Assembly (NCBI GenBank): GCA_965285935.1
Contig: OZ260661.1
Coordinates: 118,792,001 to 118,856,000, forward strand
From: Ophelia neglecta
Taxonomy: Eukaryota
Direction: 5' to 3'
DNA: 64,000 nucleotides
The notes beneath the pieces were generated by a model that was given only the letters and a program-made list of their open reading frames with translations, did no database searches and was not told where the DNA came from. Positions 1 to 64,000 of the stretch are shown here, piece by piece. Numbering within the stretch: position 1 is the first letter of the stretch; each line of letters begins with the position of its first letter. The position numbers and the translations under genes were made by a program.

Positions 1-1456
1 CGAAATTATCCTGACTTAAAGCTGTGATATGTCGGTCCTTATATAGAGTATTCATATTATTAACTTAACCTCTAGGAAAATTCACATAATCCATTTATTT
101 GACTTTGGATGATTCACCAGTGTGATAAAATCTGACCTGGTTGCTATGCTAGTTCAACAACTTGCTATTCACAGGCCAATAAATTATTGATTACTCTTAT
201 TATATCCATTTGTTTTTGTATTTACACTTGAATGCAGTCCCTGGGGCTGCATATACTAAAGAAAACACAGTTATTGTCTCTGGAACATTCCTATTATGGA
301 GCTTGACTAGTACAAAAAGATCCAACCAGATTAATTACATACTGTTTGTATCTACAGTGTATTTCCATTACACCAAAACTATCAATTCACAAGTGCTTTT
401 CCACAGCAAAGATCACCATGGACGTTTGGTAATTTGTTTACATAGTGGGGCTTATAATAAGATCTTTATTATTCTAATAATAATTCAGTAAATGACTGCT
501 AACTCCATTCAGAGTTCTTAACAAACATTCAGTTGACCTCTGTAGGATTAATGGTAATGAAAATACATGTATAGGAAACTCGTAAATTCAGTCTGATAGG
601 TCAAAGGTTAATTCCTAAACAAACAGTGACTAATCTCCTGACAAGTCTTATCACTAACCGTCCAAATTAAACATGTACTGGTGCAAGATGAAAAAAGGAA
701 AATGAAGTAAAAATGTTGTTTGAAGCTATAAGGTGGGAATTATGTCTACACGAGATCAAAGATAATCAAAATAGCTTTTTCTACTCCCAGCACATCTTTA
801 ATGTAAAGCTAATAATTGTTTGCATTCTGAACTGTTTCAAGTCCAACCACCTTAACAATAGCTACATGCTGGATGTGCCAGAAAGAAATACTTCAAATGT
901 AGGTACAGATACTGTATATTCAGAACACCTGCATATTAACAAAAGAGATCTGTAAATTAGCAAAATTTTTTGCACTTAAGTTTGCTGATGAAGTTTTTCA
1001 GACTTGACTCCTCTTCGTTTTTTATTCAACCAACGCCTGGCCTTTCTGCATGATGTCAGATGCAAATAAGGGTTTCCAGTTTTAGATGTGTACTTGTCAG
1101 GTTGTCACGTTGTTCACTGGAGTTCCTTCATAATATTTGATTATCTGTTAAGACAGAAGCAGTAAATGTTATAATGTGGTTCAATCGTGGTACTGGATCC
1201 ATCCGAAAGATATATATGCTGAGTTGATGTGACCAGATTATCTCTTAGAAGATGCTCATACATGTAGACTACATGTATATATGTACTCATTTTTTACATG
1301 GAGGAATTAAGTTTACACGGAACCCATCAATATTGGAATCTTTATCTTAAGGGATAAAATTGTGTCTAAATTGAAAATATTAAGACTTCAAATCTTCCTG
1401 AGGGTATACAAGTCCTAAGTGGATTTTTTGTCACATTGGTTTCCTCACTGAAGATC

Positions 1457-1912
1457 ATGACTCTCTATGAGCCGTGGGGTTATTACCCAGTGAGACCAAC
1501 ACCAAGTCACATTCGTCGGTCCGAGATGACCCGTGCAGGATGTTTCCTCTACCCTCGTTCTCTGGCGAGAAAAACAAATGCTCCATGGCGCACCTATTCT
1601 GCTCCCTTGGGCACTCAGTCTGCTCCATGGGGCACTCATTCAGCTCCATGGTGCACCCGATCTGCCAGGGCTGGTGGCGGTGGCCTCCCTCAGCCCCAGA
1701 ACATGGTGTCTGTCACCACAGTAAACCTGGAAGATTTGGTCATGAGATTAAACAAACCCACAGTCTCTAGCCAGGCCAAAACCTACCTACCAAGACTAAA
1801 TGATATTCAGGAGAATGGAACCTACCGCTGGAACAATATAAACTCATTCCGTGACACCCAGAAGTGCATATTTACTGAACATGGTGGAAACAAAACAATC
1901 AGTCAAAGATAA
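1457..1912 (+). CDS. Uncharacterised 151-aa protein with 4 tandem heptapeptide (S/N)AP(W/L)xTx repeats; single coding exon
   Basis: GC-richer island in AT-rich DNA. The ATG at 1457 follows a pyrimidine-rich acceptor (ttcctcactgaag|atcATG). The frame is open to TAA at 1910-1912 and the 21-bp repeats keep the frame. AATAAA at 2214-2219. Contains LEDLVMRLNKPTVSSQAK. Confidence 0.6.
   Translation: MTLYEPWGYYPVRPTPSHIRRSEMTRAGCFLYPRSLARKTNAPWRTYSAPLGTQSAPWGTHSAPWCTRSARAGGGGLPQPQNMVSVTTVNLEDLVMRLNKPTVSSQAKTYLPRLNDIQENGTYRWNNINSFRDTQKCIFTEHGGNKTISQR
1577..1660 (+). repeat. 21-bp coding tandem repeat x4 (NAPWRTY/SAPLGTQ/SAPWGTH/SAPWCTR)
   Basis: tctgctccatggggcactcat-like units read directly. Confidence 0.85.
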
Positions 1913-2820
1913 ACTAACAGCAATCACACATCAGTTTAAAGTGGTACGTTTAATTTTTTTGAAGTTAGACCAAGTGGAAAATATTCAAGATGACAAACCA
2001 AACACATCCAACAGTATTATTATGCAAGACTGCCTAGCTGTCACAAGGATCTCACACATTGAGAATTATATATTTAACATTTACTGTTTCAAAACATTTA
2101 TCTAAAAAAAACAGGATTATGTAAAATATATTTTAGAAAATGAACAATTGTGCATGCACAATATGTATTCAATTGAAATTCATCTACATTTTCAATAATA
2201 ATAATTGTGCATTAATAAACATGTGCCTCATGAATTATATGCAACAAATGGAGAAGAAGGAGAATACTTTTTATTTCCATTTTCATGTAAATGTGTAATA
2301 ACATAGGTATTACCAAGAACTTTTTTAACATTATACATACAAACAAGAATAGATGAGAATAAGCATAACAAGAACTAGACTATGCGCCATCAGGAAGAAA
2401 AAAAATTATACTAATAATAATGCTGGTAGTAAAAGCCTAAATGTAATATAGTCTCAGCTGTAACTTCAGCTGTCCACAGCTTCTTAATTAATAATAGCTT
2501 TTAGCATTTTTTAAAATGCAAGAACAGAGTTACATGCACTGAGCTCCTGATGTTGAGATACAAAATCATTCCACAGAATTTGTCCAATATAAGCCAATAT
2601 TTCTGTCTACCAACAGTCCTACAAAAAGGGACGTTATATAAAATGTTGTTGAAAGTACAATGAAAACTGTAGATAAAATGGGAATACATTTATACTTAAT
2701 TAAGCCTTTATATCAAGTTAATAGTATGTATAAGATTTGATTGATTGTTCATAATGGATAGCAAGGGCATTAGACTGTCTGGGCTTCAATTGTTTTGTTT
2801 TAACACATTCATACCATCAA

Positions 2821-3038
2821 TTATTGGTCCCCCTTCAGAGGCAACGTGGGGACTATCGAGTCCTCATGAGTCATTCCTTCCTTCTGTAACACCAGGTTTG
2901 TACTCGCAATAATATTGCAATGCTTTGAGCTACATTCACCAAATTAAATGAGTTAATACATAGGTGACCCTGGCCCAGTGGAACCTTTATGTCCCTAGGG
3001 GATGGGGATGTTCAACCGACCCAGTCAACTTCTTGTTT
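2821..3038 (+). mobile_element. Short degenerate Helentron-associated (HINE-like) element
   Basis: 5' ttattggtcccc...ggggactat inverted pair, ctgtaacac motif, 3' end ...gggg atgttcaaccgacc...cttcttgtt; T-rich termini. Confidence 0.35.
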
Positions 3039-3913
3039 CACCGGTGGGCAGTAACCAAAGTGGATGACATTAGTTAAATTAAGACTAACTTGAGAAAAAG
3101 ACTGCATAATTTACCCAGGCTTATCAAACCACAAGCAGAACAATCCAGGGCATGCCTTTTTCAAAATTATGGCATACCCACTGTTTTCAGTAACCCAGGT
3201 TACTAAGTACTGGTTCAAATTACCTTTAGTTATTGAATGGCAGCAAGGATGGGTGCATTAATTATTCTTCTTAACAATAAAGACGGAATGTAAGTTGCTA
3301 ACGGTGTTTTTTTTTTTAACATTAAGAGCAATAAATAACACAGCAGAATCTTTCAAATTGTCATAAAGACTAATTTATTAAATCATATTTACCACATATG
3401 TAGCCACTTGTTGAGATTTGTCGAACAGCTTACAATATTTATCACTAAGTTTTGATAACAGATGTATGAAAGTTGTGAAAATAACATAAAATATGTGCTC
3501 AATATTCTTGAAGGTTCAAAAAAGCCTCAACCATATTATATCTAGGCTCAAGGTTTTATATGACAAAACAACATGATGTATGGATAACTGTAATCAACAT
3601 AATTGCTTCTTTTTTTACACTAAATAATTAAATTACATCCATGACCAGGGACCACTTTACACCGAAGAAAAATTAGACAAGTTTATATTGCATCAGCAGT
3701 TGACTTAGGCCTTAAAGACACTTGTCTTATACATTTTGAAGTATTTAAGAAAATTAATGATTAAAGCACTTGAGATAAACCAACTTTCACTGAATCAAAC
3801 ACTCACAAGAACACCAATAATTTATACAGATTTGAACCTGCCAGTAGAGCAGTGTTTAAGAATCTAAGCAAGTTGAGGTAAAAATCAAACTTTCTGTGGC
3901 CCAACACAACTTA

Positions 3914-4259
3914 GGGACGCACCATTAGATATTTGGGGGGGGGGGGGGGGGGGGCGACAAAATATTTTCTAGTGAAACAAAAAATTTTCTAGCTTTGGAC
4001 AAACAAACAATTTATTTTTTCCTATCTGGGAAGCAAACAATTTTTTTTTCTAACAAATCTCTGTCAAATATTTTTTCCCTAGCCTTGATCAAACTTAAAA
4101 AAAAAAAAATTTGTTTAAAGAAAATATCAGACAAACAATTTATTTTTTCCAGAGTCAGAAACAAATAATTTTTTTTATGCATAACCAGAAACAAACAATT
4201 CTTTTTTAAATATTTGTCGCCCCCCCCCCCCCCCCCCCAGATATTGAATGGTCCGTCCC
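3914..4259. mobile_element. PIF/Harbinger-type MITE
   Basis: TIRs gggacg.accatt..atat.tg(G)n cgacaaa / tttgtcg(C)n..atat..aatggtccgtccc; TTA on both sides (3911-3913, 4260-4262); internal aaacaaacaattt(a)ttttt subrepeats. Confidence 0.8.
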
Positions 4260-5643
4260 TTACTAACACCCAAATATCAAATCCTCACAAATAATTTATG
4301 CAGCCATATCCAAAAGCCTTTTTTTATTAATTGTCAAATGACCTGTACTATATAATTATATGTTAATCACAACAGAAATAAAATGGTGATTCAAATTGTG
4401 TGCAAACCATGAGGGAAGAAGAATAATAAATTTGTATACACATCTGTTGAAGTTGAGATGGAAAATAATCAAGGTAACCAAAACATGTTAACAATTAAAA
4501 TATTAAATAATTCATAGTTTTATTTTAAATGAAGGGTTTCCATGAATTCAGAATAAATAAACATACCTACAACCTTCCCTCCTCCTGCATGGAGAATGTC
4601 TTGAATCAATAATGTCAAAATAAACCTGACTCGAAGGGTTCATCAATGGTACCAGCATCAAAATATTTAGATCAAGCATCCAGTTGATTAATTTAATACC
4701 CACTGCATAGTTATGGTACACTGGTTAATCAGGAAGTTTTAATAAAAACAAAGAAAACACCCCAATAAGAACCAGTCCATATACATATTCATAATATTTA
4801 CCTACTTCCATATTATGTGTTGCAGTTAAAAAATGAAATTTTCCCCGGCATGAAAATTTCATTCAATAGGCAACATTCAATTTTTGCCATTATTGAAAAA
4901 CCACCATGAGATTGTACTACAATTTGTAACAAACAAAATGCCAGAAAAAAATCGTCTTTCACAAGTTTGTGATAGGCAGTTACACCTCCTGTGTAAACGG
5001 GAACATGGTAAAAATATGTTGCACACTCAGAAATTAGTTCTGAGTCACAGCCTGTTGAGAGACAGGTAAATCATAGGAGCTCTTTGCTTGCTGAGGGGGG
5101 TAAAACAAAGATACTGATGAGGTATTAGTACATTATCTAGCTGTCATACAATTATACCCTACAAACCTCTTATTTTTACACCCCTCAAACAATAATGGCC
5201 GACTATGGATTTGGATAGAATTTTGGGGTTTAACATCGCATAAGCACCATGAGGGCCATTTAGTGTCCTCTGACTATGGATAAAGGCCTCAAGTCAAAGA
5301 AAGCTCATTCACATTTCTAGGGTTATTTACCAAACACACTAGCATTAAGAAATAGACACCTGCAAGTGTAAATGGCAAATTAAGTACAACAGTTTTTTGG
5401 GGGTAAGTACTGGAAAGCATCTGAAATAAAAAGAACACATCTTTTTAACCAATAATTTAACTTCCCTCTGAATTCTTTTTTATTTTACCTTGAAAAAATG
5501 TATAATTTGGCAAAATCATGGCAACCACAGTGCATGGTTTCCTGTGTATTGGAAAACATTGTTGAAAATGAAGGGCTTTCAGGGCATTTTCTGTTTTCTA
5601 TGCTCAATATACTACTGACATCCTCACTTTTGGCCAAATTAAG

Positions 5644-5731
5644 TATGGTGGAACCTGCCTTAAAGACCACCTCTCTATGCAGATCACCTGTCAATTCTGA
5701 CCACTAATATAAAGGCCATAGTTTACACTGT
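5644..5731. mobile_element. Degenerate Tc1/mariner-type MITE (CAGTGAAACC family), related to 34109-34410 and 63854-63975
   Basis: tatggtggaacctgccttaaagaccacctct matches the reverse complement of the 63945-63975 end. Confidence 0.45.
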
Positions 5732-6177
5732 CAACCCGCCAATGTCAACAAAAGTCGATAATATGCTTTCACTGCCAATGTTGATCTTCCTCCAAAATAT
5801 ACATGTATATGTTACCTTGCCACTTTTGATCATACTAAATACCGTCACAAGTTTCTTTCTACAGGAACTGCCAGAAAATTCCACAGGTAGCTAAAAACAT
5901 AACCTTTGCAATGTTCAAAGTTTAAATCCTATAGGCCAATTAGTAATAATTTGTCATAACCTAAATTCAGCAGTATTCATGCAAATGGAGATAAATTGAC
6001 ATATATTGGCATGTGGACCAGGTAACCTTAGCTTTGTTTCTAATATGCATCTTTTCCTATTTGTTGAACTTTTTATAGAATGTTAACATTTAATAATATC
6101 TTTCATGGAATGATAACCCTTGTAGGGTTTCTAAATTATACCAGTATCACAATTTCCTAGAATGTTGTTTCTGAAGG

Positions 6178-6629
6178 TCATAACTCTACACGTTTTTCTT
6201 GCCCTGGTATATCTTGTGGCAGCATGTCTGGCTGTGGTATTTCTTGCTTTGGTATTTGTTGTTCTGTTTTTTCTTGCTGCAGTGTTTCTGGTTGTGGTAT
6301 GTCTTGACCTGTTTTTTCTTGCTTCAGTATTTCTGGCTGCGGTATCTCTTGCTGTGAAGTTGTATCTGAAGTTTGATCACTGTTTGTGGCTGATACAGAT
6401 TGTTTTTCATTGCTGTCACCCTCCCCTTCCACTTGTACAGGAGCAGAAGGCAAGACTGGTTCTAGGATGTCTCTACTCAGGACTACTTTTTCATTACCAT
6501 TATCATCTTTTACTTCATCCAGTGGCTCCCTCTTTTGGTCTTCTTCACTCAAACTACTTTCTTTCTCTGGTGTGGTCTTTTTCTTCTTTTGCTTCTTTTT
6601 CTTTTTCTTCTTCTTGGAGCTATCTTTGG
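6178..6629 (-). CDS. CRELD: CRELD alternative last exon B (poly-Lys, acidic/Gln-Pro repeats, C-terminal RVEL)
   Basis: Acceptor ccttattccag| at 6630, phase 1 gives AKDSSKKKK..., in frame with ORF 6178-6552; TGA stop. Confidence 0.85.
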
Positions 6630-9600
6630 CTGGAATAAGGACATTTGAACATTTAATAAATAATAGTTTTAAACTTGGTTTGCATGGTGTAATAAAAACA
6701 AGATACTAGAACTATTTTCTGCAATTTATTTAAGGTACGATGGATGACAATGATGAAAAGATGGATAGTGAACTAATGAGAAATGACAAGTATAATAAAT
6801 TATCCTGAGGCTGGATTATTCATTCTAAACAAACCAGGTTTTTTTATCAGTATAAAAGTTACATGAAGGTTGAGAACCTCACAGAAACATGCAGCTTTTT
6901 GCAACAACTTAAATATATTTAATGTAGAAATGACTTACTAGTACTTTTTAAGGTATGAACCGACATGGACGTTACATTCAACAGAATCACATTAACGCTA
7001 GTATATTTTGAATTTGTTTGTTATAAATCTCACTGGGATTTTAAATACATATACAAAGTTTCAAAAATTACAAAGACATTTAGAATCAACAAGAGATTCC
7101 ATATTCAAATCGAAGCACACAAACTATAACTAATTTCCAAAAAAAAGAATCTTACATTTTAATTCAATTTCAGATGTATTTAATACGTTACAACCTTTGA
7201 AGAACCAATCACAACAGTGATATATAATACATTCTACAATTTTCTTTCAAATCGATTTGTAAACCAAAAGAGATAGAACCAATAAGTGATGGTGAAGACT
7301 AGCTGAGACACAACACTGTTTTGCAAAATTATTCCTACAATTGCAAAACCAACATAAGAAGCCAAAAGCTTCCAATTATCAAGGGAATTTATCTTTTGCT
7401 TCTTTTTTTTCTTTCCTTTGTTCTTCTGTTTACTGCTTGATGATTTGCCTGATGACTTTTTGTCTGAGTTTGAAGAAGAACTATTTTTACTGGAGCTATT
7501 TTTTTTCTGCGATTTACTTTTCTTTGAAGCAGGCACATCTACAAAGAGACGAGAGGAGACACCATGTTAGAGTGGACGAATAAAGGATTGTGGAAAGTCT
7601 TACACTCAGAAACTTACTTTATTTCTTATTTTTAAGTGCTGATCACTATAAACACACCTGTCAAATGGCTATTGGGAATATGGGAAAAAGGGAGGTAAAT
7701 CAAGCCATACAAGTTCACACCTAAATTTACTATTAAAGGAAGCAAAACAAGAGGCAAAGCAGTCAGGTCCAAACGATGTTTTACAACAGGAATACTATAT
7801 ACAGGAACTTAATTAATCAATTTCCTGGACGTTAGGGCTAAGTAGCCTAGGTTTGTACTAAAACAAATTTCAAACTTGTTTGTACTAAGCGATTAATTTG
7901 ATACCTAAGTTTTGTATTGACTCTAAATCAATGAACTTATGGTAAACACACATCAAGTCACCAGGTTAACATCAAGCAGTAAAGGAGTGCTGGGGATTTT
8001 TATTCCGAACAAAATGATAACAAGGTAAATCAACAATAGGCTTCCATCTAAACAAAATTGAATACATGCAATTACAGTATTGCAAGTGGTTCAATTTGAT
8101 TCTTAACCCCCCCCCCCCCCTCCCTAACCCCTAAAGTAGCAGTGGCATTACCTTACCAACTGACACTCTCATTCATCCGCCTCCCCCCACCCCCAATTAA
8201 AAAATGGAGTAGCCCTTTGTAGTTAATATTCTACTATACTGACCACAAGCAAGTGATATAACCCCTGGGCATTAGCTTGAAGCTAGTATCTGCATGCTGA
8301 ATGTCAATTATTTTAACATAACCAGCATAGAACAAGCCAGGTAGTATTTGTTTTTGTAATGATTAAATATTAAGCATAATTACATAATCCCAGCCAAAGT
8401 AAAATGTTCATACTTCTTTTGTATGTATTAAGTTAGCAAATGATAATACTAACTGACAATGAATGTGGAATCAGGTAAAGAAATAAGCATGGTTCCGTAA
8501 GCCCGGGCCTATCGTTTAAGCATCAGACCTTTTAGAATTCTACCCTCCAGGGCCTGCTGATTTTGAAGGTTACTGGCCCTGTCAGTCAGTATAAATTTTG
8601 TTCTTATTTCTAGCCCTGGTCTGCTTTTTTGCTTACCAGTATACACATGTTTGGGTTATTACTTTTAAAAAATGGGAGACATACTTTGCTCACCCACCCC
8701 CCCCCCCCCCTCCCCTCCTATTATTATATACACTTAGACAAGCCCACCTTTTGCTTTCACATCACATTTATCTTAAAACTCACCTTTTGCTTTAGCTTCA
8801 CATTTATCGTAAAACTCACCTTTTGCTTTAGCTTCACATTAACCTTAAAAACCCATCTTTTGGTTTAGCTTCACATTTATCCTAAACTCACATTTTGGTT
8901 TAGCTTCATATTTATCTTAACACTCACCTTTTGGTTTAGCTTCACATTTATCCTAAACTCACATTTTGGTTTAGCTTCATATTTATCTTAACACTCACCT
9001 TTTGGTTTAGCTTCACATTTATCCTAAACTCACATTTTGGTTTAGCTTCATATTTATCTTAACACTCACCTTTTGGTTTAGCTTCACATTTATCCTCTTT
9101 CTTGATGAAGCCCTCCTGACATTCACATCGGTAGGATGAAGGTAAGTTGACACAATTCTCGTTTTCACCTGGACAACTGCTTTCCTCTGTACATTCATCT
9201 ATATCTACAAGGAGGAGGCACAGGTTAATGTTCTTGTCACATGATATAAACATCAGTTTGCCTAGATGGCCTTTTATTCCTCATCAATGCTACTCATTCA
9301 GGACTACAATTTACTTATTCCCTCATCATATTTTCTCACATCATATTTTCACTAAAAGAACTATACTGATAATTTCTTGCTACAAAATCAAGCGGAGTGC
9401 ACAAACTAACCTTTACATTCCCCTTGGTCGTCTTTCTTGTAACCCTCTTTGCACTCCGTACAGAGTTGATTACCAGGGCCGGTGCAGCCACTACAGGCAC
9501 TGTGACAAGCTGTGGGTAAATATATATACTATACTCATCAAACACATACAACACCAGGCTCTATTGATTGTATACACTGAACTTTATACAGGGTCCTACC

Positions 9601-12600
9601 AAAAAATTTTAACTACAAAAGAGACGCGAGCACAAAAGACACAGGTAAATGAGAGAAAAAGAAAATAAAGGAAAGATGAGAGCATACTTACTGGAGCACT
9701 TAGACGAGCCTTCTGTGTTAATACAATACTGGTCCTCAGCACAGTTACCTTCACCAGACTCACATTCATTTTTATCTAAAAAAAAACACAACATTACAAA
9801 TATATGACGCAATTCTCCTAGCTTCAATGCAGAGGATGTATTTCAATGGTTGAAAAAACTATTATAATTATGAGAGCCAAGTTGGAACTAACCTATGCAT
9901 CCTTCGGGAGTGTGTTCCCAGCCACTCCGACAGGCATCACATGACGTGGGAGAGGAGTCAGTACAAGACATTTCGCATGATACATGACATGCTGAAATAG
10001 AAAATACACAATAACATTTAGACAGGAGGCTGGTAATACTTTATCTTCATAACACGCTGAAATGGAAAATATATGATAACATGAAGAGAGGAACCTGGTA
10101 ATAGTTAATCAAGTTTATCAGATATTCTGCACAGCATGTCCGAGCATAACATCACACTTTTCATAAATTAACTATGGTAGTATAAAACTGCAAGTTCTCA
10201 ATCAAATCAGAAACTAGCATGAGCCGAAATAATAATCTTATCTATATTTTCTAGTACCAAAACACATGATGCATAATCAATTCAGACCAGGACAATGGAT
10301 TGGGATTTAAAGGTAATGCTCTATGTTATTAGAGACTAAGATTAATTGAGCATGTAGACTATGTATGACTATACAACATTTAGTATTCACCTTTGCAGGT
10401 TTCGTTTTCTTTATAATATCTTGGATTACATTCATCACATTTATCTGATCCTGGTCCAGTGCACTCATCACAGGCATCATCACACTCTAAAAATGAATGA
10501 AAATGGATTAAAAATGAGTCAGTCCAGTAGCTGTAAATGTGTGTAAAGGACCCTAAATTACAATGAGAGTTGTGTCATCTAAACATACAGTTAAGAGCTA
10601 GTTATACTAAGTTTAAGTTAGTTTACATGTTAAGTTTACAAGTGAAGCTCAGTACTTCCTTGAACATGAGAAGAAGCCCTTAGTGATTTATAAGTTAAGT
10701 TTACAAGTTAAATTTTAAGTTTACAAGTTACGTTTACAAGATAAGTTTACAGGTTAAGTTCAGTACTTACTTGGACATAAGAAGGAGCCCTCAGTGTTCA
10801 TACAGTACTTATCATTCTCACATGGTGGCTCTTCCTTAACCTCACATTCATTAATATCTGCAAGAAAGAGTGTGATAAATCAATAATTATTTCTATTTTC
10901 ATCTGTGACAAATCAATAATTATTTCTATATTCATCTATCTATATTCTATAGTTCCAAGGCTAGTGTCGGCCATAAGAGTGACAATATCTTAGCAATAGA
11001 GAGGTGTAAGCCTAGGGGTAAGAGAGGTGTAATCCTAGAGGTAAGAGTGGTGTTAGCCTAAAGGATAAGACTGGTCATTTCTAGAGTAGCTCACCTTCAC
11101 AGCCCTTGTCTTCCACATAATTCCAGCCTTCTTTACAATCATCACATCCCTCAGGGCCCTCTCCCCAGCAGCTGGACTCACAAGCACTGTCACAAACTGC
11201 AACAACATAACAAACATTAATTTATGAACTCTTGTGATCATTCCTTGGAACAATTATTATATTTATTCGTTATCACACATCTAAATGAGGAAAAAACTTC
11301 AACATACTTTTACAGGAAATATGAGTATCATTTTTGCTCTCCTCAAAGTAGCCATTTGTACACTCATCGCAGACAATACCCTTGTAACCGTCGTCACATT
11401 TGCAGTTACCGTTGCCTTCTCGTGTACCATCACCCTGCAGAGCAATACCAGGATTTATGACAAGGTGTTAAGGGGTATTCATAAAACTGATCAAATAAAA
11501 TTGAGTAAATTCAAACTCCCTTTTACACAGCTTTGACTAAAAATATGTTTATCAAATTTGAAATATTTGTGTGCAAACCTCTCAAAATAATATACCATCT
11601 CACAAATGCACACCATGTAGGGTCTCCGCTTTTTCAAATTAAATTTTAGTAGTACATCATATTATGGAAAAACTGACACTCTGATAAACTCATTATTTTA
11701 TTTCTACATTAGAAGCTATGGACAAAAAGAATGTCACGGTCTTGTTTTAAATATTCTACCTGCATACACAAGTGCACTTACTAAACATTTGCCATTTCCT
11801 TTACAGGGTCTGTCTTTTCCACCTCTGCATTCATTGCAATTTTCCCCAAAATAACCTTGTGCGCAGCACACTGAAATTGATAATCTAATTTGTAAACAAG
11901 AAGTACCCAATACTGCTTTCTTTTACATACCCAATTACCTATTCAGATGATAATAAATGATAAAAGAAATTAAGTGATAAATTCATAATTTGACAAGGTG
12001 GCATAGGACTAATTAATCTAGAATTTAGGTTCAGAGTAAATCTCCTGCGTACCACTATTCTGGATATTCTGTTTTGAGTATATAATAAAGCAAATCAATA
12101 ACCTACATAAAACCAGTCCATGAAGATAAGTTAAACATACCTTGCAGTTTTTTGATACAGAGATATTCCTCCAGGTTTACATTTTTATGCTTGGCAAATT
12201 GTTTAAACCACCAATTCTCTATTGTTTCTTCTTGATGTTCAAGCATCATGTGACACTAGAATTCAAGGGTGATTCAAAATTGCTAATAGCCAGTTTACAA
12301 TATCAATATCATAATACAGTTATCGAAAAACACTTGCCAATTTAATGACGTGAATATAGCATACCTCTTTTCCTTCATCATGACAAATACCTTCAAGTAT
12401 CTCAATGAGCCTGGTTTCACTGTAAGGTAAAATGAATGCATTTGGGCAAAATTTGCTGAATGCAGCAACCATAATGTAGACCTTACTGAACTATCCTCAT
12501 AATTAACAAGAAGTTATTTTGTTCATTGCCTTAGATAGGCATGGTCATTTCAACTGCCTACCTGTGAGCATATGCTCCTAAGCTTTTTTCTTCCCAGTCT

Positions 12601-13129
12601 GTATTGCCTCCACCAAAATTGGACTTAGCAGTATTTTTCAAGCCCTTAGATAAAAAACGAGAATATTAAAAAAATGGAACAATAAATTCTGTGCCAAAAT
12701 CTAAATTTTAACTCCAAAAAAGGTTTGAAATATATTCTCTCACAAACTATTAAATTTATTTCTCAGATTGGTTTATTAGCATGAAGAAAATCCTGATTTT
12801 GTTTATAATAATATCTCAAGGGGTTACAGTGCTAGGGATTGGAATTATAAGAATAATTTGAGAATGGAAGAAAAACACCTTTCACTGGACTTTGATTATG
12901 CAGTTGGACCAGTATCTAAGCACTGATAAGTCGAAAATGTTTTTGGGGCCATTAATTTCGTAAATATTCAGAATTGAAAGTATTTACTAACCTTGAGGAA
13001 GTTTGTTGCAATGCTTTTACATGTCTCACATTTTGACTTATCTCCAAGTGCTATGGTGAACACAATTAATAACAAGATGGCAATGCTGGCCTCTACCTTC
13101 TTAATGAGATTAACAGTGAATCTACTCAT
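6178..13129 (-). CDS. CRELD: CRELD (cysteine-rich with EGF-like domains), soluble ER-retained isoform, ~586 aa: 13 shared exons + last exon 6629-6178
   Basis: Signal peptide, N-terminal CETC (CxxC), WE-domain signature KSNFGGGNTDWEEKSLGAYAHSETRLIEILEGIC, then EGF, furin-like and Ca-binding EGF repeats. All introns are GT-AG with consistent phases. C-terminus RVEL*. Confidence 0.9.
7234..7538 (-). CDS. CRELD: CRELD alternative last exon A (two transmembrane segments)
   Basis: Acceptor tctctttgtag| at 7539, phase 1 gives DVPASKKSK...FTNRFERKL*; minus-strand AATAAA at 6725-6730 lies before the exon B acceptor. Confidence 0.85.
7234..13129 (-). CDS. CRELD: CRELD membrane-anchored isoform, ~537 aa: 13 shared exons + last exon 7538-7234
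   Basis: The same shared exons join in phase 1 to an exon with a Lys/Ser-rich linker and two hydrophobic segments (LLASYVGFAIVGIIL; VVSQLVFTITYWFYLFWF). Confidence 0.85.
8744..9095. repeat. ~35-bp tandem repeat (~10 copies; 71-bp higher-order dimer) overlapping the CRELD exon 13 donor
   Basis: Unit ctcaccttttggtttagcttcacatttatcctaaa alternates with ctcacattttggtttagcttcatatttatcttaaca; period 71 (8923, 8994, 9065). Confidence 0.9.
9070..9204 (-). CDS. CRELD: CRELD coding exon 13 (Ca-binding EGF)
   Basis: DIDECTEESSCPGENENCVNLPSSYRCECQEGFIKKEDKCEAKPK; ag|...|gtgag; phase 1-1. Confidence 0.92.
9411..9509 (-). CDS. CRELD: CRELD coding exon 12 (furin-like)
   Basis: CHSACSGCTGPGNQLCTECKEGYKKDDQGECK; phase 1-1. 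Confidence 0.9.
9692..9775 (-). CDS. CRELD: CRELD coding exon 11 (partial cbEGF)
   Basis: DKNECESGEGNCAEDQYCINTEGSSKCS; phase 1-1. Confidence 0.9.
9893..9991 (-). CDS. CRELD: CRELD coding exon 10 (furin-like)
   Basis: CHVSCEMSCTDSSPTSCDACRSGWEHTPEGCI; phase 1-1. Confidence 0.88.
   Translation of the reverse strand, partial: HVMYHAKCLVLTPLPRHVMPVGVAGNTLPKDA
10391..10486 (-). CDS. CRELD: CRELD coding exon 9 (furin-like)
   Basis: CDDACDECTGPGSDKCDECNPRYYKENETCK; phase 1-1. Confidence 0.9.
10771..10857 (-). CDS. CRELD: CRELD coding exon 8 (partial cbEGF)
   Basis: DINECEVKEEPPCENDKYCMNTEGSFLCP; phase 1-1. Confidence 0.9.
11095..11196 (-). CDS. CRELD: CRELD coding exon 7 (furin-like)
   Basis: CDSACESSCWGEGPEGCDDCKEGWNYVEDKGCE; phase 1-1. 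Confidence 0.9.
11308..11434 (-). CDS. CRELD: CRELD coding exon 6 (EGF)
   Basis: GDGTREGNGNCKCDDGYKGIVCDECTNGYFEESKNDTHISCK; phase 0-1. Confidence 0.92.
11782..11870 (-). CDS. CRELD: CRELD coding exon 5
   Basis: VCCAQGYFGENCNECRGGKDRPCKGNGKCL; phase 1-0. Confidence 0.92.
12141..12255 (-). CDS. CRELD: CRELD coding exon 4 (WE domain)
   Basis: CHMMLEHQEETIENWWFKQFAKHKNVNLEEYLCIKKLQ; phase 0-1. Confidence 0.92.
12365..12419 (-). CDS. CRELD: CRELD coding exon 3
   Basis: (S)ETRLIEILEGICHDEGKE; phase 2-0. Confidence 0.92.
12562..12644 (-). CDS. CRELD: CRELD coding exon 2
   Basis: GLKNTAKSNFGGGNTDWEEKSLGAYAHS; phase 0-2. Confidence 0.93.
12992..13129 (-). CDS. CRELD: CRELD coding exon 1 (signal peptide, CxxC)
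   Basis: MSRFTVNLIKKVEASIAILLLIVFTIALGDKSKCETCKSIATNFLK; acceptor ctttcag| at 13144 just upstream of the ATG. Confidence 0.88.
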
Positions 13130-13957
13130 GGTCTAAGGACACTCTGAAAGACAATTAAATTCATATTAATCTGTTTAAAACTTTGTATAAAAAGTTAATA
13201 TTGATCAATACACAGTATAAGGCATTTATAAATGCATGTCCATCAGTGGCCCCACGAGCTACTGTATGTTCAACCCACAAATTGACTTCTAAATATATCC
13301 ATATCCCATGATAATTGTTTCATTTTAATAACGGACATCAATCTTCAGAATACCATCAAGGAGGATTTCAATTAAAATTTGGAGTTTTGACCCCTAATTC
13401 TGGGAATGATACATGATATAGAGTTTTGACCCCCTTTTTGGCTTTATGACCCCATAATAAGTCTCAATGTAGAATTTTGACCCCATAATTTAGGCCTAAA
13501 AGTAGAGTGTCCTCCTTTACTTTTAAGGTGACTGGGCACATGGGTTTTACATACGTGTACATAAGTACATGTACACTACTTCCCATTCCATCCCCCCCCC
13601 CCCCCCCGTCCACCCGGGGCATGCACAGTGTCTGGAAGGGGAATGTTTATATGGTTAACATGCAGGATAAATGAGCTATAAAGATTGAATAAACAATAAA
13701 ACAGATATCTGTGCAACTAGGATTAGTAGCAGAATTCAATTTCTAAAACCACAATCTAGCAGTCGTGTACGACTCCGTACGGCTGGGTCTGCGCTGTAGG
13801 CGTTGGGACGAAGCATGAAAATTGAGCCTTTATATACACAAAAATGCGGAACAACATCACAATATTATCTTTTTGAACCGTTCGAAGTGTGGGTTGGGAG
13901 ACGACACAAAGGCCCGTTTCTCTGCTATAAAAAAAACTGGCCCGAGCAAATATTTAC

Positions 13958-14010
13958 CTGGAAATTCGGTCTAATACTACCACAATTTGACAAAAACACC
14001 GGTCAGACAG
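13958..14010 (-). other. CRELD: Probable non-coding first exon of CRELD
   Basis: Strong donor ttccag|gtaaata at 13958/13957 inside a CpG-enriched patch (13760-14200), just downstream of the ERSE and a TATA-like TTTATAAT; start is approximate. Confidence 0.6.
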
Positions 14011-14039
14011 CACCTTCCAGCCATGACAGTTATTATAAA

Positions 14040-14058
14040 CCAATCAAATAACGCCACG
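14040..14058 (+). promoter_or_regulatory. ER stress response element (ERSE, CCAAT-N9-CCACG; NF-Y/ATF6) in the CRELD promoter
   Basis: Exact consensus CCAAT-caaataacg-CCACG; reads CGTGG-N9-ATTGG on the CRELD sense strand. Confidence 0.8.
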
Positions 14059-14570
14059 ATCGTTTCGCCGAGTCCCGAACATTCGCTGCTACAGTGCTGC
14101 CCTCCCCTGCGTATAACGGAAACAAAAAGCATTTTAGTTAAAGTGTTAGAAGTATACTATCAGCTCTGTTCCTCCCCGGTCTGCAGCTAGACAACTATCG
14201 TTTCCATATTAATTAAGGAAAGCTTAGCACTCGACAAAGGAATATATATTATTCCTAGCTAGATGTTTGGAACTGCAATTGAGCACCCCTAAATATCTCG
14301 TAGAATGTCATTGTCCAGAAAACTACCGTTTCATTTGTAAGTTCATCAGTCATACTACATCTCAGTTGACTGTGTCCGGTTAACTGACCTTACCTGATTA
14401 TTACTTGTACTGGAAATGTTCTCTAGAAATATATTTTGCTGATTTTGCCAATTTGCAATCTTGCAATAGTGTATCCCCGCAAACTTTGAAAAAACGCCCT
14501 GGTTTCTGTACTGTTGGTAGAAATTGTGTAAAATTAAAATTACACATAATCCCCCCCCCCATTTTTTATG

Positions 14571-14776
14571 CTGTAAATCCCTTACATTTTGTGTGCCCTT
14601 CATTTTGTGAATTCTGGGAAGAGGGCCAAATGACGAATTTAAAAAGCTCAAGAATATTAGGAAAACTGTAGGTACCAATAGCACACACATTTACACCATG
14701 AAATTAAATGGAGCAAAAGTCATTTAGGCTCTCAAACTGCAAACAGTTAGGGCCACAGAATATAGGGGTTTTATAG
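14571..14776. mobile_element. Degenerate copy of the CTGTAAAACCC MITE family
   Basis: ctgtaaatcccttacattttg...ggggttttatag resembles the ends of 17823-18333. Confidence 0.5.
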
Positions 14777-15604
14777 CAAAAATTAGTGGACTCCTCTGCT
14801 GCCAAAAAACTGTTTTTTGAAGCTGGCAAAGTAACCAAAGCCTAGGAATTGGTTGTGTTGGTGTTTATCGGACAACTTTTTAAAAGGAACAAAAGCTAAA
14901 CTAGTGAACTTTCATTTATTTTATTGTTCATTATAATCCGAAATACTTCATTGAAGAAAACACATAGCCAATAAATGTAACAAGACATGAAAAATGATGA
15001 TCACACTGCCCATTGGCAAAAGTCCCCATGGGAGTTCGTGAGCCAGGTTGACCATGGTCTGGGCTTGGTCTGATATTCTGTCAGAATCCAGTCATTCCTG
15101 TGCAGTTGCTTGAACTATCTAGGTAAACAGGGAGTATTAATTTTTATCAATTATTAATGTCGGGGGGGGGGGGGGGGGAGATCTGAGCCAATCCCAAGGG
15201 GCATGGGGGGAAGGGGCAAAAATGATTAGCCCTTTATTTTATACAGGAAATTCAGGGTCACCAGAAGAAAATAGTAAAAATACCCCATACAAATGTTTAG
15301 ATCTATATTCTGATTGTACGCTCTGCTTCCACTGCGGAATTTGACTGATACTACTCTCTCTTGTTTGCACTTAACACACTGTCTGCTGGTACTATGTGCC
15401 ATTCTGCACAAACTCCTTATTACTGAAAACTCTTATATTTCATCAGGCAGTTATTTAACAGGTATGTGGAGTAGGGTCAAAATGGAGTAGTAGTGAAATA
15501 AAGACTTATAAAGGTGGATTCCTTTAGAACACAGCATTAACAGACAGTGAATTATTTGTGTGTGCAAAAATTAAGGGGGCACGATAATAGGGTTTTATGG
15601 TAAT

Positions 15605-15835
15605 ATGTAAACTACTACCTTAGCGAAAAAATTAGTGTTTGGTACAGAGGTTCTACTAAAAGCCTTTGATTTTTGTGGACCCTTTATTTTGTCAATAGGG
15701 TGAAAAGTGCCAAGACAAAGGGCTCTTAAAAATTAAGGACATGCAAGAAGCTATTGAAGGAAGCTCTAAAACGCAAAATTAAAGGGTATAGAAATGTTTA
15801 TCATCAAATCAATGAAATATAAGGGTTTTACAGTA
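15605..15835. mobile_element. Degenerate copy of the CTGTAAAACCC MITE family
   Basis: Right end aagggttttacagta with aaaattaaaggg subrepeats; left end eroded. Confidence 0.45.
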
Positions 15836-17054
15836 TTCCATATATTACTTATATTACCATCAAAACAAGGGGTTATGGAAAATGGTTGATAAAACCAGCT
15901 GGATAAAACCTACTGTCTGATACAACTTGGTTTTACTCCACAGGTTTTAAAATTATTTTGCTCTTCAAGATCATGAATGAACAAATCCATGCTTTGCTAT
16001 AAAATCAATGGTATGTTATAATCCTAGTCCCATATCTTGAATTTGTATTTCCAGTAATTTTTGTTATACTGTAGCTAATGCTAACAATGTTCGTGCATGA
16101 TTAAAGGTTGTGCTATTGCAAAAAAAGCACTCCACTTGTTTTTAATATCTTAGCTGGAGATATATAGGACCTGTATATACATGTACATCTACTTAGGAAT
16201 ACAATATCAAGGAGTTTTAATTTTTTGACTTCATATGGGAAATTAAACCCACCAGAACATTGTTTACCATTACAGTATTTTTCCTCGACTTCACAATTGC
16301 GTTCAGTTCTTCACCATCTCTTTTATCTGAACTTCAACATGTGCTAGTAATGACATAGGACAAGAAGGTGTATCAGGACACACACACTACAAGTTAATGA
16401 TGATTGAGACAAGGAACTCTGTCAAGGTCCTCTGTCCATACCTCAGCATCACTGCAATGCATATTCTATTGATGAAGATTGTACAAAATTCGCTTATGTA
16501 TTGCTTGTAGGTTTTGTACTACTACAGCAACAAAGCTTTGCATTCACCCATTTACCATTGGCTCTTGATTTTGAGCTAGGCTCACCTGTACTCCTGTAGC
16601 TAAAAAAATATTCAAAATCTATGCATATGTAAATATATCATGACACTTCTGAGAGTGGAGTTCCCATTGGTTGTGGCCTTGGTCACATAGAATTTTCAGC
16701 TAACTGTAGAAAATTTTTAATACCCCTGTATGAATTCCATGAAAGCTGAACTGGCTGCTATGCATTGGCAAATAACTCCCCCTCTGGGCTTATAGTTTAC
16801 AGAATTTGCTAGCCCAGTTGGGTAATGCCATACTATTTTCCTTTGTTTCTTCACTGCTTCTTCCAATAAGACTGAAAGGTTAGTGAGACATATTTTAAGG
16901 AATTTCACCCAACTAACAAATGTCTAGATTTATAACATTATTTTAATTCATACATGTACATGTAAAAAGGCAACATTCTAACATACTATTAAAAGTAGCT
17001 AGTATTTTTGGACCCTAGAATTGAGCACAATTTGGCCAGTTACATCATAACTGC

Positions 17055-17321
17055 TCAGTCATTCATTTTAACCAGTTCTAAGCCGTCCAAAGTGTCATAG
17101 ATTAAACGAGTGTTTCTGTTTATCTGCATTCCATACAGGGCGTCAGTAACAGCCAGGCCAAACTCAGGATCATCTTTTGATATAATCCCTCTCTCCACTA
17201 TAGCTATCATATTTATCATGGCATGGAAAAGAGTTGGTTTGTTTCTGGGTGTTGTGGAATTTTGCAGCGAGTTTGAACTGTATCCAGACCTTGTTGGTAG
17301 ATTGTGCATTGTTGTTACCCT
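17055..17321 (-). CDS. Predicted homeobox gene exon 2 (88 aa, compact C-terminal domain)
   Basis: RVTTMHN...KPTLFHAMINMIAIVERGIISKDDPEFGLAVTDALYGMQINRNTRLIYDTLDGLELVKMND*; good acceptor, phase matches exon 1. Confidence 0.65.
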   Translation of the reverse strand, partial: RVTTMHNLPTRSGYSSNSLQNSTTPRNKPTLFHAMINMIAIVERGIISKDDPEFGLAVTDALYGMQINRNTRLIYDTLDGLELVKMND

Positions 17322-20300
17322 CTGAAAGAAAGCAATTACAAGTTTTAAAGTAAGCAACTGACAAATTTAAAATTCTAATATGTCCAGTATATGTTCAAAA
17401 CAGGGCATCCAGTGAATACTTCTCAATATGGCATCGAATATACTAGTATAGTAGTGTGGTTGATCCAGACATGTTTAATTTAAGTAGTAATATTGTTTCT
17501 ATAGGCTGCAAGGGTGCAATAGATTTCCCATGGCCACCAATATAACATTTCATTTATAAAGTCATATTCAAAGCATAAATATTGTATTCAAATAGATCAT
17601 TTTAAAGGTAAATGACTGCAATTGATGGTGAAAAACTCGCAATATGATGACCAAATCCCTTGCCCCGCAAATTGCATTTCTACCACTTTTACTAGCCAAG
17701 ACAGTAGCGTATATATGAAAACACATTAAATAAATAATTCTCTGGAAATGCTACAATTGCCCAACATAATATCATCCAGTGATCAACAAGTGACCAGACT
17801 TTGGTTCAGGAGTAATGTAATACTGTAAAACCCTTTTATTTCGCGAGCCCTTTATTTCGCGAATTTCGCGAGTAGTATAAAAATCGCCAAATTAAAGGGC
17901 ACGTGAAAATTATGGGCTCGCGAATATTTAGTCCAGCAGTACGGAAGACGTGGAATCCTAGTAGAACAAATCGGTGTTGCAACGCATATCATAATGCGCA
18001 ACCTTCGGTGTTTTACCAAACGTCTCCGGCTTCCGTCAGCGTCCGGAAAACAAACAAACAAGATGTCAAGACAAACCACTTTAGGGACATACATAAATAT
18101 TGTCAAAAAACAATCCAACAGGAGGTCTAGGACATGCTGTGAAGATTGTTGGTAATTTTAAATAAACACTCAAAAGAATGATATGGTTACGTTCATTCCA
18201 TACTAAGGCCAGAAAGGTGGACTTTTTTTTAACATTTTTCAAAATATTCTAAAAGCGCGAAATTAAAGGGCAGCGAAATAATGTATTGCAAAACCGCGAA
18301 ATAAACGGGCAGCGAAATAAAAGGGTTTTACAGTATCTAATTTCATTATTGACTTAAAGTTAGTGTCATTGATGAAATAAAGTAGAATATTTGACTTAAG
18401 CTCATTTTAACCTTATTCAAAAGCGTCGGCGTTATAATTTACAGGATTACAATAATAAAGATGGTGAAAAACAGTGGGCCTTTTGTCTCCATTCATCTCA
18501 AATAAGTGGGCCTTTAAATGATCAGAGTGGGCCATTTCTTGTTTTACACACTACTTTATATATAGCAAAGAAACAATCAAAGACATGCCAAAAAAGTTTT
18601 ACTGTTTAAACAAACAACCTTCTCACAACTGATGGCGTGGCCGAGTGGTTAGGGCGTCCGCCTCGCAAGTGGGAGATCGGGGTTCTAGCTTCAATCACGT
18701 CAAACCTAAGACGTAAAAATAGGTACTGGTAGCTCCCCTGCCAGGCGCCCGGTATTTCGGAGGTAGTATCAGGACTGGTCAACCCGGTGTCAGTATAATG
18801 TGACTGGGTGGGGTTCCCTGTCTGGTGTCTACGGCAGGTACTCCAGTGAGGCAGCACTCTAAAGAGGGCATTGAGCCCACTGTCACAAGTAGGCACAGTG
18901 GCGATATGACCGATAAGTGTTGAAAGCCACGTAAAACCCCAAACAACAACAACAACACAACTGATGGCCTAGAAAACAGCCTCAAATAGAATAGAATTAA
19001 GTGTCACAACTGGGTGGCAAATGAATCTGCTAAACTTTCAATTGCAGCTATATCAAATGACAGTACCAGGACACTGATTATCACCATATAATTTTATGTC
19101 AAAAAGGGCACAACTATCAATAAATTGTACCAATGAGGAACACTACCAGGTGGTGGAAACTCTTAACTGGAAGATTGACCACACAATCCATTCGCCACAG
19201 TTTTCGGGATATTAAATGGTGTTTTGCCAGCAAGGGTACATGCAAGGGGCGATAATATGGGATGATCAATCGGTTATGTACCACTAATGATTGATTATGA
19301 AGTTCGCACTGATTGTAAACATTATACCCAACTGATAAATTTCACAAACAAGGGAATATGAGGTTTGATAGGTCTGGACAACTGTCAGACAATATTTACC
19401 TGGCTCTGCTGACTTATTTTGCTGTTAGACATCCATGGATTTTGACCCAATTCAGAGGTGTGTTTACTGCTCCCATTTGACACATTCTGGGACATCCCCG
19501 AATCGGATTCCCCCATCGCTTGACTTCCTGGGGGAAGGATGTTATTTTGGCAACAGCAACAACTGTTCATCATTGGATTGTCTTGGTGAAATTTTATAGG
19601 ACTCTTGATTGTTTTCTTCCTGTTCCTTTGCATGAAGGTTTTCATTTCCCATTTAAACCTAGGAATTGGCCTGGGTCGCACCCTTGCATTCATTGCAGAT
19701 TTCAAAACAGGCTTAGCCTCTGAAGTTACACAGTTAGAGGGAGAGATGCTGCCAATACCACGCCCGATTCTATCAGTTTTACTGCATGGTACATTCTTTG
19801 TCATTTTCCTCAGTATTCCTGACTTGCGTTTCATAATTTTCCTTTTCAGAAATGAAGGTGAAGGTCCAGAACTTTTGAGTATCAATCGTTTACATTGCTG
19901 GCCTACTTCAGTGGGCGATAATTTGTTAGCCTTCTGCAAAGTAAGTTCATTTGAAGTTTGGTAGGGACTTAAGTGAGTTGAAGAAGTACATGCAGATGGT
20001 TGGCCAGCTGGGTAGTCTTTCGTGACTTTGGTCGATTTAATCTCAGACTCACGGTTTTGAGCAGGACATATCTGATGTTTGATTGATGCAATATCAACTT
20101 CATGAACACATGATTCAAGGGCCTTTCTCTTCCTCTCCTGTGCATCAATAGAGTTACTTTCCTCATTACTATTAGCTTTTTCCTCTTCCCGCCTAGCTCT
20201 TGCTCTTCGATTTTGGAACCAAATACTCACAATCCTTTCACTCATCCTTAATTTCCTTGCTAAAATCCCTTTCTCGGTCTTGTTGGGCCATTGGTTGCCT

Positions 20301-20407
20301 TGAAAAGATCCCTCTAAAATGTTAAATTGAGCAGGAACTATCACTGTTCTTTTTCGCTTCTGTTTTAACTGTAGTTTTGTGTTATTAAGCTCCCTGTTAT
20401 CAGTCAT
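17055..20407 (-). CDS. Divergent Q50 (paired-like) homeobox protein, predicted two exons 20407-19400 and 17321-17055, 424 aa
   Basis: Homeodomain KRKRTVIVPAQFNILEGSFQGNQWPNKTEKGILARKLRMSERIVSIWFQNRRARARR. Strong donor CAG|gtaaat at 19400 (phase 0) and acceptor ctttcag| at 17322 (phase 0) join two open frames. Confidence 0.75.
17823..18333. mobile_element. Non-autonomous DNA transposon (TA target, Tc1/mariner-like MITE) in the homeobox intron
   Basis: Perfect 22-bp TIR ctgtaaaacccttttatttcgc / gcgaaataaaagggttttacag flanked by TA; subterminal cgcgaaa repeats. Confidence 0.88.
18634..18955 (+). mobile_element. tRNA-derived SINE (Meta/MESC-like core, (AAC)n tail)
   Basis: Box A TGGCCGAGTGG, degenerate box B ggttctagc, core ggtgtcagtataatgtgactgggtgggg, tail tgttgaaagccacgtaaaaccccaaac(aac)n; 13-bp TSD cacaactgatggc (18624-18636, 18956-18968). 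Confidence 0.88.
19400..20407 (-). CDS. Homeobox gene exon 1 (homeodomain in the first ~75 aa, then a low-complexity Ser/Lys/Pro region); unspliced ORF would end at 19385
   Basis: 340-aa ORF with WFQNRR helix 3 and L16, F20, P26, L34, W48, F49, N51, R53. Confidence 0.9.
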
Positions 20408-20605
20408 TTTAAATTCCTACGATATCGTCTGAGTTCTGTCCACAGTCTGTATACCACTGTTTAATACTAGTAGTTTCGGGTAGTTGGCCTCGTGTGAGCG
20501 AAACTTCTTGCGTTTACAAAAGAAAATAGATATTAAGGGCATAAAACACCAGTCGCCACTTGCACACTCTGCCTGGCCAGGCCACCTTCGCTTGAGCTTT
20601 TCCAG

Positions 20606-20617
20606 TTTGGCGCCAAA
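20606..20617. promoter_or_regulatory. Palindromic E2F-type site TTTGGCGCCAAA ~200 bp upstream of the homeobox ATG
   Basis: Exact 12-bp palindrome. Confidence 0.45.
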
Positions 20618-21243
20618 TCTCGATGTTGCAGCGGTGTGAAATAAATGTATGTCCCCATTTTTATTGTTAGAGGGGGGGATTATTAGGAGGAATTGCCATC
20701 ACTTTTTATGGTTCCAATACATTAATTCTGCAAGGAATTATACCTAATATTCATAAACCTCGTCTTGGCAATACTTTTCAGTCCACGTATTAAAAAATGC
20801 CAAGTGACTCACTTTACACGTAGAACGAAACGAATTAAGTTGGTGACCGGGCACTGGCCGGGCACTTGCGGTGGGGGGTGGGGTACTAACCAGAAATATT
20901 TTGGCATCTATCTATAACGAGATTTTTTACACCCACCCCCATTTGTTATAAGTTTTTGTTATCGTGGTAGAGTGAGTCTGTTTGGTTGTCCTCTTACTCT
21001 CCATTTGCCCCGTGGCAATAATATAATGAACACTCCCTACGGGTTGTTTAAAGGTCAAGGTCCTATTTATTTTGCTTTTTTCTCATGCCTTGTGTAGGCG
21101 AGTTCCTTCTGGTTAACACCTTAATTCACTGAGATTCAAGTACAATAGCCGAATGATATAGTCATATATCTTATGATGTCAAGAAGACAGCTGTTTTTGT
21201 TAAATGACAACAGTTTCTTTCTTCGTATGGCAATATAAACCTG

Positions 21244-21409
21244 TATAAAGTTTAGAGGGCGGCAGGTGGAACAGCCGAATACACAAATCACGTGCACCAA
21301 ACAAAACATGGCTGACTCCGTCATTCGGTGTTTGATGTCAAGGCAGCTCAGCTGTTTCTAGATTAAAAGTCAAGCCACCGTTCGTCAAGAAATGTTTTTT
21401 ATTGAGATG
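21244..21409 (+). promoter_or_regulatory. LYST: Probable LYST promoter and non-coding first exon
   Basis: TATAAAG 21244, GC box gagggcgg, E-box TCACGTG 21288-21294, YY1-like AACATGGC, CpG-rich, then donor gatg|gtgagt at 21409/21410. Confidence 0.55.
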
Positions 21410-22219
21410 GTGAGTGAAACCTTATCATAACAAATCAAGAACAATCCGGGAATCATTTTGTTCTACAAGCACGCATATGTGAACATGGAGTGGATGACAT
21501 TCATGGTTTTTTTTGCGGACGGCTGGTGGGGCTATGTTTCATATGAAAGCCTATGATTTGATAAGCTGATAAGGTAACTTCAAATAAGTACTAGTTTCAG
21601 CACCCTCATCTGCTCATGGCCATATCAGCACTATTCCTAACGACTTACTTTGTGGCATGGTATAGCCATTTGGTGCGGTAAGAGTGTTTAAATGAAATTA
21701 CCATGTAATGTTTTGTTCGCATTACTGAACTAGAAAGATTTATACTATACAAGCTTTACTGAACTGTAGGCTAGCGACTATCCGAAGCCTCCAAGCTGAA
21801 ATTATAAGTTCACAAGAGAATACTTCAAGGGTTGTACTGATTGGCGTCATTCTTTCGGGTAGTGGCATGGCTTTCGATAGCGATGAATGAGACTTAATAA
21901 TAAAAAATGATACTAATAATAAAACTGGTATCGGAACACTAAAAACAATATCCGCATGCAAAACTATGTTGATAACCCTCCAGTCATGTGATGAACACTG
22001 ATATAAGCCTCTATGGCATGACTAGGGGGGTAGTCTGCATGTATTTGCATGCCGGTATTGGTTTTACCGTGCTGACATCTGTTTTGTTTTTACATGTAAC
22101 TTATGCCTGCCGTTGCCTTGCTGAATTTTTCCGGAATTTTCCCAAGCCATGACTATAATGAAGCCATGTGGCGATGGGGTTCATGTAGACATGTATATAA
22201 GGCTTTAAAAAAATTATTG

Positions 22220-22778
22220 CAGGCTTTGATGCACAGTGCGATTGTCTGACTGAGTCTAGTAAAAAATGGTCAAGTCGCCTAAATGTTCCCATTAAAACGA
22301 CTGTGCATTGCCAACTCAGTTGGCTTAATAAATCTCCCTGAATGTCAGTGCCAACCTTCTGTAATTCCGACTAAATCATGTCTGAATATTCCTCGTGTTT
22401 TTCGCTGGAAACCGTGGCCGATAATCAGATAACAGTGTCTCGTTGCTCACCCAGTTTGTTTACATCCAGCCCTGCCGGCCGACAGGAGGCAGTATGCACA
22501 ATATTAGGCTGGTTTCCCAAAAGCTGTGCGCTGCACTGTTTCCTGTCCTCTGCAAACACACAGGGAACCAGTGGGCATTCCAAACCATGATATCCATATC
22601 CATTATGGTGCAGTGGCGCCAATTTAAAGTGCGGTGATGTTGAAGGCAAATGCGTTAAAATTTAAGGATGGTTGAGTGCTATTTTCAGTCTAGTAAATAT
22701 TAGCTCAGTCTAGTAAAAAGTATGGTCAGGTAGACTGGGGCCCAGTCTAGTTTACCAGAAAGTTAGCTTCAAAGCCTG
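22220..22778. mobile_element. hAT-like non-autonomous element
   Basis: TIR caggctttga / tcaaagcctg; subterminal agtctagt repeats; imperfect TSD (attattg/aatattg). Confidence 0.6.
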
Positions 22779-23619
22779 AATATTGTTTGTTTCCTGTTTC
22801 CCAACGACCTTACAATTTACCCCCCCTCCCCCCCCCCGACCCTAAACTTTTTTCAAACGCGTACAATTTTTCTCTGGTAAAACTGCAATTGACAATTAGG
22901 CTGGTGCAACGTCCAGTGATGGCGACCTTATCCCCAATAAGATAGGTTCAGTGCCTATCCCCGCGTTTTGGTGCGACCAAAATTTTTCAACCGATCACTT
23001 ACTACATTATGTACTAAAAAAAAATTACACACTCATAGAGTGGAAGTTGAAAACTTAGTATGATGAGATGACTCTGGCCTAAATACAGCTTCAAGAACAT
23101 GAACACATTTAGCCAGTCACCACATCTCTACTGGTATTAAGGATGTACAAAGGTGCCATATGTATGTGTGAAAATCAACATTCAAGTCCAATTCTCTAGT
23201 CTCCACTTTGCACCAAGTTCAGGATTATTAATTGAAAATTACAGAAGGAGAAGACCTTGGTTAGCTTGAAACTGGTCTTGTCAATGTGACCAAAGTCAAA
23301 GACATCTTTTAACACTCTCCTTCCCTAATTCCTAGACTTAAGACAATTGATTGGTCTGTTTAGTTACAAAGCCTCAGCCTTTGTCTTGCCTATTCACTTG
23401 ATTAGTCTGCTAAATATCATCATCTGCTATATATGTCAGTCATTGTCTCACCTCAGTCCAAACATCACACAGATCCTTGAGACTTTTAGAACTACTAAAC
23501 TGATAAAACAGTCTAAACTATCTGTTTTAGGTTCCAGCATGGAACTTAAAATAAGATCAGTTAATTAAATTAACTAAGTTTTTCTTTAAAAGAGTTCTAA
23601 GGGAAAAGTTATATAAATA

Positions 23620-23778
23620 TTTATCATTTTATTCACTGAATGTATTCCGGAATATGAATACATTTGAAATATATTCGAATACAAATACATTGGATTTTTC
23701 AAAATGTATTCGAATACGAATAAAGAATTTTTGTATATATTTGAAAATAAATACTGAATACGAATAGCTCATGTCTGA
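23620..23778. mobile_element. MITE remnant with gtattcgaatac palindromic subrepeats
   Basis: Repeated tattcgaata/gaatac motifs ending in ...gctcatgtctg; other end not found. Confidence 0.4.
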
Positions 23779-26700
23779 TGTACATATATGAGACAAAACC
23801 CTTTATAGAAATTAAAGTGATACATTTCTCAGACACATACAAATGTACATAAGGTGTAATCGCCCTCGCACAGGTTTTGATCATAATCTAGGTATAAGAG
23901 TGTCATCATTATTTGTAAGCAAAGATATAGAACTTTCTAGAATAGTGGATTCATTTCCAGGATGACAATGACATCAATCCGGGAAGAATATTAGATGTTT
24001 TCAGTGGCTGTATACAGAGCATGTGTACACTGTACTTGTGTTTGGTAAATTAAAGTATTCAATTCCCCTCCTCCCCCTCTCCCTATGCAGTACTGCCAGC
24101 TTCCAGTCCAGCCCACACCAAATTGCCTGGGGAGAGGACATGGTATATGGCTGCAGTATTCATGGTATTATAGCTTGGTGCTTTAGGATGATACAGATTG
24201 TTATGTTGACTTTCTGTCCTGATAGGGAAAGCTTATTCAATGAAGTACAATAACTCTTATGCTGTAATAAAATTCCTCTGCCAGTCTTAACTGTTGGATT
24301 TTAATACAATTAAGCCCTCTCATGGAAACATGTGCCCCATCTCCATTGTAAAACATTGTACAACCCCTTACCCCTTTCTTATTGAAAAGTGTATTCTATA
24401 TTTGCTTATTTTACTGATATCCATGATTAAAAAAAATATTAACTACCTTGCAAACCAGGGAAACTAAAGGCTTGGCCATTACTACGTATTTTATTTCTTA
24501 ATTTTATCGAATATGATGAATACAATTGTCAACAAAGACATCAATTCTATGAGGTAAAGCCTACAAAGGATGTTTAAGGGGCTGTAAACTTCACATTTAT
24601 GTGGTAATGAAAAGCCTCTAAATTTCAAGTGATAATTCCCACAGACTGATAACAATTCCCCCTGGCCCCAACTTTTTCATGAATTGTTATCACCTTGGAT
24701 ATTTTTGTGAGTAGATTTAGTTCAATGCCATCTTAAGTACTTAAACATTGATAACATTTAGTTACTTTGGCAACCAAAAATCACCCATACAATTTGGAAG
24801 TTGTTGGTCACACAACAATTTCAATTTGCTTTCAATATATGGCTTTAGCTAGGCATCACAGTGATGCAAAGAAACCATGGGAACCATATTGTACAAAAGG
24901 GCATGGCACTGGGTTTGAAAACTCATTGAACTAGAGCGCGAGAATGTAGATGGGGCTTTTTAAAATTGTTTAAAAGCAGCTGTTAGCACAAGAAGTGTGC
25001 AAGTTCAGTAAAATTTGACCCAGCAAGATAAGGAGGAATGCTATTTCAGGGGACCCAGTTGAACACCTGCACCAAAAGAGTGTTCAAGAGAGGAGATTTG
25101 TCATATAATCATTGTGTTATGCTAGTAACTTCAACAATAAAAATAATTTACTCTCTGCGGCAAAATGTAGTATAGCTGGGGAGCTAGAGGGAAACTAGTT
25201 GAAGCACCTTTTAATGCCACAATAACCAAGTGAATCGTGCACTGCTTATTTGGTGTTGTGCTGTAATCCCAAAGCTTAAATACTGCAAAAATTAAATGGC
25301 TAAAATTCAACATAGAATTGTTGCAGAATAAATTCCAGGTGTATTTCCTCAGCATTTTATTTGGCATTTCTTTGGTGTTGGAGATATGATTGGCCAAAAG
25401 CCAGTCTTTTTTAGAAAGAGGTTATAGAGCTCACATTGAGGCTGACTGTTTGTGTTTTTGAGAGGAGGAAGTGGGTAGGGGAGGATGCTAGAATGATTTT
25501 TATGAAACTCGATTAATCGAATGTAATATGGTTACCTCTGGCCCATTTATTAATAACCTCTAAAATGGGCCAGCTTAAACACCATATAAGGATACTTTGG
25601 TGCCTTAACCAATGACCAGGTTTGAATTGGGCCTCGTGACATGGTTGATATATTTGTCAACCCTTGACACATAAAATATGCCTTCAGTCAGGCGCTATGT
25701 ATTTATATTAGGCTGTCTTTAGGATCGGCGATTCTACTGTTCAATGAGCTGTCATCCCCATTGGCTGATATCGACGCTACGTAGTAATACATGTACTGTG
25801 CAGAACTGCTCTGACCAGCTATGATATAAATAATTCCTCGCTCCGCTAGATCTGATTGGCTGCATTTCTGGTAAATAAAATGTTTCAAACATTCAGCCAA
25901 TTTTGCCAAACAGGAGCTGACTGGGAATGTAGCCCGGAGCTGCTTTTGACCCAGATGGATTGGTTGTTGAGGTATAGAGGTAATATTTAACTAGTTTGGG
26001 CCAATGTTCAAATGTGCTAGCTTTTTTATTGCCTACAACACATAACATGTTAAACCTAGATTTAAGCGAATTTCAACACCTGAGGCCAATGGCCCTAGTA
26101 CATTTTTCAAATTACAGTATGGAAAATAAAACACCCACTGCATGGACCTAGGCCTACTGTACATGGTATACACCCCTTAACCCTCTTGCCATAGACAGTT
26201 ACATGGCTCATTGCCTATACCAGTATACAGTATATATACATGTAGTTCTAAGAATATATATAGAATGGGACTAAATCTCTAATGAGGCACATTCATGGAT
26301 GTGCCATTTAATTCACATGTATGTCTGTCTCTTTCCTATTCTGGTACCTTTTGTTAAGACAGTGAGGAGATGCCCTCTGCCTTTTGTACACTAATGATTA
26401 TATTCAGTATGGGGTGTGGTGTTGGTATGTGCTTGACATGCTCTTTTAGGATGGTAGGGAAATGTAATCAGGATTACAGCATTCTGCTGGATCTGCTCAT
26501 TCACCTATTTGCGTCAGCAGTGCTCTGGTTACTATAGAACAGGCCTCTATGTATTTGGTACACCTACACACTCCTTCTGTAGTACAATCTGCTTGGCATG
26601 TAAAGGGATAACTCTGCCCACTCCGTCCTCCTAGTGTGGATTATTTGGTGACAAAATAGGATGTCATGGACATTTCTTGGAGATTGCCATGGTATTTACT

Positions 26701-27549
26701 GATTTTTTACTGAAGATTGCCAAGTCTCCTCACGTTAGAAGCTAAACTGTCTGTCTGCAGCCAGCAGTGTGACCATACTGGGTTACCGGAGGTGTAGGTA
26801 CCTTATTATAGTAAGGGGAGGGGGGGGGGGTAACTTGTAGGTACCTTGATTATGTATGGTGGAGTCATGTGCAATTTGTACATGTAAATCTTAGTGTATA
26901 AATATGTATAATGTATAAATATATATATAGAACCCCCAAACAACTTAGTGTATATAGTATGTACATAGAACAATGTACCTATTTTGGGATTGATGGGGCA
27001 TTGTATAGTTACTTAAGGAGTGTACAGTTGGAATTTATTTCCTTGCAGTAAAGCTTGTGCTTACAGTTCATATCCCCGGTAGGTATTCGATATATGTGTA
27101 TATAACGATACATGAATACATTAGCGTGGAACATTATCCACACTTGTGACACTGATGCCTTAGGTGGAATTTTTTCTCAATTAATGTTGGAATAAGATGG
27201 AATACATCAGTGCCTTCTATTAATTATCATAATAAGCAGGCATATAACTCTCTCCTTCCCCCCCCCCCCACCCCTCCACCACCACCTAGCTCCCTGTCTC
27301 GTAGTAAATTGTCAACGAATTAGCCAGATACCACCTGCATTCCTTTTATATTGACATACTAGGCATCATGCTCTTGAGGCATAAAACGTATGGGATGGCA
27401 TTGCATTTCAAATCCATTGATCCAACCTTGTTTATATATGGGTATTACTGTTGTTAGTTGGACGATAGTGGACATTGAGGTTGGTCTACTGTCATGTATT
27501 GGAGGATGAGGCCGTCTTATGTCCAGGTCACATGGCAATACAAAAACAT

Positions 27550-29702
27550 CCAGAGGAGTAGCTGACCAGAGGAGTAGAGGAGTAGCTGACCAGAGGAGTA
27601 GAGAGGAGTAGCTGACCAGAGGAGTAGAGGAGTAGCTGACCAGAGGAGTAGAGGATTAGCTGACTAGTGGAGTAGCTGGCCAGAGGAGTAGAGGAGTAGC
27701 TGACCAGTGGAGTAGCTGACCAGAGGAGTAGAGGAGTAGCTGGCCAGAGGAGTAGCTGAACAGAGGAGTAGCTGAACAGAGGAGTAGAGGAGTAGCTGAC
27801 CATACGAGTAACAGATCAGAGGAGTAGAGGAGTAGCTGACCAGAGGAGTAGCTGAACAGAGGAGTAGAGGAGTAACTGACCAGTGGAGAAGCTGACCAGA
27901 GGAGTAGAGGAGTAGCTGACCAGAGGAGTAGCTGAACAAAGGAGTAGCTGAACAGAGGAGTAGAGGAGTAGCTGACCATACGAGTAGCAGATCAGAGGAC
28001 TAGAGGAGTAGCTGACCAGAGGAGTAGAGGAGTAGCTGACCAGTGGAGTAGAGGAGTAGCTGACCAGAGGAGTAGAGGAGTAGCTGACTAGTGGAGTAGC
28101 TGGCTAGAGGAGTAGAGGAGTAGCTGACCAGTGGAGTAGCTGGCCAGAGGAGTAGAGGAGTAGCTGACCAGAGGAGTAGTTGACCAGATGACCTGAGGAG
28201 TAGTTGACCAGCTGACCAGAGGAGTAGCTGACCAGTGGAGTAGCTGACTAGAGGAGTAAAGGAGTAGCTGACCAGAGGAGTAGCTGACCAAAGGAGTAGA
28301 GGAATAACTGACCCTACGAGTAGCAGATCAGAGGAGTGGAGGAGTAGCTGACCAGTGGAGTAGCTGACCAGAAGAGTAGAGGAGTAGCTGACCATTGGAG
28401 TAGCTGGTCAGAGGAGTAGAGGAGTAGCTGACCATTGGATTAGCTGAACAGAGGAGTAGAGGAGTACATGACCCTACGAGTAGCAGCTCAGAGGAGTAGA
28501 GGAGTAGCTGACCAGTGGAGTAGCTGGCCAGAGGAGTAGAGGAGTAGCTGATGGAGTAGCTGGACAGAGGAGTAGCTGAACAGAGGAGTAAAGGAGTAGC
28601 TGACCAGACGAGTAGTTGACCGGAGGAGGAGCTGGACAGAGGAGTAGCTGACCAGAGAAGTAGAGGAGTAACTGACCCTACGAGTAGCAGATCAGAGGAG
28701 TAGAGGAGTAGCTGACCAGTGGAGTAGCTGACCAGAGGAGTAGCTGACCAGTGGAGTAGCTGACCAGAGGAGTAGAGGAGTAGCTGACCAGTGGAGTAAA
28801 TGGCCAGAAGAGTAGAGGAGTAGCTGACCAGTAGAGTAGGTGACCAGAGGAGTAGAGGAGTAGCTAACCAGATGAGTAGCAGATCAGAGGAGTAGCTGAC
28901 CAAAGGGTAGAGGAGTAGCTGACCAGTGGAGTAGCTGGCCAGAGGAGTAGAGGAGTAGCTGATGGAGTAGGTGACCAGAGGAATGGTGGAGTAGCTGACC
29001 AGTGGAGTAGGTGACCAGAGGAGTAGAGAAGTAGCTAACCAGATGAGTAGCAGATCAGAGGAGTAGAGGAGTAGCTGACCAGTGGAGTAGCTGGCCTGAG
29101 AGTAGCTAACTAGAGGAGTAGAAGAGGAGCTGACCAGACGAGTAGCTGACTAGAGGAGTAGTTGACCAGATTTCCTGAGGAGTAGTTGACCAGCTGACCA
29201 GAGGAGTAGCTGACCAGAGGAGTTGCTGACCAGAGAAGTAGCTGACTAGAGGAATAAATGAGTAGCTGACTAGAGGAGTAGCTGACCTGAGAGTAGCTAA
29301 CTAGAGGAGTAGAAGAGGAGCTGACCAGACGAGTAGCTGACCAGACGAGTAGCTGACCAGACTAGTAGCTGACCAGAGGAGTAGCTGACCAGAGGAGTAG
29401 AGGAATAGCTGACCAGAGGAGTAGAGGAGTAGCTGACCAGAGGAGTAGTTGACCAGCTGACCAGAGGAGTAGTTGACCAGTTGACCAGAGGAGTAGCTGA
29501 CCTGAGGAGCAGCTGGCCAGAGGAGTAGAGGAATAGCTGACCAGAGGAGTAGAGGAGTAGCTGACCAGTGGAGAAGCTGACCAGCGGAGTAGAGGAGTAG
29601 CTGACCAGAGGAGTAGTTGACCAGCTGACCAGAGGAGTAGTTGACCAGCTGACCAGAGGAGTAGCTGACCAGAGGAGCAGCTGGCCAGAGGAGTAGCTGA
29701 CT
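27550..29702. repeat. ~2.15-kb purine-rich minisatellite of 8-bp (gaggagta) and 16-bp (gaggagtagctgacca) modules
   Basis: Direct reading; generates the spurious VSYSSTPL/WSATPLL ORFs. Confidence 0.95.
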
Positions 29703-31325
29703 ATATCTAGCTCTAACAATCGTGTTATGATATCAATTTAAGCATCACAACCAAGACAATGATGTATAAGCCATGAAGGATGGGCCATGAATAATGTATG
29801 AGCCTACTCCTAGCAGACTACAAGACACATTATTGCTTATCTACATGAATATAGAATACCAGCGGAAAAAAACATGGTGATGACCAGGAGTTCAGCTGCC
29901 TTGGAACTGAATGCCAGGGTAACTTGGTCCCAGAATTCCTACCATAAGATACATGTACATGTATGCTACCAAAGAAACATGGTGATTATATAATCTTATA
30001 TGTGCAGTACATCATCCCAGGTGGGAACAGTTTGGTCAATGTATACAGCATGGATCATGTATTTCCAATATTGTGTATGTTGTATGCATTCTGCATTAAA
30101 TCAAAACATCTTTTTTGATTACCAGATTTATGAAAGAGGATAGGCTTTAACAACTATTTTGTAGGTATTTAATAGAATACTACATCTATACACATAAATT
30201 ATGGCGATCATTTATTTTTAACGTGTTTGAGTGTGCATTCTCATAAGAGCAACCGGTTTGCTTCTCAAGGGACAATAATGTTTTATGCATACATGTGGAG
30301 GAGCAGTTGTGGTATAGGTTTACAGCTTTCTGGTGAATCCGTTATATAAAGTCAGTATCCATAAAACACTGGGAACATATCCACCTTACCAGTTGTGTAA
30401 TCCTGTAATAATGATCGTGTGATTTTGTTGAGACCATTAATGTGTCATCATTTGGGAAGTGTTTATATTTACAAAGAAGGATTTAATTGTGTGTTAGGCC
30501 TTCTGCAATTATGCTTTGCATAGGGACATAGGCCTAATGGCCATAAGCAAATTTTAATTGTAGCTTTGAAGGTACATTATCCTCCATTATAATATGCTTC
30601 ATACTCAAAGTGACACCTTAGAACTGTAATGACAGGTCACAGCCCATTATCAAACTAAGTGCCTGGACCTTGTATTCAGTTAAACATTTATTTGTCTGGC
30701 TGGCAGCACACACCATTCACCTACAGGAGCTTGTTTGACCCGGGGACTGTGATCAGACAGTAAACAACACAGCCTGCTGATAGCCTGCTTATCATTATTA
30801 GCATTAATACTTACAAATTAATACAGGGATGTCCATCCTGCAGGTAATGTTATAACACATGATAAGCTGGCTATACCTGTGTATCTGCTGATAGTCAGCT
30901 GTTAAGAAATTATCATCTCTGTGGTTCATGTACATACATGCATCTAGATCTAAGCACTTAACATATCTGATGATAACCAGGATAACTTATTAACACATAT
31001 GTATATTATATACATGTACTGCAATGATGTATAATGTATCAGAATCTGATAGTGATGGTACCGGTACATTTCAACACATGGATGGACTAGGTTTCCCAGA
31101 CACCAAGGATTGGTAAGGAGAGCTCCTTACACTATAAACACACAAAATACTACGATATACAACTGCTGTCTGACAGGATCTACTGGTAGTGTTATACTGC
31201 TCAATGAGCTACACTCGTACTATTTTTGGTCTAACACCACCTTGTTTTACTTTCAGGGAGATCCTAGGATTGAAGATGTAGACCTACATATGCAGATACA
31301 ATAAGGAGCATCATCTGCATTCTAG

Positions 31326-31391
31326 ATGCATCGTCTGCGTCAGCGATGGGAGGCATACCTCCGGGTGCCTCTAGATGCTTCCTCCAGACAG
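31326..31391 (+). CDS. LYST: LYST first coding exon (exon starts 31257)
   Basis: Acceptor tttactttcag| at 31256; TAG immediately before ATG; MHRLRQRWEAYLRVPLDASSRQ|gtacc, phase 0. Confidence 0.6.
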
Positions 31392-34300
31392 GTACCACTA
31401 TTGATTTCTCTGAATTATCTGCACAACTTAATGTTCATTGAGGAGAAATGAAACAGTGTTTATAGTGTTAAATACCCGAGTATAGTGTTAACTACAGTGG
31501 TCCATGCGATGAAGGGACCCTCCGATGAAGGGACCCTCCGATGAAGGGACTCCCTCTGACCACCAGATATTTTTCAGTGCCCATGTCCTATTTTTCCTAT
31601 CTTAATGTCCCTCGGATGAAGGGACACCTGCTATGTAGGGACACTTTTACTTGGATTTAGAGGTGTCCCTTCATCACAGGGACCACTGTACCTGGTAGTA
31701 AGCATACTGCTTAATTATGTGCCTCACTTCATATCGGTTTTGAAACACTATTTCGAAAAGTAATTAATTCTATATCAAAAGAAAATAAAGCAGAAATTAA
31801 TACACTCAGGGTTAAAAAATATAAATAGAATAATTGTAGAGAAGTAAGGCCACACTTTATTCAGCGGTTGGTGTCAACTACTGATTACATTGAGATTAGT
31901 GTATGGATCAAGGTCTATCATACTAGTATGACATTGGGTATGATCCCCAGTACCTCCTATTAGACTATTTAATACCTGTAGTCCTGTAATGTATACTCTA
32001 ACATTGCAAAACTTGACCAGTTTAGAATTAACAACCAGGTGGTATTTGTAAAAAAATATTTTACTTATTAGTAAGTCACAGGGTGTCATTGTTTTTCCCC
32101 ATTTGACTGAGTCGGAACTGCATGACAGACCAAATTATCAAGAAAGTCAGTTAGGATCGTAACATAGACAGCTGAAACTGGAGCTAAATTTAAACCCAAT
32201 TCATACTGGTGCCATTCTCAAGAAGGCAACCACCCCCGCAGTCTACGATATCAATTGGAAAAAAAACACCAGAACTACACTAAACAGATTGTAAACCCTA
32301 ACCTCTTGAAAACTGCCTATCATATGTGCCCTGTGTAAGTGGTAGATAAAATTTGTTCAGTTGGACTACTTTATAGTCATGTGCAATGTACATGTACCGG
32401 TAGTGCAATGATTTAATGTTTCTTTGTTTGAAAATGTCGGCTATTAAGTTGATTTGAGGACAATCCCCTTAAATAACTGTAATCCACCAGATGATAAATC
32501 GATCCAGGGTAGTTGATTTTATGCTTCAAATTCAAAGGCCACTACTTGAGCTATCAGTGTTTGATAGCCACCATTTTATTGTATTTTACCTGGTCCAGTG
32601 CATTAAAGTCCTTGCACTGAGGCACAGGTGTGAACATGCGGTCTTGAAAGCCATAGCCCCAAAAGACTTATTTTTGGCTCACATTTAAGGGTTTTTTATT
32701 AACCTTTTTTATTCGGTCATAGAAATATTTATATATTTTTGCGGGGTCAACAGCAAAATGAAGGCACCATTCAAAAGAGTGTGAATGACGTATATATGTA
32801 AGAGTTATGTACGAAAAATTTGTTCTCTATCTTTGTGTAATGATTGGAAGCCACTCAGTTGTGCTAGTATACCTTTCAAAGATGAAAGTTATGGGACCTA
32901 TTTCTCACGTAAGACAACAACTTTCCCTGGATGCTACAGACGTCTCGTACCTGAGGACACAAGTTTGACATACACCATTGAATTTAGCAGAAAATCACTG
33001 GAATATCACTTCAACAGGTAATGTCTTTATTCTCCACCATGTGAGTTTGGCATGAAATGGCAGTTTGTAAATACAAAGTTTGGTTTTGTGTTAATAGCTT
33101 TATGTAGTTTTGTTTGTATGCAAGGACAGTTTGATATGATATTCCAGAGTGAGACCTAATGCATAGCCACAGACTTTAACATGTTCAAAATTGATAAAAA
33201 GCTCTTCCAAATTGACCATACCTGCAATACCATACGCCGCCTGGTGGTGACCGCAGAACTACGGTTTTCGTACTTCCCGGTCGACCACTTTTCGCGAGCC
33301 ACTACGCATCCCGCTGCGCATGTTATGCAGGTCACCCAGGGACATGCGAACAGCTGATCAAGATGGCTTGACAGGCTGTCCCCAGTTGTTTCACGCGAAG
33401 TATTTCGGATCTCCAATCGCGACTCCTCGTTTATTATCCAATTGTTCTGGGTCGAAATGTCTAGAACAGAGCCTAGATCGTTTGTTCACGTTCAATTTGT
33501 CAACGATCGTGCAGTTTTCCTTCGAAGGTTTGCCTTCTCTTCGTACAAGGCGCCGCCATAATGCAACCGATGCCGGGTTGTCACGGGGCCATTTAACCCA
33601 AGATATTTGTTCCATCCAAGGATATTTGTCCAAGTGTTTCATCTTCCTGCTATGCGAGAAGCATTCTGCTGCCTCGCAGATAAACACCATCGTCCCTTCT
33701 TTCGTATTAAAGCTCAAAATAACGGTTGTACGACGCAGACCTCAGAATGCCATGAAAACGCCATGAAATGTTTATGACAGCTTGGGTACGCATACTGGAG
33801 TGGTCGACTTTTTTCCCACAATGCATTACGTTATCGTAGTTCTGCGGTTTCCACCAGGCGGCGTATGGTATTGCAGGTATGGTCAATTGTGTATGAGTAG
33901 ACTGTTGGTCAGGCAACTTTGCCTAATTAAGGGGGTGGTCATTATTTACAGGAGGGGGGAAGGCAAGGTTTCTGTACCGCCATATTCTTCAAAATGTTAT
34001 CCTGCCCCCTCCTGCATCAAACCCCTTCTTATTTTATTACCCTCCCATAAAAAAGGTTATTAATTCTGCATGTTCATTCCATGATTGGAATCGGGTATAA
34101 AACAGGCATACAGTGAAACCTGGCTAATATTAAGAACATACTATATAATTATATCCGCGAAATGCGGATATTATGTTTTCAGTAGCGCCGCCGCCGCCGC
34201 CGCCGCCGCCTTATGCCATGTTCCCCATTCGATTATTGCACGCATTCGCGGATATACCCCTTGCTGTCGGCCCCCCGACAGCGTTGGCCTAGTTTCAATA

Positions 34301-37300
34301 TAAAATGACCTGTCTTAACAGATCACCTCCAAAATGAAGCTGATAATTACCAGTCCCTTAGGTGGTCTTAATAAACAAGTGGCAGCGAAACCTGAGAATT
34401 GAGACCACCAGGAAAATCGGGTATATGATTTTATGAGTTTCTGCCCATCCTTGGTGGCCCACATTTTGTCATAATTTTATGACCCCCTATTTTTGGAATC
34501 ACAGTTTTGTGACTCCCCCATATATCTTTGCTTCCCCCCCCCCCCTCTTGTAAATAATGACCACCCCCTAAAGATTTAAATGTCTGAGGGATTTTTCTGT
34601 CACGACCCCACACGTCTGCCATTGCTGTTGTTATTTGTTGTTCTGCTTAAAGAAGTAATTTTCTGTCATGACCCCACACTTCTGCCATTGCTGTCGCTAT
34701 TTCATTTGTATTAGTTGCACAAATAGGATTCTGATTGAACATTTATACTATGTACAGACATGTGCTATTTCCTGTCTGGTATCAGAGTGACATTGATACT
34801 AATGTTTCAGTTTGAAGTGTGCATTACAAAAGTTTTCTTGAAAAGACCATGTTCATATTATATAACTTTTTGGAGCCTGATCCAAACCACATATAGTCTA
34901 TCAATCTAATGTATGGTGGTGTGTCCAAGCAAATTTATATTATCTTTTGACTGCCTCCACTATGATAGGTTCCATGACAGGTAATTATTTTTTGTCTCTT
35001 GCATGTAACATATTCATCCTGATTGACTGCATATTTTTGTCCAGTTCAGTGATTTTCTCATCCACATTTGATAATGATTTTTGCAGCTTGGTGACACTTG
35101 ATGGAGCTGAACGGTGTGGCAAACAATTGTTGAACTTCTTTGTTGCCTGCACTGCCACGGCCATTTTAAGGTCAATTTTGTAAATACATTACTGATATAC
35201 TTGTACTTGCATTTTATGTAAGATTATGCTATAGAACATTGATATAGTGCTTAAGTCATATATATAGCTCCCATCCCCCCTTAATATAAGCCATATTACA
35301 ATAACTTATATACTGGCCTTTTGGGCCATGTACGTGTACATGGACATTAAATTAAAGAGTTCCCAAAAAGGAGTACAGCAGACAAATGCAAATTATGAAT
35401 TACATTTCTTTTTGTTGATTATGCTTAATTGTTAGGGCTGTTCCAGATATTGTCCTCCAGGGAGAGGGGGGGGGGGGAGCTAAATATTGCATTTAAAGAC
35501 ATACTGGCATACAATCTTCAGCTTTGAAGGATTTGCCATAATGAGGAGAAGAAAATGGGAAATTACATGAAGGCTTTCCTTTGGCAACTCCACGACACTG
35601 CCACCAGAATGCCATGTACAAGTGTCATGGCTGCTGATGCCAGCCACTGTTTGCATATACATCTTTACTATAATTTTGTGCATAATAAATTACTGCAGAT
35701 GTGTCCAGGGCCTAGCAAATGGTTCCTCTTTAACTATTACCCAAGCGCAATTCAGCCAAGAGAGTACCAGTCTGACACTGACTCTGGTTTCATAGAGTTC
35801 CTAAGTTTTTGGGTAATATCCCTGGGTAACCCATGTTGTCAACGACAATACATATGAAAAAGGTCTAATTTTTGATGGGAACCCTGCCTCCCAAACACCT
35901 CACTGTGACTATCCTTTAACATATCCATGTTCCTCTATCCCCTGGATACAAATTTGTTAAGTACTGTAAACTTCAATATTTTCTCAGAATAACAGTTCAA
36001 GGAAGTTTGACGCGTGCCCTTATACACTGCTATTTTACTGTTTAGATCCACGAGAAGAGCACCATAAGCAGCTTAGGATGCTGATGGGGTGAGATGGAGC
36101 ACTTATCATGGACATCTTATCATCCTGCCCTGTGTTGACCCACTACGTATCTGCAGTGCAAAAGAGCCTTTAGAAGTCTCCTCAATTCAGTCCCGTTATT
36201 ATACTTATTCATCGTCATGCATAAACTTTACTTAACTTAGCTAATAAAAACATTCAACCTCAAACTGCTGTCTTTTTTATTGATTACCTATGTTTTTTGC
36301 CCCCCACATTCTTTGAAGAAAAAAAAGCGGGATATTTATTGGGCCTTGAGGTGGTAGCCTCTCCGCCTGCCTCAGGATGAATTTGTTTTGGCTGTAACTA
36401 AGCCTCCACGCTCAGAATCCCCTTTGCCATTATTGTTGTGCTTGGGGCTAGGGACTTTTTCAGGGATTCTTTCATGAACTTGTTTTTAACTGCTCCCTGT
36501 TTGAGCAAAATGTTTTATAGGTATGGCACTGAAATTGACAAATGAAGCGCCTATGCCTGATCATTCACTGATTGATGTTTGTTGGAAATCTGATAGTATT
36601 TAGTTGCCATGGCAACGGATATAAAAATGATTTTTTAATGCAGTCTATCTTCTTTAATATGGTAGTGAGGCAAAAAATTACCATAGGGAGGGCATAGAAA
36701 AGTGAATACTTCAATTGTAATGTGTTGCCTGCTTTGACCTTGACCTAAATTTGTAAGGTCAAATTGATAAAATCATGTTTTCAGCCTTTATTTTAACAGT
36801 TTGGCACCAATAGGAAACAGCATTTTTTGCATTTTATAAAGTTCTCCTATTTGACCTTGGTGTGCAATTTCAAGGTAAAATTACAGAATGATGAATTAAG
36901 CTTTAGCTTTATTTTAGTAGTTAGAGTCTAGTAGTATATATTCAAAACCTGTGGGAAAGAAGTTTTATCTTAGCTAGTTGTCAGATTTGACCTGGGTGTT
37001 CATTTCCAAGGACAAATTACCAAAGTGATGATACAGCCTTTATTTTAGTGGTTAGACCCTAGACTGGAAACAACATTTTTGGCATCTTTGATTTGACCTA
37101 GGTGTTCATTTTCAATGTCAAAGAAGAAAAGTGAAGAATTCTGCTTTTACTTTAGCAGTGAGGGCCTAAAATTTCATTGTGAACCTGTGGGAAACAACAA
37201 TTCTTGCTGCTTATTGAGCTCTCCAATTAGACCTTGGTTTTCAATTTAATTGGCAGTTAGAGCCTTGATTTACATTGGGAAGCATAGGAAATGATATTAT

Positions 37301-40300
37301 TGACAGGTACCGTATTTGACCCTTTAGAAGCCGCACAAAATACGTTTTTCAGGTCTTAAATTAGGGGTAAAATTATGTCAAAGTTTGGGGTGCGTCCTAT
37401 AATAGACTACAGGGTTGGAAAACTTTCAAAAATTTGATCGAAGCTCCGTCAGCGGTGGGCGAAAATAAAGGCAATTAAGGACAACCAATGCGACCACGCA
37501 AACGTTTTTAATACTTTGCACATCACACGCCCTCTGGTGATGATTGCCCCGGATGTGCAGGTGTCATGGCCTCGATCAACCTTAAACAACGTAGAACAAG
37601 TTATCTCGTTTTTTTGCTACTAAATGGCCCGATTGCTCAGCAAGTTATTCAAAAATAACTTTAGCTACAATCCTGAAGCATTTCGCCCTTATACCTTGCT
37701 GTTTTGGGGTAATATCCAGTGGTTTAGCCGTGGTTGCCCTTGATTTGCCGTGGTTGCCCGTGGTTGCCCCTTTTAAATACACCGTTATGTTTACAATAAA
37801 TTAGTGTCAGCGCAGTCGCTAGAGGTCAGCACTATGATCACTGCTGAGATAGTTATGGCGGCATTCGGAGAAGTGTTCTGGTGAGTGTGGCTTGTAGGTT
37901 GGGGAATCTCGATGAAGAGTGATTTGCGTTGAAACAGGCCTCGCTTATAAGCGGTAGGCCGAATTAATAATTGCTCTTAACCCTCAACGGATTTTAACAC
38001 CTCACGAATGAGAGCCTAATCTATTTTTGAAGTTTAAAATTTCTGACAAACAAGAGTACACAAATCCAACTTCAAAGGCGATGTCCAAACCTGGATGAGC
38101 GGCAAACTCACTGCATTCACAGGCGATGTGTAATTTACCGGGCCGTGGGCGAACGGATAGCAATTGAGGAAATACGCCAGTCGGGAACCATAGAGAACAG
38201 TTTCACAGTTTATCGGTAGGCCTATTTGATGATTTATGGCCCCGACTTGGCTAAAATTAGGGCGCGGCTTCTAATGGACTTTTTGGTGAAATAAAGTCAG
38301 TCTAAGAATATTCACACAGATTTCTTTAGAATTGGGGATGCGGCTTTTAATAGATATGAGGCTTCTAAAGGGTCAAATACGGTAATTTAGTTTTCAGATT
38401 TGACCTCTTTGCTGCCTTACAGCAAGCAAGGATGTCATTTTTAAGACACTAGTTTAAACTGTGTCAAAATTCTTAGAAATTGGGAATGATAAACACCAAA
38501 TAATGAAATTTGCCAAAATATGTACATTTAGGCCCAATCATACATATTGCTAGCATTTCAGTGCAATATGTAATGTGATGAATTTGATTTTTTTTTAAAT
38601 TCAATTTGGTCATTGTTATCACCTTAATATTAATCTCACATGATGCTCAACATGTAAAAGCCAGGTAGTGATTAGTATGAATCCACTTGGTCCTTTGGTC
38701 TTAAATGCTTCACCGCACCTGGGTACAAATTGACTACCTGTGAGGACAAACGACATTGTAATACATTATTGGCGAATGGGGCATATGAATCACCTGATCC
38801 TGTGGGATTGTGTCCCATGGTGTCTCAATGTATGCTCCCCTAGGAGTTGAAATTGTAAATGAGTGTCTGATGAAAAAGGTGAAACCAGTACAGTCATGTG
38901 AACAAGCTTGTCGAGAACAAGACCAAAAACCTGTATCTTCAGGACCTTTAACTTTAACACAATATAAAATATCTATCCTAGAAATATTAAACATATTCTA
39001 TATACAGTGTAATTTTACAGTTGGCCTTGTAAACCCACTAGTAATAATTCTGAATAAGGCTACATTTATGTTGTTTGTAAATTGTCTTAATTGTCTCTGT
39101 TTCAGTGACAATCAATCTCATGTTGCAATGTTAAAAGATGTATTTGAAATAACTCCACACAATGTGTTATAATGAATGTCATTTGTCTGAGCTTATACAG
39201 GTTTCTATGGTGTATTCTCCTCAGCAAAGAATTTCTCTTGGCTCAATTGTGGCATTACTGTTATTATTGTACATGTACGTGTGGGGTGCGTTAGTACCTC
39301 TTTAGTCCAGCCCACTCCCCTCATAACGTTCAAAGAGAAATTGCTTACTAAGAGCTTCTTTGCCACAGTCCATCATTAGTATTCTGGTCCATATTTTGTA
39401 TGAACAAAAATAGACGTTGCCCACTGATTTTTCTCATCATGTCATGTTTATGGATGTTTCAGTGGAAATGCGTAGGCCAAGTTTCTACCTGAAATGGCTT
39501 CTCACAATGGCTGTATGACCAAAATAGATTCCTCATATTTTTTTGGTCATCTCCTATGACAGTAAATTGATTATTCTGCCCACACTCAAAGTAACAAGTG
39601 TTACTCTTTTATTAAGTCATGTGATGTTAAAATGTATACTCAGTCTACTTATATGAGCCCAATCCAAATATTAACACTACTGTCTAATTTCTTTGTGCCA
39701 TAGTTGCCATGGACACTGATAGAATTGTATTTAGTGGTTATTACCGCTGCCCTTAACGAGCTCAGGTTGGCCACTTAATTGGTGCCTGATTCAATGACAT
39801 CCCATTAGTAGTGTTTGACATGTAGTATGGAGCTGTCAGAGCATGTTCTATTGAAGATGTATGTACAGTACCGGTATATATGACATGTTTGGCCTTGTTG
39901 GAATAATTCTTACTTCACCTTCAATTATAGTGACATTAGGCATGCATTGATTATCCTGCAATTAATAAATGTTGATCCTACCAGATTGTTACTTTGACCT
40001 TGTGGTTCATGTCCCTTAGCTGTCCTAGGCAATTTTTACCCCCCCCCCCCTTTTTTTTTAATGAAACAGGGTGGTGATTTGGAATGTCCTCCAGCCCACA
40101 CTGCTGCAGTCTCCTGCCACTGTTGTTGCCACTGTTTGAAATGGCTATCACTGGGCAACGGCTAGGCATACAGAAACCATTTTCCAGGGGTATACATTTT
40201 AGGCCTGCGTCCAAACTAATGCAGTTAGGAAGCTGAAATTTGAAAACCTGAAATTTCACTGCAAGGGTATGCCTTGGCATGAAATGTTTGGCTTTTGGTG

Positions 40301-43300
40301 GAAATCCAATTATATTTGGTTGCCATAGCTATAGCAGAAAGTATTATTCAGCACTTCACATTTAACTTTAACAGCTTTGTGCTCAAAATTTATTGTCAGC
40401 ATATATTGGAACCTCATACACTTGGGTTCCAGATATGTCATCAAATTTGACCTTGACCTATTTTAAAGTCAGATTGGATAATTCATTTACTTTTTATTTT
40501 ACTTTCCAGATTATTTATAGTGTTTTCAAAACTGATTTTACCTAATATTGAAGTTATTCACCTCCCAGGCTCTTTCTTATTGACCTTATTTGGGGTTGGA
40601 CACAAGTCTTTAATCCAATTTCCCCCTGGGGTGTATGCAATCGAATTCTCCATGTGGAAATCTTCATGTGAAATTCTGCAACAGATCTATGATTTGGTGT
40701 TTTTCAAAACAGGAGAGGTTAATTCTTGAATCTGACAAAATCGTCAGTTTCAGGTCATGGAGAGTTAGAAATCTGGTTTACTGGTGGAGATTCTCAGACA
40801 GCTTCAGGAAGGAGGGGGAAATTAAAAACCTGCCTGTCAAACAAGCATATGAGGCACACAGATATACAAAAGATAGTTCAGCTATATGAACAACTTACTA
40901 CAATCTAATTTCTAAGAATATATTTTTCCCCAGAAACAATGTCTATTACAGATTGACCTCTTGTCTGAGTAGTAGTATTTTTAAAAGCTTGGTCACTCCA
41001 GATGTTTTTATTATCTGAAGTCAGAAGTGGTAGTAGTAACTCTTCAAGCTTGTTATACTACTGAAGTGCCACTGTAGGCTCTATAAGTGGCAAGTATGCT
41101 TACTATCATTCACCATTCAGATTCCAGTTATACCTGAACTTCGTTTTAAGTGTAAATATATTATGAAAAACTTGCACTAAGATGGCTAATTCACTTAGTA
41201 TGTGTACGCATAGAAGCCATGGGTTTGCCACACTATTCCAGGGGCATGAGCACATTGAATGTCCAGCCTTTAATATCAGGTACTTTTGTTTTGTATTTAA
41301 GCAATTTGTATTCTCTGTGTTTTGGATTTAAAACAGCAATGTCAGTGACTGATTTTGGTGGACATGTGACCTTAGTTGTATTACTGCTATTAGAGAATGA
41401 GAACTTATAACAACCATTTTATGTATTAGTTCCCAACACTAGTAAGAAGTTCAAGATTTTTTTCATCTTGCTGCATTCTTTGGTCCATTTTAACAAAGGA
41501 GACTCTTCATGTTGAAAACCTTCCTCTTGATGATTGCGGGTATAGTCAAATTGCTTTGCTGCATTAAATTTAGATATACTAGCACATGACCTGTACATGT
41601 ATAATAGTAGTGTGTCCTATGTCAATACAGGCAATGGACAAATATATCTCAGGAATGGTCTTGTACATGTTCTGTTAAATGCCACAATTTCTTTGGCAAA
41701 TTATACAAATAAAAAAAGCCTGCAACCATTAACATTTTCATTTCAATTGTAACCCAGCTTTAGACTATTTTAACAATAGTCATAAATTAAATCTTAGCAA
41801 AATGGTCAATCTTATGAAATTGTGAACATGAAATGATGGTGGTGTGATGAGGCTGATAAGTAGAAATACATGTAGCTTTAACATTGATAAAGTGAGTGGA
41901 ATGAATCCTTGATGGTTGAGGATATTAAACTCTGTTACACAGTGGTCCTGCACTTTTGTGTCTCCTTAAGAGCCTAGATAAAAAACATTAACAACATATG
42001 ATATCCATCCTTCTTGTTGCAGACATATTACCAATTTTTTGTTCAACAGTCAGAAATGGTATGGAAATAAACTTTAAGATGGATTACTTTTGTAAATATT
42101 TTAAAGGAAAAATTGTACGCTGGATTATTGTCATACTCCCGATATATTCTGTTGTGAAAGAGGATAAATTTTTATTTGGAATTAATATAATCTGACTATT
42201 TTTGCATTTGACCTGAACAGTATGCACTATACATGTATATGGCTTGATGTACATGTATACAATTATTTTATAGATTTTCCATTATACTACATAAGACATT
42301 TCTGCCAACTATGATAATGTTGGTTGACAGGCTGTTTTTGTGATGGAGCGTTATTGGGTGTCCATTAATCTTGAATACAAGCATATGAAAACTAAAAGGA
42401 TATCAGAATAGCAGATGAAATGGTCCTTCTGATCCATGTCAGCGCTGTTGACAAGTAAGCATGCTATTACTCATGCTGAGAAAGGCTAAATTGCATACGA
42501 AAAGTCACAAAATATGATAGAATTCGAGACGGCAAGTTCAATCAATATCAAATCTACCATTCTCCACGGCATAGGATTCAGGCATCAGTGGAGCTGTTAT
42601 TGATGGAGCAGCAACTTTGAAGACCCTCTTGGTAGAAGACATAAAATGAGCATGGAGGGAATGTTAAGGTTTATTACCCCCCACCTTTTTCGAAGAAACA
42701 ATGGGGGGCTATATATTGGGCCCCAAGGTTGTTGGGTAGCCCTGCCGCTGCCTGCTGCGAGATGAATTTGTTTTGGATGTAAGTAAGTCACACCCCAATG
42801 CACATATACCATTTACCATTTGGCCATTATTTGACCTACATTTTCAATGTAAAATTGACAAAAGATGACAAAAAGAACAAACTGCTGTAACTAGGCAATG
42901 CATTGAAGCATTGAAACTCTCTAGCCTTGATTGATTGTGTTTGTGCCTGGTTTATTTTGGTATACTTTAATGAACTGACTACTATTACTACTGGTGCTGC
43001 AAAATGTTATTGTTCAAGTTCACTAGTGCAATACTACAAAAAGTATTACAGGTACGGTGCTAAAATTGATAGGGATGAAGCACCTTTGCCTGGCAATGAA
43101 TTGAGCAAATTTTGGGACAAATCTAAAGAAATACTTAGTTGACAAAGCAGTGGTTAAGGGTGTGCCCTTCTGGAAATTTCAGGTGGCTTCTTTGCATTTC
43201 TGGACATTTCACATCTCACCTTCACATTATGTATTGACTCTTCCGTTAGACTTTGTCGGGAGTGGACCACCCAAGAAACACATTACTGTCCTTTGCAATA

Positions 43301-46300
43301 GGTGGGAGGCATGCGTTTCTAAACACCTTGTTAACATCTGCTTTGTTTTCAGATGAAGCTGAAGGAGCTGGAGAGGTTTCTGCACACAGTACTCAAGTGG
43401 ACGGTAGAAGAGGAGCAAGTGCCACAGTTTGGGTGAGTTTTATTTTTCTGTCCCTTCTGCCAGATATTAGGTTTCCAAAAATAGCCAAAGATTTGGTTTA
43501 GGCAGCTAGAGACCTGGATAGAACCCTTATTATTTACAGGTAAGGTGTTATGTAATAAGTCATTACTAGTATATTACATGAATGTTGTAAAAAAAAGGCT
43601 TTGTGTAAATGGCAAAAGCATAGGCTTGATCTACAATATCAGTTCTTTTATAGTCCAAGCCTAAATAGGGTTCAATATAGGATGTGCCATTGCACAAGGG
43701 GCACAGTTTTAAAGATATTGGTGCAGTGAAATTTGCACACTGTGCCATTATTGCCCAATGATATGAACTTTGGCCTGAAGGAATTAAAGCACTGTGACCA
43801 GTAAAATGAATTATTTGTTTGTTTGTTGCCCTTGGCCTTTTTTGGAGCAAAATTTTGGGGATGTTAATAAAGGTATATCCTTTTCATTTCGCGCTAACTT
43901 CCAAACCCCTTGAGCCTCAGACTTTATATTGCACACATGGGATGTTAAGGCCTAATGAATTTTTTTCCAGTACAAATGTAGTATTTGGAATGCATTATTT
44001 ATACCACTTCAGTTATTGAAAATTTGCTTAAATTTTGTTTGCGCTCTGCTGCCAAATGTATCATAATATCTTAGCTGAAATTGACAAGGATGAGACTCAA
44101 AAAGATGAACATCAGCTGATAACTTTCGAAACGTATCAGATTATAATTATTTAGTTGCAATAGCAATGGCAAACAATGAATAGCAATTATTCATACTTTC
44201 TGGTATTTCTAAATTTTAGCAGTAAGGCATTCAACATGTATTGGTGGCAAATAGAATTTGATACATTGCAATTATGATGATATTATCACAGTTGACCTTG
44301 GCCTACTTTTTCAAGGTCAAATTGATAAAATCATGATTTTAGCATCTATTTTAGCAGTTAGAAGCTAGAAAAAACAGGGAACCTAGAGGAAACCACATTT
44401 TTTTGCATCTTAAAAAGTCCTCTGAATCGACCTTGGTGTTACTTTCCAAGGTCAAATGACAAAAATGATGAATGCAGCCTTCATTTTAACAGTCAAAGCC
44501 TAGAAGTACATTGGAAAGTGCATCTGTTCCTGTGGCTTACACACATAATGATCTTCCGGTGGGGCATGCCCCATACCCTATGGCAATCCCCCTCCCCCCC
44601 CCCCCCCCCCACACACACACTGTAAAAACAGATGCTTACACTTACTCTACTATGTCCCTGTACAAGCAAATTAAGGCCCCACTATTTTATTGGCACCCTT
44701 ACATAAAGTCCTAAATTGAACCCTGCCCCACCCCTTCAGCCCCATTTTGTCCAGGGTATATATAAGTTCAGGCTGGGTAGGGTTAACCCTTCTGTATGTT
44801 CATATTAACTGCAACTAGAGGCGAATACTGTTTTTGCCACAGATTTCGCTGTTTTCACAAAGCCAACCATAATTATTAAGTTAGGTTCTCTGAGGTATGG
44901 AATCTAGTTTGTAATTATAGACACTCCAATTTGTTCTTATTTTGGCCAATTATTTTATGCACTGAATTTACCTATTGTCAAGTTGATTTAATGTTGATTT
45001 AAATTTTAAATTAAAAGGGCTGTAATACACTAAAGTCATATGACATTGCATGACTTACATGTACATGAAACAGACATCAATAGACATTTGATTTTATGTC
45101 TTATTTTTTATCATGTGTGGGCATGTGTAATTATTCTTTTATCAAAATATTAAGCTAGTTTATTTGGCTTTTTTAGATGTGTGCTTTTGGTTAAAAAGAT
45201 AAATTGTTTTATTGTAATTATATCCGCGAAATGCGGATATTATGTTTTCAGTAGCACCGCCGCCACTGCCGCCTCCGCCGCAGATTTTAGTCGTTAACGC
45301 GATAACTCAAAAACCATTTCCTACATCTTTTTCAAATTCAACACAGCCATAGACCTTATTGAGAGGAGGAACTGATTAGATTCTGGTGAAAATCCAATAA
45401 TTATTAATTAGTTAAAACAATTAATTAATTACGTCAGAAACGCATTTTCTGCAATAACACAAAAAATATGTGATACATCTTTTTCTAATTTGACACAGCC
45501 ATAGACCTTATTGAGAGGAAGACCTGTATTTATTCTGGTGAATTTCTGATAATTATTAATAAGTTAAAATAATTAATTAATTATGTCAAAAACACATTTC
45601 CTATCATATATTCCAAAGTATAGATGATATTGGCTTGAAGTTTTGTGTCATGATTCATGTAATAACTATACACAATCTGTGTAATCAGTTAACTCGTTAA
45701 CTTTATTAATGACCTGAAAAAAATTTAGTTAAGGTGGTTTTGCATTATTCTTAAGGTCATATGGAACCAACTTTATTAATGACCTGCCTTATTATTGAGG
45801 TTATATAGAAGCTACTACAATCTGTGTAACAAGTTAACTAGTACTGTGTAATAAGTTAACTAGTTAACTTTATTAATGACCTGAAAAAAAATTAGTTAAA
45901 GCAGTTTTTCATTATTATTGAGGTCAAATGGAACCTACTACAATGTGTGTAATAAGTTAACTAGTTAACTTTATTAATGACCTGAAAAAAATTAGTTAAG
46001 GTCGTTTTGCATTATTATTGAGATGTTATGCAACCTACTAATAAGTTCACTAGTTCAATTTATTAATGACCTGAAAAAAAATAGTTAGGGTCACTTTGCA
46101 TTATTTTTGAGGTCATATGACACCAACTTTAAGAATGACCTGCATTATTATTGAGGTCAAATAGAACCTACTACAATCTGTGTAATAAGTAAACTAGTAC
46201 TGGGTAATAAGTTAACTAGTTTAACTTTATTAATGACCTGAACAAAATTTAGTTAAGGTTGTTATCTTTTGTGCCAACTAAAAACTACCATATTCACTAC

Positions 46301-49300
46301 CTCGCCTTATGCCATGTTCCCCATTCGATTATTGCACGCATTCGCGGATATACCCCTTCCTGTCGGCCCCCCGACAGCGTTGGCCTAGTTTTCCTTGATG
46401 AATTTCTTATTTGGCCCATTCCTTAAATCATCAGCATGCATGTACATCTATTTACATGTGTAGCGGACCCTGTGGGTACTGAAAACCTATTCATAAATAA
46501 TCAAGTTGTTAATTTTTAAATACCGCACCCTGGACATGTTCTTGATCTTTTTATGCCAGATTTGCAGCCTGACTGCCTGGATTTAATATTAATATTCTCA
46601 TGCTGCTAGTAGTTTGTGTCAGATCAATGTATCGTACTTCATCATTGACTTGTAGTGCATGGCTTGTAGCTGGGTGGAGTTTTGAAAAGCAGGCTGCAGC
46701 TATTTCTCATATCACTGTTTGTTATGCCCCAGGGAGCCTCTGCCCATTGCTCTGGTGAGGTAGGATCGTTACTCCTTTCAGTTTGTACTTTACACTGTAT
46801 ACAGTGAAAGATGGTCTATTGACCTTAGCTGTTTGGCTAAAAGCTGGAGTCCATAACAGTGGGCATAGCTCTAGGCATAGGTTTCTAGGAGCACAAGTGC
46901 TCATGTCAGACTGCCGAGCTGATACTTGTTTATCAGATGTCTTCAGGGAAAATTCAGTATGGCGAGGATATCACTTGTAGTGAGTGAGCATTTAGAGACT
47001 TGCCAGAAAGATTATGGACTGACTGGCTGATAGTGGAGGCAGGTGGCCTGCTGAACTTCATACAGCTCAGGGGAATGCCAAATACACCTGGCAACTAAAC
47101 CACTATAAACACATATGTCAATACCTTTACATTGTTTAGATGTAGATCAAATAGGCTGTTTTGAAAGCTGAATCCTGATGATAAGAAAACCATGTTGCAA
47201 ATACAAGCTAGGTCTCCTAGTAGTAGGGGTGTACATTAGTTTGTAGGGGATGGAATGTTCAGTGTCTATACCAGAAGTATGATCACATTCATAGGCTTCT
47301 GGAGATCAGTTCCACTGAGCAAGTGATATTCCTCTCAATTTAACTGTTTGCTTATGCAGTCTGCTTGACATAAATCTTGTCTACAGAAGCAAGTTTTTAC
47401 ATGAAGAATTCTATGGTTTTATTGACTTTGATAGAAACATTAGTTGTCAGCCTAAAAAAAAGAAATGGATGCTAGCAATGACATTGGTCGTTTAACATTT
47501 GAGGCAATCCTCCTGGGAATTAGAATGACGCTGCTGTGGCTGATGCATTACACGGAAGACTCCGCTACTGATGGAACGGCGGTGGGTGGAAGCAAAAATC
47601 ATTGCATGTATACTGCACAATAAATTGCCCAATCGATCGATATGGACAGCCCTGAGCTGAAAGTTAGAGAGCAGGCTCATCAAAAGTAAGGCCTGCCACA
47701 TGCACTAGGCAGCAGACGGCTCCAAATGTGTGCCTTGTCACAGATAACCGGGTTGATTTGTCAAATCATGGCAGCAGGAATATCTGAAGGTCAGAATATG
47801 CGTCTTCTTACCACTTATGTATATATTCTCTAGAACTGGTGTGAGTAGTTTGAGTAAACTTCACCTTTGCTTTTATCCACTTGGATATCTTCAAACACAA
47901 CTGAAGTGATTCAATTGGAATAAACTCATTCAACACTACAGCACTCTACAGAGGGCAGATACCCCTTTAGTTACAGATATTTAGAGCTGAAAGGGTAACT
48001 TCCTTATTCAGTACTCCACTTGGTGTGTTTTCATGCCCAGGAGAAGCTGAAGCTACCCATTTTGTGTCAGGACTTCCCTCAAACTATTTGATTCAGTATA
48101 TTCTGTAAAAATGTGGTGCGATGTGCTCACTTTATAGTCAGCATGTGTACATGTATGTACATGAGCACTAGTATTGTTCTCCAAAAGAGCTTCTGTATGT
48201 CCATGCACACATGTACTTGTACATGTATGTCTAAACTGACACTCAGGTGATCAATTTGTTTACAAAATGTGTTTGCTTTGTGTTCATGTCAGATATGAGA
48301 TTGATACATGTATAACAAATAAATATTAGACTGTACTTGTTCTGAGATAAAGGGAGGCCTTGGACTGTAAAACAACATTGTTGGACTGGAGAGGGATCAT
48401 CTTCATTGACCTTCTTCATATCATCTTTGTCAAGTTAGCACTCAAATAAATTGCCTGTGTTAAGAACTCACATGTACCTGCAGCTAGCAATATACCAATG
48501 GTGTATCAACCTTAGAAGTGAGAAAACCACAGTTCCTTTTTAAATGTGTGCATCCTTATAAACCGAAAGCTTGTAGGATTTTATAACCAAAGAGTTGAGA
48601 ATTGTGAAATTGTGTGAAACCACAATTTTAAATGCTACTGGATGATCAAGTATGTTTTATATTTTCAATATATTTCTTCTTTATATTTAGGGAACAATTA
48701 GTGAAATATTTCAGTTTTGATTGTTAAAGTTATGCTTTACTTTAGCATGGACACTTTATTCTTGTGGTTTGTATAGATATTTGCAATGGCATATGCGATC
48801 AATTAACTAGCGCCTGCAAACATTGTAACTATTGCTCGTTGGATCGATGGCAATTGTAATTAAACCACATACAACAAATCTACATGCCTTTTGAAGTCTT
48901 GTGGCATGACTACAAACCAGTGAAAACTCCATCTGTTAACCATGATAACATGACAACAGACCAGTTGAAACCAGTTGAAACCAAATCTGTTATCCATGAT
49001 AACATGATTATTAACCAGTCAAAAAACCCATCTGTTAACCTTGATAACATGACTACAAACCAATCTAAACCACATCTGTTAACCATGATAACATGACTAC
49101 AAACCAGTTAAAAACCACATCTGTTAACCTTGATAACATGACTACAAACCAGTCCAAACCACAACTGTAAACCATGATAACATGACTACAAACCAGTCCA
49201 AACCACAACTGTAAACCATGATAACATGACTACAAACCAGTTAAAAACCACAACTGTAAACCATGATAACATGTCTACAAACCAGTCCAAACCACAACTG

Positions 49301-52300
49301 TAAACCATGATAACATGACTACAAACCAGTTAAAAACCACAACTGTAAACCATGATAACATGTCTACAAACCAGTCCAAACCACATCAGTTAACCATGAT
49401 AACATGACTACAAACCAGTCTAAACCACAACTGTAAACCATGATAACATGACTACAAACCAGTTAAAAACCACAACTGTAAACCATGATAACATGTCTAC
49501 AAACCAGTCTAAACCACAACTGTAAACCATGATAACATGACTACAATCCAGTCCAAACCACATCAGTTAACCATGATAACATGACTACAAACTAGTCTAA
49601 ACCACAACTGTAAACCATGATAACATGACTACAAACCAGTCCAAACCACATCAGTTAACCATGATAACATGACTACAAACTAGTCTAAACCACAGCTGTA
49701 AACCATGATAACATGACTACAAACCAGTCTAAACCACAACTGTAAACCATGATAACATGACTACAAACCAGTCTAAACCACAACTGTAAACCATGATAAC
49801 ATGACTACAAACCAGTCTAAACCACAACTGTAAACCATGATAACATGACTACAAACCAGTTAAAAACCACATCTGTTAACCATGATAACATGACTACAAA
49901 CCAGTCCAAACCACAACTGTAAACCATGATAACATGTCTACAAACCAGTCTAAACCACAACTGTAAACCATGATAACATGACTACAAACCAGTCTAAACC
50001 ACAACTGTAAACCATGATAACATGACTACAAACCAGTCTAAACCACAACTGTAAACCATGATAACATGACTACAAACCAGTCTAAACCACAACTGTAAAC
50101 CATGATAACATGTCTACAAACCAGTTAAAAACCACATCTGTTAACCATGATAACATGACTACAAACCAGTTAAAAACCACATCTGTTAACCATGATAACA
50201 TGACTACAAACCAGTCTAAACCACAACTGTAAACCATAATAACATGACTACAAACCAGTCTAAACCACAACTGTAAACCATGATAACATGACTACAAACC
50301 AGTTAAAAACCACATCTGTTAACCATGATAACATGACTACAAACCAGTCCAAACCATAACTGTAAACCATGATAACATGTCTACAAACCAGTTAAAAACC
50401 ACAACTGTAAACCATAACATGACTACAAGCCAGTTAAAAACCACATCTGTTAACCATGATAACATGAGTCAAACCCCCAGTTTATTCAGTTTTTTGGGGG
50501 CAGCTTGTATATGCCAACTTTTTTGAGCAGCCGCTTCGAAGACAATATCGCCACCAATAGCAAATAAATTTCTATCCTCCACATTCCATTGTGGTGTAGT
50601 AAAAGGAAAACAATTGCAGTTTTTTCTTTCAGTTCATTTGGGCAGCAAAAATTCCATAATCTGGCTGAGATTTTTATTGAACAACATCCGAACATCTTAA
50701 GTTGCAATGGCAATGGAACTAAAGACATGACTGAGTCTACCGTGAATCCCCTTTTAGAAGCCGCGACTTTTGGTGATTTCAGATTTATAAAAACCCTAAA
50801 TTTAACGTCTGCGGAGGGGATGCGACTTCTAATAGGGTTTTCTTGTGGATGATTTCAGTTTCGTGCGGCCTAGTGGCCATACTGTCGGAAGTTTATGGTA
50901 GAATATTCATACAGCCATCTACCGGCTGCTAGTAGGACTACCAGTACAGATAGTCAATATTCAGTACTACTTTTACTACTTAGTAAGGGATCGCTGCTGG
51001 TTGGTACTACTATTCCCGCCATTATGATTGTTCGTTTTTATTACGAAATACATGATAAAGACAGAGACACAATAATAAAATATAACTATGTATTATCAAA
51101 TGTACATGCAAGCGAAATAGAAACACAAATCAATATATATACATAGATAGATACATACAACTAGGCGAAGACTTAATTAACAGCTTAAGGCTGTCTCTCA
51201 ATACCGACTAATCTAGCCTCCCTATTATCGCTATATCGCTATTATCGATATTATGCTATTTCGCCGCAAATGTGTGAGACGAATTTTAACACCCCACGAC
51301 ATGTCAAACCACTGCAACCTTTCATGCTTATGTATTTGTGTTTACTGATTGTGTTGCCAAGGATTAAGAATACTGCAATTAACAATCGCAGAGTATAGGA
51401 AACAACGAAGCATTGTCACCTTGGACAGGAGTTTTGATAGGACCCTGGACTGCGAGGCTTGTAAATGCAATCAGGGTAGGCATCTGGCGCCGAGCGCCAG
51501 ACTTCAAAGGCACTACTGTTTTGACACCTTATCAGCTTATTGGAACGTTGGTGGGTTTATTCTGTGTTTTAACACTTGGGTGGCTTTTATTAATGCGTCT
51601 TATATGGGGGTTTTTGCTTCTTATAAGTCAGTTATAAAAAAAAGTCAATATGTTTGACTGAATTGGGGGTGCGACTACTAATAGGGATGAGTCTTCTAAA
51701 ATGGGGATTCACGGTATAAACAGATAAAAGTTCTTTACTATGTTACTTAGACCTAAATGATTATTGAGAGGATAGAGAAAAGTATGGGCTGCAAATTCAT
51801 GGGTGTTTTCAGATTTGACCACGTTCTACATGTTCAAGGTCAAATAACTAAATAATCATAATTTCACCCCTTTAAGAAATATGAAACTAGATCAACATAA
51901 AATAGGTTATGGTAAGTTGAAGTGCATTGACAGATAATAAGATCATGTGTGCAAAGACCCTGGCTGTAATCTTGATTTGACCTTGACCTCTTCTTCAAGG
52001 TCATGTAGAGACGATTGATATTTCAGTGGACTCCATCTAGTTAATAGTGCAAGGCGGACATGTAATCTATTAACCTCTTAATATAGGAAAAAATCATATG
52101 CTTAGTATCTACGGAGAAAGCTGAGCCCAATGTCAATGGACATCATGTTAAGGATAAGCTTGTTCCCTTGCATCAAAATTTATTATAATATGATTCATTT
52201 GGCTGTAACTGGGTTATTAGGATTTCAGGGCATGCCATGCTGTGAAGTGTGTCAGTGAGTTACAATTGTTACCATAGATCACTGTTTAATGATAACCTCA

Positions 52301-55300
52301 GGCAAAGTTAACAAGTTAATGACAACCATGACAACTACTTTGGCAACTTGGCTCTAAACCAAGGTCAGTGTGTGGAGGATTATCATATGCCTATCTAGGA
52401 GAACCATGGTCCATTGTAGTTTTGCCGTCATGTGATGGCTCTAATTACATGAATGTCGCAGTGAGAAAATACATATTATGGTACTTCCGGTCAATAAAGG
52501 ACAGACAGTGTAGTTGTCAAATGATATCAATTGCACTCTTTCTGCAAAAAATCTAATGGTTTGTATTTATAAGTAGTCTTTAACATCAATGGTTGAGTTT
52601 GAGTATGTATGATATATAGATTTTCAGAGGTGCTCTACTTTACACGATGATATATTGTTCTGGTGCTGTATACTCTTTCACTTTAGAAAACAATTCACAA
52701 TGTATATGTATGCCAAGGAAAGCATACAAGTAATTGTGTGTTTATAATAGCGGGAGTAATATATAAGACTGTCTCAGGGACTGGCAGATACCTGGAGTGA
52801 TATGTAGGACTGTCTCAGGGACTGGCAGATACCTGGAGTGATATGTAGGACTGTCTCAGGAACTGGCAGGTCCTGATGTGTAGGACTGTCTCAGGGACTG
52901 GCAGGTCCTGATGTGTAGGACTGTCTCAGGGACTGGCAGGTCCTGATGTGTAGGACTGTCTCAGGGACTGGCAGGTCCTGGAGTGATGTGTAGGACTGTC
53001 TCAGGGACTGGCAGGTCCTGATGTGTAGGACTGTCTCAGGGACTGGCAGGTCCTGATGTGTAGGACTGTCTCAGGGACTGGCAGGTCCTGGAGTGATGTG
53101 TAGGACTGTCTCAGGGACTGGCAGGTCCTGGAGTGATGTGTAGGTCTGTCTCAGGGACTGGCAGGTCCTGGAGTGATGTGTAGGACTGTCTCAGGGACTG
53201 GCAGGTCCTGGAGTGATGTGTAGGACTGTCTCAGGGACTGGCAGGTCCTGATGTGTAGGACTGTCTCAGGGACTGGCAGGTCCTGGAGTGATGTGTAGGA
53301 CTGTCTCAGGGACTGGCAGGTCCTGATGTGTAGGACTGTCTCAGGGACTGGCAGGTCCTGGAGTGATGTGTAGGACTGTCTCAGGGACTGGCAGGTCCTG
53401 GAGTGATGTGTAGGACTGTCTCAGGGACTGGCAGGTCCTGATGTGTAGGACTGTCTCAGGGACTGGCAGGTCCTGATGTGTAGGACTGTCTCAGGGACTG
53501 GCAGGTCCTGATGTGTAGGACTGTCTCAGGGACTGGCAGGTCCTGGAGTGATGTGTAGGTCTGTCTCAGGGACTGGCAGGTCCTGGAGTGATGTGTAGGA
53601 CTGTCTCGGGAGGGACTGGCATATACCCATAGTGGTATGTAAGACTGTCTCAGGAAGGACTGGCATATATCCATAGTGGTATGTAAGACTGTCTCAGGGA
53701 CTGGCATATACCCATAGTGATATGTAAGACTGTCTCAGGGACCGGCATATATACCCTTAGTTGTATGTAAGACTGGCATATACCCATAGTGGTATGTAAG
53801 ACTGTCTCAGGGACTGGTGTGTCCTGGAGTGATATGTAGGACTGTCTCAGGGACTGGCATATACCCATAGTGGTATGTAAGACTGGCATATACCCATATT
53901 GGTATGTAAGACTGGCATATACCCATAGTGGTATGTAAGACTGGCATATACCCATAGTGGTATGTAAGACTGTCTCAGGAAGGACTGGCATATACCCAAA
54001 GTAGGCTTTGTTCTGAGGTGTTGAATCACATTGCGAATTGGGTCATAGCTGAGATGACCGAATGATTAACCAGCACAAACCTCCCATGTTGTTCATTGCT
54101 TGCCGTGTTAAAATGAAAGTTACAATGTAGCATACAAATTTTATTTGACAGGTGTCAACAGTTGAATAAAGAAACCTGTCATAATAGTTAAGTATATCAC
54201 AGCTAATTCGTGACTTTTCCCGTAGTTTTGCTGCCAGTGATATCCCAATACATCTGGTGTTTGCAATAGATTGTTACCAGTACATTAATCTGCCTATAAT
54301 ACCTCAATATTTACATATTCTGTGTGCAAGGTTGTCCACTGGGCATATGTACATCATTTGGCCATCGCTGTTCTTAGACCACGCACCACGGCGCCTGCGC
54401 ACCAAAATCATCAGCGTGGCTTTACAAGAACGATCTATACCCATAGTGGTATGTAAGACTGTCTTAAGGACTGGTATATACCCATAGTGATATGTAAGAC
54501 TGTCTCAGCGACTGGAAAATACCCATAGTGATATATAGGATTGTCTCAGGCATTTGTTTTTGGTACTGGCTGTAGTGTGCAATGAATTTTTAAATGTTTT
54601 CCAATAGAGTTTTTTTTACTGGATACCTGTATGTGTATATGGATGGTGGATACTGCTATTAACCTGCATGTTAGCTGCCATATGTGCTGTGCAATAAGGT
54701 CGTATGGTTAATAAAAGTCATTTGCTAAGTCCCTCACATGACACCCATTTTTTGAAAAAATAAAAATACAATTTACTAGTCAGGCAATTATGGATGTTGA
54801 TATCAGTATATTAGATGTCATGTCAGATAAATTAAACAAAACATGTTGGGGTCCCCCGGGGATCAATAATTGGTCCACTGTTTTTTGTTATTCATTATTG
54901 ATTTGGCTGATATCAGCGAGGAAACATTTGTAGTCTTTTCGCGGATGACTCTGATGTGTTTGTCTCTGGCAACAACCCTAATGATCTTGTTGACATTATG
55001 AATATCGAGAAAAAATTACCCTTTGGCTTGAAGCGAATAAATTAGCTTTAAACATTAAAAAATACTCACTATGGGATATTTAAATCATGCTGCAGGATTG
55101 TGTCATATACATGTATATCATAAGTAATTTGATTTTGATTTTCTTCTAGCAGAACTCTAATTAGTTCATGTTTTTTATATTTCTACTAATGTTAAAACCT
55201 ACACTGTTTATACCCCTTGGCAATAAACAACATCAAACGTCCAAATGTGAGGATAATATTATCCTTTCTCTTTTTTGCAGTATTACTAATAGATTTATGA

Positions 55301-56138
55301 GGTTAAAAGAATCACATTGGCAGCTTACTGACTTAACCAAGAAGGGTCAACAAATTACATAATTGATATATAACTGATATACTGTTTACCACCAAAGATA
55401 AGGTGGCTAGATGCAGAGCCCACGGATCAAGTTCTTCAGCAAGCTACCAGTCAGGTTGCATCCACTGCCTTGTGCTGAGTCAAGTCAGGTCTGCTCCATC
55501 ATTTGTTTATGCCAGTAAGCTGTTCCACAAAGCACTTCTCCAATGATGTATTTTCCTGCAAGCATGGTCTTAATAAGCACTATCTTTATAATGGCTGAGC
55601 GCATATCTTAAAGTAGGACTTTTTTTTTCGTAGTTGAACTTTGTGTCCCAGGGGGGATGCCCTGTTGTCACTATCGTTTCAAAGTGACTGAGACTTAACT
55701 TCAGGCTGCCAGTTCACTCTTTGACTCCAGGCTGCATTTTCATAGCAGTTCCACTAACACAAACACAATACATTGGTGAACACTGTGAACATAGTAGATG
55801 ACTGTGACATCATAGATTTCTCGGTGAAATAGCACCAAACATATACATATGCTTTCTGAAATCTAACAAATTTACCTGTTTATGTGTGGATGCCTTATAA
55901 TTTATTTTTGAAAGCCTAAGCTATTCTTTTTATACAGGGTTTTGGTGCTGAAATAATGTAATACAGGGAGCATCACCCGTTTTGTATTTTTCGCCAATTC
56001 GATTTATCATCACTTTGCATGGTACAGACTACTGTAGTAACTGTACACATGTAAAATCTGATAGTTTGACAATTAAATTCCTATCTGCCTATAAGATTAT
56101 TATTATATCCGCGAAATGCGGATATTATGTTTTCAGTA

Positions 56139-56214
<76 letters not shown>

Positions 56215-59200
56215 AGATTTTAGTCGTTAACGCGATAACTCAAAAACCATTTCGTACATCTGTTTCAAATTCAACACAGCCATAGACCTTATTGAGAGGA
56301 GGAACTGATTAGATTCTGGTGAAAATCCAATAATTATTAATTAGTTAAAACAATTAATTAATTGCGTCAGAAACACATTTTCTGCAATAACACAAAAAAT
56401 ATTTGATACATCTTTTTCTAATTTGACACAGCCATAGACCTTATTGAGAGGAAGACCTGTATTTATTCTGGTGAATTTCTGATAATTATTAATTAGTTAA
56501 AATAATTAATTAATTATGTCAAAATCACCTTTTCTATCATATATTCCAAAGTATAGATGATATTGGCTTGAAGTTTTGTGTCATGATTCATGTAATAACT
56601 ATATACAATCTATGTAATAAGTTAACTAGTTAACTATATTAATGACCTGAAAAAAAATTAGTTAAGGTGGTTTTGCATTATTCTTGAGGTCATATGGAAC
56701 CAACTTTATTAATGACCTGCCTTATTATTGAGGTTATATAGAAGCTACTACAATCTGTGTAACAAGTTAACTAGTACTGTGTAATAAGTTAACTAGTTAA
56801 CTTTATTAATGACCTGAAAAAAAAAATTAGTTAAGGCAGTTTTTCATTATTATTGAGGTCATATGGAACCTACTACAATGTGTGTAATAAGTTAACTAGT
56901 TAACTTTATTAATGACCTGAAAAAAATTTAGTTAGGGTCGTTTTGCCTTATTATTGAGGTCATATGACACCAACTTTAAGAATGACCTGCATTATTATTG
57001 AGGTCAAATAGAACCTACTACAATCTGTGTAATAAGTTAACTAGTACTGTGTAATAAGTTAACTAGTTTATCTTTATTAATGACCTGAACAAAAATAAGT
57101 TAAGGTCGTTATCTTTTGTGCCAACTAAAAACTACCATATTCACTACCTCGCCTTATGCCATGTTCCCCATTCGATTATTGCACGCATTCGCGGATATAC
57201 CCCTTGCTGTCGGCCCCCCGACAGCGTTGGCCTAGTTAAGTTTGTACTTGGGGTGGCAAAATTTTTTCTATTCAGGCTTTAACCATACAAGTATATAAAG
57301 CATAAGAAATAATATACCCTATCCAATAATGGCATAGGCCTGCGAAACTGGTGCAAAATGGTGATATCCTAGGAAAAGTACAAACACATTAAATGGTTGC
57401 TAGCAACCAGTATTAGTTAAAATGGCAGTGGCTTGTCACAAAAGAAACTTCATTACATACCTAATTAAATGCTGCAAGTGTTTCTTGTTTACCAGTGTAA
57501 ACTCTTATAGTATACTTGAGGCATTATCCCATACAATTTCTTCTGAAAATGCCAATAGGGCTTTAGTCACTTGAGCAGACACTTGGAGTGTTGGCCTCTA
57601 AAACCAGCATGTTGTGAAGACAGCCATTGAGGAGTACCTTTCTTCCCCTGGGCATTAACTTTTAACATATGGGAAGGTGACATGTATGTGTGTTATTGTC
57701 CTCGACATTAATAGCAATTTTTATAAATCATTATCATTGCAGTCTTGTTTTTCGGTGGTTTATTATGTACGGTATGGTAAAAGCCAGTACATTCTGAATG
57801 GCACAGCTAGTCAGTGTGCCAATAACTTCAATGTTACTGTCATTATCATGATTACGACTTGAACTTTAGGTCCTTCTTTGGGTGCCTTGTTTGTTCATTC
57901 TGATATTTGGCTTGACACATGCTTGAGGCCAAAGTTGACAGACAGGCTTGTTATTGACTGTTAGTATTATATAATTTTAAGCATGTCTATCTTTACATGT
58001 TCAGCATGCTGATAATCAATACTCAAAGCCTCTTTTAAAGTGGGTCCAATTCCTTATTAGCGTATTCAACACAACTTAAGACATCAACCAGGACCATTGG
58101 TACAATTGGATGTTAGGAGAGATGTGAGTGACTGATCAGATTTCTGTATGCATTAATTAATATATAGATGACAGGTCATGTGTAGCTGTGGTCCTTCCAG
58201 GTTTAATGATTTTTGCTGCTTGTTCCAGGGACATGAGAAGTGTGAGTAACATCCTTGCCGGTGAGTTTCTGGTGGACATCCATCGTATCTGCAGTGAGAG
58301 CGAGGAGGAGGATGTCTCCCAGCTACAGGACTACCTGCTGGCTGGCCGGGGCTGTGTCATACTCAAAGTGCTCGCTACCATCGGGGTCAAGGTAACTAGT
58401 TATAGGCCACTAGACTCTGACTACAGGGCCTTATTAACCACATGTCTCAGTCAACACCATATGATTAAAAACATGAATATTATATTTCATATGATATCAA
58501 TTTTAATAACTTAATTTAATTTACTCCTATTTCTATATGTCATAAAGCAGCTATTTGAACTATTAGTTTCCGACAGATTAGCGTACTGTTGATAAATTAT
58601 GCAATGGATTCGATTATTTCCTGTTTGTATTCACATATCTGTACCTCTGTAGGGACTGTCCTGTGGTAGAGAGCTGGGTGAGCTGTTGGTGTCCCTACTC
58701 CCTATGTGTATGAAGTTTCCATCTGAGCTGAGCACCAGATCCTCATCAGGTAAGACAGATTCATGTATATCCCCTTACCATCAGACTTATCAATTTGAAC
58801 CTGAAGTGTTAGGGAACACCAAGGAACATATTGAGGCTGAAGAGGATGTGGAGGTTTCTAATTCAGGAGATAAAATTGCACCACAAAGGATTTTTTTGCC
58901 CAGCCAAATTTGTTGATTGTGACTTAGTTATTCCTAGCCAGTGCAAAATGCTATGATGTCAACCAATTTCTGAACTGCAGGGCCCTAATGCTAGAAGGAC
59001 CTTTGCTATGGTTTTGCTTGGAAGACAATGGTATCTTGTTTACTTTTCACACTGGGTAATCAAGGCACCTTATCACACAGAGCATATGAAAAGGCAACGC
59101 CACACATCTAGTTGTTGTAACGCCCATTTGTTGCATCGTAAAAAGCCACAGAGTTCATCTCTCTGTAGTTATCTACAAAAGATAAAGCCAAAGGTGGAAC

Positions 59201-62200
59201 AATACAAACGAAACAATTACTTCCTTAAAAAAGATTATACACATGTATTATACAAGAGTTGTATGTCTGGGGTTGAAAAGTGAAATACAATTAACACTTC
59301 AGAGGTTGTAAAATTGTTTCTTTTCTTATTATATTCCATAGAAGCCTCTATGAATTAGTACCTTCTTGATCAAACACCCTGAAAACATCAAACAGTTCTA
59401 ATTTTGGCTTATTTCAAAACATGAATATGATTAACTCACAAGCAAGCATTTAATTTCTTGCTCCTCGGGCATCCAACCTAGTGGCCCTGCGTACTGCCAA
59501 AGAAAGGCTCGCTGTACAAGTTTATATGCCAACTCCAGGTTTTTAATATTTTCATGGAATTAGCAAGATAGTGCAATACCGATGTGCTTGCAATACTGGC
59601 CTTCTGCTTTGTGATGGATGTTACCCAGACACACATGAGAAAACCATCAAAAGTAATATTCTCCTGGCTTCTCCTGTACTTGACATACTCAATGAGCTCT
59701 TAAATGAAATGATTTGATCTATGATATCCATGTGTTTAGTAATTTAACGATGATAGCTTCCTGTTGTCCTTCGCCATGAGTCCTCTTTCCTCTGAAATGG
59801 GGGGCACGCGACTCCCCACATGGTCTCTCAGCTCTCTGTGATTGCGCTTTTTGATTGCTCAGCATGCTTCCATCGCCGATAAGAGTATATTTTGTTTCCT
59901 TAGTCAAGATTCTCCTAGCACAGAGCCAGGGCAGTCACTGTTATTATTCCCCCTTTTCATTTCTCTTGCCCCTTCATGGAAAGAGGAAACTGTATACTCA
60001 GACAAGTGTTATACTGGTAGCTGCTTTGAAATTTGCCTTGCATTAGTAAGGACATGTAGTTTAACTAAAAGTATACATGTTATTAACATATCATAAATGG
60101 CAAATAAAGCCTTCAGTGTATTTAAATCTTACTAGCAGAAAAATTAGTATTTCCGTCTCACGTTGTTCATTTATTTCACAGATGTCCTGCTTTGTGGAAT
60201 GGAGAGTTGTTTTCTCACCTTGTCTGCCATCCGGTCACCCTCACTGGCCAAGTTCCCGGAGCTGACTGAAGTTACAAGGCGCGTAGGACCCAAAACGGCC
60301 TGGACGCGCTCAGCCACCGAGTCAGCCTTCTACCGCTCCCTTCACTATCACCAGCAACAGAAACATCGCCGCTCCCGAAACCAGTCCAGCTCAGACTCGG
60401 AGGACAAGGAGGAACCCCCAATGTATCATGGGAAATATCGACAGACGGCCCCGGCCCCAAAGCTTCTCCTAGAGGACTCTGGTAGTCACCTTGGGGTTTT
60501 CCCAGGAGTTCTACATGGACAGTCGTCTACGGAGGAGCTTAGCGTTACATACTCTGAAGATTACGAGCTGGACCATGTGCCAAAAGTGCAGATCAATGCA
60601 GTAGACTTGTGTATACTTCTGTTAACTTTGTTAAAAGACTTGAGCCATGACGATGGCCCTCAAGTGGATAATAAAAAGTCAGTGTCCATGTCTTTGATGC
60701 CAAGTCTAGCCCAACTTTTCACCAGCTTCCATTATGATAATAATAATTCTACCTCCAGTATCGAGAGTTCAGATTTAGAGGATGCGGAGATGGGTGAAAT
60801 GCCAGAAGGATGGATGTCAAAGGATATCTCAGTACTTGAACGTTACATGGTGAGGGTGCTCAATACAATGGCCACAAATATAAGTGAGCAGTCAAATGGA
60901 CTCACCGTACTGCTCGCAAATGGTGCTTTGTCCTCAATTCTGGAGGTGGCTTGGTCAGTCATGAAGGAATTGGAAGCTCACAAGATTTCAAGTGTGTCAC
61001 AAGAAAGCACCAAAGGGTTGGACCAGCTTTTCCTAGTCAGTGATATTACTCATGGGGCCTGGCTTCTGTTACAGAGTGTTTTCACAACTATTCCCCTTAA
61101 CCCATCTATTCTTAAAACTGCCCTGAAACTGTTCAATGACATTGTAGTTAACCATGGTTTACAGCTGTTGGAGAGTGTTCTGCTGCAGTTTGAAAACCTC
61201 ATGCTTCATTCAGAGACAATATCCCCCCATGATATGCAATGTGCCAAAGATTCTGTGGTGAATCTAGTCATGACTATTTCCAGAGTGATCATAGCCCTGA
61301 AAAAGTCTAAAATTGACTATGTGCATGCTGTGAAATGCTCCAGACGTCGTCACAAGCGCTGTGATTACAGCAGTTACACTCACCACCACCACGATATCCT
61401 AGGGCTGTCAGGGTGTGGAGAACAGGACTTGATTGAGAGCACTGGCTATGGCAGCATGGAGACCCTCAACCACTCCCCTCAGCAGGTGGTAGGGTTCAGC
61501 ATGTGTGCCGTGTCTGCCCTCGGTGAATTCATCCTCCAACTCTACCAGAAAGCCACCTCCAAGGTGCTGCAGGTCCGTCTGCTCAAGTGTCTGGAGGAGG
61601 CAGGCGTCTGCTGCTGTATGAGTCCATCCTCCATCATCAAAATGCTTCTTTTTAACATTGAGGCACAGAGCTCGGCGGTTAGGAACTTCATTCTCACGGT
61701 GCTGGTGAAAGTACTGCTGGACCAGTGTGGCGGTGCAGCCAGTGTTCAAAACAAGACTGAGCTATGTGGTGTGTGTCGGGATGAAGACCATGAGACTATG
61801 TCCAAAGCAGGTGACACAGCTGGCAAAACATCAAAGGACATAGCGGTCAAACGACAAGAAACCTCGGACAGTGCTCTCTCAGGCAGTGACGCTAGTTTGC
61901 CTGATGACAGTCCGGCTGTCATGCCTAAATGGAGGTGCTTCAAACAACTGCAGGAGTTGATTTTGGGAGAAGACGAGGAGATGAACCTACAAGCCATGCA
62001 GCATGTGCTCCGATTTGTCAGCCAGGGCAGTTCCTTTGTACAACAGGAGCTATTTTACTGTATATTTCTTCCCGTACTTCAGGCATCAAAACAGCATTTT
62101 TTAAAGTCTGATCAAGATGGAGGCAACTCAATGGAATGGGAGTTGGATGCTGAGATATCCCCTAGTGTAGTACAGTATTGTTTGAGCGCACTCCCAGTTC

Positions 62201-62910
62201 TTTTACAATCCTCCTCTGTTCATGACATGTTCCTCAACTTCGGAGGGGTCAAACAGTTGATGCAGCTGATTCAAGTGGATTCCCTTCGGCAGGGGGTTCT
62301 CAAAGTTTTCCAAGTGCTGATCCTTCTAGATGAAAAGAAACAGATTCAAGCTAACCAAGGGTTACTATATTTACAATATGACATGGTTAACACAGACGAT
62401 GATTCTGTGACCGCAGTTGATGAAAGTAGTGACGTAGATTGTTCAAAGTCCGAGCAGACACCGCCAAAAAGCATCGAGCCACCGACAGTACTAGATTCAT
62501 TTATAGAGCTTCTTTTCCAAGGTATTTACAAAACTCAAAGTCTTTCTGCTGAAAATGAACAAAACATGCTGGACAGTGAACAGAATTTACCAAACAGTGA
62601 GCAGAACAAGCACCAATTGCCCAAAGAGCTTTCAAAGCTTTGTGATATATGGATGGCCTGTGATGGACTTTTTACTCAAAGTAGGAAATTCCGTCATGAG
62701 TTTTTAAGAAGAAACGGGCCAGCTTTTGCGCATGAGATTCTAATGAAATCCCTACAGAAGCTGGAGGTAGGGAGTCAGGAGACGGTGACCCATTTCTCCA
62801 TCTACAGTAGTGATGTGAACTCTGAGTTTGGCTGTGTGCTGGGCCTGGCCCAGGCTACACTCAATGTCTGTCTGACATGCTGCAGCAATAAGGCACTCTT
62901 CTCATCAGAG
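31326..62910 (+). CDS. LYST: Lysosomal trafficking regulator (Chediak-Higashi/beige BEACH protein), 5' part; coding exons 31326-31391, 43353-43432, 58229-58391, 58653-58749, 60182-62910; continues beyond the window
   Basis: MRSVSNILAGEFLVDIHRIC...DYLLAGRG...LSCGRELGELLVSLLP parallels the vertebrate LYST N-terminus. KCSRRRHKRCDYSSYTHHHHDILGL matches the LYST His/Cys motif. GT-AG introns with consistent phases. Confidence 0.88.
31495..31688. mobile_element. Tc1/mariner-type MITE (CAGTGGTCC family)
   Basis: ta|cagtggtcc...gggaccactg|ta; internal cgatgaagggac repeats; second copy at 62983-63166. Confidence 0.8.
33210..33888 (-). mobile_element. ~0.68-kb TIR element carrying only a THAP domain (probable internally deleted ISL2EU/PHIS-type transposon)
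   Basis: 54-bp inverted repeats 33210-33263 and 33835-33888 (2 mismatches) including flanking AT/AATT; encloses the THAP ORF. Confidence 0.75.
33391..33690 (-). CDS. THAP zinc-finger (C2CH) DNA-binding domain, 99 aa, transposase-derived and truncated
   Basis: MVFICEAAEC...WP...W...LCSRHF...GDPKYF matches the THAP C-x4-C...P...W...C-x2-H-F...P pattern; in-frame stops follow immediately. Confidence 0.7.
   Translation of the reverse strand: MVFICEAAECFSHSRKMKHLDKYPWMEQISWVKWPRDNPASVALWRRLVRREGKPSKENCTIVDKLNVNKRSRLCSRHFDPEQLDNKRGVAIGDPKYFA
33931..34568. mobile_element. PIF/Harbinger-type MITE hosting nested insertions
   Basis: TIR gggggtggtcattatttaca.gagggggg / cccccctcttgtaaataatgaccaccccc with TAA TSD. 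Confidence 0.8.
34149..34294 (+). mobile_element. Internally deleted HINE (same family as 45218-46390 and 56103-57237)
   Basis: Identical 5' end (ttatatccgcgaaatgcggata), (GCC)n, then directly the 3' end with subTIR and gctgtcgg-cccc-ccgacagc hairpin. Confidence 0.9.
36294..37260 (+). mobile_element. Degenerate HINE-like element with tgacct...caaggtca tandem units (second family; related head at 42672-42810)
   Basis: Head ttttgccccccac...gaagaaa...gggatatt, shared gatgaatttgttttgg.tgtaa; degenerate tandem units 36730-37250. Confidence 0.5.
37310..38382. mobile_element. Non-autonomous pogo/Tc1-like DNA transposon
   Basis: ta|ccgtatttgaccctttagaagcc ... ggcttctaaagggtcaaatacgg|ta; subterminal gggtgcg/gcggcttctaat motifs; no long ORF. 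Confidence 0.85.
43353..43432 (+). CDS. LYST: LYST second coding exon
   Basis: ttgttttcag|MKLKELERFLHTVLKWTVEEEQVPQFG|gtgagt; phase 0-2, in frame with 58229. Confidence 0.72.
45218..46390 (+). mobile_element. Helentron-associated interspersed element (HINE/DINE-1-like)
   Basis: subTIR atatccgcgaaatgcg / cgcattcgcggatat, GCC microsatellite, internal tandem arrays, 3' hairpin, ends ctagtt in a T-rich site. Confidence 0.88.
48905..50467. repeat. 44-bp minisatellite, ~35 copies
   Basis: Unit aaaccacaactgtaaaccatgataacatgactacaaaccagtct. Confidence 0.95.
50740..51714. mobile_element. Non-autonomous pogo/Tc1-like DNA transposon related to 37310-38382
   Basis: ta|ccgtgaatccccttttagaag ... cttctaaaatggggattcacgg|ta. 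Confidence 0.85.
52763..54000. repeat. 35/40-bp minisatellite grading into a variant unit; resumes at 54436-54550
   Basis: gatgtgtaggactgtctcagggactggcaggtcct(ggagt), then atatacccatagtggtatgtaagactgtctcagggactggc. Confidence 0.93.
54690..55085 (+). mobile_element. Decayed CR1/L2-type LINE reverse transcriptase fragment
   Basis: With frameshifts it translates to GVPRGSIIGPLFF...DL...FFADDSDVF...WLEANKLALNIKK. Confidence 0.8.
56103..57237 (+). mobile_element. HINE element, near-identical to 45218-46390, with pure (GCC)~25
   Basis: Same termini, hairpin and internal arrays. Confidence 0.9.
58229..58391 (+). CDS. LYST: LYST coding exon 3 (contains the Met equivalent to the vertebrate start, 58233)
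   Basis: DMRSVSNILAGEFLVDIHRICSESEEEDVSQLQDYLLAGRGCVILKVLATIGVK|gtaac. Confidence 0.9.
58653..58749 (+). CDS. LYST: LYST coding exon 4
   Basis: GLSCGRELGELLVSLLPMCMKFPSELSTRSSS|gtaag; phase 0-1. Confidence 0.88.
60182..62910 (+). CDS. LYST: LYST large coding exon 5 (2729 bp, ARM/HEAT-like region)
   Basis: tttcacag| acceptor, 909 uninterrupted codons, donor GAG|gtaagc; LYST His/Cys motif. Confidence 0.92.
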
Positions 62911-62982
62911 GTAAGCTGATTTGATTAGTTCTGATTGTGTCATTGTATTCATGCATGTGTTGTACCAAGCTTGTTACTAATA

Positions 62983-63166
62983 CAGTGACCCCTGCCATGT
63001 AGGGATGCCTCTAAATCCAAACAAAAGTGTCCCTACACAATATTAGCAGGTGTCCCTTCATCAGAAGGACATTAACAAAGGAAAGATATGGCATGGGTAT
63101 TAAAAAATGTCCTGTGGTCAGAGGAAGTCCCTTCATTTGAGGGTCCTTTCATCCCAGGGACCACTG
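62983..63166. mobile_element. Second, inverted and degenerate copy of the 31495-31688 MITE
   Basis: ta|cagtgacccc...cagggaccactg|ta; shared aggtgtcccttcatc. Confidence 0.7.
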
Positions 63167-63853
63167 TATACCAATTGGCGTCACTACTTATGTTAATATA
63201 TCACAAATATGGAGAAGTTTTTTGTTCTATATAATCTTGTTGTCTCTCTTTGATTGGTAATACTTGTTTCCTTGTCTTTAGCTGTCATTGGGCCCCTTAC
63301 AGGTAAATTTACTAAATGGCTACAGTATTATTTAGACTCCGCCGCCTATTTTGTATTATTTTTTCAAGGCATGCTAGTCACCACTTGAAAACACAATGTT
63401 ATATGTTGCCGATTTGGTTATAGCTGTGCATTCAAACCTTGGGATGTTACCCAGCAGGCAGATGTGCTTGTATACACCCAAACATACATCATTTGATGAC
63501 CTATACAACCTTATTGCATTCCTTTTTGAGATTTATAAAAAAAACACCTCCAAACCTAATATAAGCGTCCTTTTTTTTACTCCAACATAACAAAAATTGT
63601 ATTTATACATATGACCCTTTTGGACAATATATTCATAGGGGTTAAACAGTGTCTATGTGACATACATATACATGAGATTCATATGTATATATTAGGTTGT
63701 ATGTTTTTTGTTATCTTGCTTATAATAGTGCTCATATCTTATCTGCACTCATTTTTAAATGCATTGATAGATTTACTGTTTGGGCATGAATGTCTCCATT
63801 CACTGGCAGTACAATTTAATTTCTAGAATAAGGAATGTCTGTATAAATACATG

Positions 63854-63975
63854 TACAATGAAACCTGTGAATTGAGATCACACATATAGACAACACATGT
63901 GACTGAAGAATATCAATCTGATTACAGAGATGGTCTGTTAATATAGAGGTGGCCTTTAAGGCAGGTTTCACCATA
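63854..63975. mobile_element. Degenerate Tc1/mariner-type MITE
   Basis: tacaatgaaacctg ... caggtttcaccata. Confidence 0.5.
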
Positions 63976-64000
63976 CTCCAAGTTAGTTACATACAGGGCT

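Follow-up and report, generated by a model that had tools for sequence, protein, structure and literature searches.

The window, which is the full 64,000-nt stretch analysed here and in whose coordinates positions are given unless another locus is named, carries a CRELD gene on the minus strand, with its 3' end in the region singled out by the original prediction. CRELD proteins assist protein folding in the ER. Reading that strand, we modelled 13 shared exons from 13129 to 9070, with AG/GT borders throughout and a final phase of 1. Coding exon 1 (12992..13129, minus strand) supplies the start codon, a hydrophobic stretch at residues 16-29 that by eye resembles a signal peptide, and an N-terminal CxxC motif, CETC, at residues 34-37 (C34-C37). 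Exons 2-5 (12644-12562, 12419-12365, 12255-12141 and 11870-11782, minus strand) encode the WE/DUF3456 domain and the start of the first EGF repeat, and exons 6-12 (11434-11308, 11196-11095, 10857-10771, 10486-10391, 9991-9893, 9775-9692 and 9509-9411, minus strand) encode cysteine-rich EGF-type repeats. The final shared exon, exon 13 (9070..9204, minus strand), encodes a calcium-binding EGF and ends at 9070 with CEAKPK plus one nucleotide, followed by a phase-1 donor, GTGAGT. In Pfam searches, exon 4 scored 21.4 bits against PF11938 (WE/DUF3456), barely above the cut-off of 21.1, exon 6 matched EGF_laminin and exon 13 matched EGF_CA (E 9e-8); exons 1-6 aligned with a CRELD transcript at 50-67%. 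The features of the CRELD family, namely the WE/DUF3456 domain, the N-terminal CxxC motif and, downstream of the WE domain, EGF and calcium-binding EGF repeats, are all present in the predicted protein.

This appears to be the sole CRELD gene in the genome. Searches with exon 2, exon 4 and the whole protein of a relative found WE-domain matches at the window locus only, the other 6 of the 9 matches to the whole protein being weak and covering the EGF end alone. A Pfam search of the genome missed the short exons of this gene and found one different gene, CNPY2-like by eye. Since the searches give lower bounds, the single copy is well supported rather than proven. Upstream of the CRELD gene lies an apparently intronless 340-aa frame (19385-20407, minus strand) whose N-terminal part is a homeodomain (PF00046, E 2e-16). 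Possible exons of neighbouring genes are a short frame that starts with ATG downstream of an acceptor-like site (~17060-17310, minus strand) and a 180-aa frame with no Pfam match (1370-1912, plus strand), and a long low-complexity, tandem-like region with minus-strand open frames and strong strand skew occupies 28000-29737.

Two terminal exons behind one donor

By conceptual splicing, exon 13 joins without a stop to either of two last exons; the protein has 537 aa when the join is to exon A and 586 aa when it is to exon B. The original prediction that this phase-1 donor fits two stop-containing exons was borne out by the open joins: two intact, phase-matched, open terminal exons lie behind one donor, and no other gene was found that owns either of them. 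Reading through exon 13 into the intron was rejected as a further ending, with a stop after 3 codons. A tandem array of 36/71-bp units (8745-9096, minus strand) derives from the end of exon 13, donor included, and holds four extra AAAG/GTGAG sites (8999, 8928, 8820 and 8784), every one of them out of frame; these are possible decoy donors.

Exon A (7234..7538, minus strand) runs from an acceptor at 7538 to a TAG stop at 7236-7234 and encodes a Lys/Ser-rich linker followed by a predicted two-helix membrane hairpin (~7386-7324 and 7314-7240). Among the candidate acceptors between 9060 and 3000, that is, AG sites with phase-1 open frames of >=50 codons behind them, 7538 has the highest pyrimidine tract (0.88). 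The two transmembrane (TM) segments first proposed for 7538-7234 hold up as a prediction, on hydropathy, on an AlphaFold2 hairpin and on homology to mollusc tails (see below). On the Kyte-Doolittle scale, the two hydrophobic segments reach maxima of 1.78 and only 1.32, the second being weak on hydropathy, and AlphaFold2 modelling of the tail from a 5-row alignment gave helices at 9-29 and 33-57 joined by a 3-residue turn (mean pLDDT 69.6). Pfam found nothing near its cut-off in exon A. Some membrane-form tails also end in xxEL (P0047, P0101, P0117, P0265 and P0270), consistent with a C-terminus that lies in the lumen past the hairpin.

Exon B (6178..6629, minus strand; acceptor at 6629, TGA stop at 6180-6178) encodes a run of Lys residues, an acidic spacer whose DNA has 15-bp repeats (6195-6356), and a C-terminal RVEL. 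Its acceptor leads the longest frame (150 codons) among the same candidates and has a pyrimidine tract of 0.71. When 9069-3000 was simulated 300 times under a Markov-1 model, acceptor-led phase-1 frames of >=150 codons arose in none of the 300 simulations and frames of >=100 codons in 8; a [KRH]xEL end arose once in 300 and a long frame ending in xxEL never (0/300). The exon B frame is beyond chance. Exon B, its spacer included, had no Pfam match, and no second copy was found in the genome. Its derivation as a duplicate of exon A was discarded, the sole match being a 36-nt, A/G-rich, low-complexity stretch (81%), and a 167-aa frame on the plus strand over exon B was read as an antisense shadow of the purine-rich exon.

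DNA contigs of another sample (runs X1-X3, all from that single sample) continue through the introns, contain no exon joint and are uninformative on expression. Over exon B they carry at least 18 substitutions, and of those listed 5 are silent and 13 replacement, about neutral; from this pattern the spacer looks free to drift. Exon B has no stop in these contigs and no indel inside it among the rows listed, and four indel rows fall 22-29 nt before its acceptor. In the contigs of runs X1 and X2 the protein would end in HVEL, with R changed to H at position -4.

RVEL, described in the original prediction as KDEL-like, does not match the Prosite ER motif and was not itself found in the literature searched, including the searched text of the motif paper PMC2140024; it does fit the tolerances given in that paper. 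There, any residue except Pro is tolerated at position -3 of the retrieval signal, R and H both work at -4, HVEL counts as a strong ERD22 motif, KVEL is the end of the ER-resident ERp27 and ERD21 bound all KXEL variants (PMC2140024). ER retrieval of the soluble form is predicted on these grounds. If exon B were used but RVEL were weak, the soluble form would be largely secreted; the missing Prosite match and the silence of the searched motif text on RVEL would agree with this, as would the report that overexpressed CRELD2 may be secreted (PMC6245729). We consider that outcome unlikely, given the binding of every KXEL variant, the KVEL end of ERp27, the effectiveness of R and H at -4 and the HVEL end of the other allele.

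A probable retrocopy of exon A and candidate poly(A) sites

A copy of exon A, 95% identical over 310 nt with 14 substitutions and 2 one-base indels, lies on another contig (C7; L028:1501-1855) and was found also in runs X1-X3. It consists of exon A alone, from the first base to 5 nt past the stop, and is followed by a decayed 38-nt tail containing 30 A; a 7-bp target duplication, TGTATGT, is present on both flanks, and a LINE-type zf-RVT remnant, under the Pfam cut-off, lies ~600 nt upstream. In the window, just 6 of the 20 nt that follow 7229 are A, so no genomic A-run accounts for this tail; the copy looks like the product of a polyadenylated RNA that ended in exon A, retrocopied with loss of its 5' part. 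Its 5' end coincides with the first base of exon A inside a 4-nt microhomology, so that the retrocopy is uninformative on the junction between exons 13 and A. Runs X1 and X2 seemed to hold an exon A allele with a frameshift; this copy, with an identical insertion and 5' flank, accounts for it.

From the retrocopy we infer a proximal poly(A) site for exon A at ~7229, ~5 nt past the stop (7229..7246 with its signal, minus strand). An AAGAAA at 7246-7241, a variant poly(A) signal, lies 12 nt before the cleavage point near 7229, and a GU-rich stretch lies downstream. The AATAAA that the original prediction assigned to exon A is present (6725..6730, minus strand), ~100 nt before the exon B acceptor, and is a candidate distal signal for exon A transcripts, but the retrocopy points to cleavage ~500 nt earlier and the AATAAA at 6730 would therefore be a second site at best. 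Candidate signals for exon B are found at 5479..6094 (minus strand; ATTAAA 6094-6089 and AATAAA 5484-5479). The retrocopy-defined site is a modest addition to what is known of CRELD genes.

In the arrangement that we propose, splicing to the near acceptor at 7538 and cleavage just past the exon A stop would yield the membrane form, and skipping to the far acceptor at 6629 would yield the soluble form, so that the near acceptor with its cleavage site would compete with the far one. Both forms would share the signal peptide, the CxxC/WE domain and the EGF repeats. By analogy with CRLD-1A and CRLD-1B of Caenorhabditis elegans, the membrane form may help to assemble membrane clients, among them acetylcholine receptors, and the soluble one may work in the lumen as a disulfide isomerase or as a chaperone.

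Membrane and soluble isoforms in other animals

In C. elegans, according to PMC6245729, crld-1 uses exons 9a and 9b to make CRLD-1A, with two TM segments, and CRLD-1B, with KDEL; both forms localize to the ER, the protein is active as a disulfide isomerase, and the membrane form alone supports acetylcholine-receptor assembly. The same paper describes the worm switch and calls that of Drosophila 'likely'; Drosophila Creld is given two peptides, PA and PB, in PMC9307246, and fly and worm are said to make both forms from a single gene in PMC12448699. CRELD1 is a human disease gene and acetylcholine-receptor maturation factor and CRELD2 an ER-stress protein (PMC6245729, PMC12448699). The core idea of the original prediction, one gene with a membrane and a soluble output, is already in print for worm and fly (PMC6245729, PMC12448699).

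Like crld-1 and Creld, the window CRELD is one gene with a signal peptide (in the window a candidate seen by eye), a WE domain with CxxC, EGF repeats and two alternative last exons for a two-TM or a KDEL-type end, both ends being predicted in the window. Its shared part is longer than in the worm (~440 aa, where the whole worm isoforms have 356 and 310 aa), its soluble tail differs from those of worm and fly in its 150 aa and its non-Prosite RVEL, and its membrane tail is not alignable with the nematode and arthropod tails (1.5% and 1.7%). Vertebrate CRELD1 and CRELD2 have the same domain plan, with two TM segments in CRELD1 and a HEDL/REDL-type end in CRELD2, but they are two genes, whereas one was detected in the window genome.

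A survey of last exons in invertebrate CRELD loci had been suggested as a check, and we ran it on 30 protein clusters. A same-species pair of membrane and xxEL proteins with a common N-terminal part was present in 18 of the 30 (9/10, 7/10 and 2/10 in three sets), which is not a prevalence because the clusters were hand-picked with entries named 'isoform' favoured; most paired isoforms are computed gene models. All eight anthozoan clusters had a pair (Nematostella, Actinia, Exaiptasia, Montipora, Porites, Acropora, Pocillopora and the octocoral Dendronephthya), the Exaiptasia pair being two annotations with a common prefix of just 76 aa. Pairs were also present in seven mollusc clusters (Mytilus, Mya, Mercenaria/Ruditapes, Ylistrum, Pomacea, Dreissena and Potamilus), in the nemertean and bryozoan clusters (Lineus and Watersipora) and in that of the tardigrade Ramazzottius, and Logan proteins included both tail types for the Acropora and Mytilus clusters. 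No same-species pair was found in 12 of the 30 clusters, including four singletons and three one-type clusters. The Centruroides cluster had membrane or other tails only, as had the Crassostrea cluster among the 15 of its 79 members listed, and the Pecten and Ptychodera clusters had the soluble type only. Sea urchins had both types in different species, with REEL in Strongylocentrotus and a membrane tail in Lytechinus. Same-species pairs turned up in all the major animal groups that were sampled with named models, apart from the hemichordate, the arthropod and, counted within one species, the echinoderms. Isoform pairs splitting at the same junction in molluscs, the nemertean, the bryozoan and the tardigrade lend support to the claim that one CRELD gene gives both membrane and soluble proteins.

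The mollusc pairs (for example, Mytilus edulis XP_071159496.1/XP_071159505.1, Mercenaria XP_045166486.2/XP_045166487.2 and Pomacea XP_025106580.1/XP_025106581.1) resemble the window CRELD in branching after the last EGF into a Lys-rich linker with a homologous hairpin (95.7%) or an acidic xEEL/xDEL tail, and in bivalves the divergence comes directly after the last EGF (C.PKPK or.KPP), as in the window. They differ in a shared part of ~330-360 aa, the window having extra repeats, and in soluble tails of 14-27 aa. The sequences closest to the window CRELD, which come from different sources, were P0087 (52% overall, with an exon-A-like tail) and the P0181 cluster (with a soluble tail); in the latter, the soluble tail of a close relative goes from CEAKRK through a run of Lys and an acidic spacer to HDDL, the plan of exon B. 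Exon 4 alone, used as a homologue query, returned no candidate. The Babylonia model P0085 has two WE regions.

The anthozoan X1/X2 pairs (for example, Nematostella XP_032217760.1/XP_032217761.1 and Dendronephthya XP_028407865.1/XP_028407866.1) likewise have ~350-410 shared residues, after which comes either a linker rich in Lys with two hydrophobic segments behind it or an acidic tail, the latter ending in HDEL, RDEL, REEL, KEEL, HEEL or HAEL. In contrast to the window, their membrane tail is seemingly read through an internal donor and is not a separate exon, and its homology to that of the window (14.9%) is within the controls. At a coral locus (L005:11138-11358), no intron separates the membrane tail from the last EGF exon, the frame continuing past a possible phase-1 donor at 11139; in 8 of the 8 anthozoan clusters the membrane tail starts with Gly. 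The anthozoan switch is likely one of read-through versus splice, a logic unlike the two separate exons of the window. No xxEL exon was found in the remaining 1.7 kb of the coral locus, which may end too soon.

A further locus, L011, holds an exon A homologue in the same phase, with a tandem CRELD paralogue downstream; no phase-1 xxEL exon was found before the paralogue, the stretch 6140-9400 of L011 having been searched. Of the two tandem genes (L011:1061-11615), the first seemingly has the membrane exon only, and the locus is possibly an independent split after local duplication.

These comparisons also bear on whether exon B is used at all. Were exon A alone used, with exon B a low-complexity 3' UTR frame or a decaying remnant, the gene would encode a plain CRELD1-like membrane protein; the near-neutral substitutions in exon B would agree with this, as would the seemingly membrane-only homologue at L011 and the retrocopy, the only transcript trace found in the genome being that of exon A and none that of exon B. 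We nevertheless regard it as very improbable, since none of the 300 simulations produced a frame of 150 codons led by a phase-matched AG, the exon B of the other sample has no stop or listed indel and keeps [RH]VEL at its end, and relatives carry soluble tails of the same plan.

Probable age of the switch and the CRELD1/CRELD2 split

In a tree of the N-terminal region (49 rows, 219 columns; root not inferred, long branches present), a 99/97 branch separated CRELD1, CRELD2 and two tunicate-like rows from all named non-chordates. The window CRELD grouped, without strong support, with long-type sequences beside the molluscs, and the AU test rejected its union with CRELD2 (p 0.0008) and with CRELD1 (p 3e-7). 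On these trees, the window CRELD is orthologous to neither CRELD1 nor CRELD2 alone, and a later CRELD1/CRELD2 split, as originally suggested, fits. The same suggestion was that the switch may be ancestral in bilaterians; with pairs in 8 of 8 anthozoan clusters this is likely too narrow, and the membrane/soluble switch likely predates bilaterians.

Comparison of tail profiles with hhalign matched the exon A tail group to the mollusc tails at 95.7% (reversed controls 7.8 and 6.9), arthropods to nematodes at 93.9% and CRELD1 to the tunicate-like pair at 91.8%. Across cnidarians, lophotrochozoans, ecdysozoans and chordates, the best cross-group values for membrane tails were 14.9 and 18.1, with reversed controls reaching 19.1. 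Membrane tails of distant phyla are therefore not alignable above the controls, and we infer a single origin of the switch from shared position and plan, not from sequence similarity.

Both forms could also be made from the window CRELD without the switch being one ancient feature; cnidarians, spiralians, ecdysozoans and chordates would then each have acquired or exchanged their membrane or xxEL last exons independently. The lack of membrane-tail profile similarity across those groups is in keeping with such gains, as is the difference in splice logic between the intronless read-on of the coral locus and the separate exon of the window, and xxEL tails, being short, could arise easily. On the other hand, anthozoans and molluscs share the plan of a branch just past the last EGF, with a Lys-rich linker and hairpin on one side and an acidic tail and xxEL on the other, pairs are spread across the major groups sampled with named models (with the hemichordate, arthropod and within-species echinoderm exceptions given above), and short hydrophobic hairpins may diverge past detection. 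Repeated gain is in our view the less likely account. We lean towards a single splice/poly(A) choice that goes back to the cnidarian-bilaterian ancestor. It would have begun as an internal-donor read-through, as in corals, become separate last exons in lineages such as that of the window, and been hard-wired into CRELD1 and CRELD2 only once the gene had duplicated in chordates; local duplications, as at L011, may have led to parallel splits.

With high confidence, we conclude that the window CRELD likely makes, by a choice of last exon and poly(A) site, a predicted ER-membrane form and an RVEL-ended soluble form predicted to be retrieved to the ER, and that this switch likely dates back to the cnidarian-bilaterian ancestor or further, its two outputs having been parcelled out to CRELD1 and CRELD2 once the gene had duplicated in the chordate lineage. 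Papers on C. elegans and Drosophila already describe the two-ending arrangement, annotations of many molluscs contain it, and for the window alone the result is ordinary. The papers found describe the one-gene, two-isoform state for two ecdysozoans only; a search of titles and the beginnings of abstracts found no cnidarian, mollusc or subfunctionalization treatment of CRELD, and the main text of PMC4417111 does not contain 'CRELD'. The extension to Cnidaria is a modest addition, and isoform-specific tests become possible in Nematostella. With the pair present in a likely lophotrochozoan and in anthozoan gene models, CRELD1 and CRELD2 would offer a clean example, and a very old one, of duplicates that each took over one splice form.

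Follow-up and report, generated by a model that had tools for sequence, protein, structure and literature searches.

Results

Gene structure at the locus

The window, a stretch of 64,000 nucleotides from Ophelia neglecta, carries on its minus strand a homeobox gene whose two predicted exons encode a product of 424 amino acids, with a single stop, at the end. Coding exon 1 (19400..20407, minus strand) comprises 336 codons and spans a short N-terminus, the homeodomain and a long linker of low conservation; read through, the same open reading frame (20407-19388, minus strand) gives 340 amino acids, terminating in VNIV and a stop. Four codons short of that stop, after codon 336 and in phase 0, lies the donor CAG/GTAAAT (19400/19399, minus strand; the slash marks the junction). 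It opens a predicted phase-0 GT..AG intron of 2,078 nt (17322..19399, minus strand), which ends at the acceptor TTTCTTTCAG/AG (17322/17321, minus strand) and leads into coding exon 2, of 88 codons plus a stop (17055..17321, minus strand). The initial annotation had proposed precisely this arrangement, an in-phase join from a strong donor near the stop across a 2.1-kb, TE-containing intron, and it holds. On an ad hoc score, the donor ranked top among the 53 GT sites between 19301 and 20407, and the acceptor was joint top among the 172 AG sites between 16001 and 19399, the other joint-top site lying inside a MITE-like element of the intron.

That element (17820..18336, unstranded) has 47-nt terminal inverted repeats (17820-17866 and 18290-18336) that are 87% complementary, and it shows raised depth. 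A second intronic repeat (18637..18944, unstranded), labelled SINE-like on the basis of its size, very high copy number and flanks, sits between 24-nt direct repeats (18613-18636 and 18945-18968). Three read runs of unrecorded kind covered introns and flanks at even depth; they thus behave as DNA and are uninformative on splicing. Upstream, 199 nt from the start codon, a perfect E2F1-type palindrome, TTTGGCGCCAAA (20606..20617, unstranded), is a candidate promoter element seen in one species only; it offers a weak lead, and a doubtful one, to expression in dividing or germ-line cells.

The homeobox gene is present as a single copy in the 762-Mb genome of this species. When the homologous protein of the brachiopod Lingula was searched against that genome, exactly two of 48 scored candidates matched at E<=1e-4, and these corresponded to the two exons, which lie in order on a single strand. 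A second genomic match to exon 2 (on C5, E 6.35) was dismissed as chance, with an hhalign probability of 0.2%.

Family members and their architecture

Searched against 1,835,955,588 representative proteins, the exon-2 protein returned 33 matches at E<=1e-3, 15 of them at E<=1e-10, and, judged by these alignments, its conservation is far beyond chance. We removed one match, the repeat protein P0035, which aligns to query residues 13-39 only and was taken as a chance hit. Scanning exon 2 together with the 32 kept matches, we found a homeodomain in 3 of the 33 domain sequences, the full-length proteins of the annelid Owenia (CAH1791262.1), the brachiopod Lingula (XP_013401844.1) and the hemichordate Ptychodera (XP_070579171.1), the last encoded on a 41.9-Mb contig. 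In all three, the homeodomain starts at residue 11-18 and the domain lies within the last 59-68 residues, as it does here, with 35-53% identity over the C-terminal domain. This shared architecture upholds the earlier proposal of a family uniting a homeodomain with a conserved C-terminal domain. The accompanying idea of a lophotrochozoan-specific, fast-evolving gene does not survive, given the same two-domain protein in a hemichordate and the degree of domain identity.

The remaining 29 of the 32 kept matches lack a homeodomain; we read them as probable single-exon ORF calls on genomic contigs. Word-based protein searches added little: none of 540 candidates was retrieved with the whole ORF, and 2 of 28 with the homeodomain region, namely one family member and the unrelated fungal protein P0004, which was dropped from the family as it carries neither I8 nor W25. 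A search of the domain profile against longer proteins retained none of 7,989 scored candidates, and it also missed the known Owenia and Ptychodera proteins.

The frequent occurrence of the domain without a homeodomain, in most database matches and at 27 of 27 related metagenome loci, could suggest that exon 2 is not joined to exon 1 here and belongs to a separate small gene, or that the main product of the gene is the 340-residue, intron-retaining form; the linker of 291 amino acids, against 80-154 in the relatives, would fit the same reading. We consider it very improbable, however, given that the exons lie collinearly, keep the reading frame across the join and are bounded by splice sites of the highest rank, that both parts occur in one chain in three proteins from curated genomes, and that the two exons are the sole strong genomic matches to the Lingula protein. 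The lack of an early polyadenylation signal argues the same way: neither AATAAA nor ATTAAA occurs on the coding strand from the exon-1 stop to 17856 (roughly the first 1.5 kb). A candidate poly(A) signal, ATTAAA (16942..16947, minus strand), follows the exon-2 stop by about 108 nt. With all three full-length relatives terminating in the domain, the short isoform that had been envisaged alongside the long one finds no support. At the 27 related loci, an in-frame CAG/G acceptor precedes the domain in 22 and an upstream exon ending in an in-frame GT donor was found in 11, although these scans took in in-frame splice sites only and the phase evidence is accordingly one-sided. No homeodomain was detected at any of them, on short contigs reaching at most about 4.7 kb upstream; given the additional introns of that lineage, the result is compatible with loss and with retention alike.

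The C-terminal domain

The conserved domain (17067..17231, minus strand) comprises about 55 amino acids predicted to form two helices followed by three strands. Structure prediction for exon 2 was confident (pLDDT>=90 over 55 residues), in line with the folded C-terminal domain originally suspected, and a full-length model of the Lingula protein showed two confident domains separated by a low-confidence linker (pTM 0.41). Across the alignment, a Y-G pair and a Y are invariant, and M, A, E, G and R are near-invariant. The domain is under purifying selection, with a median dN/dS of 0.09 and a maximum of 0.37 in the related metagenome loci (19 distinct cores and 171 pairs, 165 of them counted; the pairs are not mutually independent).

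Known families and structures offered no counterpart in the collections searched. Pfam gave nothing above cut-off for the domain (two stray single-member rows, E 0.002-0.005), PHROGs 0 of 23, NCBIfam one stray of 23, and the PDB sequence search a best E of 0.63. The ESM Atlas held no usable match to the domain, and the Lingula protein recovered generic homeodomain clusters only (0.86-0.87). For the domain model, Foldseek against the PDB and the search of BFVD each yielded no match at E<=0.001, and the best VIA alignment among 48,161 chains was at noise level (Z 2.9, rmsd 3.6, 46 aligned), an absence of structural matches that does not in itself establish a new fold.

The homeodomain and its class placement

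The homeobox (20183..20362, minus strand) encodes residues 16-75 without interruption, with R5, I8, W25, P26, K31, I47, Q50, N51 and R53. Pfam Homeodomain PF00046 matched residues 17-73 (E 2e-16; 59.9 bits, cut-off 22.9), and the hallmarks of the superclass, a 60-residue helix-turn-helix with W48, F49, N51 and R53, are present. The peculiarities first remarked upon (I8, F13, W25, Q50 and an intronless helix 3) are all in the sequence, but F13 is confined to this species, the four relatives carrying M, L, L and L, and was ruled out as a family trait. Common to the five family homeodomains are I8, W25-P26, K31 and Q50, and 15 columns are invariant across all five.

The family is monophyletic, with support of 98/88 in a tree of 59 rows and 100/95 in one of 83 rows. 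Class references in both were rows of the species' own genome labelled by eye, and with these the best tree places the family outside 22 PRD-labelled homeodomains and loosely beside LIM/POU/ZF (89/95). Both trees also set it outside HOXL and NKL rows, on separating branches that are not starred; P26 is itself atypical of ANTP homeodomains. In AU tests, neither a grouping with PRD (p 0.449) nor one with Lopx (p 0.497) was rejected. The view that the homeodomain could not be placed in a named family was borne out insofar as no robust grouping with one emerged against these own-genome references, and the label PRD-like fares ambiguously, the best tree speaking against it and the AU test leaving it standing. 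Alignment of PF00046 positions 1-57 over 57 residues means that the three-residue TALE insertion is absent. When the ORF, exon 2 and the three full-length relatives were scanned with Pfam, homeodomain families alone reached meaningful scores, and there was no zinc finger, LIM, POU-specific, CUT or SIX domain; nor was there a Pfam match to a paired domain in the ORF or those relatives.

Discussion

Beyond the recovery of a predicted two-exon gene, our results raise the question of whether this homeodomain represents a derived member of a familiar class. One answer is that it is a young, fast-evolving PRD-class duplicate of the early-embryo type seen in lophotrochozoans, which P26 and Q50, the nearest PDB sequences (the PRD-class DUX4, Phox2 and Gsc) and the unrejected PRD grouping could all accommodate. 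We regard this as highly improbable, since the hemichordate member contradicts a lophotrochozoan-only origin, the gene is single copy and its domain is under purifying selection. PRD-class homeoboxes are typically, though not universally, split by an intron after codon 46 and before codon 47; the 22 PRD-labelled rows of the same genome come from exons that stop at position 46, whereas the helix-3 intron is absent here. The OAR-type motif of PRD-class proteins is short, in contrast to the folded 55-residue C-terminal domain of this family. Comparison with PRD-class genes that lack a paired box (Rax, Arx, Phox; Paps PRD clades I-VI) reveals P26, Q50 and A54 in common, and the Lingula member has been named Rax automatically, but the family has I8 and W25 where PRD has F8 and Y25, it has K31, and it shares at most 17 of 46 identities with any PRD-labelled row of the own genome. 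The ZF (Zfhx, Zeb), LIM and POU classes, beside which the best tree loosely places the family, account for all 7 of the 54 other full-length own-genome homeodomains with I8 (labels by eye); none of those rows has W25, however, and their companion domains are missing from the ORF and the three full-length relatives.

Named orphan families, among them Ahbx1 and Muxa/b, exist in HomeoDB2 and in the amphioxus or sea-urchin catalogues, and it is conceivable, if on balance rather unlikely, that this genuine family already has a name, as an orphan of an amphioxus, sea-urchin or hemichordate catalogue or as a lophotrochozoan PRD, NKL or CUT clade. The AU values for PRD and Lopx leave room for this. 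Against it, the Lingula protein is listed in RefSeq as 'Rax' and its Ptychodera counterpart as 'uncharacterized', and the literature searched, beyond which many homeobox catalogues lie, gave no name for the family. The supplement of Barton-Owen et al. 2018 (PMC6118893), whose homeodomain alignments include Lingula Lopx and amphioxus Aprd1-6, contains none of the family motifs WPS, WPN, WPD, RTII, RTVI and RSII, and its Aprd1-6 rows have neither I8 nor W25; the accessible part of the Paps 2015 supplement likewise shows no family-type row. Lopx, described by Barton-Owen et al. as a lophotrochozoan-only gene of annelids and Lingula with an unclassified Q50 homeodomain and a family-specific C-terminal motif, is a close parallel, down to its mislabelling by automatic pipelines. 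Yet Lopx has Y8, Y25 and a RERFSY/RERLSY arm where the family has I8 and W25, and its published homeodomain type (that arm, Y25 and GIT-R-Q-V-K before helix 3) was not recognized here by eye against eight Lopx rows. The own genome, moreover, carries a separate Lopx-type gene (L113, C1:130.93 Mb), with no domain match in the 9.9 kb around it, and we reject Lopx membership. For a clade defined by a novel companion domain there is precedent in PADRE, an N-terminal domain of about 87 amino acids in molluscan TALE proteins (Paps et al. 2015, PMC5322547); here the companion domain sits at the C-terminus, the TALE insertion is missing from the homeodomain, and members occur in protostomes and deuterostomes.

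Members in a hemichordate, an annelid and a brachiopod make it likely, on sequence grounds, that the family is an old bilaterian one, apparently unnamed, rather than a young lophotrochozoan one. More tentatively, and with the odds somewhat against so full a version, it could be an overlooked family, possibly of class rank, which the protostome-deuterostome ancestor already possessed and which paired an I8/W25 homeodomain with a companion domain of new fold; its loss from vertebrates, insects and nematodes would then explain why it went unnamed.

As to function, reading of the TAAT core and nuclear import are established roles in homeodomain biochemistry. We think it probable that the 424-residue product of this conserved homeobox gene is a TAAT-binding transcription factor whose C-terminal domain binds a protein partner. 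In this model, R3/R5 together with I47/Q50/N51/R53 would read the TAAT core, the basic N-terminal arm would serve nuclear import, and a predicted disordered linker of 80-291 amino acids would connect two independently folding domains. The 55-residue domain would be a dimerisation or co-factor docking module, an assignment we likewise favor with reasonable confidence, self-association and docking being about equally likely. Alternatively, it could bind nucleic acid as a second such domain of the protein, or sense a small molecule and so tune the homeodomain: its helices with a beta wing after them are reminiscent of winged-helix layouts, TrpR- and DeoR-like proteins appear among the weak VIA rows (Z 2.1-2.6), and the conserved E, Y-G and Y with the near-invariant R could line a pocket. 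This seems unlikely to us, as the structural matches are all at noise level, hydrophobic residues or glycine occupy most of the conserved positions, and the alignment shows no basic patch that is conserved.

The homeobox toolkit of bilaterians is regarded as catalogued for the most part, with the POU, LIM, CUT, SIX and paired classes each defined by a companion domain. A family shared by an annelid, a brachiopod and a hemichordate, with a folded companion domain of its own, would extend the ancestral toolkit by one entry, and would show that surveys anchored in model organisms overlook families those organisms lack. Developmental transcriptome resources have been published for Owenia, Lingula and Ptychodera, and at 55 residues the domain offers a compact target for structure determination and partner discovery.

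Gene architecture and exon linkage

The homeobox gene occupies the minus strand, where a 340-aa ORF (window 20407-19388) carries a Pfam homeodomain at residues 17-73 (E 2e-16) and where alignment places I8, F13, W25, and Q50 within that homeodomain. The donor CAG/GTAAAT directly follows codon 336, four codons ahead of the ORF stop, and the acceptor TTTCTTTCAG/AG starts an 88-codon frame (17321-17058). Splicing between them is predicted to remove a phase-0 intron of 2,078 nt, carrying a MITE and a very high-copy SINE-like element, and to yield a protein of 424 aa. An ad hoc score puts the donor at the top of 53 GT sites and the acceptor joint top of 172 AG sites. The initial annotation had described this anatomy, from the ORF and donor to the in-phase join, the 88-codon exon, and the TE-bearing intron, as well as the four homeodomain residues, correctly throughout. 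Separately, DNA runs of exon 1 (19400-20407) contain at least seven differences, at least four of them synonymous and at least three residue-changing; among those listed, G37A changes a residue within the homeodomain.

When the Lingula relative was used to search the 762-Mb genome, just two of 48 scored candidates matched at E<=1e-4, namely, exon 1 (6e-11) and exon 2 (7e-6), on the same strand and collinear. At the sequence level, the two exons appear to belong together, joined by a predicted splice. No second genomic copy of exon 2 was found (one of the two search matches was real), nor any homeodomain paralogue above 43% identity among 22 own-genome matches.

A conserved C-terminal domain

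Among 1,835,955,588 representative proteins, phmmer found 33 matches to exon 2 at E<=1e-3, 15 of them at E<=1e-10. Once the repeat protein P0035 was removed, the remaining 32 aligned across a block of ~55 residues with invariant Y63, G64, and Y75, at 33-78% identity to the domain in the window, which documents its conservation. Names were looked up for 29 of the 33; three carried a species name (Owenia fusiformis CAH1791262.1, Lingula anatina XP_013401844.1, automatically named Rax, and Ptychodera flava XP_070579171.1), one was a "hypothetical protein", and the rest were nameless. These same three proteins were the only ones of 33 scanned sequences with a homeodomain, and they establish the architecture: a near-N-terminal homeodomain, a linker (80-154 aa, versus 291 aa in the window gene), and the C-terminal domain. 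Searching with exon 2 alone, as had been suggested, revealed co-occurrence in three sequences, but the scan found no homeodomain in the other 29 domain matches, which we read as probable single-exon ORF calls from genomic contigs.

AlphaFold2, given a 23-sequence alignment, modelled 55 domain residues at pLDDT>=90, with helices at 31-42 and 54-63 and strands at 65-67, 71-76, and 80-85. In the model of the complete Lingula protein, two domains are confidently predicted, the linker scores pLDDT 43-54, and pTM is 0.41, as would fit domains independent of each other. Foldseek found no match to the domain at E<=0.001 in PDB or BFVD, and the best VIA-align Z among 48,161 chains was 2.9.

A pattern scan of metagenome contigs confirmed 27 of 123 candidate loci, all near one another and near the query subgroup. 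An ungapped domain core was present in 25, and the 19 distinct cores gave a median dN/dS of 0.09 and a maximum of 0.37 across 165 of 171 non-independent pairs (saturated and near-identical pairs excluded), demonstrating selection on the domain. When only in-frame sites were scanned, a CAG/G acceptor preceded the domain in 22 of 27 loci, and a conserved upstream exon ending in a GT donor was present in 11. None of the 27 contains a homeodomain on contigs extending at most ~4.7 kb upstream, which counts against the one-gene reading or is at least ambiguous. Given this limited reach, and given that the upstream exon appears to start at another acceptor, these loci may either carry the homeobox at a greater distance or have lost it. 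In two of them (L139:4344-4520 and L140:4345-4521), the domain exon seems to start inside helix 1, which points to an additional intron interrupting the domain. The otherwise variable upstream linker exon retains a short RRILPA motif (L116, L120, L124, L125, L132-L134, and L137-L140), which may be a linear motif for docking; the linkers of Lingula and Ptychodera carry comparable I/L-x-P-K-like words.

Placement of the homeodomain and proposed function

Five family homeodomains were compared: those of the window gene, Owenia, Lingula, Ptychodera, and P0003, an unnamed homeodomain-only ORF. Across all five, 15 columns are invariant, R5, I8, W25, P26, K31, Q50, N51, and R53 among them, and W25 is found in none of the other 54 full-length and 46 further own-genome homeodomain rows. 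W25 takes the place of a tyrosine that usually touches the DNA backbone. By established homeodomain biochemistry, the arm arginines, together with I47, Q50, N51, and R53, should read a TAAT core, and the basic N-terminal arm should act in nuclear import. The terminal domain is small, mostly hydrophobic, and predicted to fold, and it sits on a long flexible tether; quite probably it serves to dock a protein, whether a co-factor or another copy of itself. That it would instead bind nucleic acid or a ligand is improbable.

The five formed one clade in trees of 59 rows (98/88) and 83 rows (100/95), with bootstraps not fully settled. The references were own-genome homeodomains, with classes labelled by eye from recall and without a HomeoDB set; for the larger tree, 21 of 104 rows were dropped as near-duplicate, misaligned, or junk, and intron-split homeodomains were entered as their first 46 residues. 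In the best tree, the family adjoins LIM/POU/ZF (89/95, not starred), and AU tests rejected neither family+PRD (p 0.449) nor family+Lopx (p 0.497). The homeodomain phylogeny yields a distinct clade, and the proposed PRD-like affinity is neither supported by the best tree nor rejected by AU. Membership in Lopx, a published unclassified family, was ruled out on sequence: the Lopx rows in the covered part of PMC6118893 are unlike the family homeodomains, and the genome's own Lopx-type gene (C1:130.93 Mb; L113 and L141) is separate. That gene has an annelid-type N-terminal arm, as in Capitella and Platynereis, which marks the source of the DNA as a probable annelid, and no family C-terminal domain was found within 9.9 kb of surrounding DNA.

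Genomic context

A perfect palindrome, TTTGGCGCCAAA, lies at window 20606-20617, 199 nt upstream of the ATG, and is given as an E2F1 motif in PMC5449588. The window holds a single copy; with one mismatch tolerated, 0.15 would be expected, and 15 of 100 shuffles have at least 1. Genome-wide the count is 121, versus 38 for the reversed control. Found post hoc and in one species only, it offers a weak lead on possible regulation of the gene. The nearest other homeoboxes found downstream lie 215-560 kb off, at C1:119.03-119.37 Mb (L021, L054, L024, and L055). We take these to be NK3, two NK4/tinman-like genes, and one Vax/Noto-like gene, and a link of the family to NK genes, seen in this one genome, is possible. 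Tandem homeobox expansions lie at C1:123.41-123.51 Mb, C1:22.86-22.99 Mb, and C2:104.98-105.05 Mb, where five copies look Hhex-like, five look NK2.2-like, and four look Pax3/7-like; three other genes look Msx-like and two engrailed-like.

Elsewhere in the window, minus-strand Pfam matches to calcium-binding EGF lie at 9062-9280 (over cut-off) and 9612-9842 (under cut-off), and after them come ORFs (7237-7566 and 6181-6705, minus strand) that contain low-complexity stretches of hydrophobic and basic character; together, they possibly represent a single EGF-repeat membrane-protein gene. A minus-strand THAP-domain ORF (33394-33741; E 1.6e-5, over cut-off) may represent either a THAP gene or what is left of a transposon. 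The plus-strand 923-codon open frame at 60148-62919, with no significant match in Pfam or PDB sequences, may resemble a large LYST exon. Strongly skewed repetitive stretches with many low-complexity ORFs span 27500-30000 and 53000-54200.

A family across protostomes and deuterostomes

No name for the family was found in the literature, with subscription journals and HomeoDB2 outside coverage, nor in the covered parts of PMC6118893 and PMC5322547 (supplements included), PMC6125248, PMC7566022, and PMC12257675, or PMC4729200 and PMC4758240 (supplement searches uninformative). The family is apparently without a name; that it already has one is rather unlikely. Its companion domain is uncatalogued, with no usable match in Pfam, PHROGs, NCBIfam, PDB sequences, or the ESM Atlas. 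The initial annotation's claim of a homeodomain plus C-terminal-domain family stands, given the same architecture in Owenia, Lingula, and Ptychodera, and its framing as a young lophotrochozoan PRD-like group does not hold as to age and lineage, since the family spans protostomes and deuterostomes. Of the 29 looked-up matches, none is a named protein from a vertebrate, insect, nematode, or mollusc, which hints at family losses in those lineages. Taken as sequence evidence, our results argue that this two-domain homeobox family is real and conserved across protostomes and deuterostomes.
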